DNA of 64,000 bases, taken from positions 35,919-99,918 of the forward strand of contig CAUUJG010000001.1 of NCBI GenBank assembly GCA_963545485.1. Direction: 5' to 3'. The notes under the pieces were generated by a model, which was not told where the DNA came from, made no database searches, and was given only the letters and a program-made list of their open reading frames with translations. This DNA comes from an uncultured Clostridia bacterium (GTDB taxonomy: Bacteria > Bacillota > Clostridia > Christensenellales > CAG-917). The position numbers and the translations under genes are program-made. Each line of letters starts with the position of its first letter. Position 1 is the first letter of the stretch. This document shows, one piece after another, positions 1 through 64,000 of this stretch.

Positions 1-176
1 TTGCTGATGCAGTAAATGCCGCATTGAAGCCTGTTCGTGAAAAATATATTCAACTTCTTAAAGATCCGGCAATGATACTATCAATCGCTGATAAAGGTGC
101 AAAGGAAGCAAAGGTAATTGCAGAAAAAACATTGCATGAAGTTAGAGATAAAATGGGTTTAATTAGTAACCGGTAA
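1..176 (+). CDS. trpS: tryptophan--tRNA ligase, C-terminal end (5' part outside window)
   Basis: Frame is open from the window edge to TAA 174-176. Translation ADAVNAALKPVREKYIQLLKDPAMILSIADKGAKEAKVIAEKTLHEVRDKMGLISNR resembles the C-terminal helical tail of bacterial TrpRS. The stop overlaps the next start (TAATG). Identification rests on a 57-aa tail only. Confidence 0.5.
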   Translation, partial: ADAVNAALKPVREKYIQLLKDPAMILSIADKGAKEAKVIAEKTLHEVRDKMGLISNR

Positions 177-1039
177 TGTTCGGATATATAGTTCCAGATA
201 AAGCAAATTTATATATAAAAGATTTTCAAGTTTATAATGCATTTTATTGTTCATTATGTAAGGCATTATCACTAGAAGGCAATCAGTTAACAAGACTTTC
301 TGCGAATTATGATGCAACTTTTTTTGATATATTCGTACACGCTATATTGAAAAAAGAAGTCGCAATTAAGGTTGAGACATGTATGATAGCGATGAAAAAA
401 AAGAATGTTGTAAAGATCGACGAACTCACAATCAGAGTTGCAGATGTAGCAGTATTATTACTTTATTATAGCCTTACAGATGACATACTTGATGGGAAGA
501 AGTCCAGAAGAATTTTACGAACATCATTTGCTTTCAGAGCAAGGAAGGCAAAAAAAAGAGAACCGATTATCAATACTATTATTGAAGAGTCATATAAAAG
601 GCTCAGGGAGCTTGAAGAAGAACAGTGTGTAAGTATTGATAGAGTGGCCGACACATCAGCGAAAATGCTTCAAGATATAACCAACCAATTTAAAAGATTG
701 AATTATGAGGAGAGTAATTTCATCTATAATATAGGCAAGTTAATATACCTTTTTGATGCAATTGATGATATAGAAGAGGATACTAAAAATAAAACATATA
801 ATCCAATTCTTCTTATTTATGGTTTATGTAAAGATAAGAAAGAATATTTAGAAAAACATAGCAGGGAAATAAAATTTATCCTTAACTCGACATACAGCAG
901 AATTATCGAATGTTATGACAAAATGGAAATTGTGGAGTTTGAAGGGATTCTATCTAATATAATTTACTTAGGAATTAGAAATCAAATTGATACAATAATG
1001 TCTGGAGACGGGAAATGTGGCTATAGCCAGCGAATATGA
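176..1039 (+). CDS. DUF5685-family protein (function unknown)
   Basis: 287-aa ORF. The N-terminus MFGYIVPDKANLYIKDFQVYNAFYCSLCKAL matches the conserved start I recall for clostridial DUF5685 proteins. The start overlaps the upstream stop. Confidence 0.7.
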   Translation: MFGYIVPDKANLYIKDFQVYNAFYCSLCKALSLEGNQLTRLSANYDATFFDIFVHAILKKEVAIKVETCMIAMKKKNVVKIDELTIRVADVAVLLLYYSLTDDILDGKKSRRILRTSFAFRARKAKKREPIINTIIEESYKRLRELEEEQCVSIDRVADTSAKMLQDITNQFKRLNYEESNFIYNIGKLIYLFDAIDDIEEDTKNKTYNPILLIYGLCKDKKEYLEKHSREIKFILNSTYSRIIECYDKMEIVEFEGILSNIIYLGIRNQIDTIMSGDGKCGYSQRI

Positions 1040-1077
1040 TTTTTTATTTTGGTTGCAGTAGAATTTTGGTAAAATAA

Positions 1078-1713
1078 ATGAACATGGAAAAAAAAGATTT
1101 AGAATATTTTGGATTAGATGAGAATGCAACTATAGAAGAGTTGGAAAGTGGTTATAACGAGAAACTGTGCGAGATTGAAAAATCCGAAGCAGAGGAAAAT
1201 AAGAAAAAAGAGATCAAATCTGAAATTGAAGAAAAACATGTATCAGCACTTGAATATATAAAAAACAGAAATTTAAAGGAGAAGGTGTTGGAAGGTGTTG
1301 TAGATGTTTTTATGCCAGTGCGAAAAGCCTTAAAGGCGAAAAATATTGCGGAAGCTCAAAGTATTTTGGATAACATAGATGTAAGAGATGGTGATTGGCA
1401 TTATCACCAGGCAATGGTTTACTATGAGCAGAATTGGCAGTCGGAATCAAAAAAACAACTTGAAATGGCAATGTCTCTTGAACCTATGAATGTTAAATAT
1501 AGACAAGCATATGACAAATTATGTGCAAGTGATATTGCAAAGACAGCTTTTGGCAATGAAGAGGAAAGAAAGACTAAAACAGAAAGGACATATTCTCCAG
1601 AACAAGGCATGAATAGTGATCGTGGTAGAAATGTTTGTTGTGGAGTATGTCAGGGATTAATTTGTGCTGATTGCTGTTGTGAATGTCTCGGCGGAGATCT
1701 TCTTCCCTGTTAA
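1078..1713 (+). CDS. J-like protein (no HPD motif) with cysteine-rich C-terminal tail
   Basis: 211-aa ORF. The N-terminal DLEYFGLDENATIEELESGYNEKL looks like a degenerate J-domain helix I/II without HPD. The last 25 residues carry 9 Cys (CCGVCQGLICADCCCECLGGDLLPC). An alternative start exists at ATG 1084. Confidence 0.7.
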   Translation: MNMEKKDLEYFGLDENATIEELESGYNEKLCEIEKSEAEENKKKEIKSEIEEKHVSALEYIKNRNLKEKVLEGVVDVFMPVRKALKAKNIAEAQSILDNIDVRDGDWHYHQAMVYYEQNWQSESKKQLEMAMSLEPMNVKYRQAYDKLCASDIAKTAFGNEEERKTKTERTYSPEQGMNSDRGRNVCCGVCQGLICADCCCECLGGDLLPC

Positions 1714-2340
1714 ATGAAGCACACGAAACATGTAAAGACAATTACATATTCAGCTATAGCAGTTGCAGTATCCATAGTGCTTTTGGCGATTGCTAGATTT
1801 GCACAGGTTGTTGATTTAACAGTTCTTTTATTGGTAGCAGTTATAATTTGTATACCATTTTGTGAACAACTTTATGCCGCTGGGGTGTTAGCGTATGTTA
1901 TTGTTGCAGTAGCAGCACCTTTTGTTACAGGGAAGTATATATTATCATTTATGTTTGTTTTTTGGATTGGACCGAGTGCATTGGTGCTGGCTGGATGGGA
2001 GAGAACAAAATACAAAAAATATTTTGGAATACTGTTGGCAGTTGTTATTCTGAATGTAGCATTTTGGTGTCAATATGCATTGATTAAGCACTTCTTCTTT
2101 AAAGAGTTTTATGCTACAACTCAAATTTTAATTAAATTAAAACAAAAGACCTCTAAAGTAGGATTTATATTGTTGCTTTTAGGACTATGGCATGTGTTCA
2201 CTATACTTGCAGATTACGCAGTACTATTTTTATATAGATATATTTATCGTGAAATATATGTAAAACGGCTACATGTTGAAGATAATTCTGAAAAGAAAAC
2301 AATATTAAATGATGATGAGACAGATGTTTTTGATAATTAA
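1714..2340 (+). CDS. polytopic membrane protein, unknown function
   Basis: 208-aa ORF with several long hydrophobic segments. Its ATG immediately follows the upstream TAA (1711-1713), suggesting translational coupling with the Cys-rich protein. Confidence 0.7.
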   Translation: MKHTKHVKTITYSAIAVAVSIVLLAIARFAQVVDLTVLLLVAVIICIPFCEQLYAAGVLAYVIVAVAAPFVTGKYILSFMFVFWIGPSALVLAGWERTKYKKYFGILLAVVILNVAFWCQYALIKHFFFKEFYATTQILIKLKQKTSKVGFILLLLGLWHVFTILADYAVLFLYRYIYREIYVKRLHVEDNSEKKTILNDDETDVFDN

Positions 2341-2458
2341 AAATAGCGAATAAGATTGTACAAGAGGTGCAAAATTAATATGTGGCTTTTAAAAAGAAAG
2401 TCTAAACATAACAAAGTTAGTAGAATAATGCTTATTTTTTTCTCATAAATGCATAAAA

Positions 2459-2519
2459 TTATACCCGATAAGGTGTAAATTATTGATTTGTGCTATTAAT
2501 TATACCCTATAGGGTGTAA
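2459..2519. promoter_or_regulatory. pair of 20-bp near-palindromic operator-like sites upstream of the HTH/Hip module
   Basis: TTATACCCGATAAGGTGTAA (2459-2478) and TTATACCCTATAGGGTGTAA (2500-2519) share half-site TTAYACC and lie 41 bp apart, start to start. The second ends 10 bp before the HTH gene ATG at 2529. Confidence 0.5.
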
Positions 2520-2528
2520 TATCAGTTT

Positions 2529-2731
2529 ATGAACAAAATATCTGGTGTTGTGAGGGAAAATAGAAAGAAGCTTGGGCTTACCCAAGAAGAATTTGCGATG
2601 AGATCGGGGTTAGGGTTGCGTTTTGTTAGAGAACTTGAGTCTGGGAAAAAACACTTAGGTTAGATAAGGTCAATCAAGCATTAGCTATGTTTGATATGGA
2701 AATGATTGTCGGAGTAAAAGATAAAAAATAA
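2529..2731 (+). pseudogene. XRE-family HTH (HipB-like) gene interrupted by a frameshift in an A6 run
   Basis: From ATG 2529 the frame reads MNKISGVVRENRKKLGLTQEEFAMRSGLGLRFVRELESGKKHLG and stops at TAG 2661-2663. Shifting one base at the A-run 2646-2651 gives ...GKKTLRLDKVNQALAMFDMEMIVGVKDKK, which ends at TAA 2729-2731 and overlaps the next ATG (TAATG). Confidence 0.7.
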
Positions 2732-3057
2732 TGGAATATAGGACAGCACATATTTATTTTGATGATACATTCGTAGGAGAATTATCTGAATGTGAAGAAG
2801 GATATGTTTTTATATACGATAATGTATATTTTGAGGATGATAGCAAGCATGCAATTTCATTAACATTGCCTAAAACGCAACAAAAATATTGTTCAAAAAC
2901 ATTATTCCCATTTTTTGATGGCTTGATTCCGGAGGGATGGATGTTAAATTTTGTTAGCACAAAATGGGGAATAAATATTAGAGATAGGTTTGGAATTTTG
3001 CTGGTGGCATGTAAGGATACAGTATCTAGAGTAAGAATTTTGGAGAAAAAAATATGA
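2731..3057 (+). CDS. HipA N-terminal-subdomain protein (HipS-like)
   Basis: 108-aa ORF. The segment ...LPKTQQKYCSKTLFPFFDGLIPEGW... is the typical HipA N-terminal coupling-domain motif (FxxLLPEG-like). Its stop overlaps the kinase start (ATGA). Confidence 0.8.
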   Translation: MEYRTAHIYFDDTFVGELSECEEGYVFIYDNVYFEDDSKHAISLTLPKTQQKYCSKTLFPFFDGLIPEGWMLNFVSTKWGINIRDRFGILLVACKDTVSRVRILEKKI

Positions 3058-4025
3058 TTTGCTTATGCTGTAATAAACCAATTAAGGAAACAACCAGCGA
3101 AGAGGCAACTAAATTAGGATGGCATATTGGTTGTATAAAAAATTTTTTTAAAGTAGATAAAATTCCTCTATTTGATATATCACTGTCAAGAATTGTAAAT
3201 ATGGCAAATAAAAATATTGCAACTGGCGGGATTGTTCAGGGAGTTCAAAAAAAAATATCCTTAGGTTTATCGATGGGAGAATACAAAAGGATAACAGTTG
3301 TTGATTATCCGATCGGATTTATACTAAAACCACAAGTTGAAGAATACAGTTATTTGCCTGAATATGAACATTTAACAATGCAGATGGCAGAGGCGGTTGG
3401 GATAAGAACAGTGCCACATGCATTAATATCTATTGATGGTCAGATGGCATACATAACAAGACGCATAGATAGATTCGATGAACATGGCAATTCGATACGA
3501 CTTGCAATGGAAGATTTTTGCCAGTTGGAAGAAAGACTGACCGAAGATAAATACAAAAGCTCATATGAAAGATGTGTAAAGGTCATAAAAAAATATTCAA
3601 GTAGAACAGGATTTGATTTAACAGAATTTTTATTAAGAACAATATTTTTTTTCATCACAGGCAATTCAGACATGCATCTTAAAAATTTTTCACTTATTCA
3701 AAATTCTCAGGATTCTTTTGATTACCATTTATCACCAGCATATGATTTATTACCAGTCAACTTGATTATGCCAGAAGATGTTGAAGAATCGGCTTTAACG
3801 CTCAATGGAAAAAAAAGAAACCTAAACATTAAAGATTTCTATATTTTAGCAAGAAGGTGTGAATTGCAAGAAAATGTGACAAATAAAATGATAAAAAACA
3901 TATTAAAACGAAAGGATGAACTTTTTAAATTATGTGATAATTCATTAATCCCGAATGAACAAAAAGAAAAATACAAAAATTTGATTGCAGAAAGATTAGA
4001 TAGAATTACTGATACTGAAATATAG
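3054..4025 (+). CDS. HipA-family serine/threonine kinase toxin lacking the N-subdomain (HipT-like)
   Basis: 323-aa ORF with Gly-rich loop GGIVQGVQKKISL, catalytic loop GNSDMHLKNFS and Mg-binding AYDLLPV. The N-terminal Cys/His knuckle (CLCCNKP...WHIGCIKNFF) is typical of short HipA homologs. Confidence 0.85.
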   Translation: MICLCCNKPIKETTSEEATKLGWHIGCIKNFFKVDKIPLFDISLSRIVNMANKNIATGGIVQGVQKKISLGLSMGEYKRITVVDYPIGFILKPQVEEYSYLPEYEHLTMQMAEAVGIRTVPHALISIDGQMAYITRRIDRFDEHGNSIRLAMEDFCQLEERLTEDKYKSSYERCVKVIKKYSSRTGFDLTEFLLRTIFFFITGNSDMHLKNFSLIQNSQDSFDYHLSPAYDLLPVNLIMPEDVEESALTLNGKKRNLNIKDFYILARRCELQENVTNKMIKNILKRKDELFKLCDNSLIPNEQKEKYKNLIAERLDRITDTEI

Positions 4026-4073
4026 ACGGTGTTAATGTGTCTAAAATTTAATAAAAAAATTCAAAAAATTTGT

Positions 4074-4102
4074 TTGACATAAAAATTAAAAATCAATAAA
4101 CT
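4074..4102 (+). promoter_or_regulatory. candidate sigma-A promoter of the S10 operon
   Basis: TTGACA (4074-4079), 17 nt, TAAACT (4097-4102), about 95 nt upstream of rpsJ. Confidence 0.4.
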
Positions 4103-4198
4103 TAAAAGGCTGTGCAAAACAGGATTTTTTATTTTTTATAAAAATATACTGCGATACACACGGATAAGTGATAGGTAGAATGAATAGGAGGCTACATA

Positions 4199-4507
4199 AT
4201 GGCTGGACAGAAAATCAGAATTAAATTGAGAGCTTACGACCATAATCTTATTGATAAGTCTGCTGAAAAAATTGTAGAAACGATCAAAAAGACTGGAACA
4301 AAAGTTTTAGGTCCGATTCCACTTCCAACAGAGAAGGAGATCATTACAATTTTGAGAGCGACACATAAATATAAGGATTCAAGAGAACAATTTGAATTAA
4401 GAACACACAAAAGACTTATAGACATATTTAACCCAACAGCAAGAACACTGGAAATGCTTAAGAAATTGGACATTCCTGCAGGTGTTGATATTGCTATGAA
4501 GTTATAA
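4199..4507 (+). CDS. rpsJ: 30S ribosomal protein S10
   Basis: Translation [28 protein letters not shown]... is canonical uS10. GGAGG SD upstream. First gene of a conserved operon order. Confidence 0.97.
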
Positions 4508-4537
4508 TTTATAAAATACAAGGAGAGTGAACTTTAC

Positions 4538-5167
4538 ATGGATAAAGCAATCATCGGAAAGAAAATAGGAATGACTCAAATCTTCACAAAAGACGGTACT
4601 GTTATTCCAGTTACTGTTGTAGAAGCCGGTCCTTGTCATATTGTCCAAATTAAAACTAAGGATAATGACGGATATGAAGCAATACAGATGGGATTTGGAG
4701 TAATTAAAGAGAAAAAAGTAACAAAACCTTTAAAAGGACATTTTTTGAAGGCAAAAGTTGCTCCTGAAAAAGTGTTGAAAGAATTTCGTTTTGCAAACTG
4801 TGCAAATTATACAGTAGGGCAAGAAATTAAATGTGATGTCTTTAAAGAAGGGGAAAGGGTTGATGTAAGCGGAGTTTCAAAAGGACATGGATTCACAGGT
4901 CCTATAAAGAGATGGAACCAGCACAGAGGACCTATGGCACACGGTTCTGGATATCATAGAGGTGTTGGATCAATGGGTGCATGTTCTTCACCATCAAGAG
5001 TTTTTAAGAATAAGCATATGGCAGGTCAGTGGGGACATGAAAAGGTCACAGTACAGAATCTTTTGATTGCAAGAGTTGATGTTAACAGAAACCTGTTGCT
5101 AATCAAGGGTGCTATTCCTGGACCAAAGGGTTCAACTGTATTTGTTAAACAAACGGCGAAGGGTTAA
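4538..5167 (+). CDS. rplC: 50S ribosomal protein L3
   Basis: [23 protein letters not shown]... is canonical uL3, in the conserved operon position. Confidence 0.97.
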
Positions 5168-5183
5168 TTGGAGGTAGCGAATA

Positions 5184-5831
5184 ATGGAATTGAAAGTAAT
5201 TAATGCACAAGGGAAAGCTTCGGGTACAATTAAAGTAAGTGACGATTTGTTTAATGTTGAATATAACGAATCATTAATCCATCAAGTTGTAGTTGCACAA
5301 TTAGCAAATAGAAGACAGGGAACACATAGTGCTTTAACGAGATCTGAAGTTCGTGGAGGTGGATGTAAGCCATATCGCCAGAAGGGAACAGGTCGTGCTC
5401 GTCAGGGATCTATAGTTGCACCTAACCATGTTGGTGGTGGAATTGTATTTGCAAAGAAGCCACGTAGTTTCGAACAAAAAATAAATAAAAGAATGAAAGA
5501 TCTTGCATTCTGGTCAGCAATGTCAGAGAAGATTAGACAGAATGAATTGCAGGTAGTTTCAGGAATTGATTTAGCAGAAGCAAAAACAAAACTTGTTGCA
5601 GCGATGCTTAAGGCAATCAAGGTGATAGGGAAGACAGTTATCGTAATTGATTCAGAAGAAGGAAATGAAAAGATAAAAGAAAGTTTATATCTTGCATCTA
5701 GAAACATTGAAAATGTTGAAGTTAGAGATATTAATTTGTTGAGTGTATATGATGTTGTAGCAAATAAGAATTTGCTCATATCTAAAGAAGCAGTTATGAA
5801 GTTGGAGAAAGCGAACAATGAAAATGTATGA
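5184..5831 (+). CDS. rplD: 50S ribosomal protein L4
   Basis: uL4 hallmarks (RQGTHSALTRSEVRGGGCKPYRQKGTGRARQGS), in operon position. Confidence 0.97.
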   Translation: MELKVINAQGKASGTIKVSDDLFNVEYNESLIHQVVVAQLANRRQGTHSALTRSEVRGGGCKPYRQKGTGRARQGSIVAPNHVGGGIVFAKKPRSFEQKINKRMKDLAFWSAMSEKIRQNELQVVSGIDLAEAKTKLVAAMLKAIKVIGKTVIVIDSEEGNEKIKESLYLASRNIENVEVRDINLLSVYDVVANKNLLISKEAVMKLEKANNENV

Positions 5832-6108
5832 TGTAATAATTGAACCGGTTCTTTCTGAAAAAAGTTATGACGGTATAGCTGATAAAAAATATGTATTCAG
5901 AGTACATAAAGATGCCAATAGAACCGAAGTTAAGAAAGCTATTGAGCAAATATTTAAAGTAAAGGTAGAAAAAGTAAATATTGTTAATTGCGATGGGAAG
6001 CTTAAGAGAATGGGCAGAACACAGGGAAAAACTGCTTCATATAAAAAAGCATATATAAAGCTTACAAAAGACAGTAAAGCAATTGAACAATTTGAGAGTC
6101 TAGCGTAA
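5818..6108 (+). CDS. rplW: 50S ribosomal protein L23
   Basis: 96-aa uL23-like sequence (YDVIIEPVLSEKS...). Overlaps the rplD end. Confidence 0.95.
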   Translation: MKMYDVIIEPVLSEKSYDGIADKKYVFRVHKDANRTEVKKAIEQIFKVKVEKVNIVNCDGKLKRMGRTQGKTASYKKAYIKLTKDSKAIEQFESLA

Positions 6109-6120
6109 GGAGAAACAAAA

Positions 6121-6948
6121 ATGGCAATAAAGAAGTACAAACCAACATCACCAGCTCGTAGACATATGTCTGTTTCTGCATTTGATGAAATTACAACAAA
6201 AACTCCAGAAAAGACATTGTTAGCAGAGAAGAATAAGACTGGTGGAAGAAACTCATATGGTAGAATCACTGTCAGACACATCGGTGGTGGAAATAGACAA
6301 AAATACAGAATTATTGATTTTAAAAGATTAAAAGACAATATTCCTGCAAAAGTAGCTGAGATTGAATATGATCCAAACCGTACAGCAAACATAGCATTGC
6401 TTCATTATGCTGATGGGGAAAAAAGATATATTCTTGCACCAGTAGGACTAAATAAAGGTGACATTGTAGAAAGTGGAGAAAATGCTGATATTAAGGCGGG
6501 AAACAATTTGCCTATATCAGCTATTCCAGTAGGTACAATGATACATAATATTGAAATGACACCTGGTAGAGGTGGTCAAATAGCAAGATCCGCAGGTATA
6601 TCAGCACAGTTGATGGCAAAAGAAGGTAAGTACGCAACATTGCGTATGCCAAGTGGCGAGGTAAGACTTGTTCTTATACAGTGTAGAGCAACAGTAGGAC
6701 AGGTTGGAAATCTTGATCACGAAATTGTAAAGCTTGGAAAGGCAGGAAAAACAAGACATATGGGGGTTAGACCATCAGTTCGTGGTGTTGTTATGAACCC
6801 TTGTGATCACCCACACGGTGGTGGTGAAGGTAAATCTCCAGTAGGTATGCCATCGCCTGTAACTCCATGGGGTAAACCAACACTTGGATATAAGACAAGA
6901 AAGAAGAGCAATAAATCTAACAAGTTTATTATTAAGCGTGTTAATTAA
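6121..6948 (+). CDS. rplB: 50S ribosomal protein L2
   Basis: Canonical uL2 ([16 protein letters not shown]..., GGGEGKSP). Confidence 0.98.
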
Positions 6949-6960
6949 TCGGAGGAACAA

Positions 6961-7233
6961 ATGAGCAGAAGTGTAAAGAAAGGACCATTCGTTGAAGAAA
7001 GTTTGCTTAAAAAAATTGTTGCTATGAATAAGACTGGTGAACATAGACCAGTTAAGACATGGTCAAGAAGTTCAACAATTTTTCCAGAAATGGTAGGGCA
7101 CACAATAGCAGTACATAACGGAAAGGAACATGTACCTGTATATATTACAGAAGATATGGTCGGGAATAAGCTAGGTGAATTTGCTCCAACAAGAACATTT
7201 AGAGGTCACGCAGGTGACAAGGCTTCTAAGTAG
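6961..7233 (+). CDS. rpsS: 30S ribosomal protein S19
   Basis: Canonical uS19 ([11 protein letters not shown]..., [30 protein letters not shown]). Confidence 0.98.
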
Positions 7234-7241
7234 GAGGACAG

Positions 7242-7628
7242 ATGGCAACAAGACAGAGAGAAAAAGCTGAAAAAATTGCTGAAATATCAGAAAAGAGACC
7301 ACATGCGACAGCAAAATATATAAGAATATCAGCATTTAAAGTAAGAATAGTACTTAATGCGATAAGAGGAATGGGAGCAAATGAAGCGGTTGCATTTTTA
7401 AAGAATACAAGAAAGGCAGCATGTCCAATTGTACTTAAAGTATTAAATAGTGCAATTGCAAATGCTGAAAACAACCAGAGTATGGCAAAAGATGAACTTG
7501 TGGTTGCCGAATGTTATGCGAATGAAGGTCCGGTTTTGAAAAGAGTTCAGCCAAGAGCAAGAGGACAGATGTTCAGAATTTTGAAGAGAACATCGCATAT
7601 AACAGTAATTTTAGATAGGGCTTTCTAG
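7242..7628 (+). CDS. rplV: 50S ribosomal protein L22
   Basis: uL22-like sequence (AKYIRISAFKVRIVLNAIRG...), in operon position. Confidence 0.96.
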   Translation: MATRQREKAEKIAEISEKRPHATAKYIRISAFKVRIVLNAIRGMGANEAVAFLKNTRKAACPIVLKVLNSAIANAENNQSMAKDELVVAECYANEGPVLKRVQPRARGQMFRILKRTSHITVILDRAF

Positions 7629-7637
7629 GAGGTAACG

Positions 7638-8300
7638 GTGGGACAGAAAGTAAATCCAAACGGTTTAAGAACAGGAATAAATAAACAGTGGGAATCAAGA
7701 TGGATTGCGGATAAAAAGAATTTTGCCGCAAATCTTGCTGAAGATGCAAAAATAAGACAATACATCTTGAAGAATTATAAAGATGCTAATGTTTCAAAAA
7801 TCAGTATTGAGAGATCAGCAAATAATTTTATAAAAGTTGAAATATTGACATCAAGAGTTGCATTGCTTATTGGCGATAAAGGTGAGACAGCTCAGAATAT
7901 AACAAAAGAATTAAAGAAAATTGCTGGAGGTAAGGAATTATCACTGGACATTTTCCCAGTAAAAAATGCTGATGCAGATGCAAAGATTTTGGCATTAACA
8001 GTAGCAAAAGAACTTGAAGGAAGAACATCATTTAGAAGAGCTATGAAACAGGCAATGTCAAGAGCTATGAAAGCTGGTGTAAAAGGAATTAAATTAGTTG
8101 TATCTGGAAGATTGGATGGAGCTGAAATTGCAAGAAGTGAAAGTTATCATGAGGGTTCAATTCCATTGCAGACATTAAGAGCAGATATTAATTATGCAAC
8201 AGCAACAGCACACACAACATTTGGAGCAATAGGAATTAAATGTTGGGTATACAAGGGTGAAATTTTAGGAAAGAATCCTTTAGAAGGAGGAAATAGATAA
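7638..8300 (+). CDS. rpsC: 30S ribosomal protein S3
   Basis: GTG start after [27 protein letters not shown] is canonical uS3. Confidence 0.97.
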
Positions 8301-8731
8301 TGTTAATGCCAAAACGTGTCAAGAGACGTCGTCAACATCGTGGAAGAATGAAAGGGAAGGCAATGAGAGGCAATATCATAGCATATGGTGAATATGGTTT
8401 GATGGCACTTGAGCCAGCATGGATCACAGCGAATCAGATTGAAGCAGCTCGTATTGCTATGACAAGATATATCAAGCGTGGTGGTCAAGTATGGATAGAC
8501 ATATTTCCACATAAACCAGTAACAAAAAAACCTGCTGAAACTCGTATGGGTAGTGGTAAAGGATCACCTGAATTTTGGGTAGCAGTAGTAAAACCACAAA
8601 GAATAATGTTTGAAATAGCTGGTGTTGATGAAGAAATAGCAAGAGAAGCTTTGAGACTCGCATCTCACAAGTTGCCTATTAAAACTAAATTTGTTAAGAA
8701 AGAAGACTTAGCAGAAGGCGGTGAAGCATGA
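8300..8731 (+). CDS. rplP: 50S ribosomal protein L16
   Basis: [19 protein letters not shown]... is canonical uL16. The start overlaps the rpsC stop. Confidence 0.98.
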
Positions 8732-8949
8732 AATCAAAGAAATTTTTTGAAATGACAGATGCAGAATTGCAGACAAAACTGAAAGAATTAAAAGAAGAGT
8801 TGTTTAATTTGCGTTTTCAACATGCAACAAATCAGCTCACAAACCCTATGGTCATTGCTCAGACAAGACATGATATAGCTCGTGTTAAAACAGCAATTAG
8901 ACAACAGGAAATTGCAAAAGCCAAAAATGCTAATCAGGCGGTGAAATAA
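8728..8949 (+). CDS. rpmC: 50S ribosomal protein L29
   Basis: uL29-like sequence ([20 protein letters not shown]). ATGA overlap with rplP. Confidence 0.95.
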
Positions 8950-9206
8950 TGGAAGCAAGAAATTTAAGAAAAGAAAGAGTAGGGATGGTTGTTTCAGATA
9001 AAATGGATAAAACAATTGTTGTAGCCATTGTTGAAAGAGTAAAGCATCCTTTATATAAGAAAACAATTAAAGTAACAAAGAAGCTAAAAGCTCATGATGA
9101 AAAGAACGAGTGTGGCATAGGTGATACAGTTCGTGTTGTTGAAACAAGACCGTTATCAAAAGATAAATGCTGGAGACTTGTTGAAATCATCGAAAAGGCT
9201 AAATAA
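8949..9206 (+). CDS. rpsQ: 30S ribosomal protein S17
   Basis: uS17-like sequence ([27 protein letters not shown]). Confidence 0.96.
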
Positions 9207-9218
9207 GAGAGGTGAATA

Positions 9219-9587
9219 ATGATACAACCACAAACAAGATTAAAAGTAGCAGATAATAGTGGTGCAAAAGAAATAATGTGTATTAGAGTTCTTGGAGGCT
9301 CAGTACGCAGAAGTGCATCTATTGGAGATATCATTGTCGCTTCGGTTAAAACAGCAATCCCTGGAGGAAAAGTAAAGAAAGGTGATGTTGTTAAAGCAGT
9401 TGTTGTTAGAACAACATATGGACAGCAAAGAGCTGATGGCAGTTATATAAGATTTGATGATAATGCGGCGGTAATAATAGATAACCAGAAGCAGCCACAA
9501 GGAACACGTATTTTTGGACCTATAGCAAGAGAACTTCGTGAAAAAGACTTTATGAAGATTATCTCATTGGCTCCGGAAGTACTATAG
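9219..9587 (+). CDS. rplN: 50S ribosomal protein L14
   Basis: [27 protein letters not shown] is canonical uL14. Confidence 0.98.
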
Positions 9588-9595
9588 GAGGAATA

Positions 9596-10045
9596 ATGAA
9601 TACACATATTAAGAAAGGCGACAAAGTAATGGTTATTGCCGGTAAGGAAAAAGGAAAGACCGGTGAAGTGCTGATGGTAAATCCAGATGCACATAAAGTT
9701 ATCATTGAAGGAATAAATATTGTTTCAAGAGCAAAGAAGGCAAGAAGTGCTCAGGATACAGGTGGAATAGTAAAAAAAGAAGCAGCAATTGATGTTTCAA
9801 ATGTTATGCCAATATGTTCTAAATGTGATAAGCCGGTAAGAGTAAAACATGTTGTTGCAACTGATGCCAATGGCAAAAGTAAAAGTGCAAGAGTATGTGC
9901 AAAGTGTGGTGCTGTTCTTGAATTTACGAGCGAAGCTAAAAAAGTAGCAAAAAAAGCTAAGAAATCTGAAAAAGAAGAGCAAGCTACAGAAACAAAAACA
10001 AAAAAGAAAGTAGAAAAAACTGAAAAAACTACAGATAAGGAATAA
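9596..10045 (+). CDS. rplX: 50S ribosomal protein L24, extended form (CxxC..CxxC insert plus Lys/Glu-rich tail)
   Basis: KOW core ([21 protein letters not shown]). It also carries CSKC (aa 74-77) and CAKC (aa 101-104), and a highly charged tail of about 40 aa. 149 aa total, versus about 100-105 aa in typical L24. Confidence 0.93.
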
Positions 10046-10057
10046 TTGGAGGTAAAA

Positions 10058-10642
10058 GTGGCAACAAAGAAGGATCAGGTTGTTAAGGCAACTACAACCG
10101 ATAAAAACGCACTTAGAAAATTGTATACAGATACAGTTGTAAATGAACTTACTACGAAATTTGGATACAAGAACAGAATGCAAGTGCCTAAGATGGAAAA
10201 AATAGTTCTCAATATGGGACTAGGTGACTGTAAAGATAATCATAAGTCATTAAATCTTGCAGTAGATGAATTAAAGCTTATAGCGGGACAAAAACCGGTT
10301 ATAACAAAAGCGAAGAAAAGTATTGCAAACTTTAAAGTAAGAGAAAATATGAGTGTGGGAGCAAAGGTCACATTGAGAGGAGATAGAATGTATGACTTCT
10401 TTCAAAAGTTTACTGCGATTGCACTTCCAAGAGTTCGTGACTTTAGAGGAGTATCTAAAAAGTCTTTTGATGGAAGAGGAAACTATGCTCTAGGCATTAA
10501 AGAACAGTTGATTTTCCCAGAAATTCAGTATGATCAAATTGAAAAGATTCGTGGATTTGATATTTGTATTGTAACAACAGCAAAAACAGACGAAGAGGCA
10601 TGTGAATTATTGCAGTTAATGGGCATGCCATTTGCGAAATAG
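10058..10642 (+). CDS. rplE: 50S ribosomal protein L5
   Basis: uL5 core ([15 protein letters not shown]..., [16 protein letters not shown]). I prefer GTG 10058, 5 nt after GGAGG (10049-10053), over the track's TTG 10046, which lies inside the SD. Carries a short N-terminal extension. Confidence 0.93.
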
Positions 10643-10653
10643 GAGATAAAAAT

Positions 10654-10839
10654 ATGGCAAAAACAGCTATGAAAGTAAAACAGCAAAGAAAACAAAAGTT
10701 TTCAACCCGTGAATACACGAGATGCAATTTATGTGGTCGTCCACATGCAGTTTTGAAAAAATACGGCATTTGCAGGGTTTGTTTTAGAGAGTTGGCATAC
10801 AACGGTCAAATACCCGGTGTAAAAAAGGCAAGTTGGTAG
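10654..10839 (+). CDS. rpsN: 30S ribosomal protein S14, type Z (zinc-binding)
   Basis: 61 aa with a [23 protein letters not shown] zinc motif. Confidence 0.97.
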
Positions 10840-10852
10840 GAGGTAAATAATA

Positions 10853-11242
10853 ATGACAGATCCAATAGCAGATATGCTTACAAGAATTAGAAACGCAATA
10901 ATTGCTCGTCACAAGGATGTTGAAATACCTCAGAGTAAAGAAAAACTTGCGATTGCAGAGATTTTATTAAAAGAAGGATATATTAAAGGATTTACAAAAA
11001 TAGAAAATCCCGTACAGAATACATTACTTGTGGAATTGAAATATATTGATGACAAAAATGTTATTACTGGATTGGAAAGAGTTTCCAAACCAGGATTAAG
11101 AATATATTCAGGGGTTGCAGATTTACCTAAAGTTTTAAATGGAATGGGAATAGCAATAGTATCTACATCAAAAGGTGTTATGTCTGATAGGGAAGCAAGA
11201 GAACAACACATTGGTGGTGAAGTTCTTGCTTATGTCTGGTAG
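10853..11242 (+). CDS. rpsH: 30S ribosomal protein S8
   Basis: [15 protein letters not shown] is canonical uS8. Confidence 0.98.
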
Positions 11243-11250
11243 GAGGAAAA

Positions 11251-11790
11251 ATGTCTAGAATAGGAAGAGCTCCAATAAGTATTCCAAATGGTGTTACTGT
11301 AACTGTTGCAGATAATAAGGTTACAGTTAAAGGACCATTAGGACAATTGGAAAAAGATTTTGATAGCCGTATATCAGTTAAGGTGGAAAACAACCAAGTT
11401 TTAGTTTTAAGGAGCAATGATGAAAAAGAAGTCAAAGCTTTACATGGTTTGTATAGAGCACTTATTCAGAATATGGTCAATGGTGTTGTTAAAGAGTTTG
11501 AAAAAGCACTCATTGTTCATGGCGTAGGTTACAAAATGACAGTTGTAGGCAAAAAACTCACTATGAATATAGGGTTTTCACATCCTATTGAGATTGAGGC
11601 TCCAGAAGGAATTTCTTTTGCATTACCACAACCTCTTGAATTAGTAGTTAAAGGCATTGATAAGGAACTTGTAGGACAGGTAGCCGCAATGATTAAATTC
11701 AAGAAACCAGTTGAACCATATCATGGTTATGGAATTCACTACAAAGATGAAGTAGTTTTGAGAAAAGAAGGCAAGAAAGCCGGTAAATAG
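11251..11790 (+). CDS. rplF: 50S ribosomal protein L6
   Basis: MSRIGRAPISIPNGVTV is canonical uL6. Confidence 0.97.
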   Translation: MSRIGRAPISIPNGVTVTVADNKVTVKGPLGQLEKDFDSRISVKVENNQVLVLRSNDEKEVKALHGLYRALIQNMVNGVVKEFEKALIVHGVGYKMTVVGKKLTMNIGFSHPIEIEAPEGISFALPQPLELVVKGIDKELVGQVAAMIKFKKPVEPYHGYGIHYKDEVVLRKEGKKAGK

Positions 11791-11799
11791 AGGTAGGAT

Positions 11800-12168
11800 A
11801 TGATAAACAAGATTGATAAAAATAAAGATAGAGTTATCCGTCATCAGAGAGTTAGAAAAAAAGTGTCCGGGACAGCGGAGAGACCTCGTTTATCCGTATA
11901 TAGGAGTTTAAATCATATTTATACTCAGCTAATTGATGATGTAAAAGGAGTTACACTCTGTTCGGCATCAACTATGGAAAAAGAAATTTCAAGTAAAATT
12001 GCCAAGATGACAAAGACAGAAGCGGCAGCATTGGTTGGAGAAGTAATTGGTCAAAGAGCAATTAAAGCCGGAATAAAAGAAATTGTTTTTGACAGAGGCG
12101 GTTATATATATACCGGTAGAGTTCAGGCAGTTGCTGATGCGGCAAGAAAAACTGGGCTTATATTCTAG
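11800..12168 (+). CDS. rplR: 50S ribosomal protein L18
   Basis: uL18-like sequence ([23 protein letters not shown]..., [20 protein letters not shown]). Confidence 0.97.
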
Positions 12169-12177
12169 GAGGAAATC

Positions 12178-12684
12178 ATGGCAGAGAGAAGAAATGACAG
12201 AAGAAGAGAAGAAACAGATTCAATTCAGAGCAAGACAATAAGCATTAACAGAGTAACAAAAGTTGTAAAGGGCGGAAGAACAATGCGTTTTACAGCATTA
12301 GTTGTTGTTGGTGACGGTAATGGGAGTGTTGGTTTAGGCTTAGGCAAAGCAGCTGAAGTTCCTGAAGCAATTGAAAAGGCGACACAACTTGCAAAGAGAA
12401 GTATGATAAAAATAGCAACGAAGGATACAACAATTCCACACAGAACAATTGGTAAGTTTGGAAGAGGTTCTGTTCTTTTAATTCCAGCAAAGGAAGGAAC
12501 TGGAGTTATTGCCGGTGGACCTGTAAGACTAGTTCTTGAAGTTTCAGGAATACAGGATATAAGAACAAAATCATTGGGAACAAGTAATCCTATAAATTGT
12601 GCAAAAGCAACAATAGCGGGCTTAAAAAGTTTAAGAAATGCCGAAGAGATTGCAGCACTTCGTGGTGTTGATCTTAAGGTATAG
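12178..12684 (+). CDS. rpsE: 30S ribosomal protein S5
   Basis: uS5-like sequence ([27 protein letters not shown]). Confidence 0.97.
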
Positions 12685-12698
12685 TAAGAGGTGTACAA

Positions 12699-12896
12699 AT
12701 GGCAAAGAAGTCAGAAGATAAAAGTGTTAAAATAACATTGGTGAAAAGTACAATCGGATGTTTAAAAAAACAGAAGGCAACAGTTGAAGCTTTAGGGTTA
12801 AAGAAGATTGGATCGTCGAATGTTCTTAAAGACACAGAAGTTCTTCGTGGAATGATTAATGTAGTGTCACATTTGGTGAAGGTGGAGGAAGCGTAA
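12699..12896 (+). CDS. rpmD: 50S ribosomal protein L30
   Basis: 65 aa, uL30-like ([26 protein letters not shown]). Confidence 0.93.
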
Positions 12897-13345
12897 TGAA
12901 AATACATGATTTAGAACCGGCAATTGGTGCAAAGAGAGATACAAAACGTGTTGGTCGTGGAATAGGTTCCGGAACTGGAAAAACTTCAACAAGAGGACAT
13001 AAAGGACAATGGGCTAGAAGTGGTGGTGGTGTAAGACCAAACTTTGAAGGTGGTCAAATGCCAATGACTCGTAGACTTCCTAAGGTAGGTTTTAATAACA
13101 AACGTTTTGAAAAGAAATATAATATAGTCAATCTTGATGATTTTGATTCATTTAATGATGGAGATAAAGTAGGTTTGGCAGAATTATTGGCAAGTGGAAA
13201 AATTAACAAGATTGCCAAAAACGGTTTAAAAGTATTAGGAAATGGAGAATTAAAAAAGAAGGTGGAAATTGTAGCTGCCAAAGCATCTAAGCAAGCAATC
13301 GAAAAGATTGAAAAAGCGGGTGGAAAAATATGCTTGAAACAATAA
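12896..13345 (+). CDS. rplO: 50S ribosomal protein L15
   Basis: uL15-like sequence (KRVGRGIGSGTGKTSTRGHKGQ). Confidence 0.96.
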   Translation: MKIHDLEPAIGAKRDTKRVGRGIGSGTGKTSTRGHKGQWARSGGGVRPNFEGGQMPMTRRLPKVGFNNKRFEKKYNIVNLDDFDSFNDGDKVGLAELLASGKINKIAKNGLKVLGNGELKKKVEIVAAKASKQAIEKIEKAGGKICLKQ

Positions 13346-14661
13346 AAAATGCATTTAAATCTAAAGATATAAGAATTAAAATATGGATGACATTATTTAT
13401 GGTCTTTATCTTTAGAGTTGGTTCGTTTATTCCGATTCCAGGTTTGAGTGGTGGAACATTAACTCAGGCTTTGGGAGCAAGTAAGGATTCAGGGTTAAAC
13501 TTTGTTCAGGTATTATCAACATTATCTGGTGGTTCGTTAGCACAAGGAACTCTTTTTTCTTTAGGAATCTTACCGTTTATTAATGCATTTATTATTATTC
13601 AGCTTTTATCAATAGTTATTCCGAGTTTGCAAAGACTTACAAAAGAAGGAGAAGCAGGAAGAGAAAGAATAACTCAAATAACAAGATATATAGCTATTGT
13701 GTTGGCAATAGTGCAGGCAATAGGTGTTATAGTAGCTTTTAAAAAGAATATAACACCATTATTTTCAAGTTTTGAAGATAAAGATAAAGGTAACGCATAC
13801 CTTACATACACATTAATCGCAACAATCCTTGTTGGTGGAAGCTGTATGGTTATGTGGCTGTCTGAAAGAATAACAGAATATGGAATTGGAAATGGTACAT
13901 CAATCATTATTTTTGTAGGAATTATAGCTCAAGCAGGCACAACTCTTGCAGGAGCGTTTAAATCTGCGAGCAATGATTTAGATAAATTGTGGAACATATT
14001 TGGATTCTTATTAATTACTGTAGCAATATTTGTATTTATTATTTTCTTTGATATAGCAGAAAGAAGAATAAATGTTCAATATTCAAAGCAGGTTAGAGGA
14101 AATAGAATGTATGGTGGACAATCTACATATATACCTATTAAAGTTAATGCAAATGGAGTTATGCCGATAATATTTGCATCTTCTATTGTTATATTCCCAC
14201 AAATGATATTTCAGTTATTCGCACCAGAAAGTAAGGCTACAGCATGGTATGCACAGCATATGGGTAGTGGAAAGGCACCATATTATATATTCCTTATACT
14301 CTTTATATTCTTTTTTGCGTTTTTCTATTCACAGATTCAGTTTAATCCAGATGATGTATCAAAGAATATTCAGCAGTACGGTGGATTTATTCCTGGAATC
14401 AGAGCAGGAAAGCCAACAAGTGATTATTTAAGAAAAATAAATAACAGAATAACATTATTTGGAGCGATATTTCTTGGAGTTATTGCTTTAATTCCATCGT
14501 TGATCTTTAGAGCATTAGCCGGTTGGAATTCAAATGAATTAGGATTTGGACATGCATTCTCTGCAACGGGATTGTTGATTGTAGTTTCGGTATCGTTGGA
14601 ATTGCATAAACAGCTTGAGGCTCAGATAATGATGAAGCATTATAAAGGATTCTTGAAATAA
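13330..14661 (+). CDS. secY: preprotein translocase subunit SecY
   Basis: 443 aa, 10-TM pattern. The conserved N-terminus (IRIKIWMTLFMVFIFRVGSFIPIPG) and operon position support the call. Confidence 0.97.
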   Translation: MLETIKNAFKSKDIRIKIWMTLFMVFIFRVGSFIPIPGLSGGTLTQALGASKDSGLNFVQVLSTLSGGSLAQGTLFSLGILPFINAFIIIQLLSIVIPSLQRLTKEGEAGRERITQITRYIAIVLAIVQAIGVIVAFKKNITPLFSSFEDKDKGNAYLTYTLIATILVGGSCMVMWLSERITEYGIGNGTSIIIFVGIIAQAGTTLAGAFKSASNDLDKLWNIFGFLLITVAIFVFIIFFDIAERRINVQYSKQVRGNRMYGGQSTYIPIKVNANGVMPIIFASSIVIFPQMIFQLFAPESKATAWYAQHMGSGKAPYYIFLILFIFFFAFFYSQIQFNPDDVSKNIQQYGGFIPGIRAGKPTSDYLRKINNRITLFGAIFLGVIALIPSLIFRALAGWNSNELGFGHAFSATGLLIVVSVSLELHKQLEAQIMMKHYKGFLK

Positions 14662-14705
14662 ATAAAAAGGAATGGTATAATATTTCGCATTCGATAAGAG
14701 GAAAA

Positions 14706-15329
14706 ATGAAAAAAATAATATTGTTAGGAGCACCAGGAGCAGGTAAAGGAACACTTGCAATAAAGATGAAAGAAAAATACGGAATACCGCATGTTTCAAC
14801 AGGTGATATCTTAAGAGAAAATATAAGAAATAAAACAGAATTAGGGATTAAAGCCAAAGATCTTATTGATAAAGGACAGCTTGTACCAGATGAACTCGTT
14901 GTTGAGATTATAAAGGATAGACTATCAAAGGAAGATGCGAAAAACGGAGTTATACTTGATGGTTTTCCAAGAAATATAAAACAGGCTGAAATTCTTGATA
15001 GTTTTTATGATATAGATGTTGTAATAAACATGATTGCAGATGAAAAAGTCATTCTTGAAAGGTTAACCGGAAGAAGAGTGTGTAAATGTGGAGGAACATT
15101 TAATGTAAAGTATTTAAATGGTTCTGATATCTGCAGCATATGTGGAGAGAAGTTATATACAAGAGATGATGACAAAGAAGAAGTAATACTTGATAGATTG
15201 AAAGTATATAACAGTTCTACAGCACCATTAATAGACCACTATACGAAACAGAATAAAGTTGTGGATGTGGATGCAAATCAAGACAGTGAATTAGTATTGT
15301 CTGAAGTCGGTAAGCTGTTGAATGATTAG
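14706..15329 (+). CDS. adk: adenylate kinase (zinc-lid type)
   Basis: P-loop GAPGAGKGT. Lid with CKCG...CSICG cysteines. Confidence 0.97.
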   Translation: MKKIILLGAPGAGKGTLAIKMKEKYGIPHVSTGDILRENIRNKTELGIKAKDLIDKGQLVPDELVVEIIKDRLSKEDAKNGVILDGFPRNIKQAEILDSFYDIDVVINMIADEKVILERLTGRRVCKCGGTFNVKYLNGSDICSICGEKLYTRDDDKEEVILDRLKVYNSSTAPLIDHYTKQNKVVDVDANQDSELVLSEVGKLLND

Positions 15330-16065
15330 AATAAAGTCAAAAGCCGATATATTAAAAATGAAAGCGTCGGCTGAGATATTGAAAAATTTGCTTTTGTATC
15401 TTGAAGAGATAACGGAAGTTGGAATAACAACAAAAGAATTGGATAGAAGAGCAAGAGAATTTATAAAAAAACATAAAGGAATACCGTCATTTCTTGGATA
15501 TGGAGGATTTCCAGCAGCAATTTGTACATCAATTAATGAACAAGTTGTTCATGGGATACCATCAGATAGAGAATTGAAAGACGGAGACATTATAAGTGTT
15601 GACGGTGGAGTAATCCTTGATGAGTGGCATTCGGATGCTGCAAGAACCTTTTTAGTTGGGAATGTGGATGCACGGGTTAAAAAACTTGTTGAAGATACGA
15701 AGCAGAGCTTTTTTGAAGGAGTTAAAGCCTTTAAGGAAGGGAATCATATTGGTGATATCGGGCATGCGGTTCAGACATATTGTGAAAGTAGAGGATATGG
15801 TGTTGTAAAAGAAATGGTTGGACACGGAATCGGTAAAGATCTTCATGAAGATCCATCGGTACCTAATTATGGCAAGCCAGGATTTGGGAAGCGAATACAA
15901 GTAGGGATGACACTAGCTATCGAACCAATGATTACTTTAGGAACAGACAGAATCGTTATACATGATGATGGATGGACATGCACGACAGCGGATGGTTCGA
16001 TATGTGCACATTATGAAAACACATGTGCATTGACAGAAAATGGAGTTGAGATTTTAACACTGTAA
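15322..16065 (+). CDS. map: type I methionine aminopeptidase
   Basis: MetAP metal-ligand context (ISVDGGVILDEWHSDAART, GHGIGKDLHEDP, LAIEPM). Confidence 0.96.
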   Translation: MIRIKSKADILKMKASAEILKNLLLYLEEITEVGITTKELDRRAREFIKKHKGIPSFLGYGGFPAAICTSINEQVVHGIPSDRELKDGDIISVDGGVILDEWHSDAARTFLVGNVDARVKKLVEDTKQSFFEGVKAFKEGNHIGDIGHAVQTYCESRGYGVVKEMVGHGIGKDLHEDPSVPNYGKPGFGKRIQVGMTLAIEPMITLGTDRIVIHDDGWTCTTADGSICAHYENTCALTENGVEILTL

Positions 16066-16066
16066 T

Positions 16067-16330
16067 ATGGAATTGGGAGAAGTGGTTTATTCTAAAGCAG
16101 GAAGAGACAGCAAATCATATTATATTGTTGTTGAAATTGTAGATGATAATGCAGTAAAAATAGCCGATGGTGGGCTCAGAAAAATACAAAAGGCTAAGCT
16201 TAAAAATATTAAGCATGTAAAAAGTATCGGAATTGTCTTAGAAAAGATAAAGTCGAAACTACAAAAAGGTATAAAAGTATTTAATCCTGAGATCTACAGT
16301 GCTCTAAAAGAGTACAACGAAAAGATATAA
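16067..16330 (+). CDS. KOW-domain RNA-binding protein
   Basis: 87-aa ORF (GEVVYSKAGRDSKSYYIVVEIVDD) in the map-infA gap, where many Clostridia-type genomes carry this small KOW protein. Confidence 0.8.
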   Translation: MELGEVVYSKAGRDSKSYYIVVEIVDDNAVKIADGGLRKIQKAKLKNIKHVKSIGIVLEKIKSKLQKGIKVFNPEIYSALKEYNEKI

Positions 16331-16339
16331 AGGAGGATT

Positions 16340-16558
16340 ATGTCGAGAGACGATGTAATTGAGGCGGAAGGTAAGGTAATCGAAGTTCTGCCGCAGACAC
16401 AGTTTAAAGTGCAGTTACCTAATGGACATGTTATATTAGCATACTTAGGTGGCAAGTTAAGAGTTAATAATATAAGAATTTTGGAAGGAGATAAGGTGAA
16501 AATAGAATTGTCACCGTATGACCTTACAAAAGGAAGAATAATATACAGAAATAAATAG
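16340..16558 (+). CDS. infA: translation initiation factor IF-1
   Basis: 72 aa, S1-like IF-1 sequence ([36 protein letters not shown]). Confidence 0.97.
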
Positions 16559-16568
16559 GAGATAGACA

Positions 16569-16685
16569 ATGAAAGTCAGACCAAGTGTAAAACCGATATG
16601 TGATAAGTGTAAAGTTATTAAGAGAAACGGGAAAGTAATGGTTATTTGCCCAAAGTATCCTAAGCATAAGCAGAGACAGGGTTAA
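16569..16685 (+). CDS. rpmJ: 50S ribosomal protein L36 (zinc form)
   Basis: Not in the ORF track (38 aa). ATG 16569 to TAA 16683-16685 translates to [38 protein letters not shown]. Confidence 0.95.
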
Positions 16686-16769
16686 TTGATGCAAAGCGGC
16701 TGGTCGCACATTCCAAAAACTGCGACACTTTGTATGTATAGATAGATATACTAAAAATTTGGAGGAAAT

Positions 16770-17141
16770 ATGGCAAGAATAGCTGGCGTGGACTTACCAC
16801 GTGAGAAAAGAGTAGAAATTGGATTAACATATATTTATGGAATCGGATTACCTACATCTAAAAGAATTCTGGAAACAACCAAGATAGATCCTAATAAGAG
16901 AGTTAAGGATTTAACAGAGGCTGAAGTAAGTAAAATAAGAGAATACATTGAAAAGAACAATGTTCATGTAGAAGGAGATTTAAAACGAGATGTTGCGATG
17001 AGCATCAAGAGACTGACTGAAATCGGGTGCTATCGTGGATTGCGTCACAGAAGAAATCTTCCAGTAAGAGGACAGAGTTCAAAGCAGAACGCAAGAACCA
17101 GAAAAGGTCCAAAACGTACTGTAAGTCGTAAGAAGAAGTAA
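16770..17141 (+). CDS. rpsM: 30S ribosomal protein S13
   Basis: [26 protein letters not shown] is canonical uS13. Confidence 0.98.
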
Positions 17142-17151
17142 GGAGTAGAAT

Positions 17152-17544
17152 ATGGCAGCACCAGTAAGAAAAGTAAAAAAAAGAAGAGATATTAAAAATA
17201 TTGAAAAAGGACAGGCTCATATACATGCATCCAGTAATAATACAATTGTTACAATTACAGATTTAAATGGGAATGCAATTTCATGGTCATCATCTGGAAA
17301 ACTAAAGTTGAGAGGTTCAAGAAAATCAACAGCATATGCGGCACAGCAGGTTAGTGAGGATGCAGCAAAAGTTGCATACGATCTCGGGATGAGGAAAATA
17401 GAAGTTTATGTTAAGGGAGCCGGGCAAGGTAGAGAATCCGCAATCAGAGCATTGGGTAATATTGGAATGGAAGTAACATTGATTCATGATGTTTCCCCGA
17501 TTGCACATAATGGATGTCGTCCACCAAAGCCAAGGAAACTGTAA
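17152..17544 (+). CDS. rpsK: 30S ribosomal protein S11
   Basis: uS11-like sequence ([27 protein letters not shown]). Confidence 0.97.
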
Positions 17545-17562
17545 GATTAGGAGGTTAATGAA

Positions 17563-18159
17563 ATGGCAAAATATACGGGACCAGTTTTAAAGAGATGTAG
17601 AGCATTAGGAATACAGCCTATTGAAATCGGATATAATAAAAGAAGTGAACGTGGCAGAATAATTAAGAAAGGCAAAAAACAGAAAGGTTACGCATTACAA
17701 CTGAGAGAGAAACAGAAAGTTAAATTCATATATGGTGTATTAGAAAAGCAATTTAGAAAGTATTTTGAAAAAGCTGAAAAAATGCGTGGGATCACTGGTG
17801 AAAACATGTTAATTCTTTTAGAAAGAAGAATAGATAATGTTGTATACAGATTAGGAATGGCAAAAACAAGACCACAGGCAAGACAGATGGTTAATCATGG
17901 ATTAATTACTGTTAATGGGAACACTCTTGATATTCCATCAGCATTAATTAATGCTGGAGATGTTATTTCAGTAAAAGAGAATAAGAAAAAGTCTACAATG
18001 TGGGATGCAGTTAAAGCTGAAAAGAATCTTGGCATTTTACCTTGGCTTGAATTTGATAATGAAAATCTTGTCGGAAAGGTTGTTGCATTACCAAAAAGAG
18101 AAGATATAAAGGATGTTGACATAAAAGAACATCTGATTGTTGAGTTGTACTCTAAATAA
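17563..18159 (+). CDS. rpsD: 30S ribosomal protein S4
   Basis: MAKYTGPVLKRCRALG... plus a C-terminal S4 RNA-binding domain. Confidence 0.97.
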   Translation: MAKYTGPVLKRCRALGIQPIEIGYNKRSERGRIIKKGKKQKGYALQLREKQKVKFIYGVLEKQFRKYFEKAEKMRGITGENMLILLERRIDNVVYRLGMAKTRPQARQMVNHGLITVNGNTLDIPSALINAGDVISVKENKKKSTMWDAVKAEKNLGILPWLEFDNENLVGKVVALPKREDIKDVDIKEHLIVELYSK

Positions 18160-18176
18160 TAAAGGAGGAGTGATTG

Positions 18177-19133
18177 ATGTTAGAAATGAAAAAACCCGAA
18201 TTAAAGACAGTTTCGGAAAGTGCGGACAAATCAAATTTGATTTTAAAAATGGAACCTTTGGAAAGAGGTTTTGGGATAACTATTGGAAACTGCTTAAGAC
18301 GAATATTATTAGGCTCGTTACCAGGTGTCGCCGTTGTTGGGGTGAAAATTAATGGAGTAGAGCATGAGTTTTCAGCTATCAAGGGTGTAAAAGAAGAAGT
18401 TACTGAAATCATACTTAATTTAAAATCATTGCGTTTTAAAATTAATGTGCCTGTTGAGAGTATTGTTCGTCCATTTGAGTGTCGTTTGAAAACAAATAAG
18501 GTTGGAGCTGTTCTTGCAGGTGAAATTTCAACTTCTTCGGATATAGAAGTAGTCAATAAAGATCAGACTATATGTACTCTTGATGAGGGTGGTAAAATTG
18601 ATATGACAGTTTATATAGGTCTTGGAAGAGGATATATTTCTGCAGATCAACAGGAAAAAGCAAGTGAAGATCCTTCATTTATAGCAACAGATTCAATTTT
18701 TACACCTGTAACATCATGTAGATATGAAGTTGAAAAAACTCGTGTAAAACAGGATATAAATTTTGATAGATTAATTCTTGAAGTTCAGACAGATGGAACT
18801 GTTTCAGCAAAAGAAATTATTGCAACAGCATCAAAAATTATGAATGATCATCTTGAAACACTAATAGACCAAGTTGAAAATTTAAAGTTCGCGAATTTAC
18901 TAAACACATCTTCAGATGATGCAAAAATTGATTATTCAACCAAGTATATTGAGGAGATTGGTTTATCGGTAAGACCGGTAAATTGTCTTAAATCTGCAAA
19001 TATCTTTACAGTACAGGATTTGTTAAATAAGACCCAAAAGGATATGGATGAAATTAAGAATCTTGGGAAGAAGTCATTAGATGAGATTGAAGAGAAATTA
19101 AAAGAGATGGGATTGTCATTTAAAGAAGAGTAG
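18177..19133 (+). CDS. rpoA: DNA-directed RNA polymerase subunit alpha
   Basis: RpoA N-terminal domain (LERGFGITIGNCLRRILLGSLPG) and C-terminal domain (LSVRPVNCLKSANIFTVQDL). ATG 18177, 6 nt after AGGAGGAG, is preferred over TTG 18174. Confidence 0.96.
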   Translation: MLEMKKPELKTVSESADKSNLILKMEPLERGFGITIGNCLRRILLGSLPGVAVVGVKINGVEHEFSAIKGVKEEVTEIILNLKSLRFKINVPVESIVRPFECRLKTNKVGAVLAGEISTSSDIEVVNKDQTICTLDEGGKIDMTVYIGLGRGYISADQQEKASEDPSFIATDSIFTPVTSCRYEVEKTRVKQDINFDRLILEVQTDGTVSAKEIIATASKIMNDHLETLIDQVENLKFANLLNTSSDDAKIDYSTKYIEEIGLSVRPVNCLKSANIFTVQDLLNKTQKDMDEIKNLGKKSLDEIEEKLKEMGLSFKEE

Positions 19134-19142
19134 GAGGAATAC

Positions 19143-19649
19143 ATGTCTAAGAAAATAGGTAAACGCACAGATCAGAGAATGGCTCTGTTAACAAATCAGG
19201 TATCGGAGTTACTTTGGTATGGTGAAATAAATACAACAGTTGATCGTGCTAAGCAAGTACGAAGTATAGCTGAAAAATTCATCACTATGGCAATGAGAAC
19301 ATATAAAGATGAAGTTAAAGTAAAGAAGGAAGTAAAGAATTCAAAGGGTGAAAAGGTTAGCAAATCTTTTGTAAATGATGGACCTAAGAAGCTTGCTGTT
19401 AGAAGAAGACTTATGGCTGAATTAATTGATATTCAAGAAGTGAAGGGCGAAAAAGAAAAGAAATCTGCTTTTAGGAAGCGTATAAAGGATGTTAATCATC
19501 CATTGATTGAAAAAATCTTTAAGGAATTAGCACCAAAGTATGCGAAACGAGAGGAAGAACTTAAACAAGGTGGCGGATATACAAGTATTATTAGAACTGG
19601 TCAAAGAGTAGGTGATGGAGCAAATACTTGTATTTTAAGACTTATCTAA
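19143..19649 (+). CDS. rplQ: 50S ribosomal protein L17 (with internal charged insertion)
   Basis: bL17 N-terminus and C-terminus (GGGYTSIIRTGQRVGDGA). 168 aa because of a Lys-rich internal insert. Confidence 0.94.
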   Translation: MSKKIGKRTDQRMALLTNQVSELLWYGEINTTVDRAKQVRSIAEKFITMAMRTYKDEVKVKKEVKNSKGEKVSKSFVNDGPKKLAVRRRLMAELIDIQEVKGEKEKKSAFRKRIKDVNHPLIEKIFKELAPKYAKREEELKQGGGYTSIIRTGQRVGDGANTCILRLI

Positions 19650-19685
19650 GAGTACATCTAAAAAAATATAATGTATGAATAAAAA

Positions 19686-19708
19686 GGATGCGAAAGCATC
19701 CTTTTTTT
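19686..19708 (+). terminator. intrinsic terminator ending the ribosomal superoperon
   Basis: GGATGC-GAAA-GCATCC hairpin followed by T7. Confidence 0.8.
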
Positions 19709-19985
19709 AAGAGTTAAATAATGTTGACAAATGTCTGCGTTGTGAGGGAGGATAAGATTAAAAGAAAACTAGGTAAGAAATGAAAATAAGAGCATTCACC
19801 AAAAGATTTGAAAACGCCAAAGGAAGATGATCACTATGGGGTAAGGATCGTAGGGAAAAAAGTAGTATTGGGAACAAAAAGTCTATCAAAGAATTTAGAA
19901 AAGCATTTGAATAAAAATAAGATTAAGGTTGAAACTATAATTTATTGGCTATATAATTAAAAAGGATTTGTTGGAGGAGTATAAA

Positions 19986-20567
19986 ATGAACAAAAAGAAA
20001 ATTAGTATTGTAATTTCAACATTGCTTGTATTGGTGATGTCAGTTGCCTTACTTGCTGGGTGTGGGCTAGATATAAATTTTAGAAAAAAAGTTGAGAAGA
20101 AAGGATGGAAGTATTCTGAATCAGGTAGATCTATTGCAGCTTTAGGCGCAGAGGCATCAATAGAAAGTTCAGAAAAAACAGCAGCTGTAAAAAAAGCGAT
20201 TGAAAAAACTAAAAAAGCAGCTGAAATATCAAAAACAGTTAATAAGAAAGATTATGCGATTGCGTATTTTGAATTTGATGATATTGGTTCAGCATCAAAA
20301 TATGCTAAAGCATTAAAAAAATCAGCAAAGATTAGAAGAGATAAAGCAAGATATGAAATGCAAAAAAGAATTGATCAGTTAAATAATTTGATGTTAAACA
20401 ATAGTTCCCTTGTTCCAATGTCAGTTATCGAAGCATATAATAAAGAAAGGAATGAGTTAATGGCGGAATTGAATGACAAAAATAATGAAATAATAGTAAA
20501 ACAGTCAGGAAAAACAGTTTCATTTGGAACAAAAGGTTCATTCAACGCATACAGTAAAAATAAATAA
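19986..20567 (+). CDS. lipoprotein, unknown function
   Basis: ATG 19986 lies 7 nt after GGAGGAG. Signal peptide with lipobox (VALLAGC). Charged helical remainder. The track's TTG 19968 start lies upstream of the SD. Confidence 0.75.
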   Translation: MNKKKISIVISTLLVLVMSVALLAGCGLDINFRKKVEKKGWKYSESGRSIAALGAEASIESSEKTAAVKKAIEKTKKAAEISKTVNKKDYAIAYFEFDDIGSASKYAKALKKSAKIRRDKARYEMQKRIDQLNNLMLNNSSLVPMSVIEAYNKERNELMAELNDKNNEIIVKQSGKTVSFGTKGSFNAYSKNK

Positions 20568-20594
20568 ACTCTTATATATAGTAATTTTTGAAGA

Positions 20595-20616
20595 GCATCC
20601 CCAAAGGATGCTTTTT
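20595..20616 (+). terminator. intrinsic terminator between convergent genes
   Basis: GCATCC-CCAAA-GGATGC hairpin followed by T5. Confidence 0.7.
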
Positions 20617-20621
20617 ATTAT

Positions 20622-21341
20622 TTAAGACTCCCAGAGGTTATTCCTTTCAGGATGATAAATGGCACCTAAAATTCTTTCTTTCGCTTGTGGAAAATCTTTT
20701 ATGATGGTATCCAGGAGTTCTTTTGTATTCTGACGCATTGTTTTTTTATTATATTTACAGCCGCTACTTAAAATTGGAATTTCAAGTTTTTTTACAGTGT
20801 TTGCAATAGTCTGTTCTTTTATATATATGAAGGGTCTAATTAATGTTATGTCACTCCTTGACATATATGAAATGGGTTGGAAACAGGACAATCTACCTTC
20901 AAATAATAAAGACATGAGAAATGTTTCAGCGACATCATCAGCATTATGACCAAGTGCCAGTTTTCCACCTCCAAGCTCATTAATCTTGTTGTTGAGAGCA
21001 CCTCTTCTCATTTTTGCACAAAGTGAGCAAGGGCTTGATTCATGTCTAATTTCTATGATTTCTTCAATATCAGTTTTGACGATATGTAAAGGTACACCTA
21101 GCTTATCTACATATTTTTTAATTGTGTTTAATTCTTTTTTATTTTGTTGTTTAAATCCTAAATCAATATGAATTGCATAAAGATTAAAGTTGATATCTTT
21201 AAATTTTTGCATAGCATGTAAAGCAATTAAAAGTAACATACTGTCTTTACCGCCGGAAAGACCAACAAAAATATTATCACCGTTAAGTATCATGCGGTAT
21301 TTTTCAACAGCTTTACGCATTAAACTTAAGATGTGTTGCAT
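20622..21341 (-). CDS. ttcA: PP-loop ATPase, TtcA-family tRNA thiolation enzyme
   Basis: SGGKDS PP-loop, CSLCAKMRRG and LGHNADDVAETFLM motifs. Confidence 0.75.
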   Translation of the reverse strand: MQHILSLMRKAVEKYRMILNGDNIFVGLSGGKDSMLLLIALHAMQKFKDINFNLYAIHIDLGFKQQNKKELNTIKKYVDKLGVPLHIVKTDIEEIIEIRHESSPCSLCAKMRRGALNNKINELGGGKLALGHNADDVAETFLMSLLFEGRLSCFQPISYMSRSDITLIRPFIYIKEQTIANTVKKLEIPILSSGCKYNKKTMRQNTKELLDTIIKDFPQAKERILGAIYHPERNNLWES

Positions 21342-21351
21342 TTAATTTAGA

Positions 21352-22281
21352 TTATGCTTTTCCGTTGCAACCTAAAACGTTAATAATTTTATGTTTTACA
21401 AGTGCCTTTACAGCTTCACGTGCAGGTCCCATATATTGTCTAGGATCGAAATGTGATGGATTTGTTGCTAAATGTTCACGAAGGGCTGCTGTTACGGCAA
21501 GTCTTAAATCGCTGTCAATATTTATTTTACATACAGCACGTCTTGCAGCTTCTCTTAACATGTCTTCAGGAACACCCTGAGCACCAGGCATACTGCCTCC
21601 GAAGTGATTAATTTTTTCAACTAGATGTTGTGGTACAGAAGAAGCCCCGTGTAAAACAATAGGGAATTCAGGAAGTCTTTTTGCGACTTCATCTAATATA
21701 TCAAAACGAAGTTTTGGTTGACCTTTAAATTTGAATGCTCCATGAGATGTCCCAATTGCAATTGCTAAAGAGTCGACTCCTGTTTTATCTACGAATTCTT
21801 GAACTTGATCAGGGTCTGTGTATGAAGCATCTTTTGCAGCTACCTTAACATCATCTTCTACACCAGCAAGCTTGCCAAGTTCTGCTTCAACTACAACGCC
21901 GTGGTCATGTGCATATTCAACGACCTGTTTTGTAATTTTTATATTTTCTGCAAATGGATGAGCACTTGCATCAATCATGACGGAAGTAAAACCATTTTCT
22001 ATGCAACTTTTACAAAGATCAAAACAATCACCATGATCAAGATGCAAAGCGATAGGAAGACCGCTTACTTCTACAGCAGCTTCAACCATTTTTCTTAAGT
22101 AAACAGGATTTGCATATTTTCTTGCACCAGCTGATACTTGAAGAATAAGAGGAGCTTTTTCCTCTGTCGCTGCTTCAACAATACCTTGAATTATTTCCAT
22201 GTTATTTACATTGAAAGCACCAATCGCATAATTTTCTTTATAAGCTTTTTTAAACATTTCACTTGTTGTAACTAATGGCAT
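21352..22281 (-). CDS. fba: class II fructose-1,6-bisphosphate aldolase
   Basis: 309 aa. AIGAFNVNNMEIIQ, LHLDHG and GTSHGAFKF motifs are typical of class II FBA. Confidence 0.93.
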   Translation of the reverse strand: MPLVTTSEMFKKAYKENYAIGAFNVNNMEIIQGIVEAATEEKAPLILQVSAGARKYANPVYLRKMVEAAVEVSGLPIALHLDHGDCFDLCKSCIENGFTSVMIDASAHPFAENIKITKQVVEYAHDHGVVVEAELGKLAGVEDDVKVAAKDASYTDPDQVQEFVDKTGVDSLAIAIGTSHGAFKFKGQPKLRFDILDEVAKRLPEFPIVLHGASSVPQHLVEKINHFGGSMPGAQGVPEDMLREAARRAVCKINIDSDLRLAVTAALREHLATNPSHFDPRQYMGPAREAVKALVKHKIINVLGCNGKA

Positions 22282-22509
22282 TATTTACCTCCAAAACCAA
22301 TATATTAAAGTATACAACAGCGATTGTTAAAAAACAAAAAAGCACATACTCTTATGGAGGTGAAAAGTAGAAAAACAGCTTTGTTTTTAGTTATTTATTA
22401 CTCTTCCGACAAAATTATAAGAGAGGAGTCTAAAAAGAAATTAGTAAATATAGCTGAAATATAGGGAATGTGGTAAAGTGAAATTAAAACATGGAAGGAA
22501 TATAAAATT

Positions 22510-23127
22510 ATGGTATATGCATATGAGGAAAAATTTATAACACCGATAGCAGAAATACTAGGTGAAATTTTTCAAAAGGCAGCCTGTATTGAAGGTTTTG
22601 AGATTAATAAATTTGCTCAGGAATTTGCCAAATCAGAAATTGCACACGCAATTGAGTATGGCAATGTAGAATACCTTATGTCTGAAAAAATAGGTGAAGA
22701 CATAACGAATCTAATATGTTCAGAATCTGAATTTGATATTGAAGATGTGGATAAATCAAATGTTCAAGAGTATTGGGTAGGATATATTTTGGTGTATATA
22801 CAGAGAGCAGTACGAAGAAGTTTTAAAGAAATTTTTGCATTGTACTCATGTAATAGATTGCTAAATGATTATGATGTGTATAATGCAATGAATCCTCTTG
22901 AAATTGTAAAAAAGATAAAACAATATATTTCTGTAGGGAATAAGCTTAAACAGTTTCGGGAGAGAGGAAAGATGAATCAGTTAGAACTTTCAAACAAAAG
23001 CAATGTTACAGTGAAAAATATTAAGGCATATGAAGATGGAACTGTTGATATTTCCAAAGCCCAAGGAGACACATTGTTTAGATTATCTAGAGCACTAGGT
23101 TGCACAATAGAGGAATTACTTATATAG
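22510..23127 (+). CDS. protein with C-terminal XRE-type HTH domain
   Basis: 205 aa. The C-terminal 60 aa (LKQFRERGKMNQLELSNKSNVTVKNIKAYEDGTVDISKAQGDTLFRLSRALGCTIEELL) form an XRE HTH. The N-terminal domain is unassigned. Confidence 0.7.
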   Translation: MVYAYEEKFITPIAEILGEIFQKAACIEGFEINKFAQEFAKSEIAHAIEYGNVEYLMSEKIGEDITNLICSESEFDIEDVDKSNVQEYWVGYILVYIQRAVRRSFKEIFALYSCNRLLNDYDVYNAMNPLEIVKKIKQYISVGNKLKQFRERGKMNQLELSNKSNVTVKNIKAYEDGTVDISKAQGDTLFRLSRALGCTIEELLI

Positions 23128-23179
23128 AGTCAGTCGTATCTTTAAGACAATAAAAAGTAAATAATATATAATAACATAT

Positions 23180-24151
23180 ATGAATTTTGATGACTTTAGA
23201 GAACTGATGCTGAAAGTTAAAAATGGTGATGCATGTCCATCATTAGTTATAATTTTCACGAGTGAACCATACATCAGTTCTTTGTCGAAAAAAATAATTA
23301 AAAACGTAATAGACTCGAAGCAGATCGAAATGGACTATGTCTCTATGTATGGGAAAGAAAGTCTATCAGAATTAATCGAATATGCAAAAATGCCTTCATT
23401 TTTTGGCACTCATAAGTATCTTGTATGTACCATGGATGATAAGGCGGACGGCTATACTGAAGTGCTTTTAAATAAATATGCGGATGAGAAAATAGAAGAT
23501 GCCTCATTGATAGTTATTACAGCTCCAGAAAATAGTGTTGTTTTGGGAAAAGTTAAAAATGCAGTGAACATAAAAGCGATATTTGATGATGATATGTTAA
23601 ACAATGAAGTAAATGCCATAATTAAAAAAGATGGAATTACAGATATAGATTATAGAGCAAAAAGCCTACTTTTTGAAAAATGTGCCAAATCTTTATCTTT
23701 AATCAATATGGAAATACAGAAAATAGCGGCATTTAAAGAGAGTAGGATAACAGAAGATATTATATCTGAACTAGTGCCAAGCAATATGGAATACAAAATG
23801 TATGAACTTACACAGGCACTTGTGAAAAAAAATTATCAAAAGACATTTGAAATTCTGCGTGAATTAATTAGCAGTGGGTCTAAACCGATGGATTTGCTTA
23901 GTGTAATTCATAAATATTATCGACAAATGTTGCATGTATCTATTAATAAGAATATGGATAACGAGGAACTTGCAGCATTGCTTGGAATTAGTCCGGGAGC
24001 GGTATTTTATGTAAAGAAATCTGCAGACGGGTATGGGCAAAAACAGTTAAAGGAAATTGTAGATTATATGTATGATTTGCAATATAAAGTAGTGAGCGGA
24101 CAACGAAGTGTTGAATTAATTTTGGATTCCGCAATAGCAAAATTAATATAG
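23180..24151 (+). CDS. holA: DNA polymerase III subunit delta
   Basis: 323 aa. Length and sequence style match HolA (...YELTQALVKKNYQKTFEILRELISSGSKPMDLLSVI...). Moderate recognition only. Confidence 0.7.
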   Translation: MNFDDFRELMLKVKNGDACPSLVIIFTSEPYISSLSKKIIKNVIDSKQIEMDYVSMYGKESLSELIEYAKMPSFFGTHKYLVCTMDDKADGYTEVLLNKYADEKIEDASLIVITAPENSVVLGKVKNAVNIKAIFDDDMLNNEVNAIIKKDGITDIDYRAKSLLFEKCAKSLSLINMEIQKIAAFKESRITEDIISELVPSNMEYKMYELTQALVKKNYQKTFEILRELISSGSKPMDLLSVIHKYYRQMLHVSINKNMDNEELAALLGISPGAVFYVKKSADGYGQKQLKEIVDYMYDLQYKVVSGQRSVELILDSAIAKLI

Positions 24152-24163
24152 GGGTGTTATTAA

Positions 24164-25015
24164 ATGGGAAATTTTAGTGCATTTTTTAAAAGTATAGATT
24201 ATTTTTTTGTAATAGATATACTTGTTTTTCTTTTTGCATTTATAGTAATGATTATTTTCTTTGTTCTTAAAAGGAACATAAAAATACCGCTTTTCTTAAC
24301 TGCACTATTTACTATAGAACTTGCTTTACACATAGGAGCTGGATTTAGAGATAGTGATAAGCATAAGACTCTACTGATTGCAAAATATGTAATGCATTAT
24401 TTTAATATTTTTGTTCTAATTGGATTTTGTGTTACATATCAAAGCGATTTAAAAGATCTCACACAAAGAATATTTGCGAACAAAAAACATAAAGGTAAGA
24501 GTAAATTCTCAACAGATGAACTTTTTGATGCAACCGAGAATATTCTTACAGCATGTCAAAATATGGCAAAGCAGGATATTGGTGCGATTATAATAATAGA
24601 AAATGAAGGTGATGAACTTAATAAGTCTATTATAGAAAGTGGTGTGTATCTTGATGCAAAAATATCATCAGGATTATTGGAAAGTATATTTAATACAAAG
24701 GCACCGCTTCATGATGGGGCTGTAGTTGTGAAGGGCGACAGGGTGGTCGCAGCAGGATGTTTCCTTTCATTAACAGAAAAAGAAAATCTTAGTAAAGAAC
24801 TTGGGACTAGACATAGGGCAGCGATCGGAGTCACAGAACAGACAGATGTGCTTGCAATTGTTGTAAGTGAGGAAACTGGAATTATTTCAGTTGTAAGAAA
24901 TGGAAATATTAGAAGATATATAACGATGGAAGTATTGAAGGGAGAAATTGAAAAATCATATGGTATAGTTCAAGCAGATACAACAGTAGAAAATTTGAGG
25001 AACTATATACAATGA
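24164..25015 (+). CDS. cdaA: diadenylate cyclase CdaA
   Basis: Three N-terminal TM segments plus a DAC domain (GAIIIIEN, APLHDGAVVV, GTRHRAAIGVTE). Confidence 0.93.
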   Translation: MGNFSAFFKSIDYFFVIDILVFLFAFIVMIIFFVLKRNIKIPLFLTALFTIELALHIGAGFRDSDKHKTLLIAKYVMHYFNIFVLIGFCVTYQSDLKDLTQRIFANKKHKGKSKFSTDELFDATENILTACQNMAKQDIGAIIIIENEGDELNKSIIESGVYLDAKISSGLLESIFNTKAPLHDGAVVVKGDRVVAAGCFLSLTEKENLSKELGTRHRAAIGVTEQTDVLAIVVSEETGIISVVRNGNIRRYITMEVLKGEIEKSYGIVQADTTVENLRNYIQ

Positions 25016-26247
25016 TATTGGATTGTTCTGAAATTTTTATACCAAAAGAAGATATTGACTACACAAAGTGGGCAGTTGTTTCGTGCGATCAGTTTTCTTC
25101 AAATATTGAGTATTGGAAATCTTTAAAAAAAGAAGTTGGGGACGCTCCAAGCACGCTTAAACTTATTATTCCAGAAGTGTATTTAAAAACGGATTGCGAA
25201 GAAAGAAATATTTCAAAAATACATCACACAATGGAATTATATTGCCAGACTGATATTTTTAGAATATTGAAAGATACCGCAGTGTTGGTTGAACGAGAAA
25301 TGCGTACAGGAGTAAAAAGATATGGTATCGTATGTGCGATAGATTTGGATGAATATTCCTATAAAAAAACTGATAAAAAGCAAATAAGATCAACGGAAGC
25401 TATAGTAGAAGAAAGGATAGCTCCTAGGGTTGCTGTAAGGATGCAAGCTCCAATTGAATTACCACATATAATAATATTTGCAGATGATGCAAAAGGTGTA
25501 TTTATAGATTCAATTGTAAAAGATATAGAAGAGCTAGAAAAATTGTATGACTTTGAAGCCAATAAAGGTGGAAGAAGGATTAGAGGATTTGCTGTGCCGA
25601 AGCAGGTACTTGTTGAAAAATACAGAGAATATGAAAAACATATGAATAGCATCTATCCTAATGAAAACATTAGATTTTTAGTTGGAGATGGAAATCATTC
25701 ATTAGTTACGGCAAAAAGATGTTGGGATGAAATAAAGAAGACATTAAAGGAAAGTGAATTAAAAACTCATCCAGCAAGATATGCTTTGTGTGAAATTGAG
25801 AATATCCATTCTATAGCAAATAAATTTGAGCCAATATATAGAAAAGTATTTAATGTTAAACATGCCGAGTTTATAGAGTTATTTAAGAAGCAATTGTCCA
25901 TATTGGGTAACAAAAAAATTCAAAATACACTGAAATTTGTTGTAGGGGATACTACTTACATAATAAACACAGGATTATCATCTATAGAAATGATTGGTGA
26001 AACGGATAATGTGATAGAAAAATATATACAGGCACATAGTGAAAGTACTGTTGAATATGTTCACGGAGAGGACGAATTATTGCATGGATTAGATGATAAA
26101 ACGGCAGCGATTTACATGCCGGAATTTGATAAAAATGAATTATTTCCATATTGTATTGAAAATGGGAATTTACCCAAAAAATCATTTTCAATCGGTAATG
26201 CGGAAGAAAAGAGATACTATATTGAGGCAAAGAGGATAACAAAATGA
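25012..26247 (+). CDS. DUF1015-like protein
   Basis: 411 aa. The N-terminal KWAVVSCDQFSSNIEYWKSL...APSTLKLIIPEVYL resembles the clostridial DUF1015 signature as I recall it. ATGA overlaps with both cdaA and the downstream gene. Confidence 0.6.
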   Translation: MILDCSEIFIPKEDIDYTKWAVVSCDQFSSNIEYWKSLKKEVGDAPSTLKLIIPEVYLKTDCEERNISKIHHTMELYCQTDIFRILKDTAVLVEREMRTGVKRYGIVCAIDLDEYSYKKTDKKQIRSTEAIVEERIAPRVAVRMQAPIELPHIIIFADDAKGVFIDSIVKDIEELEKLYDFEANKGGRRIRGFAVPKQVLVEKYREYEKHMNSIYPNENIRFLVGDGNHSLVTAKRCWDEIKKTLKESELKTHPARYALCEIENIHSIANKFEPIYRKVFNVKHAEFIELFKKQLSILGNKKIQNTLKFVVGDTTYIINTGLSSIEMIGETDNVIEKYIQAHSESTVEYVHGEDELLHGLDDKTAAIYMPEFDKNELFPYCIENGNLPKKSFSIGNAEEKRYYIEAKRITK

Positions 26248-27551
26248 AAGTTTGTAAGTTTGGTGGGACATCAATGGCGAATGCCAATACGATTGAGAAA
26301 GTGGTTGAGATTATTAGTGCAGATAAAGATCGAAGATACATAATAGTTTCTGCCCCAGGGAAAAGAGATAAAAGTGATACAAAAATAACAGATTTATTGT
26401 ATCAATGTTTTGATGAACTTGAGAGTAAAGGGAATTGTGATAAAGCATTTGGAATAGTTGAAGAAAGGTTTAAATCTATCATTCAAGGGCTAGATATTGA
26501 ATTTGATATTTCTAAAATACTAAAAGAGATAAAGAAAGACTTTGAGAAAAATAGGTCTAAAGATTACATTGCATCAAGAGGTGAATATGTAAGTGCAATG
26601 ATTTTGGCAAAAAAATTAAACTATGATTTTGTTGATGCCGCTGAAATGATTAAATTCAATGAAGATAAAGAGTTGCAATTGGAATATTCATTTGACCTTA
26701 TAGCACAGAGGTTAAAGAAAAGTCGTAATGCGGTTATCCCAGGATTTTATGGTTCATTGCCATCTGGTGAAGCTAAAACCTTTTCAAGAGGAGGTTCAGA
26801 TATAACCGGAGCTATTATTGCTAGAGCGGTATCATCAGAATTGTATGAAAATTGGACTGATGTAGATGGATTTCTTACGGCAGATCCAAGAATAGTTGAT
26901 GATCCAAAGCTAATTTCATATTTAAGTTATAAGGAACTTAGAGAGTTGGCATATATGGGTGCAGAGGTTCTTCATCCAGAATCGATATTTCCAGTTCGTA
27001 GTGTTGGGATACCGATCAATATTAAAAACACTTTTAATCCGGGACACTGCGGAACAATGATTGTTGCTGCAAAAAATTTGCCGAAGCAACAGAATGTAAT
27101 AACGGGTATTTCAGGAAGAAAAGGGTTTACAATCATTAATATTGAAAAAGATATGATGAATGCTGAAATAGGGTTTGCTAGGAGAGTATTATCCGTTTTA
27201 GAAGAGGAACATATTTCTTTTGAACATATGCCATCGGGAATAGATACATTATCAGTCGTTATAAGAGACGAACACATAAATGGTAAGATGCAAAAAGTGA
27301 TTTCAAAAATAAATGGGATAACAAACGCTGATAATATAGACATTCATAGTGGACTTTCGTTAATTGCAACAGTTGGACATAATATGGCATCAAGACAGGG
27401 AACAGCAGCAAAAGTATTTGAGGCATTAGCAAATAAAAATATAAATGTAAGAATGATAGATCAAGGATCAAGTGAGTTGAATATTATAGTTGGGGTAGAT
27501 ACTTTCGACTATGAAAAAGCTATTTGTGCGATATATGATGCATTTAATTAA
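26244..27551 (+). CDS. lysC: aspartate kinase
   Basis: MKVCKFGGTSMAN start, amino-acid-kinase core and two C-terminal ACT-like regions. 435 aa. Confidence 0.9.
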   Translation: MKVCKFGGTSMANANTIEKVVEIISADKDRRYIIVSAPGKRDKSDTKITDLLYQCFDELESKGNCDKAFGIVEERFKSIIQGLDIEFDISKILKEIKKDFEKNRSKDYIASRGEYVSAMILAKKLNYDFVDAAEMIKFNEDKELQLEYSFDLIAQRLKKSRNAVIPGFYGSLPSGEAKTFSRGGSDITGAIIARAVSSELYENWTDVDGFLTADPRIVDDPKLISYLSYKELRELAYMGAEVLHPESIFPVRSVGIPINIKNTFNPGHCGTMIVAAKNLPKQQNVITGISGRKGFTIINIEKDMMNAEIGFARRVLSVLEEEHISFEHMPSGIDTLSVVIRDEHINGKMQKVISKINGITNADNIDIHSGLSLIATVGHNMASRQGTAAKVFEALANKNINVRMIDQGSSELNIIVGVDTFDYEKAICAIYDAFN

Positions 27552-27692
27552 TGTTGACTGACCTACGAATCTTTTAAAACATATCACTATATCATTTAGA
27601 GAATATTTCATAATTTAGTTGTTAAACAATCGGAGAGAATAATTTTTGATTTTGAGAAATTATATTTGTAATTATATCTAATTTTTATTCAT

Positions 27693-27767
27693 CGAATAAA
27701 AATGCAAAAAACAGGAATAAAAACATGCAAAAAATAGGAATAAATATCGACAAAAACTAGGAATTAT
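27693..27767. repeat. about 3.5 tandem copies of a 22-23-nt A-tract unit upstream of ATPase paralog 1
   Basis: GAATAAAAATGCAAAAAACAG / GAATAAAAACATGCAAAAAATAG / GAATAAATATCGACAAAAACTAG / GAATTATG... Confidence 0.8.
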
Positions 27768-27781
27768 GTTAGTTTTAGAGA

Positions 27782-29050
27782 ATGATGACAAATAAATATT
27801 TTAATAGATTTATAGAAAAAGAAATTTTTCAAGCAATGAAAGCTGTAGGGTGTGTTGTTCTCGAGGGTGCAAAAGGATGCGGGAAGAGCACAACCTGTCA
27901 AAGGTTTGCTAAAACTACAGTCGAATTACAATATCCGAAAATTTATGAAAAATACAAACTTATGATTGCGAATGAAAATAATATTTTTGATGATAAAAGA
28001 CCTATTTTATTTGATGAGTGGCAAAAAATTCCGGAACTTTGGGACATGATTAGAGCCGAAGTAGATCATGAAAATTTAAAGGGTGCATTTATTTTAACAG
28101 GTTCAGCTAAGCCATTAGAAGACTTTAGTCGACACAGTGGGGTCGGGAGATTTTCAACCATAAAGATGCGACCAATGTCATTGTATGAATCATGTAATTC
28201 AACGGGCGATGTTTCTTTAAAAGATTTATTTGAAGGAATGGGACATATAGAGGGCGAGTCAAATTTAACATTGGAGGAAGTGGCGGAATTACTTTGTAGA
28301 GGAGGATGGCCGGCAACAATGCACCTGGATAGTGTTGCATCTCAAACATATGTTGCGGCATATTATAAATTACTTACAGAAGTCGATTTAACAAACGTAG
28401 ATGGAATAAGAAGAAATCCAGAAAGAGCAAGAAAGATATTAAGGTCTTTAGCAAGAAATATATCTTCATTTGTTACAGATAGAACAATTATAGAAGATGT
28501 GAAAAGTAATGATATGACTATAGATGAGAAGACATTATCCACATATTTGAATGCATTGAGAAAATTATTTGTCATAGAGGATTTGCCAGCATGGACCCCA
28601 AAGTTGCGTAGTAAGACAACTATTAGGACAAGTAATAAGCGGCAATTTGTGGATCCATCATTAGCAACTGCAGCGTTGGGGACATCTCCAAAAGATTTGT
28701 TAAATGATCCTGAAACTTTTGGATTGTTGTTTGAAAATTTATGCGTAAGGGATCTAAGAGTTTATGCTGAATCATTAAATGGATCTATTTATCAGTACCA
28801 TGACCGAACAGGATTGGAAGCGGATGCAATTGTACATTTAAATGATGGTAGATATGGTTTGGTTGAAATCAAGTTAGGTAGACATAGGATAGAGGAAGCA
28901 GCAGCAAATCTATTGAAATTAAAGAGCAAAGTGGATACTACATGCATCCAAGAACCTAAATTTTTGATGATTTTAACAGGATCTGGACTTGCATATCGTC
29001 GTAAAGAAGATGGGATATATGTGGTGCCTATAGGATGTTTGACGATTTAA
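27782..29050 (+). CDS. AAA-type ATPase with DUF4143-like C-terminal region (paralog 1)
   Basis: Walker A GAKGCGKST and Walker B ILFDEWQ. Architecture matches the AAA_14/DUF4143 'ATP-binding protein' family. Confidence 0.8.
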   Translation: MMTNKYFNRFIEKEIFQAMKAVGCVVLEGAKGCGKSTTCQRFAKTTVELQYPKIYEKYKLMIANENNIFDDKRPILFDEWQKIPELWDMIRAEVDHENLKGAFILTGSAKPLEDFSRHSGVGRFSTIKMRPMSLYESCNSTGDVSLKDLFEGMGHIEGESNLTLEEVAELLCRGGWPATMHLDSVASQTYVAAYYKLLTEVDLTNVDGIRRNPERARKILRSLARNISSFVTDRTIIEDVKSNDMTIDEKTLSTYLNALRKLFVIEDLPAWTPKLRSKTTIRTSNKRQFVDPSLATAALGTSPKDLLNDPETFGLLFENLCVRDLRVYAESLNGSIYQYHDRTGLEADAIVHLNDGRYGLVEIKLGRHRIEEAAANLLKLKSKVDTTCIQEPKFLMILTGSGLAYRRKEDGIYVVPIGCLTI

Positions 29051-30339
29051 TATTCGTGATTTTTTTCTCCCTTCATTGATGCTGTTAAATCTCTGATATT
29101 GCACTCAATATCATCGCAACGTAAATTAGATTTTTTATATGATATCTTTAAAAATATTGGTGTCAAAAGAGTTGTTAATATAATTAAAATTAAAGCGTAT
29201 GGTACGATTTCTGAATCAATTATATTTGCATCTTGTCCTTTACTTATACATACGAGTAAAACTTCTGCTCGAACCATCATACCGATACCAACTCTTAAAC
29301 TGTCTTTAAATGAGAATCTACAAGCCAAGGCTCCGACTCCACATCCAAGAAGTTTGCCCAATATTCCGGCAATAATAAACATGATACCGAATAAAATAAA
29401 ATCAGTATTAAAGTTTGTAAAGTTCGCTTTGATACCGATTAAGGCAAAGAAAACAGGAGCAAAGATCATGTATTTGCTTACTTCAACTTTTTCATCAATA
29501 TAATCGGACTCTTTAATTCCAGCAAAAATTAAACCTGCGATATAGGCACCAGTGATATCGGCGACTTCAAAAACCTTTTCAGCCATATAGGCATATAGGA
29601 AGCAGATCGCAAAACCTAAAACTGGCAACCGTCTTCTATGTGGATATCGTTCGGCATAGGCATTCATCCCGGCTCTAAGTGCGATTCCAAGAACTGCTGA
29701 GACGATGAAGAAACCGATAATTTTTCCAATCAATATGCCAGTTGCCTTTGCTCCTTTAGAAGGATCTTTTAGACCTATTAAAAACGATAAAAGAATTATT
29801 CCTATAATGTCATCTAAAATTGCTGCAGCGATAATTGAATTACCAACTTTTGAATTTAATTTTCCAAGTTCTTTTAAAGCTGCGACTGTTATACTAACAG
29901 AAGTTGCTGACAGTACGGCACCATAAAATACGAATTTTAAAGCATCTGTTGAAGATAATTTAATAGTAAATTTTCCTAATGCACCCCAAGCAGCAATGAA
30001 ACCTAATAATAGAGGGAAAATAACACCGAGGACTGTAATCAAGAATGCAGGAAAACCGATTTTTTTAAATTGCTTTATATCGGTTTCAATTCCAGCTGAA
30101 AACATGATTAAAATAACACCGATTTTAGCGAGAAATTCAAGAGCCTCGAGAGAAGTAGGATTAAATAAAACTGCAGAGTCACCTTTTTTATCAGCAAGCT
30201 TTAAAAGACCAAGAATTATTCCAGTCAGGATCATTCCAAAGACTTGGGGTAAATTAATTTTTTTTGCTAAAAGAGAAAAGGCTTTTGAAAAAAAAAGTAT
30301 AAGACCTAAAGGTAACAGAATTTGAAAAACTTCTTTCAT
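29047..30339 (-). CDS. cation:proton antiporter (CPA-type Na+/H+ or K+/H+ exchanger)
   Basis: 430 aa, about 12 TM segments, Na_H_exchanger-like sequence. 4-nt convergent overlap with the upstream ATPase gene. Confidence 0.85.
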   Translation of the reverse strand: MKEVFQILLPLGLILFFSKAFSLLAKKINLPQVFGMILTGIILGLLKLADKKGDSAVLFNPTSLEALEFLAKIGVILIMFSAGIETDIKQFKKIGFPAFLITVLGVIFPLLLGFIAAWGALGKFTIKLSSTDALKFVFYGAVLSATSVSITVAALKELGKLNSKVGNSIIAAAILDDIIGIILLSFLIGLKDPSKGAKATGILIGKIIGFFIVSAVLGIALRAGMNAYAERYPHRRRLPVLGFAICFLYAYMAEKVFEVADITGAYIAGLIFAGIKESDYIDEKVEVSKYMIFAPVFFALIGIKANFTNFNTDFILFGIMFIIAGILGKLLGCGVGALACRFSFKDSLRVGIGMMVRAEVLLVCISKGQDANIIDSEIVPYALILIILTTLLTPIFLKISYKKSNLRCDDIECNIRDLTASMKGEKNHEY

Positions 30340-30485
30340 ATTGTCTCCGATGTAAGTTATTATATGCCGAGTTTGACATAATGTTAAACAGATATTTTTT
30401 TAATATGATATATGTAATATTTTTTTATTTTAAATTAGAGAAAACGAATTATGTTTAATCAATATTACCAAACCAGATTGGTGGT

Positions 30486-30588
30486 AAAAATCGGCAAAAT
30501 AATTAAAAATATGGCGGGAAAATAGGCAAAAAATCTAAAAATACAGCAAAAAAATCGGTAAAACAATTAAAAATACGGCGGAAAAACA
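30486..30588. repeat. direct repeat (about 39 nt, 64-nt period) of A-tract/GGCGG units upstream of ATPase paralog 2
   Basis: AAAAATCGGCAAAATAATTAAAAATATGGCGGGAAAATAG (from 30486) versus AAAAATCGGTAAAACAATTAAAAATACGGCGGAAAAACAG (from 30550). Confidence 0.8.
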
Positions 30589-30616
30589 GTAAAATATAGA
30601 TAGATTCGGAGGCAAA

Positions 30617-31912
30617 ATGCTAAAAAGAAAGTTAGAAGAAGAGCTTAAAGTTTGGAGGAATAAAGACAATAAAAAATGCTTAATAATAGAGGGTGCGAGG
30701 CAAGTAGGTAAAACTTTTACAATAAGACGCTTTGCAGAGCAGTATTACGATAACTATATTGAACTAAATTTTATAAACAAACCATCATACTGCAAAATTT
30801 TTGATGGTGATTTAGATGTTGAAACAATTCGAACGAATATCTCTTTATATTGTGGATTTGAAACGAAAACACATCAAGGTCGAACATTAATATTCTTAGA
30901 TGAAATACAAGTATGTCCAAATGCGATAACGGCGCTTAAATTTTTTAGCATTGATGGAAGTTTTGATGTCATTGCATCAGGGTCCTTATTGGGGATAAGT
31001 TATAGCAAAGTTGCATCATATCCTACAGGTTATGTTCAACATTTGCAAATGTATCCTTTAACATTTGAAGAATTTTTATGGGCAAATGGAGTGTCGGATG
31101 AAATAATTTTAAAGTTGCAAAAATGTTATGAAAATGTAGAAGAAGTTAATGCGGCAATGAATGCCAAAATACAGGATTTATTTAAACAATATATGGTAGT
31201 AGGCGGGATGCCAGAAGTTGTAAATTCTTTTGTTACAGAACATAACTATGCAACAGTATTAAAAATTCAAAGGGCAATAGTTAAAGATTATGAAAACGAC
31301 ATTGCAAAATATGCCGAATCAGGCGAAAAAGTTAAGGCTAAAGCATGCTTCAAAAGCATTCCGGTACAACTATCAAGAACAAACAAAAAGTTCATGTATA
31401 GCATAGTAGAGAAGAACAGCAAGAGTTCAAAGTACATTGATAGTGTTAATTGGCTTATAGATGCCGGCATTGTTGCCAAGTGCAACAATCTCTCAAGATT
31501 GGAGCTACCGCTAACGGGATATGCACAAGAAAATAATTTTAAAATATACATGAGTGATACAGGTTTGCTGGTATCAATGCTTGATGATGAAACAAATGTA
31601 CAAATAATCGAAGGGAATTTAGGCATATACAGTGGTGCAGTTTTTGAAAATGTTGTTGCTCAAATATTGAGAGCACATTCAAGGCAGTTATACTTTTTTA
31701 ATAGGAACAATTCATTGGAAATAGATTTTGTTATTTCACAAGATAGAAAAGTAATTCCCATAGAAGTAAAAGCAGGCAATAATAAAGCAAAATCATTAAG
31801 AGTACTTTTGGATGAAAATCCAACAATGCAAGGAATTAAACTTGTTAATGGGAATGTTGGGTATAGGGACAGAGCAACCACATATCCGCATTACATGTCT
31901 ATGTTTATATAA
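30617..31912 (+). CDS. AAA-type ATPase with DUF4143-like C-terminal region (paralog 2)
   Basis: Walker A GARQVGKT and Walker B LIFLDEIQ. GGAGG SD. Same family as 27782..29050. Confidence 0.8.
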   Translation: MLKRKLEEELKVWRNKDNKKCLIIEGARQVGKTFTIRRFAEQYYDNYIELNFINKPSYCKIFDGDLDVETIRTNISLYCGFETKTHQGRTLIFLDEIQVCPNAITALKFFSIDGSFDVIASGSLLGISYSKVASYPTGYVQHLQMYPLTFEEFLWANGVSDEIILKLQKCYENVEEVNAAMNAKIQDLFKQYMVVGGMPEVVNSFVTEHNYATVLKIQRAIVKDYENDIAKYAESGEKVKAKACFKSIPVQLSRTNKKFMYSIVEKNSKSSKYIDSVNWLIDAGIVAKCNNLSRLELPLTGYAQENNFKIYMSDTGLLVSMLDDETNVQIIEGNLGIYSGAVFENVVAQILRAHSRQLYFFNRNNSLEIDFVISQDRKVIPIEVKAGNNKAKSLRVLLDENPTMQGIKLVNGNVGYRDRATTYPHYMSMFI

Positions 31913-31920
31913 TGAGCAAG

Positions 31921-31954
31921 AAAAAACAAAAAAGCTCAGCTAGAGACTGAGCTT
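31921..31954 (-). terminator. intrinsic terminator of the tRNA-Gln/tRNA-Lys transcript
   Basis: AAGCTCAG-N7-CTGAGCTT hairpin. On the minus strand it is followed by TTTTTTGTTTTTT. Confidence 0.75.
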
Positions 31955-31958
31955 GGAT

Positions 31959-32034
31959 TGGTGACCCACCGGAGGCTCGAACTCCGGACAACCGCATTAA
32001 AAGTGCGATGCTCTACCTACTGAGCTAGTGAGTC
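31959..32034 (-). tRNA. tRNA-Lys (anticodon TTT), CCA encoded
   Basis: The reverse complement GACTCACTAGCTCAGTAGGTAGAGCATCGCACTTTTAATGCGGTTGTCCGGAGTTCGAGCCTCCGGTGGGTCACCA folds as a cloverleaf with anticodon loop CTTTTAA. Confidence 0.93.
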
Positions 32035-32038
32035 ATTT

Positions 32039-32113
32039 TGGCAGGGATGGCAGGATTTGAACCTACGAATGTCAGAATCAAAATCTGATGCCTTACCGCT
32101 TGGCGACACCCCT
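32039..32113 (-). tRNA. tRNA-Gln (anticodon TTG), CCA encoded
   Basis: The reverse complement AGGGGTGTCGCCAAGCGGTAAGGCATCAGATTTTGATTCTGACATTCGTAGGTTCAAATCCTGCCATCCCTGCCA has anticodon loop TTTTGAT. Very similar to classical bacterial tRNA-Gln. Confidence 0.93.
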
Positions 32114-32302
32114 AGGTGACTGTCGTATCACATCAATGCCTACAGATATGACCTGTTAATTATAATAGGCGATAAATAAAATAACAAGCCAAAAAGGTAA
32201 TAATGAAAAATTAACTTTTAAAAAAGTATAAGTAATTTTTTAATATATATGTAAAAATGTATGATTTAAGGACAAACAGCGAGTCGTGAAATAGGTAATT
32301 TG

Positions 32303-32338
32303 TTGACACTAATTTTATAAGTTTAATATAATAAACTT
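32303..32338 (+). promoter_or_regulatory. promoter of the ABC/lipoprotein block, with a palindrome overlapping the -10
   Basis: TTGACA (32303-32308), 18 nt, TATAAT (32327-32332). The ATG lies only 10 nt downstream and has no SD. Palindrome AAGTTTA-ATATAA-TAAACTT spans 32319-32338. Confidence 0.65.
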
Positions 32339-32342
32339 AATT

Positions 32343-34436
32343 ATGACCAAAGAAAAAAAACACCTTGTAGAACTTAAAAATATTGGTAAAATATACGATA
32401 CAAATAACTTATATACTATAGGTATTCGTCATATAGATTTAGGATTTGATCTTAATGAATTTGTTACTGTAGAAGGCGAATCTGGATCTGGAAAATCCAC
32501 ATTATTAAATGTAATTGCAGCTAATGATACATATGAAGAAGGAGAGATGTATTTTAATGGGACAGAGACATCTCATTATTCAGAATTAGAGTGGGATAAA
32601 TATAGAGAAAAGAATATTTCATTTATATTTCAGGACTTCAATATAGTGGAAAACCTCACAGTTCTTGAGAATGTAGAGTTGGCATTATTCTATTTAGAAG
32701 ATGCAACAAAAAGAAAAGAACTGGCGACTGATCTTATAAATAAAGTGGGACTTGCAAAACAGATAAATCAAAAGACAAGTAAACTATCTGGAGGAGAAAA
32801 ACAGAGAACGGTAATTGCCAGAGCTTTGGCTAAAAATTCTCCAATTATTCTAGCAGATGAACCTACTGGTAATTTGGACAGTAAGTCGGCAATGGAAATA
32901 GCAACTTTGCTTAAAGAAGTGTCAAAAGATAGGCTTGTAATAGTTGTAACACATAATGCGGAATATTTTGATAAGTATTCAACGAGAAAAATAGTATTGC
33001 ATGATGGCGGGGTTATAAGTGATAAACCAAACAATGTGAATGACGAACGATCATCAAATATTGAAATTGAAACCAAAGAAATAAATATAAGGAATACTAG
33101 AAAAAATGTATTTTGGTTAGGTGGACTAAATTATAAATCAAGACCAAAATTCACGGCACTAATGTCAGCCATTTCAGTCACATTTTCAATCGCATTATTT
33201 TTCATTATAGCCTTGTTTTCAAATAGAATAATTGAACCGATAAAACAAACAGTATCTGAGACTCCGATTGCAGGTAAAACTATAGTTAAAAAAGTAAGTA
33301 GTGAGAATTTTTCAAAAGTAGAATATGACAAGTTGCTAGATTCAGTGCACGCAAATTTTGCATTTAAAAATAACGAGTTTTCGGAAATAAATATAATAAC
33401 GGATGAAATGGATGAATATAAATCACAGAATATAACATGTCTGTATGATCCATATAAACATGATTTAAAAGAAGAAGAAGCGGTTATGTATTTGCCATAT
33501 TCACTTGCACATTATGAATCATATTTAAAAAAGATACTGAATGAACTTCAAATAGGGATTAAAAAAATAAAAATAAAGAAAACTTTAGAGCAAGGAAAAA
33601 TTAGAGTATATTTTTCAAAAAACACATTGTATAAATATGGTTTAAATTTAAAATACACATACAGCCCAATGCAGTTCGGGAATCATAACCTTAAAGTTTA
33701 CAAATATACGAAAGGAGAAGGCTTAAAACCAGGAGAAATTAGGTTGATAAATCTTAAATATTGGGCGGGAGATTTATCGGAAGTTTTTCTTGCAGCATTT
33801 GCATCACAGAAGTTTAAAATAGTGAATACAGAAGATAACACTATTGATAAATCAATACCAGGATTAGCTGTGGAGATGAATTCGGAAGACTATGAAAAAG
33901 TTTTTAATAAAGGAATCCCATTTGGGAATGAAGTGTCACTGTATTATAAGAATAATAAACTTGCAAAGCAGAAAACAGATGCGATAAGTGGGCAGTATGG
34001 ATTATTTAGATCTGACGAGAAGACATATAGAGACAAGGCAGCTGATACATTTATATTAAATGTGCTTGCTTACGCCGGTCTTGTAGTGTCTGGAATATTG
34101 TTGGGGATATTGGTAAGTATTATATTTTCAAAAAATGTCGGAGTATTAAGTGGAGATTTTGCGATATATAGGACATTGGGAATTTCGAGAAGAGATGCAA
34201 AAGCGTCATTATATATACAAATGCTATTTATATTTTTACCAAACATTATTTTGTTGCCGTTGGTTTCATTGATAGCGACTATCATCCCAAACAGTACGCT
34301 AAGCTTTATATCTCTATGGAATTACTTAATTATTGAAGTTATTATGCTTGGTATTGTTGAAATAGTTGCATTTAGGTTTAACAAAAAAATATTTAAGACA
34401 TCCATAAGAAAATCTTTAAGTAGAGGATCAAAATGA
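32343..34436 (+). CDS. MacB-type ABC transporter, fused ATPase-permease (subunit A)
   Basis: Walker A GESGSGKST, signature LSGGEKQR, Walker B ILADEPTGNLD, H-loop VVTHN. These are followed by TM1 (FTALMSAISVTFSIALFFIIALF), an extracytoplasmic region of about 290 aa, and a C-terminal FtsX-type 3-TM bundle (YRTLGISRRDA...). Confidence 0.9.
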   Translation: MTKEKKHLVELKNIGKIYDTNNLYTIGIRHIDLGFDLNEFVTVEGESGSGKSTLLNVIAANDTYEEGEMYFNGTETSHYSELEWDKYREKNISFIFQDFNIVENLTVLENVELALFYLEDATKRKELATDLINKVGLAKQINQKTSKLSGGEKQRTVIARALAKNSPIILADEPTGNLDSKSAMEIATLLKEVSKDRLVIVVTHNAEYFDKYSTRKIVLHDGGVISDKPNNVNDERSSNIEIETKEINIRNTRKNVFWLGGLNYKSRPKFTALMSAISVTFSIALFFIIALFSNRIIEPIKQTVSETPIAGKTIVKKVSSENFSKVEYDKLLDSVHANFAFKNNEFSEINIITDEMDEYKSQNITCLYDPYKHDLKEEEAVMYLPYSLAHYESYLKKILNELQIGIKKIKIKKTLEQGKIRVYFSKNTLYKYGLNLKYTYSPMQFGNHNLKVYKYTKGEGLKPGEIRLINLKYWAGDLSEVFLAAFASQKFKIVNTEDNTIDKSIPGLAVEMNSEDYEKVFNKGIPFGNEVSLYYKNNKLAKQKTDAISGQYGLFRSDEKTYRDKAADTFILNVLAYAGLVVSGILLGILVSIIFSKNVGVLSGDFAIYRTLGISRRDAKASLYIQMLFIFLPNIILLPLVSLIATIIPNSTLSFISLWNYLIIEVIMLGIVEIVAFRFNKKIFKTSIRKSLSRGSK

Positions 34437-36217
34437 TAGAACTGAAGAGTATTAACAGACAATTTAAGATAGGTGGAAAACAGTTTAATCATGTATTGAA
34501 AGATATTTCGTTGAAATTCCCAGAGAATGGACTTTGTGCAATTTATGGTAAATCCGGCTCAGGGAAAACCACCCTACTAAACATATTGGGCGGATTAGAT
34601 AGACCAAATAGTGGGAAAATTATAGTTGATGGTGAAGAATATTCTTATATAAGTGACAAAGTTAGAAATAAAAAAATAGGATTCATTTTTCAAAACTATT
34701 ATTTAGAAAGCGATACAACGATTCAGCAGGTTCTTGAGAACCAAATGCGAATTGCTGGCTTTACAGATAAAAATGAAATGATACGAAGAAGTGAAAAAGT
34801 TCTTGAATTAGTAAAGTTAAGTAGATTTAAAAATAAAACTACAGATTCGTTATCAGGTGGACAAAAACAAAGAGTTGCAATTGCAAGAGCATTAGTAAAA
34901 GGTGCAGATATAATATTAGCTGATGAGCCGACAGGAAATTTAGATAGTGAAAATACTGCGGCAGTAATGGAAATATTAAAAGAAATTTCTAAAACTAAGT
35001 TAGTCGTTCTAGTTACGCATGAGCAGAATCTAATACAGGAATATAGTGATGTTCACATAGAATTAGTTGATGGAAGTGTGACATTTTCTAATGTTGAAAC
35101 TGGAGAACATAAAACAGGACATGAAAATAGTAATATAGTTTTTGAAAAAGCAACTGGAGGTAAAACAGGAAGACTATTTTCACTTAAAAATGTAGCGAGA
35201 GTACAAAAAGTGACAAGAGAACAGAGAATGTATTCTACTGCTAACATATTTAAACAGATATTCCTCATTGCATTTGCAGTTGTGCTTTCTTTTCTCTCAA
35301 TGAAACTTTTTGAGTACAGTAAAGTGGATGTTTTGAGAAAAAATATAAAAGCAAATCAAACATTAGTTAGACTTAACGATTATCATTTCATAAGGGAGCT
35401 GGAAGATGGAACAGACCCAAGAAAGCCAGTTAAGGAATATGATGATATCGACTACTTTACTGCAGAAGATAAAAGTGGAGTATTTAGTTTGAATGGTATA
35501 TCAAGGGCGGGATCTGCAGAAGTTAACTATACTCAAAAAACGGCAAAAAATCTTAAAAATGGGGATATGCTGGTTGGTAGATTGCCGGAATTAGGTGAGA
35601 TTGTTGTTAGTAGTGGGTTGGCTGAAAAAATAAGGGAACAGTATAGACTTAAGACATTTAAACATTTGAAAACTGTTGAAATGTTGCAATTAGATGGAAA
35701 ATATAAAATTGTTGGAGTAGTGCCCGAGCAAGAATCAAATGTTTACTTTAACCAGGAAGATTACATAAATAATTTAGGGATATTTAGCGGAATAGAATTT
35801 TATGATCCCACAGAAATGTATTTTCCATCGGCATTTAAGTTTTCAAATATAACTACTAGAATAAGTCTGACAACAGTAGATACTCTTAAAAAAGATGAAG
35901 CAATTTTGGAAGTTAGTAGTACAGCACAGAGGAAAATAGGGAGCATTAAGAGTCTTGCAGATGTCAATGCAGAATTGCTTGGACAGCCTAAATTGATTCA
36001 ACTGAAAAACTCCAAGGTATTTATTAAAGAAATCAGACGAACAGAAGATAATGAATACGATTTTAATATAAAAGTTGGTAGAGAAACATTGAATGATATA
36101 TTCCATGATGTAGCCCCTAATCTGGGACGGCTTAAAAACACTGCAAGCATTGATAATTTATTTTATTTAGTAACAAATAATAATATTGATTCTCACTACA
36201 TACTAAGTCACATTTGA
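34433..36217 (+). CDS. MacB-type ABC ATPase + TM1 + extracytoplasmic domain (subunit B, lacks the FtsX bundle)
   Basis: GKSGSGKTT, LSGGQKQR, ILADEPTGNLD, LVTHE. TM at IFLIAFAVVLSFLSMKLF. The extracytoplasmic part is about 300 aa. ATGA overlap with subunit A. The ORF stops just before the expected C-terminal TM bundle. Confidence 0.85.
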   Translation: MIELKSINRQFKIGGKQFNHVLKDISLKFPENGLCAIYGKSGSGKTTLLNILGGLDRPNSGKIIVDGEEYSYISDKVRNKKIGFIFQNYYLESDTTIQQVLENQMRIAGFTDKNEMIRRSEKVLELVKLSRFKNKTTDSLSGGQKQRVAIARALVKGADIILADEPTGNLDSENTAAVMEILKEISKTKLVVLVTHEQNLIQEYSDVHIELVDGSVTFSNVETGEHKTGHENSNIVFEKATGGKTGRLFSLKNVARVQKVTREQRMYSTANIFKQIFLIAFAVVLSFLSMKLFEYSKVDVLRKNIKANQTLVRLNDYHFIRELEDGTDPRKPVKEYDDIDYFTAEDKSGVFSLNGISRAGSAEVNYTQKTAKNLKNGDMLVGRLPELGEIVVSSGLAEKIREQYRLKTFKHLKTVEMLQLDGKYKIVGVVPEQESNVYFNQEDYINNLGIFSGIEFYDPTEMYFPSAFKFSNITTRISLTTVDTLKKDEAILEVSSTAQRKIGSIKSLADVNAELLGQPKLIQLKNSKVFIKEIRRTEDNEYDFNIKVGRETLNDIFHDVAPNLGRLKNTASIDNLFYLVTNNNIDSHYILSHI

Positions 36218-36726
36218 ATAAACTAAATAATAATAATGAAAAACACAAAATGCTTAGAAACAGCATGGATGAAAAGAACTTAATTAAACCAAATTTGAAA
36301 GAGTATTATGATTTAAAGAAAGCAGACTTAAAGTCAAATTTGGCACCAGCTATATTAATTACAGTTGCGGGTGTGATGTTATTATTCCTAATCTATTATT
36401 TCATTGAAAAAGCGGAAAGCATAAAAAACAGAAAAGAATACGGTATATTGCGAGCTATTGGAGTTGGGAAAGGTAATTTGTTGTTTAAAGAGACGATGGG
36501 ATGTGTGTTTAATAATTTTATAAGCTTCACAATTTTTCTTATGATAGGATTTATATTTATCCTTGCAAGATATCTTATTCTTAATGTTGCAGTTGGATAT
36601 TTTGCATTAATAGTTTTTGCAATATATGTTGCAACTCTTGTAATATTCCTATTGATCTCATTGTCGCCATATTTATTTGTAATAAAGGATACTCCTGCAA
36701 AAATATTATCAAGGTATGATATCTGA
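36214..36726 (+). CDS. FtsX-type 3-TM permease fragment completing subunit B (split gene or frameshift)
   Basis: TTG 36214 overlaps the B stop (ATTTGA). Contains ...APAILITVAGVMLLF...YGILRAIGVGKGNL... plus two more TM segments, collinear with the C-terminus of subunit A. No independent SD. Confidence 0.6.
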   Translation: MNKLNNNNEKHKMLRNSMDEKNLIKPNLKEYYDLKKADLKSNLAPAILITVAGVMLLFLIYYFIEKAESIKNRKEYGILRAIGVGKGNLLFKETMGCVFNNFISFTIFLMIGFIFILARYLILNVAVGYFALIVFAIYVATLVIFLLISLSPYLFVIKDTPAKILSRYDI

Positions 36727-36792
36727 TAAAAAGTTAGAAAAAAATAAAAATTTTTGTTAAATAAGCTTAAATTTAGTTTTATATTTTTTATG

Positions 36793-36811
36793 AGTTTAAT
36801 ATAATTAACTT
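36793..36811 (+). promoter_or_regulatory. internal promoter-like -10 with the same palindromic motif, upstream of giant lipoprotein 1
   Basis: AGTTTAATATAATTAACTT is nearly identical to 32320-32338. TATAAT at 36800-36805. A GGAGG SD follows at 36830-36834. Confidence 0.45.
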
Positions 36812-36839
36812 AAATAATAGTAAATATTCGGAGGAATAA

Positions 36840-39800
36840 ATGAAAAAAATTAAAGTTATTGGATTAAGTATGTTTTTGCTTACGATGATGTTTGTTTTTG
36901 CTGCTTGCACAAAGAGTTTGGGAACAGTAAATTTCTTTGTTGACGGAAAGAAAGTCGGAAGCAGTAGCATTAATAGTAAATATGAATACAAACTTCCCGA
37001 GGAACCTAAAAAACCTGGTTATAGGTTTATAGGCTGGTATGAGGAGCTTGGTCATTTAAGTAAAAAATTTAAAAAAGGAACCAAAAAGAATGTACATGCA
37101 AGGTTTGAACCGATTTTGACAGAGACAAACATTGAAGGTGAAGCACCTAACAAAAGAACAATTCTTGATGTAGCTCAAAATATTCCTAAAAAAGAGAATT
37201 TAACATTCAGTGGATGGTATACGGACCCCGATTATAAGACTCCATATAAAAATCAAAATGTTGATAAGATTTATGGCAAATTTATGGCAAAAGTAACATA
37301 CCATAATGGTTATGAAGTTCTTAAAGAGGAATTGGTTGATGTAAACAATTCTATAAAAAAACCAGAAATTAACAGTGACTTTATCAAAGAATATATGGAT
37401 GAAGAAGATGTTTCATTTATGAATGGTAACTATAAATTTGATTTCGATCAAAAAATAACAAAAAACACAGTAATAGATGTAAAGTGGAGAACCAAAACAA
37501 TTAAAAATGCATATGGGCAGATTGAGGGATATCAACCGGTAGCTAACGGAGATGGGACATACAGATGGGAGGAGAAGGGTGTATCAGATCACAAATGGCC
37601 AGTTTTATCTCTACCAGGAAAAGCAACAATAGATGTAGGTGGTACTAAGGAAGAAAAAACATTTACAGGAATTAATTTTGGTCAAATAAACGAAAAAACT
37701 GAAAAAATAATTGTAGGAAAGGGAATAAAGTATATATCAGGATTAATGCCACAGTTGCACAATAATTTAAAGGAAGTTGTTTTACCAAATACATTAAAAG
37801 TAATAGAAAATTCATTTAACTACACGTTGGATGATGCAAAAGTTAATATCCCAGAAAGCGTAGAGACAATAATTCATAGTTTTTGGAAAAATTCACAGCT
37901 TTATCCCTTTGAAGGATTAAAGCATCGTAGAGATAATGTAAAAATACCTGCAAGTGTTAAACATCTCGCATTAATGCCAACAAACCTAGAGTTTGAAAGT
38001 AATGATGTTTTCGAAAAAGAAAACGATATGATTTTTAAGAAAGATGGTGGAAATAGAACATTGGTTGCAATAAATTTAACAAAAGAATATGAGCAATTTA
38101 ATATTCCTGAAGGTGTGACACATGTTCAAGTTGGAATATTTAATCATTTTGATAGATTTGCACCATCTATAAAAAGAATCAAGTTTCCATCTACATTTAA
38201 AGGTGTTAAGTACAATCCTAACGAAAATGAATATCCAGGATATTCAAACCCCAACGAGTGGTTATTTAAAGATGGGATGACAGTTGAGGAAATTGTAGCA
38301 AAATATAAAGATACTCTTAACGTAGAGGAAAAAGTTTCGATGTACACAATTGTGAATAAACTTAGCAGATATCAGTTGGTTGAGTTTAATTTAAAAGAAT
38401 ATCCTTCAGGATTAGAAGAAAATTTATTTTATGATAGTGCATTACAAAAGAACATGTCAGAAGATGAATTATTAGATAAGACATTGTTTTCTGCAAAGAA
38501 GGAAGTTGGACAACCGGTTACTGTAAAAGCATTTGTTAATCATAAGTACATACTTGAGAAAAAATTTAGAAAAGCAATTTCTTCAAAAAAGAGTGGAGAA
38601 AAGATTACATTAGAAGAAATTAAGAGTGAGCTTGGATTAGGAGCAGATGATGTTTTGTTGAATTCTTTAACAACGGGCAATCCAATAGAAAATGATGAAA
38701 TTCTCTTAGAAAGTGATATTAATTTTTATGCGGAACTATCTACGACAAAAGATGGTATAGAGATAGAAGAAGATGGTGATGGCAATGCTGTTGTAAGTGG
38801 ATTCAATAAAGACAATGCAGAACTTGATGAAGATACAAATCTTTATAATGTATATATACCAAAAATGAAAAATGGTAAAAAAGTCATTGGCATAAAGGAA
38901 GGTGCATTTAAGGGGAACAAACTTATACAAAATGTATATACAGAAGCAAATCTTGAATATATTGCTGATGAAGCGTTTATGGATGCTGAACATTTAAGAT
39001 TATTTACAACCAATAGCAACAATTTAAAGAGAATTGGGAAGAGAGCGTTCCAAGATAGTGGGTTAGAAAAAATAATACTTCCATTAAGAAATTTAGAAGA
39101 AATAGGTGAATTTGCATTTAAGTGTAGGAATCTAGAGTACTTTAAAGTCCCAGAAGAGGAAAAAAGCGATAGAATGGTTAAGAGTATTTATGGAGTATTT
39201 GGAATAGGTAAATATCTTTCAGAACGTCTTGAAAAAGGGAAATTCTATCTCAGTGGAGCAGATGCTCATTCTTATGATGGTAGTGAAAACTACACTGATC
39301 AAAGTTCTCAAATAGTTAGATATACAGGTAAGACAGTTGAAAAGGTTAAGAAGAATGCAACATCAGAAGAAACAAATGACGCTGTAGTTTTTGACTTTGA
39401 GTTGTATGCACAGGCCGCAAGAGGGGTTAGAAATGATTTTAGCGGTATGTCGTTGCAATTGGGGACAAGTATAAGACATAGAGCTAAGAATTATCCAGTA
39501 TTGGCAGATGCTCCAGTTATGAGATATACAATAAAAAAAGGGGCAGTAAGTTATTTGCCAGCGAAAGCAGATTATATACCAGATGGCGAAGATGGTAAGG
39601 GAGAAATTATAAATATTAGTTTCGGTGTAATTAAGAAAGTTGAAGAAGGGGCATTTACAGATATGGAGGCAGCATTTGGAGAGATTGATACTAATACAGG
39701 TAAGGCAAAATATTTTCAAATAGTACAACCAGATCATGACCCTGACAAGGAAGTTGATCAATGGGTATTTCCTGAAGATTTTAATGATAATAATAAGTTT

Positions 39801-39908
39801 GAAGATGGATGGTGGAATGGCATTAAGCGAGCTGATAGTAATTATAATGAAGTTATAGGTAATGCATTAAGTAATATAAATTATGATCAATATATAAAAT
39901 TTTATTAA
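36840..39908 (+). CDS. giant surface lipoprotein 1 (Flg_new/Listeria-Bacteroides repeats + BspA-type LRR)
   Basis: Signal peptide with lipobox (MMFVFAAC). GYRFIGWYEE and LTFSGWYTDPDY repeat motifs. The C-terminal half holds LRR_5-like units (IGIKEGAFKGNKLIQNVY..., IGKRAFQDSGLEKIILP...). 1022 aa. Confidence 0.85.
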   Translation: MKKIKVIGLSMFLLTMMFVFAACTKSLGTVNFFVDGKKVGSSSINSKYEYKLPEEPKKPGYRFIGWYEELGHLSKKFKKGTKKNVHARFEPILTETNIEGEAPNKRTILDVAQNIPKKENLTFSGWYTDPDYKTPYKNQNVDKIYGKFMAKVTYHNGYEVLKEELVDVNNSIKKPEINSDFIKEYMDEEDVSFMNGNYKFDFDQKITKNTVIDVKWRTKTIKNAYGQIEGYQPVANGDGTYRWEEKGVSDHKWPVLSLPGKATIDVGGTKEEKTFTGINFGQINEKTEKIIVGKGIKYISGLMPQLHNNLKEVVLPNTLKVIENSFNYTLDDAKVNIPESVETIIHSFWKNSQLYPFEGLKHRRDNVKIPASVKHLALMPTNLEFESNDVFEKENDMIFKKDGGNRTLVAINLTKEYEQFNIPEGVTHVQVGIFNHFDRFAPSIKRIKFPSTFKGVKYNPNENEYPGYSNPNEWLFKDGMTVEEIVAKYKDTLNVEEKVSMYTIVNKLSRYQLVEFNLKEYPSGLEENLFYDSALQKNMSEDELLDKTLFSAKKEVGQPVTVKAFVNHKYILEKKFRKAISSKKSGEKITLEEIKSELGLGADDVLLNSLTTGNPIENDEILLESDINFYAELSTTKDGIEIEEDGDGNAVVSGFNKDNAELDEDTNLYNVYIPKMKNGKKVIGIKEGAFKGNKLIQNVYTEANLEYIADEAFMDAEHLRLFTTNSNNLKRIGKRAFQDSGLEKIILPLRNLEEIGEFAFKCRNLEYFKVPEEEKSDRMVKSIYGVFGIGKYLSERLEKGKFYLSGADAHSYDGSENYTDQSSQIVRYTGKTVEKVKKNATSEETNDAVVFDFELYAQAARGVRNDFSGMSLQLGTSIRHRAKNYPVLADAPVMRYTIKKGAVSYLPAKADYIPDGEDGKGEIINISFGVIKKVEEGAFTDMEAAFGEIDTNTGKAKYFQIVQPDHDPDKEVDQWVFPEDFNDNNKFEDGWWNGIKRADSNYNEVIGNALSNINYDQYIKFY

Positions 39909-39923
39909 AAATCGGGATTTAGT

Positions 39924-42900
39924 ATGAATAGAAAAAAGTGGGTATATGCAGTTTTATGTATAGTGTTAGTTTGTTTGAGTTTTGCGGGATGTACAATTAT
40001 CCCGCAAAACTCAACTCCTAATCAGGTGTTGAAAAAATATTACGGAAATCAAAAATATACAATTCGTTTTAACACAGAAGATCTAGAAGATAAGCTTTCC
40101 CCACTTACTTATACAGCATCAAGGACACCTAAGTTACCAACTGTATCAAAAGCTGGATATGTGTTTGCAGGTTGGTACTATGACAGAGAACTGAAAGAAG
40201 AATGTAATGATAGTAACTTGAAGTTAAAAATGTGCGATGTTGTACTGTATCCAAAATGGTTAAAACAGGAACTGAGAGATAACGGTATTTATAAAATTGA
40301 GTTCGATGTTGTTCGATCAAAAGAGGATCCTGTCACAAAAGAGGAACTTACAGATGAGTACCCACCAAAAGAATTTTCAGAAAGTATAATTAAGGGAAAT
40401 ACTGTAATTGAAAAAAATGGGCAACAGAAGATTCTAAAAATAGGATATGACTGTGGTACAACAGTTCCATTTGGATCAAAAGATCCATATACTGTCGAAC
40501 TTACAAAAGATAAAAATCCGAAAGAGATGCGGATAGTGAAGAGGACTGAAAACGCCTCAGAATCAAAGAAAGAAGTATATATAGATATCTCAGAATATGA
40601 AGATTATGACAAACCTATATATCTTTCTGTTACTGCAATAAATTATCTCACTCCAGGCATGTCGAGTGACGATAGAATTAAAACCACCACAACATATGTT
40701 GTTAAATTTAAAATAAAAGTCATTAAAGGACTTGAAAAAGAATATTCAAAAATAAAAAATGGCAAATTACATGATGGTCATTATCTTGTTAGAACCTTTT
40801 ATAGGCAGATGGATAATTCATCAACAATGATGTCGTATTTTAATCCAGTATATGGGTATCTCATTGCAAAAGATGGACACTATAAATATGTTAAAGAGGT
40901 TAATCCATATTATGGATTGTTTGCAAATGAAGCGGATTTGGCAGAACCAAAAAATCAAAATTTCTTTAATCGGGCAACAACATTTGCGAATTTTTATGCG
41001 GCTTACACAATTGATTTCAATGCGAATGAACCGATGAATACAGAAGAACATCCTAATAAGATTGAAAGCAAGTATTATCCAGAAAAATATAATGGTGGGA
41101 AATTTATAGAATATTCTTTAGAGTATGATAGTCAATCAAACAAGATGTGGCAGGTTTTTGATCTTGGGCAGTCATTGGGGAAGCATTTTGCAGCTGTTGG
41201 AGCTGTAACAGGTTTTATGGAACTTGTTATGCACATGGGTCGTTTGGAACAGATAATGACAATAGATTATGACAACATAGTTGCAGTTGCTCCAGAATAT
41301 AAATCACTTGAAGGAGATGCATATACTTTTAGAAGAGAAACTTCACATTATGCTGGCAACGATACAAGTGTATTAAATCAAAGTATAGCTAAATCTAAAC
41401 TTGAAGAATGTGGAACAGCGTCAGAGTATCTTAATTTTTTATTTTCAAATAAAAAATATTTTTCTAATAAAGAATTGGAAACAAATAAAAATATTAGAGG
41501 TGACATACCGAGCTTTAGGGTTACAACACGAGGTATGACCGATGATGAAATGAAAAGCCAATATACAAAAATGCAAATGATAGATACTCAGTATGAGGTA
41601 TTTGGGTTTGATAAAGATCAATATTTATATGGTGATTTTATGTCAACTCAAACATTTGGTTCACAAGGAAGACGAACAATAGAACCAGTTATGAGCGGAA
41701 TGATGCTTAACCCTGGAGATGTATCCAGTATTAAAGAAATTTTCAAATCCAAAGTAGATAAAAATCAATCAATTGATTCTGTAAATGTTAAAGCTTATAA
41801 AGCAAAATATTATGAGACAGATTATAGTCAAGAAATATCATTAAGTGGAGATTCGTATACTTATGCGGAGCCAGTTGATCTGATTTATGAATATGTAAAG
41901 AACGGGTATAAGAGAATTGCTAAAGTTAGGTTAAGGACATATGAAGAGCCTGATTTCAATCTAAATGCCAGACCGGAAGATAATTTTTCTGAAACACATG
42001 AATATATGCCAGGGGAAACATATAGTATACCAACTAAAATGACAGCTATGTGGGGTGGCTATACTAATACGTATGTAGCAAAATTTTATGGTGGAAATAA
42101 TGTTAATCCTAATGCGAATAAGCTTTCATACAATTTAACATTACTTTCTCGATATGAAGAAAAGAATGGGAAAATGCGTCATGAAGAAAATATAGTGGAA
42201 GAATATGAAAAACTTAAAATTTCTGGTGGCATTGAAAGTGTTGTTTGGGTTGCTGAAATAAGGAATATTTTTGGAGAAAAAAAATATAAAGAAATTAAAT
42301 TACAAGTAAAGCCTACGCCACGCTATATTATTAAAAATTCTAATGGTGAAGAAGTTGTAAATAAAGCATCAAGCCTTAGAGATGGTGAAATTAAAAGTGA
42401 ACATACAGAGCTTTATTATATAGCCAAGACTGAAGAAGATCTAAAAAAGTTTATTAAAGAAATTTATACATACCAAGTCGCACATAAAAGTGGAACATTT
42501 AGACTTGAAAGTTACAGGACGAGTACTGGAAGTTTTGCAAAAGATTTATGGAAGATGAATATAGAAGATGTTTTTAATGAGATTAATGGATTAGTTAAAG
42601 ATGGAGCAGGGCTAACTTTGTGGTATAGTAGCGGATCGGAAACTATTATGGTTAAAATAGTCGCATTTGTTACTTTCAACGGCGAACCGGATGTTAAGGT
42701 TTCCAGTCATAAGGCATTATTTACAAATCAAAAATATAAATTAGAATTTGCAAAAATTAAAAATAAAAATGGTGAAAGAATAACTACAAAAACAACAATG
42801 CAAGTATATTACATGAATGGTGGCACATATAGTAGTGATAAGGCACATTTTGAATATAATGATATAACCGGAGAGATAATATTCAAGCAAGCTGGAAAAT

Positions 42901-43853
42901 ATTATTTTATATACTATTTTTCTGGAAAGAATTTCTTTTTTTCAAAAAGTTTTACATATGAAGTATATAGACATGATATAGATGTAACTGTCAGGTACAC
43001 AACCGATGCTGCTCATCCATTTAAAGATGGAACAACAGAAAAAGAGATCACGCACAGTTTGAAAGATCATTTACTCTTGATGCAAGCTCAAGATTATGCA
43101 GACAGTATACCTAAAGATAGCAAACTTTTAGGCTATACAACTGATAGTGAAGAAGATACTAGCACAATTGGTGATGGTGAGAAGGAAATTACAAACTTTA
43201 TACATAGGTTCCATAGTAGAGAAGTCACACTACATGCAGTTTGGGATGATGGGAAACTAATTACACTTGATATGGATACAGCAAGGACAGGTGTACCAAA
43301 TTACACAAGGAGAATGTACAAATCGGGAAGCACATCGCAAGGATATTATTTTGCGAATCAAACATATGGTCATCAGTTGAATATAGAAGATATATTAAAA
43401 GATAAAACAATTTTTTCGGTAGCACAGATAAATAGTTTGAGCAAAAATTATAAATTGGTAGAACTTGAAAGTAATGTATTTCCTGGTGGAAGTATTTCTA
43501 TAGAGGGATACAGGAAAAATGTAATGTATGAATTTCAAGAAGATATAACGATTAAATTAAAATTCAGAAGGAGAATGAAGCTCGAATACAATATAGATAA
43601 AAAAGATGATGATAATGGTGATAATGTTTCTAATACATATTTTGGGAATGCTGATATTGTAGCTGGAGAAGTATTAGGAGAGGACCTTTATAAAAAAGTT
43701 GAGATTAAAGAAAAATATAAAGATAAGTATGAGTTTCTTGGATGGTATTTATTTGGTGATAGCACTGAGACATTAATAGATTTTAAGACATATGTACCTG
43801 TTGAAAATAGTAGCGGGAAACTGAAAATTGTAGCAAAAATAAAAAGAAAATAG
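39924..43853 (+). CDS. giant surface lipoprotein 2 (mostly unassigned; Flg_new-like motifs at both ends)
   Basis: Lipobox (CLSFAGC). GYVFAGWYYDRELKEE near the N-terminus and YEFLGWYLFGD near the C-terminus. 1309 aa with no other domain I can recognise. Confidence 0.85.
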   Translation: MNRKKWVYAVLCIVLVCLSFAGCTIIPQNSTPNQVLKKYYGNQKYTIRFNTEDLEDKLSPLTYTASRTPKLPTVSKAGYVFAGWYYDRELKEECNDSNLKLKMCDVVLYPKWLKQELRDNGIYKIEFDVVRSKEDPVTKEELTDEYPPKEFSESIIKGNTVIEKNGQQKILKIGYDCGTTVPFGSKDPYTVELTKDKNPKEMRIVKRTENASESKKEVYIDISEYEDYDKPIYLSVTAINYLTPGMSSDDRIKTTTTYVVKFKIKVIKGLEKEYSKIKNGKLHDGHYLVRTFYRQMDNSSTMMSYFNPVYGYLIAKDGHYKYVKEVNPYYGLFANEADLAEPKNQNFFNRATTFANFYAAYTIDFNANEPMNTEEHPNKIESKYYPEKYNGGKFIEYSLEYDSQSNKMWQVFDLGQSLGKHFAAVGAVTGFMELVMHMGRLEQIMTIDYDNIVAVAPEYKSLEGDAYTFRRETSHYAGNDTSVLNQSIAKSKLEECGTASEYLNFLFSNKKYFSNKELETNKNIRGDIPSFRVTTRGMTDDEMKSQYTKMQMIDTQYEVFGFDKDQYLYGDFMSTQTFGSQGRRTIEPVMSGMMLNPGDVSSIKEIFKSKVDKNQSIDSVNVKAYKAKYYETDYSQEISLSGDSYTYAEPVDLIYEYVKNGYKRIAKVRLRTYEEPDFNLNARPEDNFSETHEYMPGETYSIPTKMTAMWGGYTNTYVAKFYGGNNVNPNANKLSYNLTLLSRYEEKNGKMRHEENIVEEYEKLKISGGIESVVWVAEIRNIFGEKKYKEIKLQVKPTPRYIIKNSNGEEVVNKASSLRDGEIKSEHTELYYIAKTEEDLKKFIKEIYTYQVAHKSGTFRLESYRTSTGSFAKDLWKMNIEDVFNEINGLVKDGAGLTLWYSSGSETIMVKIVAFVTFNGEPDVKVSSHKALFTNQKYKLEFAKIKNKNGERITTKTTMQVYYMNGGTYSSDKAHFEYNDITGEIIFKQAGKYYFIYYFSGKNFFFSKSFTYEVYRHDIDVTVRYTTDAAHPFKDGTTEKEITHSLKDHLLLMQAQDYADSIPKDSKLLGYTTDSEEDTSTIGDGEKEITNFIHRFHSREVTLHAVWDDGKLITLDMDTARTGVPNYTRRMYKSGSTSQGYYFANQTYGHQLNIEDILKDKTIFSVAQINSLSKNYKLVELESNVFPGGSISIEGYRKNVMYEFQEDITIKLKFRRRMKLEYNIDKKDDDNGDNVSNTYFGNADIVAGEVLGEDLYKKVEIKEKYKDKYEFLGWYLFGDSTETLIDFKTYVPVENSSGKLKIVAKIKRK

Positions 43854-44125
43854 GCTAGTATAAATAAAGCGAGATATATGAGTATTAGAATAATATACTT
43901 GATATTTCGGTTTTGTTTTATGTTGCAATATAGGGATCTTTTCGAAGAATCAAATAGAAAAGATGTAGTAAATATAATCATTGGTTTGTAGAGCATCTTT
44001 GATAGTGGATTTTGGGTGGGATAGAAATAATTGAGCTGGCTAGATGTTCAGTTATTGGCAACGTGGATTCAGAATAAGATACAACATGAAAGTCAATTAA
44101 ATTTTACTAACAATGAATTGTAATA

Positions 44126-44154
44126 TTGAAGTTTAGAGTTTCCAACTTTATAAT
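44126..44154 (+). promoter_or_regulatory. promoter predicting a leaderless protease mRNA
   Basis: TTGAAG (44126-44131), 17 nt, TATAAT (44149-44154). The ATG at 44161 is only 6 nt past the -10, with no SD. Confidence 0.55.
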
Positions 44155-44160
44155 TAATCC

Positions 44161-44916
44161 ATGAATGAACTTCCTAATAATGATTTAGAAACTAATGTCA
44201 GTAGACAAAAAAGGCTTATTCTCATTAGTTTGTTCATTTCTTGTACTTTAGTCATTGTATTCATAACAGCAATAATCGGAATTACATATAATTCAAGAAG
44301 TTATATCAAGAGGATATATGATAGGTCTCTTCAAAGTGTAGTTGAAGTTAAAGCATATACAAAGGATGTCGGTGAAAGTTTCGGATCAGCAGTTCTAATG
44401 AAAGGCGACGGGACACTAGTTACGAACTCCCACGTAGTTACATATTCAAAACTGGGAGAAACAAAGGCATTTGATGAGATAAGTATTAGGTTTGCAAATA
44501 GTGAAAAATATATGTCAGTCACCTTAGTTAAATATGATGTCTTAAAAGATTTAGCAGTATTAAAAATAAAAGATAAAAGTCTGAAGAAATTGAAGGCAAT
44601 GAAGACAGGGGACATCAAAAAAGTAAAATCTGGAGATGAGGTTTTTGCTATAGGAAATTTATCTAACTATGGGATAGGAATCACAAAAGGGCATGTCAGT
44701 GTTCCAAAGATAAATATTGTAGTTGATGGAAATAAAAAAGAAGTAATTCAATGTGACATAACAATAGTATCTGGAAGTAGTGGCGGAGCATTGATTAATA
44801 GGAATGGTAAACTTATAGGAATTACAACATTTAGAACAAAGGATAACCTAGGGAATGTTATTCATGGAATAGGATATGTGATTCCGATAAACAGAGTGTT
44901 AGAGTATATAAAATAA
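44161..44916 (+). CDS. membrane-anchored trypsin-like (S1C/HtrA-type, no PDZ) serine protease
   Basis: N-terminal TM (LILISLFISCTLVIVFITAIIGI). Catalytic triad contexts TNSHVV, KDLAVLKI and GSSGGALIN. Confidence 0.88.
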   Translation: MNELPNNDLETNVSRQKRLILISLFISCTLVIVFITAIIGITYNSRSYIKRIYDRSLQSVVEVKAYTKDVGESFGSAVLMKGDGTLVTNSHVVTYSKLGETKAFDEISIRFANSEKYMSVTLVKYDVLKDLAVLKIKDKSLKKLKAMKTGDIKKVKSGDEVFAIGNLSNYGIGITKGHVSVPKINIVVDGNKKEVIQCDITIVSGSSGGALINRNGKLIGITTFRTKDNLGNVIHGIGYVIPINRVLEYIK

Positions 44917-44930
44917 AAGGAGTGTGACGG

Positions 44931-46028
44931 ATGAGGAAATTATTTAAGAATAAGTACTATCTATTAATGATTTGTGCAGTCGTGTGTTTTTCTATTGCAT
45001 TGGTATATACCCTTTCAGGGACTTTAACTGCAAAACAAAATGTAAGAGACATAAACTTGAAGTCAAAACAGGTAGATGTACAGTCTATACTTAATAAATT
45101 TAGTGATGTAGAAATGGACAAGAATAATGAAAGAATTCTGTTTGAAGGGACACAAAAGTTAGACCCTAGTTTGTTAAGAGAAATAGATAACTTAAGTGGC
45201 GAAGAAGCTAATAAATTGAAGAGTGTAGATGTTAGATATTCATTTAAGTACGATATGGTTACAAACACCGTAACATTAAAAGCAACCATGTATTTGCCAG
45301 ATGGGACAGTAAAAGTAGATACGATTACAGGAGTAGGATTTATTAATGATGCTAATGAGATAGATGCTGTGATGAATGTCGATGGCGAGGGCGTTCTACT
45401 GAGTGAGATGAGAAATGCAGGATTAATAGATAATGTAGGATGGTTCTCAAGAATAATAAAGAAGATAGCAAAAGTTGTCGCAGTAGTAGCCGTTACGGTA
45501 GCGGCGGTTGCAGTAGTGGTTGCAACTGTAGGAGCAGCGGCACCAGCAGTTGTAGCGGCAGGAATAGGTGTGGTGACGACAGTAGTTTCATCGGCAGCGG
45601 TGACAGGAGCAACGATAGCGGGGTATGCAAGTATCACAGCGGCGATTGCGGCGGGTGTGCTTCTTACAGCGGACATGATCAAGGAAGTGGATTGGGACGG
45701 AGTGACACATAAAACAGAAGAGTTAACAAGTGAACTTAGGTCAGAATTAGCTCCGAACAAGTTTTATCTAGCATTCCCATTAAAAAATGGTAAATTGTAC
45801 ATTTCTAAAATAGCACTTAGTGATTTTTCTGCAATGAGAGCAGCTCGTGCAAAGATGAGCATATATACTTTATTTGGAAATGCTTACGAAATGGCAAAAA
45901 CAGTAAACTATGGTTATCCGCCAGAACATCATTCTGCGACAATTAATGGGTACTATGACCATTATCATGCTTATAGAGCAAATAAAAAAAGTCATATTTT
46001 TTATGGTTTACCAAGGTGTTCGTATTAA
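44931..46028 (+). CDS. membrane protein with Ala/Val/Gly-rich hydrophobic core and His-rich C-terminal domain
   Basis: AGGAG SD. N-terminal TM. A stretch of about 75 aa (VVAVVAVTVAAVAVVVATVGAAAPAVVAAGIGVVTTVVSSAAVTGATIAGYASITAAIAAGVLL). The C-terminus has PPEHH...GYYDHYHAY...SHIFYG. No family assigned. Confidence 0.8.
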   Translation: MRKLFKNKYYLLMICAVVCFSIALVYTLSGTLTAKQNVRDINLKSKQVDVQSILNKFSDVEMDKNNERILFEGTQKLDPSLLREIDNLSGEEANKLKSVDVRYSFKYDMVTNTVTLKATMYLPDGTVKVDTITGVGFINDANEIDAVMNVDGEGVLLSEMRNAGLIDNVGWFSRIIKKIAKVVAVVAVTVAAVAVVVATVGAAAPAVVAAGIGVVTTVVSSAAVTGATIAGYASITAAIAAGVLLTADMIKEVDWDGVTHKTEELTSELRSELAPNKFYLAFPLKNGKLYISKIALSDFSAMRAARAKMSIYTLFGNAYEMAKTVNYGYPPEHHSATINGYYDHYHAYRANKKSHIFYGLPRCSY

Positions 46029-46029
46029 T

Positions 46030-46878
46030 ATGGTAATCATTTTTGGGAAAGAATATGACAGAGTAATAAAACAGTGGTTTCCTAATGGAATGGATTACAC
46101 TGTAGAAAATATTATTTTTTTATTTGAAAAAGAGTTTAATGCTAGGCAAATAGATATGGAAGATATTCCTAAATATATTAAAGAGTGTCGTGATTACCCA
46201 CATTACTTTCAAACTATAGAAGATTATACAGAGGATTCTATATCTTCAAGTGAAAAGTATTTAATTTTTGTGAGTGATGCGATTTCAGATAATAACTATC
46301 GTGAGGAAGAAGATAAATTATTCAATCTAATTGTTTTGAGTGTTGAGGGGGATAAAGTTATTAATTATTATTCCAACGCACATGGTGGAAATGGCGATTT
46401 TATGATGTTGATTGCTGATAAGTTTTACAAGGCAGGATTGGGAGAATTGAGTGCAGAAGAAGTTACATCGCTAAATCAAGCAAAATTTGAAATACTCAAA
46501 ATTAAAAAATTTAATAATGAATTGAATTACACATTAAGTAACTTAATAATTATTTTGAAAGAGCAGTTCAATGCGGTTGAGATAGAATTAAAAGATTTAG
46601 AAAAGTATGCGAGAGAATATTCGGCATTTTCCGATTATTATAATTGCATTGAAGATTATACTGAGGAACGAATTAAGAGTGGGCAGAAGTATGTTGTACT
46701 TATTTCTGATAATGATAATAAAGAACCAATTTTTAATGGAAGTTTTAGAATATATAATGTAATATTCATTTCTTATGAGGCTGATAAAATACTAGACATA
46801 TATCTTAATTTAAAGCAAAGTAGCAGTTTTCTTAAGCATGTAATTGAAGTGTTTGGAAATAATAAAATCAAAGAATAG
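46030..46878 (+). CDS. internally duplicated cytoplasmic protein (candidate partner/immunity protein)
   Basis: ATG 46030 lies 1 nt after the upstream stop. The track's 45910 start overlaps the previous gene by 119 nt. Two homologous halves of about 95 aa each (aa about 22-116 and 166-260). Confidence 0.75.
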   Translation: MVIIFGKEYDRVIKQWFPNGMDYTVENIIFLFEKEFNARQIDMEDIPKYIKECRDYPHYFQTIEDYTEDSISSSEKYLIFVSDAISDNNYREEEDKLFNLIVLSVEGDKVINYYSNAHGGNGDFMMLIADKFYKAGLGELSAEEVTSLNQAKFEILKIKKFNNELNYTLSNLIIILKEQFNAVEIELKDLEKYAREYSAFSDYYNCIEDYTEERIKSGQKYVVLISDNDNKEPIFNGSFRIYNVIFISYEADKILDIYLNLKQSSSFLKHVIEVFGNNKIKE

Positions 46879-47023
46879 CTGACGTGTAAAAGTATATGTA
46901 TAGGTGATTTTGAGTGATAAGGAAAGTTGTGTGATGTTGCGACTATTTAAGGAATTTTGTCTAAAAATAAAATAGACAAGTTAAACCAATGAAGTTTTGA
47001 GAATTTTCTTCTTTCCCTACATA

Positions 47024-47172
47024 ATCATTTCCTGTCATTCTAAGGTCTCTGCACTCGCCGTTGATAATTCCATCAAAAGAACTAAATCGTTAAAACTAAG
47101 GTGTGTAGGGGAGATTTTGGGGTAAATTCGATATGATCGGATAGCATGACATTGTGTTCGAGCAGATCATGG
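47024..47172. repeat. direct repeat R, copy 1 (non-coding)
   Basis: Aligns by eye with 52500-52630 through the shared blocks ATCATTT, TCATTCTA, GGTCT, CCATCAAAAGAA, AATCGT, AAAACTA, TGTGTAGGG, GGGGTAAATTC, ATATGATC, GATAG and ATCATGG. Confidence 0.7.
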
Positions 47173-47330
47173 TCAATACTATTTATGGGGTGTTGGGTTT
47201 GAGGGATTGAGTGGGTTAGATGTGTGTTTGGTGTTGAATACAATATAGTGAAGACGCTATACTACGGCATCTAGGAATAGGTGTTTTTTTATTTCCTAGA
47301 TAGATAAGTTTTTGATGCTGTCTAATAATA

Positions 47331-47378
47331 AGTTAAACAATATAAACTATTGACAATAAAAGCAGTGAGGAGTAGGAT
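47331..47378 (+). promoter_or_regulatory. promoter of the LRR lipoprotein gene with an upstream palindrome
   Basis: AGTTAAACAATATAAACT (47331-47348), TTGACA (47350-47355), 17 nt, TAGGAT (47373-47378). An AGAGG SD precedes the ATG at 47423. Confidence 0.55.
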
Positions 47379-47422
47379 ATTTTTGAAAAATGTTCATATA
47401 AATATTCATATAGAGGTACTTA

Positions 47423-49438
47423 ATGAAAAAGACTTTTAAGTTGAGTATAATCTTATTTTTAATTTTTACAATGGCAGTAGCGGTATTAGGCTGCACCAAG
47501 AAGACGCCAGACAAAACAACAACGCCTGGGAAACAAACGGAACAAAATAAACCAGACAAAGTGGAAACATCAGAAGAGAAGAGAGATAAGGAAACAGAAT
47601 CGCTTTTTGACTTAACTTTACGCAATGATGGCAACTATGAAGTAAAGCTATATAAAGGAAACCAAAAAAAAGTAACTATACCAAGTGAATATAAGGGTAA
47701 GAAAGTAGTAGGTATAGAAAGTAATGCATTTGAGAATTCATCAATTGAATCTATTATAATACCAAGCACGGTAGAGAACATAGGAGATTATGCATTTTAT
47801 AAGTGTGATGCCCTACAAACAGTAACATTAAGCGAAGGATTAAAAGTGATTGGTTGCTTTGCATTTGCAGAGACATCAATAAGTACAATAACAATCCCAA
47901 ACACCGTAGAGGGAATCGTATCTGACACATTTAAAAATTGTAAAAAATTAAAATCAGTAACATTAAATGAAGGATTAGAATCGATAGGAAGGGGTGCGTT
48001 TAGTGGCACATCGATTAAAAAAATTACGATACCAAGTTCAGTAGCTTATATAGGCACTTCATTTGGTGATGCAAAAATAGAGGTTGTAGACTGGAATACC
48101 AAATATGAGGCTAGAGAAAATTGCTTAATTGAAAAAGCAACAAATAAAATAATCAGTGGTGGCAAATATTCACTGATACCAAATGGAGTTAAGGAGATTG
48201 GCGACTCGGCATTTGAAGGCACATCGGTAAAGGCAATAACAATGCCAAACACAGTAGAGAAGATTGAACGACATGCTTTTAAAGATTGCAAAGAATTAAA
48301 ATCAGTAACATTAAATGAAGGGCTAAAAGAATTAGGCGACGCAGTATTCAGTGGCACATCAATTGAGTCAATTACAATTCCTAGTACCCTAGAGGAGATT
48401 GCAGCCGAGACATTTAAGGGTTGTAAAGAACTAAAAACAGTAACATTACAAGAAGGGTTGAAATCGATAGGAAGACATGTCTTTGAAGATACATCAATAG
48501 GAACAATTACAATACCTAGCACAGTAAATGATATAGAGTCTTCACTTGGTGATGTTGAAATAAATGTTGTGGATGGCAACACAAAATATGAAGCTATAAA
48601 TAATTGTTTAATAGAGAAGTCTACGAAAAAACTAATCAGTGGTGGAAAATATTCAGTAATACCAGACGGAGTTAAGGAGATTAGCGACTCAGCATTTGAG
48701 GGCACATCGGTAGAAACAATAACAACACCAAGCACAGTAGAGAAGATTGAGAGATTCGCATTTTCAGATTGTAAAAAACTTAAAACAGTAACACTAAATG
48801 AGGGATTGAAATCTATAGAAAAGGGTGCATTTAAAGATACATCAATCGAAGAAATTATAATCCCTAGCACGGTAGATGATATACATTCTTCATTTGGAGA
48901 TGCGAAAATAAAGGTAACGGACGGAAATGTCAAGTATGAGGCTATAGATAATTGCTTAATTGAAAAAGCAACAAAGAAATTAATCAGCGGTGGCAAACAT
49001 TCTATAATGCCAGAAAGAATTAAAGAGATAGGCGAGCAAGCATTCTATGGGACATCAATAGAAAGAATTACAATACCAAGCACAGTAGAGAAGATTGGAA
49101 GATATGCATTTCACAATTGTAATAATCTGAAGACAGTGACATTGAATGAAGGATTAAAAACGATAGCAAGGGGTGCATTTAATGGCACATCAATAGAATC
49201 AATTGAAATGACAAGCACAGTAGAAAAGATTGAACGTTTTGCATTTTATGATTGTAAAAACCTAAGAACAGTAACATTAAATGAAGGACTAAAAGAGATA
49301 GACAGTGGTGCATTTAGGGATTGCGAGAATCTTGCTCAAATAAACTGTAATGTAAAGAAAAGTTATGTTGAAGCAAACAGAAGTAAATTTGAAGGGCTTA
49401 TTCAAAAAAAATCTATAATCAACTGGCTCAACGTCTAA
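47423..49438 (+). CDS. BspA-type leucine-rich-repeat surface lipoprotein
   Basis: Lipobox (VAVLGC) and a TTPGKQTEQ linker. This is followed by many LRR_5-type units (AFxxCxxLKxVTLNEGLKxIGxxAFxGTSIxxITIPSTVExI) arranged in larger super-repeats. Confidence 0.9.
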   Translation: MKKTFKLSIILFLIFTMAVAVLGCTKKTPDKTTTPGKQTEQNKPDKVETSEEKRDKETESLFDLTLRNDGNYEVKLYKGNQKKVTIPSEYKGKKVVGIESNAFENSSIESIIIPSTVENIGDYAFYKCDALQTVTLSEGLKVIGCFAFAETSISTITIPNTVEGIVSDTFKNCKKLKSVTLNEGLESIGRGAFSGTSIKKITIPSSVAYIGTSFGDAKIEVVDWNTKYEARENCLIEKATNKIISGGKYSLIPNGVKEIGDSAFEGTSVKAITMPNTVEKIERHAFKDCKELKSVTLNEGLKELGDAVFSGTSIESITIPSTLEEIAAETFKGCKELKTVTLQEGLKSIGRHVFEDTSIGTITIPSTVNDIESSLGDVEINVVDGNTKYEAINNCLIEKSTKKLISGGKYSVIPDGVKEISDSAFEGTSVETITTPSTVEKIERFAFSDCKKLKTVTLNEGLKSIEKGAFKDTSIEEIIIPSTVDDIHSSFGDAKIKVTDGNVKYEAIDNCLIEKATKKLISGGKHSIMPERIKEIGEQAFYGTSIERITIPSTVEKIGRYAFHNCNNLKTVTLNEGLKTIARGAFNGTSIESIEMTSTVEKIERFAFYDCKNLRTVTLNEGLKEIDSGAFRDCENLAQINCNVKKSYVEANRSKFEGLIQKKSIINWLNV

Positions 49439-49511
49439 AGCAAAAACAATGAAATAAAAACTACAAATAAGTGGATATGGTATGGATAACTTTTGATGCT
49501 CTCCACTAATA

Positions 49512-49559
49512 AGTTAAATATTTTTAACTATTGACAATGAAAAAAGTGGGGAGTAGGAT
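49512..49559 (+). promoter_or_regulatory. promoter of the tandem-repeat lipoprotein gene with an upstream palindrome
   Basis: AGTTAAATATTTTTAACT (49512-49529, perfect 7-bp arms), TTGACA (49531-49536), 17 nt, TAGGAT (49554-49559). Homologous to 47331-47378. Confidence 0.55.
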
Positions 49560-49591
49560 ATTTTTAATAATTTATTCATCAGAGGTACTTA

Positions 49592-52372
49592 ATGAAAAAG
49601 GGTATTAAGTTAAGTGTATTTTTAATTTTAATTCTTGTAATGGCGATTTCAGTATTTGGTTGTGCAAAGAAAACTCCTGACAAAACGACAACACCAGGGA
49701 AACAAACGGAACAGAAGAAACCAGACGAAGAACAAAAGAAACCTAATGAAGAAGAGAAGAAACCAAGCGAGGAAGAGAATAAGCCTAACATAAAAAAGAA
49801 AGTAAAAATTAAGTTTGCAATCAAAGGGCAAAATACATTTGGAGAGGAATACGAGAAGGCAGAAGGAACAGAAAGTGAATATGTCTCAAGCATTGAAAAG
49901 GAAGAAGGAGATACAGTTAAACCATCTGAGTTATTAGATATTGTCAAAGAAAAGATTAATGAAACGATCTATAACAAAGACGATATCTTATATAAACATG
50001 ATGGCGAAGAGATAAATGAAACACAACCAATTCAAGTCAAGTCACCAAATACAGTTATTGAATTCTACTTAAAAAGACAAATTAGAACAATTACCCTAGA
50101 CACAACACAAACTGTTAATATGTCCAATGTACAGGGTGCAGTAGAAATTGCAGATGGCAATAAAACACTTAAGTTTAGACATGGGTATAATTTTGTAGGA
50201 GACGAAACCCCAATGTTAGCAGATACAGAAGAATATGAATTCAAGGGATGGTTACAGGGTTCAAATGTGTACAAGTTTGACAATACAAATTCTGTAACAT
50301 CAAATGTAACATTGAGACCAAACATGAAGAATAAAATAGATATTAAATTCGTAATCAAGGGACAAAAGACATTTGGTGATGAATACGAGCAAGCAGAAGG
50401 TACTGACGCTGAATATGCTTCAAATATCAAAAAGAAAGAGGGAGAAACAGTTAAACCATCTGAGTTGTTAGATATTGTTAAAGAAAAGATAAATGGAACA
50501 ATTTACAACAAAGGCGATATGTTATGCAAACACGATGGTGAAGTGATAAGTGAAACACAACCAATTCAGGTCAAGTCACCTAACACAGTTATTGAATTTT
50601 ATGTTAAGAGACAAATTAGAACAATTACCCTAGACACAACACAAACTGTTAATACGTCCAATGTACAGGGTGCAGTAGAAATTGCAAATGACAATAAAAC
50701 ACTTAAGTTTAGACATGGATACAGTTTTGTAGGAGACGAAACCCCAATGTTACCCGATACAGAAGAATATGAATTCAAGGGATGGTTGCAGGGTTCAAAT
50801 GCGTACAAGTTTGACAATACAAATTCCGTAACAGCAGATGTGACATTGAGCCCAAATATGAAGAACAAGATAGAGATTAAATTTGTAATCAAGGGACAGA
50901 AGACATTTGGAGATGAATACGAGCAAGCAGAAGATACGCACGCTGAATATGTTTCAAATATCAAAAAGAAAGAGGGACAAACAGTTAAGGCATCTGAATT
51001 GTTAAATCTTGTTAAAGAAAAGATAAATGGAACAATATATAACAAAGGTGAAATGTTTTACAAACACGATGGTGAAGAAATAAGTGCAACACAGCCAATT
51101 CAGGTCAAGGCACTAAACACAGTTATCGAATTCTACGTCAATAGACAAATTAGAACAATTACCTTAGATACCACACAACCAGTTAATATTTCCAATGTAA
51201 AGGGTGCAGTAGAAATTGCAAATGACAATAAAATCCTTAAGTTCAGATATGGATATAATTTTGAAGGCGACGAAACCCCAATAATTGCAGGAACGGAAGA
51301 AGATGAATTTAATGGTTGGTTAAATGGTCAAGATATATATAGGTTTGGCAATCCAAATTTTGTAACAGAAGATGTAACATTGACACCTAATATGAGGAAG
51401 AGATACGCAACAGTAAACATCAATTTAAATGGATTAAGAGCAGAAGGCTTAGAATACGCAGACGGTGATATCTCAGGAAGTCCAGATTCAACGTGGACAA
51501 GAATAACAGTTAGGGTGCCATATGAGAAGTTCAAGAATGCAACGTATACATTAATTAACTTAAAGGCAAATAATGGAGTAGTTTGGTACAGCGAAATAAC
51601 GCAGAAGCAAGTAAGACAAACAGGTTATACAGGACAGACAACAATAAATGAAGCGGGACAAACATATGAAGTAACGGTGACATATGCAGAAGAGCCAGAA
51701 TCAATCTACAGAGGCATGTATCCACAAACGAAAGCCACATCAAGCGAGGTAGAGGGAACAACGACAACGCAAGAAGTAGCTAATAATGAGCCAAAGACAG
51801 GATATGGAAAGTTTAGTTATACAATAGCGTATAATAAAGGAATAAAATATGAATTGTTAGATAACCAATACTACAAATTTGAGCCAGTAGAATGGGAAGA
51901 ATTTCCACCAGAAGTAGAAACTAATAAGCAGTGGACAAAGAACACACTTGATGTATCTATCTTTGATAATGGACAGCCAAACAGCAATGTATACAGTGGG
52001 TCATACATAGAAGGATATCTAAGAATAATGGCACAGAAGATGCAAATTGACTATTCACTTTCATTACCAAAGTTAGGAGGCAACGACGCACTCCCATGGA
52101 ATACAGCCCTGACATACATTAACCAAAACACAGCTGCCGAAATCAAAGCGAAGCTAAAGTATAAAAAAGTAACAGACTACGCAACGGCAGTTTCAGGCAA
52201 TTACAAAACACTTAGAAACATACCATTTAATATCTATCGATATAGTGCTGAATTGACATGGTTAGGTACGCGTAACCAGGGTAGCAATACACATAGTTAT
52301 AATATCGACTATTACGGCACGCTCGCTAGTGAATATACTTATGATGTTCAAGGGTTGCGTGTAGCTAAGTAG
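49592..52372 (+). CDS. surface lipoprotein with three 178-aa tandem repeats and a distinct C-terminal domain
   Basis: Lipobox (ISVFGC), the same TTPGKQTEQ linker, a KKP/EE-rich spacer, and 3 x 178-aa repeats each ending in a Flg_new-like EYEFKGWLQG motif. The C-terminal region of about 320 aa is unassigned. Confidence 0.9.
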   Translation: MKKGIKLSVFLILILVMAISVFGCAKKTPDKTTTPGKQTEQKKPDEEQKKPNEEEKKPSEEENKPNIKKKVKIKFAIKGQNTFGEEYEKAEGTESEYVSSIEKEEGDTVKPSELLDIVKEKINETIYNKDDILYKHDGEEINETQPIQVKSPNTVIEFYLKRQIRTITLDTTQTVNMSNVQGAVEIADGNKTLKFRHGYNFVGDETPMLADTEEYEFKGWLQGSNVYKFDNTNSVTSNVTLRPNMKNKIDIKFVIKGQKTFGDEYEQAEGTDAEYASNIKKKEGETVKPSELLDIVKEKINGTIYNKGDMLCKHDGEVISETQPIQVKSPNTVIEFYVKRQIRTITLDTTQTVNTSNVQGAVEIANDNKTLKFRHGYSFVGDETPMLPDTEEYEFKGWLQGSNAYKFDNTNSVTADVTLSPNMKNKIEIKFVIKGQKTFGDEYEQAEDTHAEYVSNIKKKEGQTVKASELLNLVKEKINGTIYNKGEMFYKHDGEEISATQPIQVKALNTVIEFYVNRQIRTITLDTTQPVNISNVKGAVEIANDNKILKFRYGYNFEGDETPIIAGTEEDEFNGWLNGQDIYRFGNPNFVTEDVTLTPNMRKRYATVNINLNGLRAEGLEYADGDISGSPDSTWTRITVRVPYEKFKNATYTLINLKANNGVVWYSEITQKQVRQTGYTGQTTINEAGQTYEVTVTYAEEPESIYRGMYPQTKATSSEVEGTTTTQEVANNEPKTGYGKFSYTIAYNKGIKYELLDNQYYKFEPVEWEEFPPEVETNKQWTKNTLDVSIFDNGQPNSNVYSGSYIEGYLRIMAQKMQIDYSLSLPKLGGNDALPWNTALTYINQNTAAEIKAKLKYKKVTDYATAVSGNYKTLRNIPFNIYRYSAELTWLGTRNQGSNTHSYNIDYYGTLASEYTYDVQGLRVAK
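49799..51400 (+). repeat. 3 x 534-bp in-frame tandem repeat inside the lipoprotein gene
   Basis: Repeat units start at 49799, 50333 and 50867 (KVKIKFAIKGQ / KIDIKFVIKGQ / KIEIKFVIKGQ). Similarity between units is high at the nucleotide level. Confidence 0.9.
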
Positions 52373-52499
52373 GTGCATATTTTAAAAAACTGAATACGAC
52401 AAATAGTATGGGAAAAAATCAGGTTTACAAAAGTAATAATATAAGCATTTTATGAATATGGATGTCCTCATCGATGTCCATATTTTATTTCTCCAGATG

Positions 52500-52630
52500 A
52501 TCATTTACCATCATTCTAGGGTCTTTCCATTATGCCATCAAAAGAATCTTAATCGTCAAAACTAGGATGTGTAGGGAGGTGGCGATATTAGGGGTAAATT
52601 CAATATGATCAGATAGTATTGTAATCATGG
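52500..52630. repeat. direct repeat R, copy 2, abutting the 3' end of tRNA-His
   Basis: Same conserved blocks as 47024-47172. The final ATCATGG overlaps the encoded CCA of tRNA-His by 3 nt. Confidence 0.7.
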
Positions 52631-52705
52631 GGTGAATGGTGGGATTCGAACCCACGACCTCCAGGGCCACAACCTGGCGCGCTAACCAACTGTGCCACAT
52701 CCACC
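52628..52705 (-). tRNA. tRNA-His (anticodon GTG) with encoded G-1 and CCA
   Basis: Reverse complement GGTGGATGTGGCACAGTTGGTTAGCGCGCCAGGTTGTGGCCCTGGAGGTCGTGGGTTCGAATCCCACCATTCACCCCA. Anticodon loop TTGTGGC. The extra 5' G pairs with discriminator C. Confidence 0.92.
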
Positions 52706-52710
52706 ATTAA

Positions 52711-52787
<77 letters not shown>

Positions 52788-52792
52788 ATGAT

Positions 52793-52866
52793 TGGAGCGG
52801 GTGATGGGAATTGAACCCACGCAGCCAGCTTGGAAGGCTGGAATTCTACCACTGAACTACACCCGC
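52793..52866 (-). tRNA. tRNA-Gly (anticodon TCC), CCA encoded
   Basis: Reverse complement GCGGGTGTAGTTCAGTGGTAGAATTCCAGCCTTCCAAGCTGGCTGCGTGGGTTCAATTCCCATCACCCGCTCCA. Anticodon loop CTTCCAA. Confidence 0.92.
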
Positions 52867-52897
52867 AATAAAAAATGCACCGTTCAAATGCTTTGTA

Positions 52898-52927
52898 ATT
52901 CTAGCATGTAACGAGAAAAAAAGTCAA
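52898..52927 (-). promoter_or_regulatory. candidate promoter for the Gly(TCC)-Arg-His tRNA cluster
   Basis: The minus strand reads TTGACT (52927-52922), 18 nt, TAGAAT (52903-52898), about 30 nt upstream of tRNA-Gly(TCC). Confidence 0.45.
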
Positions 52928-52979
52928 AGAAAAATACATATTCGAAAGTGACCATAAATAGATATGTAAAGTATGTTTT

Positions 52980-53053
52980 TGGAGCGGATGATGGGAATCG
53001 AACCCACGCTACCAGCTTGGGAAGCTGAAGTTCTACCATTGAACTACATCCGC
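52980..53053 (-). tRNA. tRNA-Gly (anticodon CCC), CCA encoded
   Basis: Reverse complement GCGGATGTAGTTCAATGGTAGAACTTCAGCTTCCCAAGCTGGTAGCGTGGGTTCGATTCCCATCATCCGCTCCA. Anticodon loop TTCCCAA. Confidence 0.92.
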
Positions 53054-53232
53054 AAGAACTGTTGCTAGTATAGCATTTTATATAGATTCAGTTAAATAAA
53101 ATTAGTAACTCCTATATGTAGTGGAATAAGTGAAGAATTCAAAGAAGATTGTGCGAAGATATGGCACGATGGATATCTGCGAGAGATGTAAAATAGGTTT
53201 TTAGTTAAAAAATAAATAGCATAGTAAGTCCA

Positions 53233-53257
53233 TGTTTAGTATAATTAACTCAGTTAA
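53233..53257 (+). promoter_or_regulatory. -10 element plus palindrome upstream of the truncated lipoprotein paralog
   Basis: TGTTTAGTATAATTAACT aligns with 36793-36811. TATAAT at 53240-53245. Perfect palindrome TTAACT-C-AGTTAA at 53245-53257. No convincing -35. Confidence 0.35.
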
Positions 53258-53259
53258 AT

Positions 53260-54945
53260 TTGTGGAAGAATTTTGTGAAAAAGAGTAAGTTAGTAAGTTT
53301 AATATTTTTGTTTGTAATATTTATCTTTACATTGTCTGCATGTGGAAATAATCATGTTGGTACATTGAATTGCATTGTTGATGGAAGAATAAACCAAATT
53401 ATACAAGTGAATAGCAAAGGAGAATATGTAAGACCAGAGAATCCAAGATATAAAAGTGGTTATTTATTTAGTGGTTGGTATGAGGATGCAGAATATAAAA
53501 TTCCATTTGCGTCATTGCCAAGAAGATTTAGGGGTACAAAAAATATATATGCTAAATTTATACAACGACCAATTACTACAGTTGTAGATGGCGAATACAG
53601 CAAAATTGGTTCAGTTGACTTGAAAAGTTATAAACCTGAAAAAGAAGGATTAACTTTTGATGGATGGTATCTTGATGATAAGTATGAGACTGTATATAGC
53701 GGACAGGATGTAGATAAATTATATGGTCGATTTATGGCTAAAGTTATTTATACAAATGGATATGAAATATTAAGAGATGAACTTGTAATTCCTGGAACTT
53801 ATGCTGCTGAGCCTAAACATGATATGCAGTTTATAAAAAACTATATGGATGATGAGGATATTTCATTTTTTGTAAACGGTGAGAAATTTGATTTTGATAA
53901 GATGCCAGTAATAAGAAATGTGGAGATTACAGTTAAATGGAAAACTCCAGGATTGAAATATAAATTAATAGAAAATGGTAAATATGAAATAACAGAATTG
54001 CCAAAAAAAATTGGTAAAATAGATCCCGTTACTGGTGAATTATTATATCCTGTCTTATCATTTCTTTCAGAAGTTACTATGGATATAAATTCTAATAAAG
54101 TTATAAAACAGGTTATATCTGTTAACCTCAAAGGTAATCAGGCAATTTCGAAAGTTTCAAAGGTATTGGTTGGCGAAGGAATTAGATATATAAACAATCT
54201 TTCAGGAGATGCGTCAACGTTGGCACAAAATACAGAAGTGGTTTTGCCTTCAACCACCAAGATATTGGAAAATTCTTTTAATTATCTTTCTGCAAATTCA
54301 AAAATAAGTATACCAGAAGGAACTGAAGTAATAATGAATAGTTTTTGGAGAACAGACTATACACGAGGAGTTTCAGTCAACAAAAATAAAGTAAAGATAC
54401 CAGCAAGCGTAAAGAATTTAGCTCTTATGCCTTCAAATCTTGATTTCGCCGAAGGCAGCAAATTTATGATAGAAGACAACGCTATCTATAAAGATGAAGA
54501 TGGTGAGAAGATATTGATAACTATCGATTCAATTAAAAAAGGCGATAAACTTACAGTAAAGGAAGGCGTAACAGGAATACACGTAGGAGCTTTAATTATG
54601 CAAAATGTAGGGAATGGCATGTTGTTTGAGAGTATATCATTGCCATCTACATGGAAGAGTGTTGAGTATAATGAACAAGCATTGAAATATGAGTACTATA
54701 CAAATCCAAACAAATGGCTCGATGATGGAATAAGGCATGTTGCAGGCAGTGAGAATGGTGGAATAAATCATAGCGATGTGATGAATGCAATTATTTTAAA
54801 TTTACATCTTTTAACAGAATTAAAAATTAATATGACAAGATCTGAATTTGATTTGTTACCAATACCACCAAAAGTAATTTTTGATTCTAAAGAAAAACAA
54901 AATTTTTTACATATTGATTATGAGGATAAGGTAAAATTTTTATAA
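53260..54945 (+). CDS. surface lipoprotein, paralog of the N-terminal about 560 aa of giant lipoprotein 1
   Basis: Lipobox (FTLSAC). Collinear similarity to 36840..39908 (GYLFSGWYED, LTFDGWYLDDKYETVY, YGRFMAKVIYTNGYEILRDELV, KIPASVKNLALMPSNL). The start is uncertain: TTG 53260, or in-frame GTG 53275 preceded by GGAAG. Confidence 0.85.
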   Translation: MWKNFVKKSKLVSLIFLFVIFIFTLSACGNNHVGTLNCIVDGRINQIIQVNSKGEYVRPENPRYKSGYLFSGWYEDAEYKIPFASLPRRFRGTKNIYAKFIQRPITTVVDGEYSKIGSVDLKSYKPEKEGLTFDGWYLDDKYETVYSGQDVDKLYGRFMAKVIYTNGYEILRDELVIPGTYAAEPKHDMQFIKNYMDDEDISFFVNGEKFDFDKMPVIRNVEITVKWKTPGLKYKLIENGKYEITELPKKIGKIDPVTGELLYPVLSFLSEVTMDINSNKVIKQVISVNLKGNQAISKVSKVLVGEGIRYINNLSGDASTLAQNTEVVLPSTTKILENSFNYLSANSKISIPEGTEVIMNSFWRTDYTRGVSVNKNKVKIPASVKNLALMPSNLDFAEGSKFMIEDNAIYKDEDGEKILITIDSIKKGDKLTVKEGVTGIHVGALIMQNVGNGMLFESISLPSTWKSVEYNEQALKYEYYTNPNKWLDDGIRHVAGSENGGINHSDVMNAIILNLHLLTELKINMTRSEFDLLPIPPKVIFDSKEKQNFLHIDYEDKVKFL

Positions 54946-55026
54946 TATAAACATTGTAACAATTTTGCTTTTAATTAGTTATGGATTTAGTCGACTATAG
55001 TCTAAAAAATATCAATTGATTAGGAT

Positions 55027-55617
55027 TCATTTGTCGAAATGTTTTTCTAAAATAGGTAGCATTTTCATAAGTGCTGCGGCTCGATGACTGACTTTATTTT
55101 TTTCTTCAGACGAAGCTTCCGCAAAACTTTTTTTTAGCACATTAGAAAAAAATAATGGATCATACCCGAATCCGTTAGTACCTTTAGGCTCTGTTAATAT
55201 ATAGCCTTCAGCAGTTCCTGAAGTGTGAAATTCGCTGCCATCAGGGAAAACAAGAGCAAGGCATGTTTCAAAGTATGCATGTCGATTTTTTTCTCCTTTG
55301 AGGTTATCTAAAAGAAGTGCATTATTTTTTTTAGTATCGCATTCGGCTCCTGCATATCTTGCAGAATATACTCCAGGAGCTCCATTAAGGGCATCTACAA
55401 TGAGTCCGCTGTCATCTCCAATAGCAGCACAGTTTGTCAGTTTATTAATGGTTCTGGCTTTGATAAGAGCATTTTCAAAAAAAGTTGTACCAGTTTCGGG
55501 AATTTCTTGATGTATATTTTTTTCATTAAGAGTTGTTATATTGCTAAAGTATTTGCCTAATATTGCTCTTATTTCTTTAATTTTGTTTTGATTATTACTT
55601 GCTATTACCAATTCCAT
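55027..55617 (-). CDS. rdgB: XTP/dITP diphosphatase (RdgB/HAM1 family)
   Basis: ELVIASNNQNKIKEI start and FGYDPLF motif. 196 aa. Confidence 0.92.
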   Translation of the reverse strand: MELVIASNNQNKIKEIRAILGKYFSNITTLNEKNIHQEIPETGTTFFENALIKARTINKLTNCAAIGDDSGLIVDALNGAPGVYSARYAGAECDTKKNNALLLDNLKGEKNRHAYFETCLALVFPDGSEFHTSGTAEGYILTEPKGTNGFGYDPLFFSNVLKKSFAEASSEEKNKVSHRAAALMKMLPILEKHFDK

Positions 55618-57301
55618 TTTTTTTCTTTTTCCTATAGTTTTTGATTGTGTTGCCTATATTTATAAGGTGATCAGCTATACGTTCTACATTTGCTACGAGT
55701 GAGAGAAACTGAGCACCGATTTCAGCAGTACATTGGTTTTTTGCAAGTCTTTCTATATGATTATTAGAAAGTTCTTCAGTATAGGCATCGACTTGATCTT
55801 CTATTTCATATGCCGCAGCTAAGGCATTTTCGTCTATTTTTACAAACGCCAGCATTATTTTGTCGTATAGCTGCTTAACTAGTTCCTGCAATTCAAAAAT
55901 TTCATTTACAGCAGTTTCTGAAAAAGATAATTTTTTTGATTCAAGTACTTGGGCATATTCAATTATATTTTTTGCGTAGTCACCAATTCGTTCTATATCA
56001 GATATCGTTTTAAACGAAGAGGATACAAAAATATGGTCAGTATTTGTTATTGGTCTATCTGATAGTTTTGTAAGGAATAAATGGATTCCTTTATATAAAA
56101 AATTTATCTGTTTCTCATTGCGATTAAAATTATCTACACACTGGAAATCAAGTTTGCAAATTGTTTCTATAGCTAAATTGAAGTTACGCATTGCAATAGA
56201 GGCCATGTTAAGAATTTCATTCTTTGTTTGAGCAACTGCAATTGGAGGCGTTGATAAAAAGTGAGGTTCAATATATACAAACTTAGGTTGATCAGGATCT
56301 TCCTTTTTAGGTTTTTCAGGTAATATTTTTTGTGAAAATTTAACAAATACGGATGTAAGAGGTAATGCCATAAGCATAGTTACAATATTAAACACAGCAT
56401 GAAATATTGCAATTTGTATCCCGGCATTTTTACCAATTTTGCCAAAGGCACTAGGAATTGAGTACATATGATGTGAAGCTGCGAACATAATCTGGTCTAC
56501 GAGAACAAATATAAAAGTTCCAAATATGTTGAACATCAGATGTATGACAGCAATTCGTTTTGCATTAGTTGTACTTGTGAATCCGGCAACAATAGCAACA
56601 ACACAAGACCCGATGTTACTGCCGAGAATGAGATATATTGCTTGGTTAATATTGATTAGTCCAGTTCCAAGTAAAACGATGAGGATACCGGTTATTAGTG
56701 ATGAGCTTTGAGCAAGTGCGGTTATTAAAGTTCCTATAAGAATTAAAAGTGCGAAGTTGTTTATATGAGATAGAAATGTTCTAAATTTTTCGCCAGCTGT
56801 AAATTTTCCAACTGCATCGCTCATAACCCAGAGTCCTAAAAATAAAAGACCGAGACCAGTTATAAATCCTGCAATATTTTTTAGTTTTTGTTTTTTTGCA
56901 AAAAGGTTGATTGAACCTCCAAATCCAGCGAGTGAAGCGAATACAATGCCGAGAGAAAAATATTTATCAAGTTGACCGAGAGATATTATGAGACCCGTAA
57001 TGGTAGTTCCAATATTGGCACCGAATACAACAGTTGCTGCTTGAGTTAATGTCATGATCCCGGCATTAACGAAACCGATAGTCATTACAGTAGTAGCACC
57101 AGAACTTTGTATTAAGCCCGTTGTTAAAGTACCGATACCTACACCAACAATTTTATTGTTCGAAGTTTTTTGAAATAGTTTTTTAATTTTGTCACTGGCG
57201 AGAATTTCTAAATTTTTACTTACAAAGGAAAGAGCCACTAAAAAACAACCTATACCGGCGATAAAAAGAAATAGTGAATTTACAATGGTTTTCGGTTCCA
57301 A
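55595..57301 (-). CDS. Na/Pi cotransporter family protein with PhoU-like C-terminal domain
   Basis: TTG start after GGAGG. Duplicated GANIGTT/GSNIGSC motifs within a multi-TM N-terminal half. Helical PhoU-like repeats in the C-terminal half. Confidence 0.88.
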   Translation of the reverse strand: MEPKTIVNSLFLFIAGIGCFLVALSFVSKNLEILASDKIKKLFQKTSNNKIVGVGIGTLTTGLIQSSGATTVMTIGFVNAGIMTLTQAATVVFGANIGTTITGLIISLGQLDKYFSLGIVFASLAGFGGSINLFAKKQKLKNIAGFITGLGLLFLGLWVMSDAVGKFTAGEKFRTFLSHINNFALLILIGTLITALAQSSSLITGILIVLLGTGLININQAIYLILGSNIGSCVVAIVAGFTSTTNAKRIAVIHLMFNIFGTFIFVLVDQIMFAASHHMYSIPSAFGKIGKNAGIQIAIFHAVFNIVTMLMALPLTSVFVKFSQKILPEKPKKEDPDQPKFVYIEPHFLSTPPIAVAQTKNEILNMASIAMRNFNLAIETICKLDFQCVDNFNRNEKQINFLYKGIHLFLTKLSDRPITNTDHIFVSSSFKTISDIERIGDYAKNIIEYAQVLESKKLSFSETAVNEIFELQELVKQLYDKIMLAFVKIDENALAAAYEIEDQVDAYTEELSNNHIERLAKNQCTAEIGAQFLSLVANVERIADHLINIGNTIKNYRKKKKNGIGNSK

Positions 57302-57402
57302 CCGTTTCCTCCAAGTATTTCATTAAAAGTATAGAAAATAAGAGGTGGCAAGTAAAATAATAGACAGTCCAGAGTGTGTCATTGTTATGGAATAGGCTTT
57401 CT

Positions 57403-57431
57403 TTGACTAAAAAAACGGTGAGTAATATAAT
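57403..57431 (+). promoter_or_regulatory. candidate promoter of the K+ uptake operon
   Basis: TTGACT (57403-57408), 17 nt, TATAAT (57426-57431), about 95 nt upstream of the TTG start. Confidence 0.55.
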
Positions 57432-57526
57432 TTAGGCATGGCGATTGAGCGATTAAATAATATAAAAATAACATGTAACATATCCGGAGAATATAGGATA
57501 TTCATTAAATAAATCGAGGAACTTTT

Positions 57527-58897
57527 TTGTTATTCGTAAAGAAGAAATTATCAACAAATTCTAAAACTCAGTTATTAACAACATCAAGACATCTAGTATT
57601 CGGTATGCTTCTTGTTATATTGGTTGGAAGCATTTTGTTTATATTGCCGATATCATATAGAGTTGAGAAGTTAGGAAGGATGAAATATATAGATGCACTT
57701 TTTCTTGCTACAAGTGCGACATGTGTAACAGGTTTATCTTCGATTGATGTTTCATCACAGCTAACAATTTTCGGACAGATAGTTCTTATGCTATTGATAC
57801 AAATAGGCGGTTTAGGGTTCATGACATTTACATCCGTTTTATATTTGTATTTTCTCAATAAGTTTTCATTATCTTCGCTTGTAACAATTAAAGATGATAT
57901 AAAAGCTGGCAGTAGACAAAATAGTAAGAGATATATTAGAGGCATTTTGATTTGGACTTTTTCTGTTGAAGGAATAGGTTTCCTTTTCTTATTGCCTGCA
58001 TTTAGTATTGGGCATACATTGAGCGGAGGAAAGGTATTTTGGAATGCGTTGTTTACATCTGTATCGGCATTTTGCAATGCGGGATTTTCAATATATGATG
58101 CGGATTCACTTATTAATTTAAATAGAAATTCATTACTTCTTATTGTTATTGCAGTATTAATAATTCTTGGCGGGATTGGGTTCCTTGTTGTAAGTGATGT
58201 ATGGAACAGCAAAAGTTGGGCTAGGTTTAAAATGCATACTCAGGTTGTTATTCTTGTTACAGTTTTTTTGTTGGCAGGAGGAACAATTTGGATTTTCGCA
58301 TCAGAGTATTCAAATGCTTTTGATGATATGTCATTTGGGAAGAAGTTGGTAAATGCGTTTTTCTTATCCACAACAGCGAGAACAGCGGGTTTTGCTAATG
58401 TCGATATGAGTAGTCTAAGACAGGGGACATCATCATTGCTCAGTTTCTTAATGTTTGTTGGAGCAAGCCCATCATCAACTGGAGGCGGCATAAAGACAAC
58501 AACACTTTTTATATTGATGGTTAATGTTTTCATAGTTATAAGACAGAAAAAGCGTGCTGTTATAAATCGACAGTCAATAGGTGGCGATGCTTTTAAAAAG
58601 GCGTCTGTTATTTTAATTATGGCAATTTTGGTTTTTGCAGTTTCAATTGGAATTTTGTCATACAGCAATGGAGAATTGGGACATCAAGAATTGATGTTTG
58701 AACAGATATCAGCATATTCAACAACGGGTCTTTCGATGGGCATAACACATAAATTGAGTGTAATAAGTAAGTTAGTTCTAATACTGTGTATGTTTATAGG
58801 AAGGGTTGGTGTTATAACATTTTTATTATCAATAGCAAGGACAAAAAATGTTGGAGACAGTAAAATAAAATATAGGGAAAGTACAATACAGGTATAA
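57527..58897 (+). CDS. ktrB: TrkH/KtrB-family K+ uptake membrane subunit
   Basis: Four pore-loop signatures (CVTGLSS, CNAGFSI, RTAGFAN, STTGLSMG). 456 aa. TTG start 6 nt after GAGGA. Confidence 0.9.
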   Translation: MLFVKKKLSTNSKTQLLTTSRHLVFGMLLVILVGSILFILPISYRVEKLGRMKYIDALFLATSATCVTGLSSIDVSSQLTIFGQIVLMLLIQIGGLGFMTFTSVLYLYFLNKFSLSSLVTIKDDIKAGSRQNSKRYIRGILIWTFSVEGIGFLFLLPAFSIGHTLSGGKVFWNALFTSVSAFCNAGFSIYDADSLINLNRNSLLLIVIAVLIILGGIGFLVVSDVWNSKSWARFKMHTQVVILVTVFLLAGGTIWIFASEYSNAFDDMSFGKKLVNAFFLSTTARTAGFANVDMSSLRQGTSSLLSFLMFVGASPSSTGGGIKTTTLFILMVNVFIVIRQKKRAVINRQSIGGDAFKKASVILIMAILVFAVSIGILSYSNGELGHQELMFEQISAYSTTGLSMGITHKLSVISKLVLILCMFIGRVGVITFLLSIARTKNVGDSKIKYRESTIQV

Positions 58898-58911
58898 AGA
58901 AAGAGGTAGGT

Positions 58912-59607
58912 ATGTTTCGTAAAAATAGAAAAAAAATGATGACTAGTAAAAAATATGCAATTTTGGGATTAGGTCGTTTTGGGGTAGAAATTGCGAAAAA
59001 TCTTAGTGAACTTGGATGTGAAATTTTAGCGGTTGATCAGGATAAGGAAGCTCTTAAATCTTTGGAAAATATAGCTACATACTCTGCAGAAGCTGACATT
59101 GCAGATGAAGGAGTTTTAAGAGACCTAGATATTCAGGATTTTGACGGAGTCATAGTTGCTGTTGGAGATAATTTACAATCTTCAATTATGTGTACCCAGA
59201 TATGTAAAGAACTAGGTGCAAAATATATTGTGGCTAAAGCAAAAAACGAAACGCATGCAAAAATTCTTGAAAAACTTGGAGCTGATAAAATAGTATTTCC
59301 AGAAGTTTATACAGCACAGAGACTTGCAACGGTATTGTTTAATCCAAATATAAATGAACTTGTTGAAATGGAAGATGGATATTCAATAGCTCAAATTTCA
59401 TTGCCGGAATCTTGGGAAGGTAAAAATATTATTGGATTGGATATAAGGAAGCAGTATGACCTGAATATTTTGTTTGTAATAAGTGCGGAAGGAGTACTGG
59501 TACCGACGCCAGTAAGACAGTTTGCCAAAGGAGACAAAGTAGTCATTGGTGGACTTAATGAAGTTGTGACCGATTTCTTGACTAAGGAAATTAATAATCG
59601 GGGATAA
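58912..59607 (+). CDS. ktrA: TrkA/KtrA-family K+ uptake regulatory subunit (RCK/KTN)
   Basis: Rossmann motif AILGLGRFG followed by a C-terminal RCK_C-like region. 231 aa. Confidence 0.9.
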   Translation: MFRKNRKKMMTSKKYAILGLGRFGVEIAKNLSELGCEILAVDQDKEALKSLENIATYSAEADIADEGVLRDLDIQDFDGVIVAVGDNLQSSIMCTQICKELGAKYIVAKAKNETHAKILEKLGADKIVFPEVYTAQRLATVLFNPNINELVEMEDGYSIAQISLPESWEGKNIIGLDIRKQYDLNILFVISAEGVLVPTPVRQFAKGDKVVIGGLNEVVTDFLTKEINNRG

Positions 59608-59837
59608 GATTGTTTATTAAGTAACTTTTAATAGAAATTCAAGTTGCTTAGTTAACTTTCAGAAAGATAGACGCACTTAATATAAAAGTTATGTCTACTT
59701 TTTGTTAAATGATGTAGTTGTTCAATAATTATTTATCATAACAATATATAAATAAATAATTATGTTAATTTAATTAACCACCTTTATTTTAGTTACTTTA
59801 TGAATATACAAAGTGTTAGAATAGTCGTTGAGGGAAA

Positions 59838-60134
59838 ATGATAGATAAGAAACAGCGAACACAATTAAGAAAGTTGGCAATGTTGGAAGACAGTGTATAT
59901 ACAATAGGGAAATTGGGAATCAGCGATAATTTAATCGCAACACTTTCTGATGCACTTGATGCAAAAGAGCTTATAAAAGTATCTGTATTAAAAACAGCAC
60001 CAGCAGGGATAAAAGATCTTGGGAATCAGTTAGTAGAAGCCCTTAATGCGGAGATAGTTACATTAATCGGATTCAAGATTATTCTTTATCGTAGAAGTAA
60101 TAAAAAGAATATCAAGCATAGACTGGATATATGA
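59838..60134 (+). CDS. yhbY: YhbY-like CRM-domain RNA-binding protein
   Basis: 98 aa. KQRTQLRKLAMLEDSVYTIGKLGISDNLIATLSDALDAKELIKVSVL is typical of YhbY. An extended -10 (TGtTAGAAT, 59814-59822) lies upstream. Confidence 0.88.
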   Translation: MIDKKQRTQLRKLAMLEDSVYTIGKLGISDNLIATLSDALDAKELIKVSVLKTAPAGIKDLGNQLVEALNAEIVTLIGFKIILYRRSNKKNIKHRLDI

Positions 60135-60310
60135 AAGACAAGACTAAGTTGATTCCGGAAAACAAAAATATAGATAAAAAAGAAAAAAGCGATATTGAAA
60201 AATATCGTGAAATGAAAAAAGGAAAAGGCAGAGCGGAAACACAGAGATTCAAGAAACAATATTTTGAGCTTTATGATGATGTTAAAATTAACCATAGAGA
60301 GGATTGGTAG
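60131..60310 (+). CDS. 59-aa Lys-rich small ORF bridging yhbY and typA (hypothetical)
   Basis: Below the ORF-track cutoff. ATG 60131 overlaps the yhbY stop (ATATGA). Its TAG 60308-60310 abuts the typA ATG. Translation: MKDKTKLIPENKNIDKKEKSDIEKYREMKKGKGRAETQRFKKQYFELYDDVKINHREDW. Confidence 0.4.
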   Translation: MKDKTKLIPENKNIDKKEKSDIEKYREMKKGKGRAETQRFKKQYFELYDDVKINHREDW

Positions 60311-62137
60311 ATGATAAGAGAGGATTTAAGGAATATTGCAATTATAGCTCACGTAGACCACGGCAAAACAACATTGGTAGATGGTATGTTGAGACAGTCC
60401 GGTACATTTAGAGAAAATCAGCAAGTAGAGACAAGAGTAATGGATTCGGGAGATATTGAAAGAGAAAGGGGAATTACAATATTAGCGAAAAATACATCTA
60501 TCAAATATGGGGATGTTAAGATTAATATTATTGATACCCCGGGGCATGCCGATTTTTCAGGAGAAGTAGAAAGAGTACTCAAAATGGTTAATGGAGTTAT
60601 TCTCCTTGTTGATTCGGTTGAAGGACCTATGCCACAAACAAGATTCGTGCTTGAAAAAGCATTAAATTTGGGACATAAGATTATTATCATAGTAAATAAA
60701 ATGGATAAACCAGATGCACGATGTGCTGAAGTTGCAGAAGAAGTGTTAGAACTTTTGCTTGATCTTGATGCAACGGATGAACAATTAAGTAGTCCAATTT
60801 TATATTGTTCGGGAAGAGATGCAACGGCGACATTGGATCCAGATAAAAAAGGTATAGATTTAAAACCACTCTTCGACACAATATTAAGACATATGCCGGC
60901 ACCAGAAGGCGAAGCGGATGCCTCCCTACAGATTATGGTTTCAGCTATAGATTATAATGATTATGTAGGTAGAATAGGTATTGGTAGAATAGAAAGAGGA
61001 ACAGTTAAAAGTAATCAAGAAGTTACGATATGTGATTTCAATTCTGGAATTTCTCCATATAAAGGGAAAATAGCAAATCTTTATCAAATAGATGGTTTAA
61101 AGAGAACACCGATACAAGATGCTAAAGTTGGCGATATTGTATGTTTTAGTGGTATACCAAATGTAACTATAGGTAATACTATTTGTTCAAATGATAAGAT
61201 AGAGCCAGTTAAGTTTGTAAATATAGGTGAACCTACCATTGAAATGTATTTTTCTGTGAATGATGGACCTTTTGCAGGGAAGGAGGGTAAATTCCTTACA
61301 TCAAGACACATCAAAGACAGACTAGAAAAAGAACTTTTAAAAGATGTATCTTTAAGAGTTTATGCGACAGAGAGTGCAGATACATTTAAAGTTTGTGGAA
61401 GAGGTGAGATGCATCTGTCTATTCTTATAGAAACAATGCGTCGTGAAGGATATGAATTTTGTGTTAGCCCACCAAAAGTTATTTTTAAAGAGGTAGATGG
61501 TAAAAAATTAGAGCCAATTGAAAGATTATATCTTGATGTTCCAACAGAAGACGTAGGATCTGTTATGGAAAGAATGGGGAATAGAAAAGGTGAGCTTATA
61601 ACCATGACGCCGAGTGGTAGTAGAATTAAAATGGAATTCAAAGTGCCAAGTAGAGGCTTGTTTGGGTTCAAAAATGAATTATTGACGGACACTAAAGGAG
61701 AAGGAATAATGAACCAGCTGTTTGATGGTTATGCCCCATATAAAGGTGAAATAGCTAGACGAAATACAGGCTCACTTATAGCGTTTGAGACCGGAGAGGC
61801 AAACACTTATGGGCTGTTTAACGCACAGGAAAGAGGAATTCTCTTTATTACGCCACAGACAAAGGTATACGAAGGCATGGTAGTTGGAATGTGTCCTAAA
61901 GCTGAAGATTTAAGAGTAAATGTTTGTAAGAAAAAAGCAGTTACAAACATGAGGGCAGCAGGCTCTGATGAAGCACTTAAGTTGGTAACACCAAGAGTAT
62001 TCAGTTTGGAAGAATCAATAGAATTTATTAATGCGGATGAAAGACTGGAAATAACTCCACAAAACATTAGAATAAGAAAGGCAATTCTTTCTGCGGCAGA
62101 AAGAATGAGACAGAACGCAAAAAGCAAGAACAATTAA
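60311..62137 (+). CDS. typA: translational GTPase TypA/BipA
   Basis: IAIIAHVDHGKTTLVD, DTPGHADF and NKMD motifs. 608 aa. Confidence 0.96.
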   Translation: MIREDLRNIAIIAHVDHGKTTLVDGMLRQSGTFRENQQVETRVMDSGDIERERGITILAKNTSIKYGDVKINIIDTPGHADFSGEVERVLKMVNGVILLVDSVEGPMPQTRFVLEKALNLGHKIIIIVNKMDKPDARCAEVAEEVLELLLDLDATDEQLSSPILYCSGRDATATLDPDKKGIDLKPLFDTILRHMPAPEGEADASLQIMVSAIDYNDYVGRIGIGRIERGTVKSNQEVTICDFNSGISPYKGKIANLYQIDGLKRTPIQDAKVGDIVCFSGIPNVTIGNTICSNDKIEPVKFVNIGEPTIEMYFSVNDGPFAGKEGKFLTSRHIKDRLEKELLKDVSLRVYATESADTFKVCGRGEMHLSILIETMRREGYEFCVSPPKVIFKEVDGKKLEPIERLYLDVPTEDVGSVMERMGNRKGELITMTPSGSRIKMEFKVPSRGLFGFKNELLTDTKGEGIMNQLFDGYAPYKGEIARRNTGSLIAFETGEANTYGLFNAQERGILFITPQTKVYEGMVVGMCPKAEDLRVNVCKKKAVTNMRAAGSDEALKLVTPRVFSLEESIEFINADERLEITPQNIRIRKAILSAAERMRQNAKSKNN

Positions 62138-62455
62138 ATATATTGGTAAAGTTCTAGCAATAAATGAATCAGTCGTGTCGGCAAGTTTAGCGATTGCAGG
62201 TTGTTTAAGATTATATAATTGTGTCTAAAAGTAAAAATGTATTTGAGTAGGTTAATGCATTTAAAAATCCCGATCAATTATTAATATGGATTAGAAGATG
62301 TGCTAAATTGTTCTTATTCGAGATGACACAAGAACATCTTTGAGAAATAGGGGTTGATAAGAACCAATTATATTAATGAATTTTGTATATATACATTAAA
62401 TATATAGAATCTAACGGCAGTACATATTAATAAGTAAAATAGATATAACTTTTAT

Positions 62456-62490
62456 TTGACTCATACTAGATAGTTAAATACAATAAACTT
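62456..62490 (+). promoter_or_regulatory. promoter of the second ABC copy, same architecture as 32303-32338
   Basis: TTGACT (62456-62461), 17 nt, TACAAT (62479-62484). Motif AGTTAAATACAATAAACTT spans 62472-62490. The GTG start lies 9 nt after the -10, with no SD. Confidence 0.55.
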
Positions 62491-62493
62491 GAT

Positions 62494-64000
62494 GTGAATA
62501 AAGAGGGCAAATATTTAATAGAACTTAAAGATATTGGTAAGATATATGACACTAATAATATTTACACAATTGGTATTCGTCATATTAATCTTAAATTCAA
62601 GCTCAACGAATTTGTAACAATAGAAGGGGAATCAGGCTCGGGGAAATCCACCTTATTAAATGTAATAGCATCTAATGACACCTACGAAGAAGGAGAGATG
62701 TATTTCAAAGGGATTGAAACATCACACTATTCAGAGAAGGAGTGGGATCAATATAGAGAGAATAACATTGCGTTTATATTCCAAGATTTTAATATTTTAG
62801 AAAATCTCACAGTACTTGAAAATATGGAACTTGCATTGTTCTACCTGAAGAATATCGCAATGCGGAAAGAAAGGGCGAAGGAACTTATAAAGAGGGTTGG
62901 ACTTGAACAACAAATAAACCAGAGAGCAAGCCAATTATCAGGTGGGGAAAAGCAAAGGACAGTTATTGCGAGGGCACTTGCGAAGAATTCTCCAATAATA
63001 TTGGCAGATGAACCTACTGGGAATTTAGACAGCAAGTCGGCTGAGGGAATTGCTGGGCTATTAAAAGAAATTTCAAAGGATAAACTGGTAATTGTGGTAA
63101 CGCATAATGCAGAATATTTTGGGCAATATTCAACAAGGGAAATCTGTATTCACGATGGCGGAATTGTGTCAGACGAGAAGAAGGAAGAGGAAGAGATCGA
63201 GACGGCAGAATGGGAAGAGGCAAAGAAAGAGCCATGTGATGCAAAAAGGAATGTGCTCTGGTTAGGCTCTCTAAATTACAAGAGTAGACCAAAGTTTACG
63301 ATTTTAATGTCCGCAATCTTATTAACCTTTTCAATTGCATTGTTTGCAATAGTTAGCATATTTGCGGATCAAATTAGAAGACCATTACGGCAGTCAGTTT
63401 CTCAAACCCCAATAAATGGTAAGGCAATTATAAAAGATGTAACTGGTAGAAACATAACTGATGATGATATGAAAAAACTTGTTAAAGAAACAAAGGCAAA
63501 TTATGTTTTTAAGAACAATGTTTATTCTGAGATTGTTTCAACAATAGAGTCAGAGGGAAATACGAAAGAGATTAAATTTATCTACGACCCATACAAGTAC
63601 ACATTAAAAGAAAATGAAGCAGTTCTACAAATTTCTTATTCATTGAGATATAATGTAGAACACATTAAGAAAACATTAAAAGCTCTTAATATAAAAGTAG
63701 AAAAAATAAAGGTTAAAAAGACATTAAAACAAAACACAATAAACATATACTGTTCAAGAAATACGATGTATAGGTATGGCGAAATATTGAAGACTCTAAA
63801 TAGTGAAGTTGAAATTGGAACTAGAAAGACAAGAATACTTAGATATAAGCCATCTAAAGAAGTTGAGAAGGGACATGTTAGACTAATTAACTTCAAATAC
63901 TGGATAGGGGAAACAAATAGAGTCTTTTTAAATCAATTTGGCTCAAAGGCATATACGATAGATGACAAAACCAAAGTAGATAATTCAGAGCCAGGCACGG
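62494..64000 (+). CDS. MacB-type ABC ATPase-permease fusion, paralog of 32343..34436 (3' end outside window)
   Basis: Absent from the ORF track because it has no stop in the window. From GTG 62494 it reads VNKEGKYLIELKDIGKIYDTNNIYTIGIRHINL...GESGSGKST...LSGGEKQRTVIARALAKNSPIILADEPTGNLD...VTHNAEYF. A TM follows (FTILMSAILLTFSIALFAIVSIF), then an extracytoplasmic domain collinear with subunit A. Confidence 0.85.
   Translation, partial: MNKEGKYLIELKDIGKIYDTNNIYTIGIRHINLKFKLNEFVTIEGESGSGKSTLLNVIASNDTYEEGEMYFKGIETSHYSEKEWDQYRENNIAFIFQDFNILENLTVLENMELALFYLKNIAMRKERAKELIKRVGLEQQINQRASQLSGGEKQRTVIARALAKNSPIILADEPTGNLDSKSAEGIAGLLKEISKDKLVIVVTHNAEYFGQYSTREICIHDGGIVSDEKKEEEEIETAEWEEAKKEPCDAKRNVLWLGSLNYKSRPKFTILMSAILLTFSIALFAIVSIFADQIRRPLRQSVSQTPINGKAIIKDVTGRNITDDDMKKLVKETKANYVFKNNVYSEIVSTIESEGNTKEIKFIYDPYKYTLKENEAVLQISYSLRYNVEHIKKTLKALNIKVEKIKVKKTLKQNTINIYCSRNTMYRYGEILKTLNSEVEIGTRKTRILRYKPSKEVEKGHVRLINFKYWIGETNRVFLNQFGSKAYTIDDKTKVDNSEPGT

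Follow-up and report, generated by a model that had tools for sequence, protein, structure and literature searches.

An ABC–lipoprotein gene module and an adjacent strain-specific segment with a putative toxin cassette in an uncultured Clostridia bacterium

Gene content of the region

The window, that is the whole stretch of 64,000 nt that was analysed, includes a block of open reading frames that an earlier note, made from the sequence alone, had described as seven genes in a row. All are indeed on the plus strand and at the positions given there, except that the second ABC gene is split into two open reading frames and that the start of the last gene has been moved. The features are as follows.

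32303-32338, plus strand: module promoter, TTGACA-18-TATAAT, with a palindromic motif (AGTTTAATATAATAAACTT) overlapping the -10 box
32343-34436, plus strand: ABC1, 697 aa; NBD, TM1, ectodomain of about 270 aa and TM2-4; Pfam ABC_tran
34433-36217, plus strand: N-terminal part of ABC2, 594 aa; NBD, TM1 and ectodomain; cut by a frameshift
36175-36224, plus strand: 50-nt insertion that splits ABC2, with a direct repeat (AAATAATAATA) on both flanks
36214-36726, plus strand: C-terminal part of ABC2, 170 aa, in another frame; TM2-4, FtsX-like
36778-36811, plus strand: second copy of the promoter and palindrome motif, upstream of Lipo1, in this lineage only
36840-39908, plus strand: Lipo1, lipoprotein of 1022 aa, lipobox FAAC; Flg_new repeats and a BspA-type LRR_5 domain
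39924-43853, plus strand: Lipo2, lipoprotein of 1309 aa, lipobox FAGC; N-terminal Flg_new, then a chain of beta-sandwich domains
43862-43918, plus strand: terminator-like hairpin and U-tract closing the module (RNA fold -15 kcal/mol, z -3.5)
43979-47410, plus strand: strain-specific segment of 3.4 kb carrying the last three genes
44161-44916, plus strand: S1 serine protease, signal-anchored, HtrA-like without PDZ; Pfam Trypsin_2
44931-46028, plus strand: putative toxin scaffold; N-terminal anchor, conserved domain of about 130 aa, Ala/Val/Gly hydrophobic module, variable C-terminal domain
46030-46878, plus strand: internally duplicated soluble protein, start most likely 46030 and not 45910; candidate immunity protein by position only
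53260-54945, plus strand: lipoprotein of 561 aa, stand-alone paralogue of the N-terminal half of Lipo1
62494-64000, plus strand: ABC1', paralogue of ABC1 and start of a second cassette, cut by the end of the window

The sequence at 32303-32332 is a perfect sigma-70 consensus (12/12), and the ABC1 mRNA would be near-leaderless because only 10 nt lie between the -10 box and the ATG. The palindromic -10 motif is common to the upstream regions of ABC1, ABC1' and Lipo1 (it is also at 36793 and 62472), and since Lipo1 has a promoter-like motif of its own, transcription of the lipoprotein genes may be separate from that of the ABC genes in this lineage.

The ATGA overlap of 4 nt that the earlier note saw between the two ABC genes is present, with ABC2 starting at 34433, and over 41 related loci the gap between them has a median of -1 nt. 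However ABC2 is not the one intact gene that had been supposed, as the 50-nt insertion puts its two parts in different frames. For comparison we have two strains that are 98% identical (L003 and L004) and a sister species at 91% (L005): in all three ABC2 is a single gene of 747 aa, the alignment has no insertion in L003 and L005, and the 170-aa C-terminal frame has 99% identity with the C-terminal end of the unbroken L003 protein. The insertion may be a true mutation that makes ABC2 a pseudogene, or else an error of assembly, and with ABC2 disrupted in this genome the module copy in the window may thus be inactive or mis-assembled.

The two giant lipoproteins are as first described, with their lipoboxes and with 15 nt between the genes. 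In the AF2 model of Lipo2 (pLDDT 80.5) beta-sandwich domains are arranged in a chain, for which Foldseek gave Ig-like, S-layer (Sap) and macroglobulin-type arrays only; model and search revealed no enzyme fold in Lipo2, and no hydrolase domain was found among the LRR and Flg_new domains of Lipo1 or the beta-sandwich arrays of Lipo2. In both proteins the N-terminal, membrane-proximal half is the better conserved (0.5-0.66, against 0.3-0.4 for the distal half). The paralogue of Lipo1 reported at 53260 is real, with 39% identity to the N-terminal 490 aa or so of Lipo1 (E 4e-96).

Conservation and family placement of the module

ABC1, ABC2, Lipo1 and Lipo2 are in the same order in 45 of the 46 eligible GTDB species loci, these being from species-representative genomes with an ABC1 homologue and at least 7 kb downstream of it, so that the synteny with large lipoprotein genes on which the earlier proposal depended does extend to other genomes. 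The single exception is a locus with a degraded ABC1, and if the requirement is for at least 3.5 kb downstream, a Lipo1 homologue is found in 48 of 49 related loci. The four-gene module is thus kept together across dozens of uncultured gut Clostridia. The genes also diverge together: similarity matrices correlate at 0.78 for ABC1/ABC2, 0.72 for ABC1/Lipo1, 0.66 for ABC1/Lipo2 and 0.93 for Lipo1/Lipo2, nearest neighbours are mostly concordant over the four, and where one MAG has two cassettes, L021 and the L001-like L011, they join different cassette types in all four genes. The window has its own example in ABC1', rightly recognised before as a paralogue with the same promoter layout, palindromic -10 motif included; it has 77% nucleotide identity to ABC1 over the first 300 nt and 61% amino acid identity (P0004), and a Lipo2 paralogue, Lipo2', lies on the same contig.

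In 32 of 35 loci there is a fifth gene, for a NEAT-like membrane protein whose domain covers the full profile at 30-32 bits (cut-off 32.8), and directly upstream of about half of the loci are a DtxR-like repressor, two ABC_membrane exporters and an ECF module.

With regard to the fold, the AF2 model of ABC1 (pLDDT 79.7) has a 4-TM topology, with helices at 252-296, 566-611, 616-647 and 658-685 and the ectodomain at 297-565. The best Foldseek matches of this model are full-length MacB structures (5lj7, 5gko, 5lil and 5nik; E 1e-29 to 1e-22, about 730 aligned columns) and YbbAP entries are also among the matches, so that ABC1 is predicted to be a half-transporter of the MacB fold (type VII) with NBD and permease fused. 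Outside the NBD sequence similarity to MacB is undetectable, the membrane and ectodomain half gave no significant FtsX or MacB_PCD match in Pfam, and against PDB sequences the membrane half has LolE as its only match (E 0.04). In the case of ABC2 the membrane half has no PDB match, its profile comparison with the ABC1 half gave nothing significant (hhalign probability 1.6%), and FtsX is below threshold in 13 of 16 homologues. The description of both proteins as FtsX/MacB-type fusions is therefore upheld for ABC1 by the structure model, Pfam being blind to it, and for ABC2 it draws on topology and sub-threshold FtsX matches.

The NBDs of both proteins score highest against the LolD/FtsE/MacB/bacteriocin-export clade, the top family being TIGR03608, "putative bacteriocin export", and the MacB, DevA and DarD export ATPases also being among the best. 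All are below curated cut-offs, as are the scores for FtsE and for the LolD equivalogs (172, with cut-offs of 308 and 360). The name of the top family would suit an exporter, which is a counterpoint to the mechanism that we propose below. For the ABC pair no score against a characterised efflux or resistance family is as high as the curated cut-off, and since the gene order is also held in 45 of 46 species loci, a functional link of the pair with the two giant lipoproteins is well supported by the comparison of sequences.

Possible roles of the module

Type VII transporters do not carry a substrate across the bilayer, but use ATP hydrolysis to move their ectodomains (mechanotransmission). We suggest that ABC1 and ABC2 most likely form a heterodimer, whose ectodomains would dock on the conserved membrane-proximal N-terminal parts of Lipo1 and Lipo2, and that this engine would power the assembly or display of the two lipoproteins on the cell surface or set their conformational state, the lipoproteins being dedicated partners and not generic cargo. 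In most species the NEAT-like, C-terminally anchored fifth protein would join the complex, the lineage studied here being without it. Contact between ABC proteins and lipoproteins, and dependence of one on the other, are inferred, and co-regulation by itself could account for the conserved gene order.

There are three other explanations to consider. The ABC pair could be an exporter or immunity transporter, like MacB, YknYZ or Spr0694-95, for an antimicrobial peptide or a membrane-embedded compound, with the lipoproteins merely co-transcribed or serving as wall-spanning substitutes for an MFP. The NBD scores for TIGR03608 and the export ATPases point this way, as do a weak match of the C-terminal part of ABC2 to a bacteriocin-associated membrane protein family and the fact that the MacB homologues of Gram-positives are best known, for the most part, for peptide resistance (PMC5985334). 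However every one of the export-family matches is sub-threshold, no cassette has an MFP adaptor, a bacteriocin gene or precursor, or a two-component system or sensor kinase, and a generic pump would have no need for two lipoproteins of about 1000-1300 aa that keep their order and co-diverge with it. We think this explanation unlikely.

Slightly less probable again is Lol-like extraction, in which the heterodimer would pull Lipo1 and Lipo2 from the membrane by their lipid anchors, for release or transfer to an outer layer. It would account for the co-encoded proteins being lipoproteins, the heterodimeric type VII layout resembles LolC/LolE, and LolE is the sole PDB sequence match of the ABC1 membrane half. 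However what Lol recognises is the acyl chain, on many lipoproteins, whereas each paralogous cassette has a private ABC pair for its lipoprotein pair, an arrangement more in keeping with specific recognition of a partner than with generic extraction. The LolD scores are also far too low, the cassettes have no LolA/LolB-like gene, and an outer membrane is not to be expected in the relatives, which, judging by SpoIVA and GPR at one locus (L075), seem to be spore-forming Firmicutes.

Capture of heme or hemoproteins is improbable. The LRR lipoproteins and the NEAT-like protein would be receptors for host ligands, and the MacB-type pair would, in the manner of HrtBA, act at the outer leaflet on a hydrophobic ligand, beside the upstream ECF importer and ABC_membrane pair. 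The frequent NEAT-like gene and the DtxR-like, ABC_membrane and ECF genes upstream are in keeping with this, and ECF heme importers are located in the NEAT loci of staphylococci (PMC7299338). However the NEAT-like domains do not have the conserved heme-binding YxxxY motif, no core protein matches a heme-related family, and the window, L003 and L005 keep the four core genes with neither NEAT-like gene nor ECF module.

Returning to the proposal of an engine for dedicated partners, the best whole-chain structural match is MacB of the Gram-negative MacAB-TolC system, in which, as in ABC1, the chain starts with the NBD and continues into a 4-TM permease, TM1 and TM2 being separated by a large ectodomain. 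MacB is a homodimer working with the MacA adaptor and TolC, whereas the fused subunits of the module differ from each other, and they are accompanied by two giant lipoproteins and by no adaptor gene. LolCDE is similar in being a heterodimeric type VII permease pair (inferred for the module) that deals with lipoproteins at the outer surface of the membrane, but its NBD is separate (LolD), its cargo is generic and it needs LolA/LolB and an outer membrane; in the module the subunits are fused and the lipoproteins co-encoded and dedicated. The closest analogy for the proposed mechanism would be FtsEX with PcsB, EnvC, CwlO or RipC, and YbbAP-TesA, type VII systems which do not transport but act by mechanotransmission on a dedicated extracytoplasmic partner; the MacB review names FtsEX and LolCDE as members whose action is on lipoproteins or on partners outside the cytoplasm (PMC5985334). 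Those of FtsEX and YbbAP are coiled-coil activators or hydrolases, unlike Lipo1 and Lipo2.

The strain-specific segment

The last three genes follow Lipo2 after a gap of 307 nt (noted before as about 300 nt) and are within a segment that in L003 and L004 has about 260 nt in its place, and that by gene order is also absent from L005. The strains without it are 98% identical over the preceding 21.6 kb (blastn). The trio is missing too from the other related loci, the sole trace being a partial protease match upstream in L068.

The protease is signal-anchored and of trypsin type, as had been proposed. It is always directly upstream of homologues of the scaffold gene, and the pair occurs in five other, unrelated chromosomal contexts without ABC or lipoprotein genes. 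The scaffold homologues are alike over the N-terminal 230 aa or so and divergent at the C-terminus, where Ntox37 (28.0 bits, cut-off 27.8) and Ntox35 (39.2, cut-off 23.6) are found, and RHS protein P0234 has the same hydrophobic module after its RHS core and before its C-terminal domain. What the earlier note called an Ala/Gly-rich membrane protein thus appears to be a polymorphic-toxin scaffold, with toxin activity predicted. In the window its C-terminal domain ends in GYYDHYH...SHIFYG and matched no known toxin family. The third protein does have the internal duplication reported (33% identity over 106 aa, E 1e-22); it had no family match in profile searches and no homologue downstream of other scaffold genes.

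The scaffold family resembles the polymorphic toxins of Firmicutes (RHS/LXG-type toxins that have Ntox domains and are followed by immunity genes): its N-terminus is constant, its C-termini can be swapped and include Ntox35 and Ntox37, the small genes downstream vary, and its presence differs between strains. It differs in that its N-terminal part matches no described trafficking domain, in having a membrane anchor and, always, a dedicated S1 protease as partner, and, for the window, in a C-terminal domain (GYYDHYH...SHxFYG) outside the classified toxin families. No secretion system was found linked to the cassette. The protease would most likely process the toxin precursor outside the membrane, the variable toxin domain following the Ala/Val/Gly module, and the duplicated protein is the probable immunity protein.

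That all seven genes are a single system with the trio as its processing or effector arm, as adjacency and common strand in the window had suggested, is very improbable and is contradicted by the absence of the trio from near-identical strains, its position beyond the terminator-like hairpin, its occurrence elsewhere without the module and its toxin-cassette anatomy.

The earlier note could match the combination of seven genes to no characterised system, and none matches the module of the first four. We read the region, with moderate confidence, as two independent units side by side, A at 32303-43918 and B at 43979-47410. Unit B is most likely an inserted, strain-specific protease–toxin–immunity cassette, with toxin and immunity roles that are predicted. 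Unit A is an uncharacterised envelope module of four genes, in which a heterodimeric type VII ABC engine would most likely act through its ectodomains on two dedicated lipoproteins.

Gene layout and the conserved four-gene unit

The DNA of the window is chromosomal and AT-rich (about 32% GC), the region is flanked by tRNA genes on both sides, and all sizeable ORFs from 32343 to 46878 are on the plus strand. ORF coordinates, family matches and the internal repeat bear out the gene description in an earlier note on this DNA, apart from that of ABC2. The genes are as follows.

32343-34436, plus strand: ABC1, fused NBD-permease ABC protein, 697 aa
from 34433, plus strand: ABC2, second fused ABC gene, ATGA overlap with ABC1; split
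36840-39908, plus strand: Lipo1, giant lipoprotein, 1022 aa, lipobox FAAC; Flg_new and LRR_5 by family search
39924-43853, plus strand: Lipo2, giant lipoprotein, 1309 aa, lipobox FAGC; Flg_new by family search
44161-44916, plus strand: Trypsin_2 serine protease with N-terminal anchor
44931-46028, plus strand: Ala/Val/Gly-core protein (the scaffold), 365 aa, no family match
most likely 46030-46878, plus strand: duplicated protein, no family match, halves 33% identical (E 1e-22)

The earlier note had these as seven genes in a row, and the layout is as it described, but ABC2 is not intact and the block is two units, the first four genes and the last three (the trio). ABC2 is present as a 594-aa ORF and a 170-aa ORF in a different frame, the frameshift being due to a 50-nt insertion at 36175-36224 that is bordered by 11-nt direct repeats, AAATAATAATA. 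Two related genomes lack the insertion and have ABC2 as one gene of 747 aa. We rejected an alternative genetic code as the explanation, as the ORFs are in different frames and the sister genomes simply lack the 50 nt. The contig carries a second, paralogous cassette with ABC1' (protein P0004) at 62494 and Lipo2', and Lipo2' is likewise split (941 and 351 aa, against 1277 aa where intact elsewhere). With two split genes on one contig, either the surface modules of this genome are gathering pseudogenes or the assembly is chimeric.

There is a perfect sigma-70 consensus at 32303-32332, 10 nt ahead of the ABC1 start codon. That spacing from the -10 hexamer, together with the absence of a Shine-Dalgarno sequence (32327-32345), suggests that the ABC1 mRNA is leaderless or near-leaderless, and the layout upstream of ABC1' is identical. 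Upstream of ABC1 (32320-32338), Lipo1 (36793-36811) and ABC1' (62472-62490) the -10 box is overlapped by a palindromic motif, AGTTWAATAYAATWAACTT, and there is a copy with 2 mismatches at 49511-49529, upstream of a 926-aa lipoprotein gene. The palindrome may be a shared operator. It is kept in a 98%-identical strain (L003) and in the 91%-identical sister species (L005), and not in more distant species; a promoter motif common to the ABC1 and Lipo1 upstream regions was accordingly set aside as a general feature, being limited to the window's own lineage. Just upstream of the module, paralogous AAA_14/DUF4143 ATPase genes (27782-29050 and 30617-31912) flank an opposite-strand Na/H exchanger, with minus-strand tRNA-Lys and tRNA-Gln genes between this pair and ABC1. 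By their spacing, the upstream ORFs may be a ribosomal-protein cluster.

A scan of one genome per GTDB species with an alignment of the ABC1 membrane half gave 64 loci, all from uncultured MAGs that are mostly labelled as gut-associated Clostridia, Christensenellaceae or 'Acholeplasmataceae/Anaeroplasmataceae'. Of 46 loci whose downstream DNA extends to 7 kb or more, 45 have ABC2 and homologs of Lipo1 and Lipo2 downstream on the same strand (tblastn with the window's proteins), and in the single exception ABC1 is frameshifted. The two lipoprotein genes are in swapped order in one locus, L006. Gene sizes are very uniform (ABC1 686-748, ABC2 741-843, Lipo1 about 1000-1100 and Lipo2 1244-1496 aa), and in all lipoprotein homologs a hydrophobic leader is followed by a Cys. 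The median gap from ABC1 to ABC2 is -1 nt, an overlap; the remaining gaps have medians of 61-65 nt, which in most species leaves too little room for independent promoters.

The four proteins have correlated pairwise similarity matrices (r 0.61-0.93) and, for the most part, the same nearest neighbours. Some genomes, including that of the window, have the module in two copies, and one MAG carries two distinct cassettes (L011 and L021) that fall into different cassette types, consistently so for all four genes. Conserved gene order across divergent genomes is a classical signature of a functional unit, and as the order is kept despite 25-30% identity in the lipoproteins, we infer from these sequences that the ABC pair, Lipo1 and Lipo2 form one such unit. 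The coupling of ABC pair and lipoproteins proposed in the earlier note thus holds, both in gene order and in the co-divergence of the four proteins. A search of one literature library found no description of this combination of an ABC pair with giant lipoproteins.

Residues 110-1309 of Lipo2 are modelled as almost all beta (pLDDT 80.5). The model matches only multi-domain beta-sandwich arrays, namely the Bacillus anthracis Sap S-layer assembly domain, Ig-type adhesion receptors and macroglobulin MG domains, with no enzyme fold among the structural matches. Lipo1 has Flg_new repeats and BspA-type LRR (LRR_5) only. In both lipoproteins the N-terminal, membrane-proximal half is better conserved than the distal half, as would be expected of proteins with a conserved part for docking and a variable, exposed part.

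The ABC proteins and the known type VII systems

As read from the sequence, the Walker A, signature, Walker B and H-loop motifs are canonical in the NBDs of both ABC1 and ABC2. These NBDs score best against the L_ocin_972_ABC, LolD, FtsE, MacB and DevA models (E 1e-41 to 1e-54), in all cases under the equivalog cut-offs. Beyond its NBD, ABC1 is without significant sequence match in Pfam, NCBIfam or PDB: a phmmer search of PDB with the membrane half gave nothing, LolE at E 0.04 was the sole match in profile searches, Pfam FtsX (PF02687) was at noise level (E 0.9-2.7) and MacB_PCD (PF12704) was not found. A structure model was thus needed to place ABC1. The AlphaFold2 model, made from an alignment of 46 homologs (pLDDT 79.7), has the NBD, a long TM1 (252-296), an alpha/beta ectodomain of about 270 residues and three more TM helices, and a Foldseek search of PDB with it is led by full-length MacB chains (5lj7, 5gko and 5nik; E 1e-29 to 1e-22 over about 730 columns). 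As modelled, ABC1 is a type VII protein, with four TMs, the first two separated by a large extracytoplasmic domain, and a MacB fold over the whole chain.

ABC2 has the same predicted topology, and FtsX is found below threshold in 13 of 16 ABC2 homologs (best E 1.2e-4). Its membrane half has no PDB match, and in a comparison with that of ABC1 the hhalign probability was 1.6%, which is not significant. At the sequence level the ABC1 membrane-half family is small and isolated, as a search of 1.84 billion cluster representatives reached no more than 119 proteins at E<=1e-3, and 12 at E<=1e-30. Locus L077 (3877-7738) encodes a fused protein of 746 aa that is more distantly ABC1-like and has the NBD and the C-terminal TM region in common with ABC1; its gene has an overlapping large gene downstream, and genes for 265-aa and 904-aa proteins without Pfam match upstream. 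There may be a wider family of ABC1-like modules.

Type VII ABC proteins work by mechanotransmission on the outer side of the membrane, and the known uses are MacAB efflux with an adaptor, LolCDE lipoprotein extraction, FtsEX hydrolase activation and BceAB peptide sensing or resistance (PMC5985334). The module falls outside all four. In contrast to MacAB-TolC, YknXYZ and Spr0693-95 it has no adjacent adaptor gene, and no HlyD or MFP family member is found among the neighbours in the window or in loci L001, L003, L072 and L073. BceAB has a 10-TM permease separate from the ATPase, whereas the module proteins are 4-TM fusions, and no kinase or regulator genes, as in a BceRS-like two-component system, adjoin the cassettes. 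We consider an efflux or resistance pump, as in MacAB or BceAB, rather unlikely.

With regard to LolCDE, the LolD score is 172 against cut-offs of 308 and 360, LolE is reached only at the E-value already given, the NBDs are fused whereas LolD in Lol is a separate ATPase, and no LolA-like gene is present in the window or the cassettes. Release of the lipoproteins in the Lol manner is unlikely, slightly more so than a pump; the private ABC pair for each lipoprotein pair suggests specific protein recognition rather than generic extraction. FtsE scores are 165 and 158 against a cut-off of 265, and the partner in FtsEX is a coiled-coil protein or peptidoglycan hydrolase, whereas Lipo2 is all-beta without a hydrolase fold and Lipo1 has only LRR_5 and Flg_new. 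In its proposed mechanism the module is most like the partner-type systems FtsEX and YbbAP-TesA, but with a new class of partner. We give about an even chance to the reading in which a heterodimeric MacB-fold engine acts on two dedicated giant lipoproteins.

The fifth gene and the trio

Heme removal by Hrt is a further job of type VII proteins. In 32 of 35 loci a gene of about 412-437 aa starts overlapping or nearly abutting the Lipo2 stop codon, and appears to be translationally coupled to Lipo2. The encoded protein combines a signal peptide with a C-terminal TM anchor, and its NEAT-like domain scores 30-32 bits, just under the gathering score of 32.8. Examples are:

L001, from 21795: fifth gene
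L010, 10178-11491: fifth gene
L072, 7830-9068: fifth gene
L073, 13960-15207: fifth gene

No homolog was found in the window by tblastn, and the gene directly after Lipo2 in L003 and L005 is one for an LRR_5 lipoprotein. Directly upstream of the cassette in about half of the loci (L001 19-9930 and about 20 others) are one or more DtxR-like repressors, YgbA_NO, two ABC_membrane exporters and an ECF module of Trep_Strep S-component, CbiQ and double ATPase; this neighbourhood is absent from the window. It recalls streptococcal and staphylococcal heme loci as well as NEAT/ECF heme loci (PMC7299338). However the NEAT-like domains have no conserved YxxxY heme-binding motif, and with a sub-threshold domain and no such gene in the window the module does not belong with Isd/Sia-type NEAT heme acquisition. 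Capture of heme or another ligand is a minor rival and quite improbable, as the YxxxY motif is missing, the NEAT and ECF genes are absent from this lineage, and the four core genes persist without these neighbours.

The trio is separate from the cassette and strain-specific. Window positions 22346-43978 align at 98% identity to two metagenome contigs (strains L003 and L004), in which the 3.4 kb from 43979 to 47410 is replaced by about 260 nt, and the sister species L005 also lacks the trio. The scaffold and the duplicated protein are found in none of the 64 related loci, and the Lipo2 stop codon is followed by a stable hairpin and U-tract (-15 kcal/mol, z -3.5). The 365-aa scaffold has 116 database relatives, which have in common an N-terminal anchor, a domain of about 130 aa and an Ala/Val/Gly hydrophobic module, and are divergent beyond. 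Many end in a GY[YF]xH[YF]H...HxFYG motif, and others carry Ntox37 (protein P0216) or Ntox35 (P0225), both above Pfam gathering scores, so that the alignment has the constant N-terminal region and variable C-terminal toxin domains of polymorphic toxins. In an RHS protein the RHS core and the C-terminal domain are separated by this same hydrophobic module. Pfam gave no match for scaffold residues 241-365 or for the downstream duplicated protein. A Trypsin_2 protease gene 10-20 nt upstream of a scaffold gene is found in five further contexts, which all lie amid housekeeping genes and away from the ABC cassette, and the downstream genes differ.

The constant scaffold with variable C-termini, the pairing with a protease and the differing downstream genes suggest that the trio encodes a polymorphic toxin together with its own protease and, probably, an immunity protein; the toxic, processing and immunity functions are putative. 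The earlier note made the protease a processing or effector component for the lipoproteins, and this is not supported, as the trio is absent from the strains and sister species and lies after the hairpin, and its protease-scaffold pair recurs elsewhere without ABC genes; a single seven-gene system is for us very improbable. The trio was also rejected as a defence system, since the PADLOC matches were limited to the protease domain of RT-protease models, the other two proteins giving none, and as being of phage or plasmid origin, with no relatives in IMG/VR, INPHARED or PLSDB. PHROG did give a match, for the protease alone.

Several observations concern the DNA around such cassettes. A 32-nt repeat (88% identical) is present at 47116-47147, in the non-coding stretch after the trio, and at 52588-52619, just beside tRNA-His, and could be a recombination or attachment remnant. 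Two lipoprotein genes follow the trio, one for an LRR_5 protein (47423-49438; 348- and 135-nt internal repeats) and one of 926 aa (49592-52372; three 534-nt repeats, EKKP-type linkers), and their upstream and 5' regions are 80-84% identical to each other. Whereas the upstream DNA matches L003 at 98%, identity drops to only about 85% in the LRR_5 gene, which may therefore belong in part to the variable segment. In L069 and L074, too, the protease-toxin pair is followed by LRR_5 genes. In L076 (1987-4951) six small ORFs (81-181 aa) without family matches lie downstream of an Ntox37-bearing scaffold gene, a run that resembles an orphan immunity or toxin-tip cassette array. The inserted cassette, a toxin scaffold with a dedicated S1 protease, would add to the interbacterial competition systems of the gut.

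A possible role at the cell surface

The envelope module is well defined and widely conserved, with its gene order kept in at least 45 species-level genomes, all uncultured MAGs and mostly labelled as gut-associated Clostridia; its function we only infer, and the window copy is damaged. The module looks like an additional use of the type VII engine, one without a characterised relative. A bolder proposal, tentative and well short of an even chance, is that this is a previously unrecognised type VII class, in which two giant lipid-anchored surface proteins of beta-sandwich and LRR type, and in most species a NEAT-like anchor as well, are driven mechanically by a heterodimeric MacB-fold motor. 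Such a motor could, for instance, extend or retract an adhesive or S-layer-like coat of uncultured gut Clostridia with small genomes, re-array it or turn it over, and this would be a new kind of mechanotransmission partner beside Lol lipoprotein extraction and FtsEX hydrolase activation. Lipo1 and Lipo2 probably count among the main surface antigens or adhesins of abundant, uncultured gut bacteria, and if the coupling is physical the module would provide a concrete complex in which to study the building or operation of very large lipid-anchored structures on the surface of monoderm bacteria.
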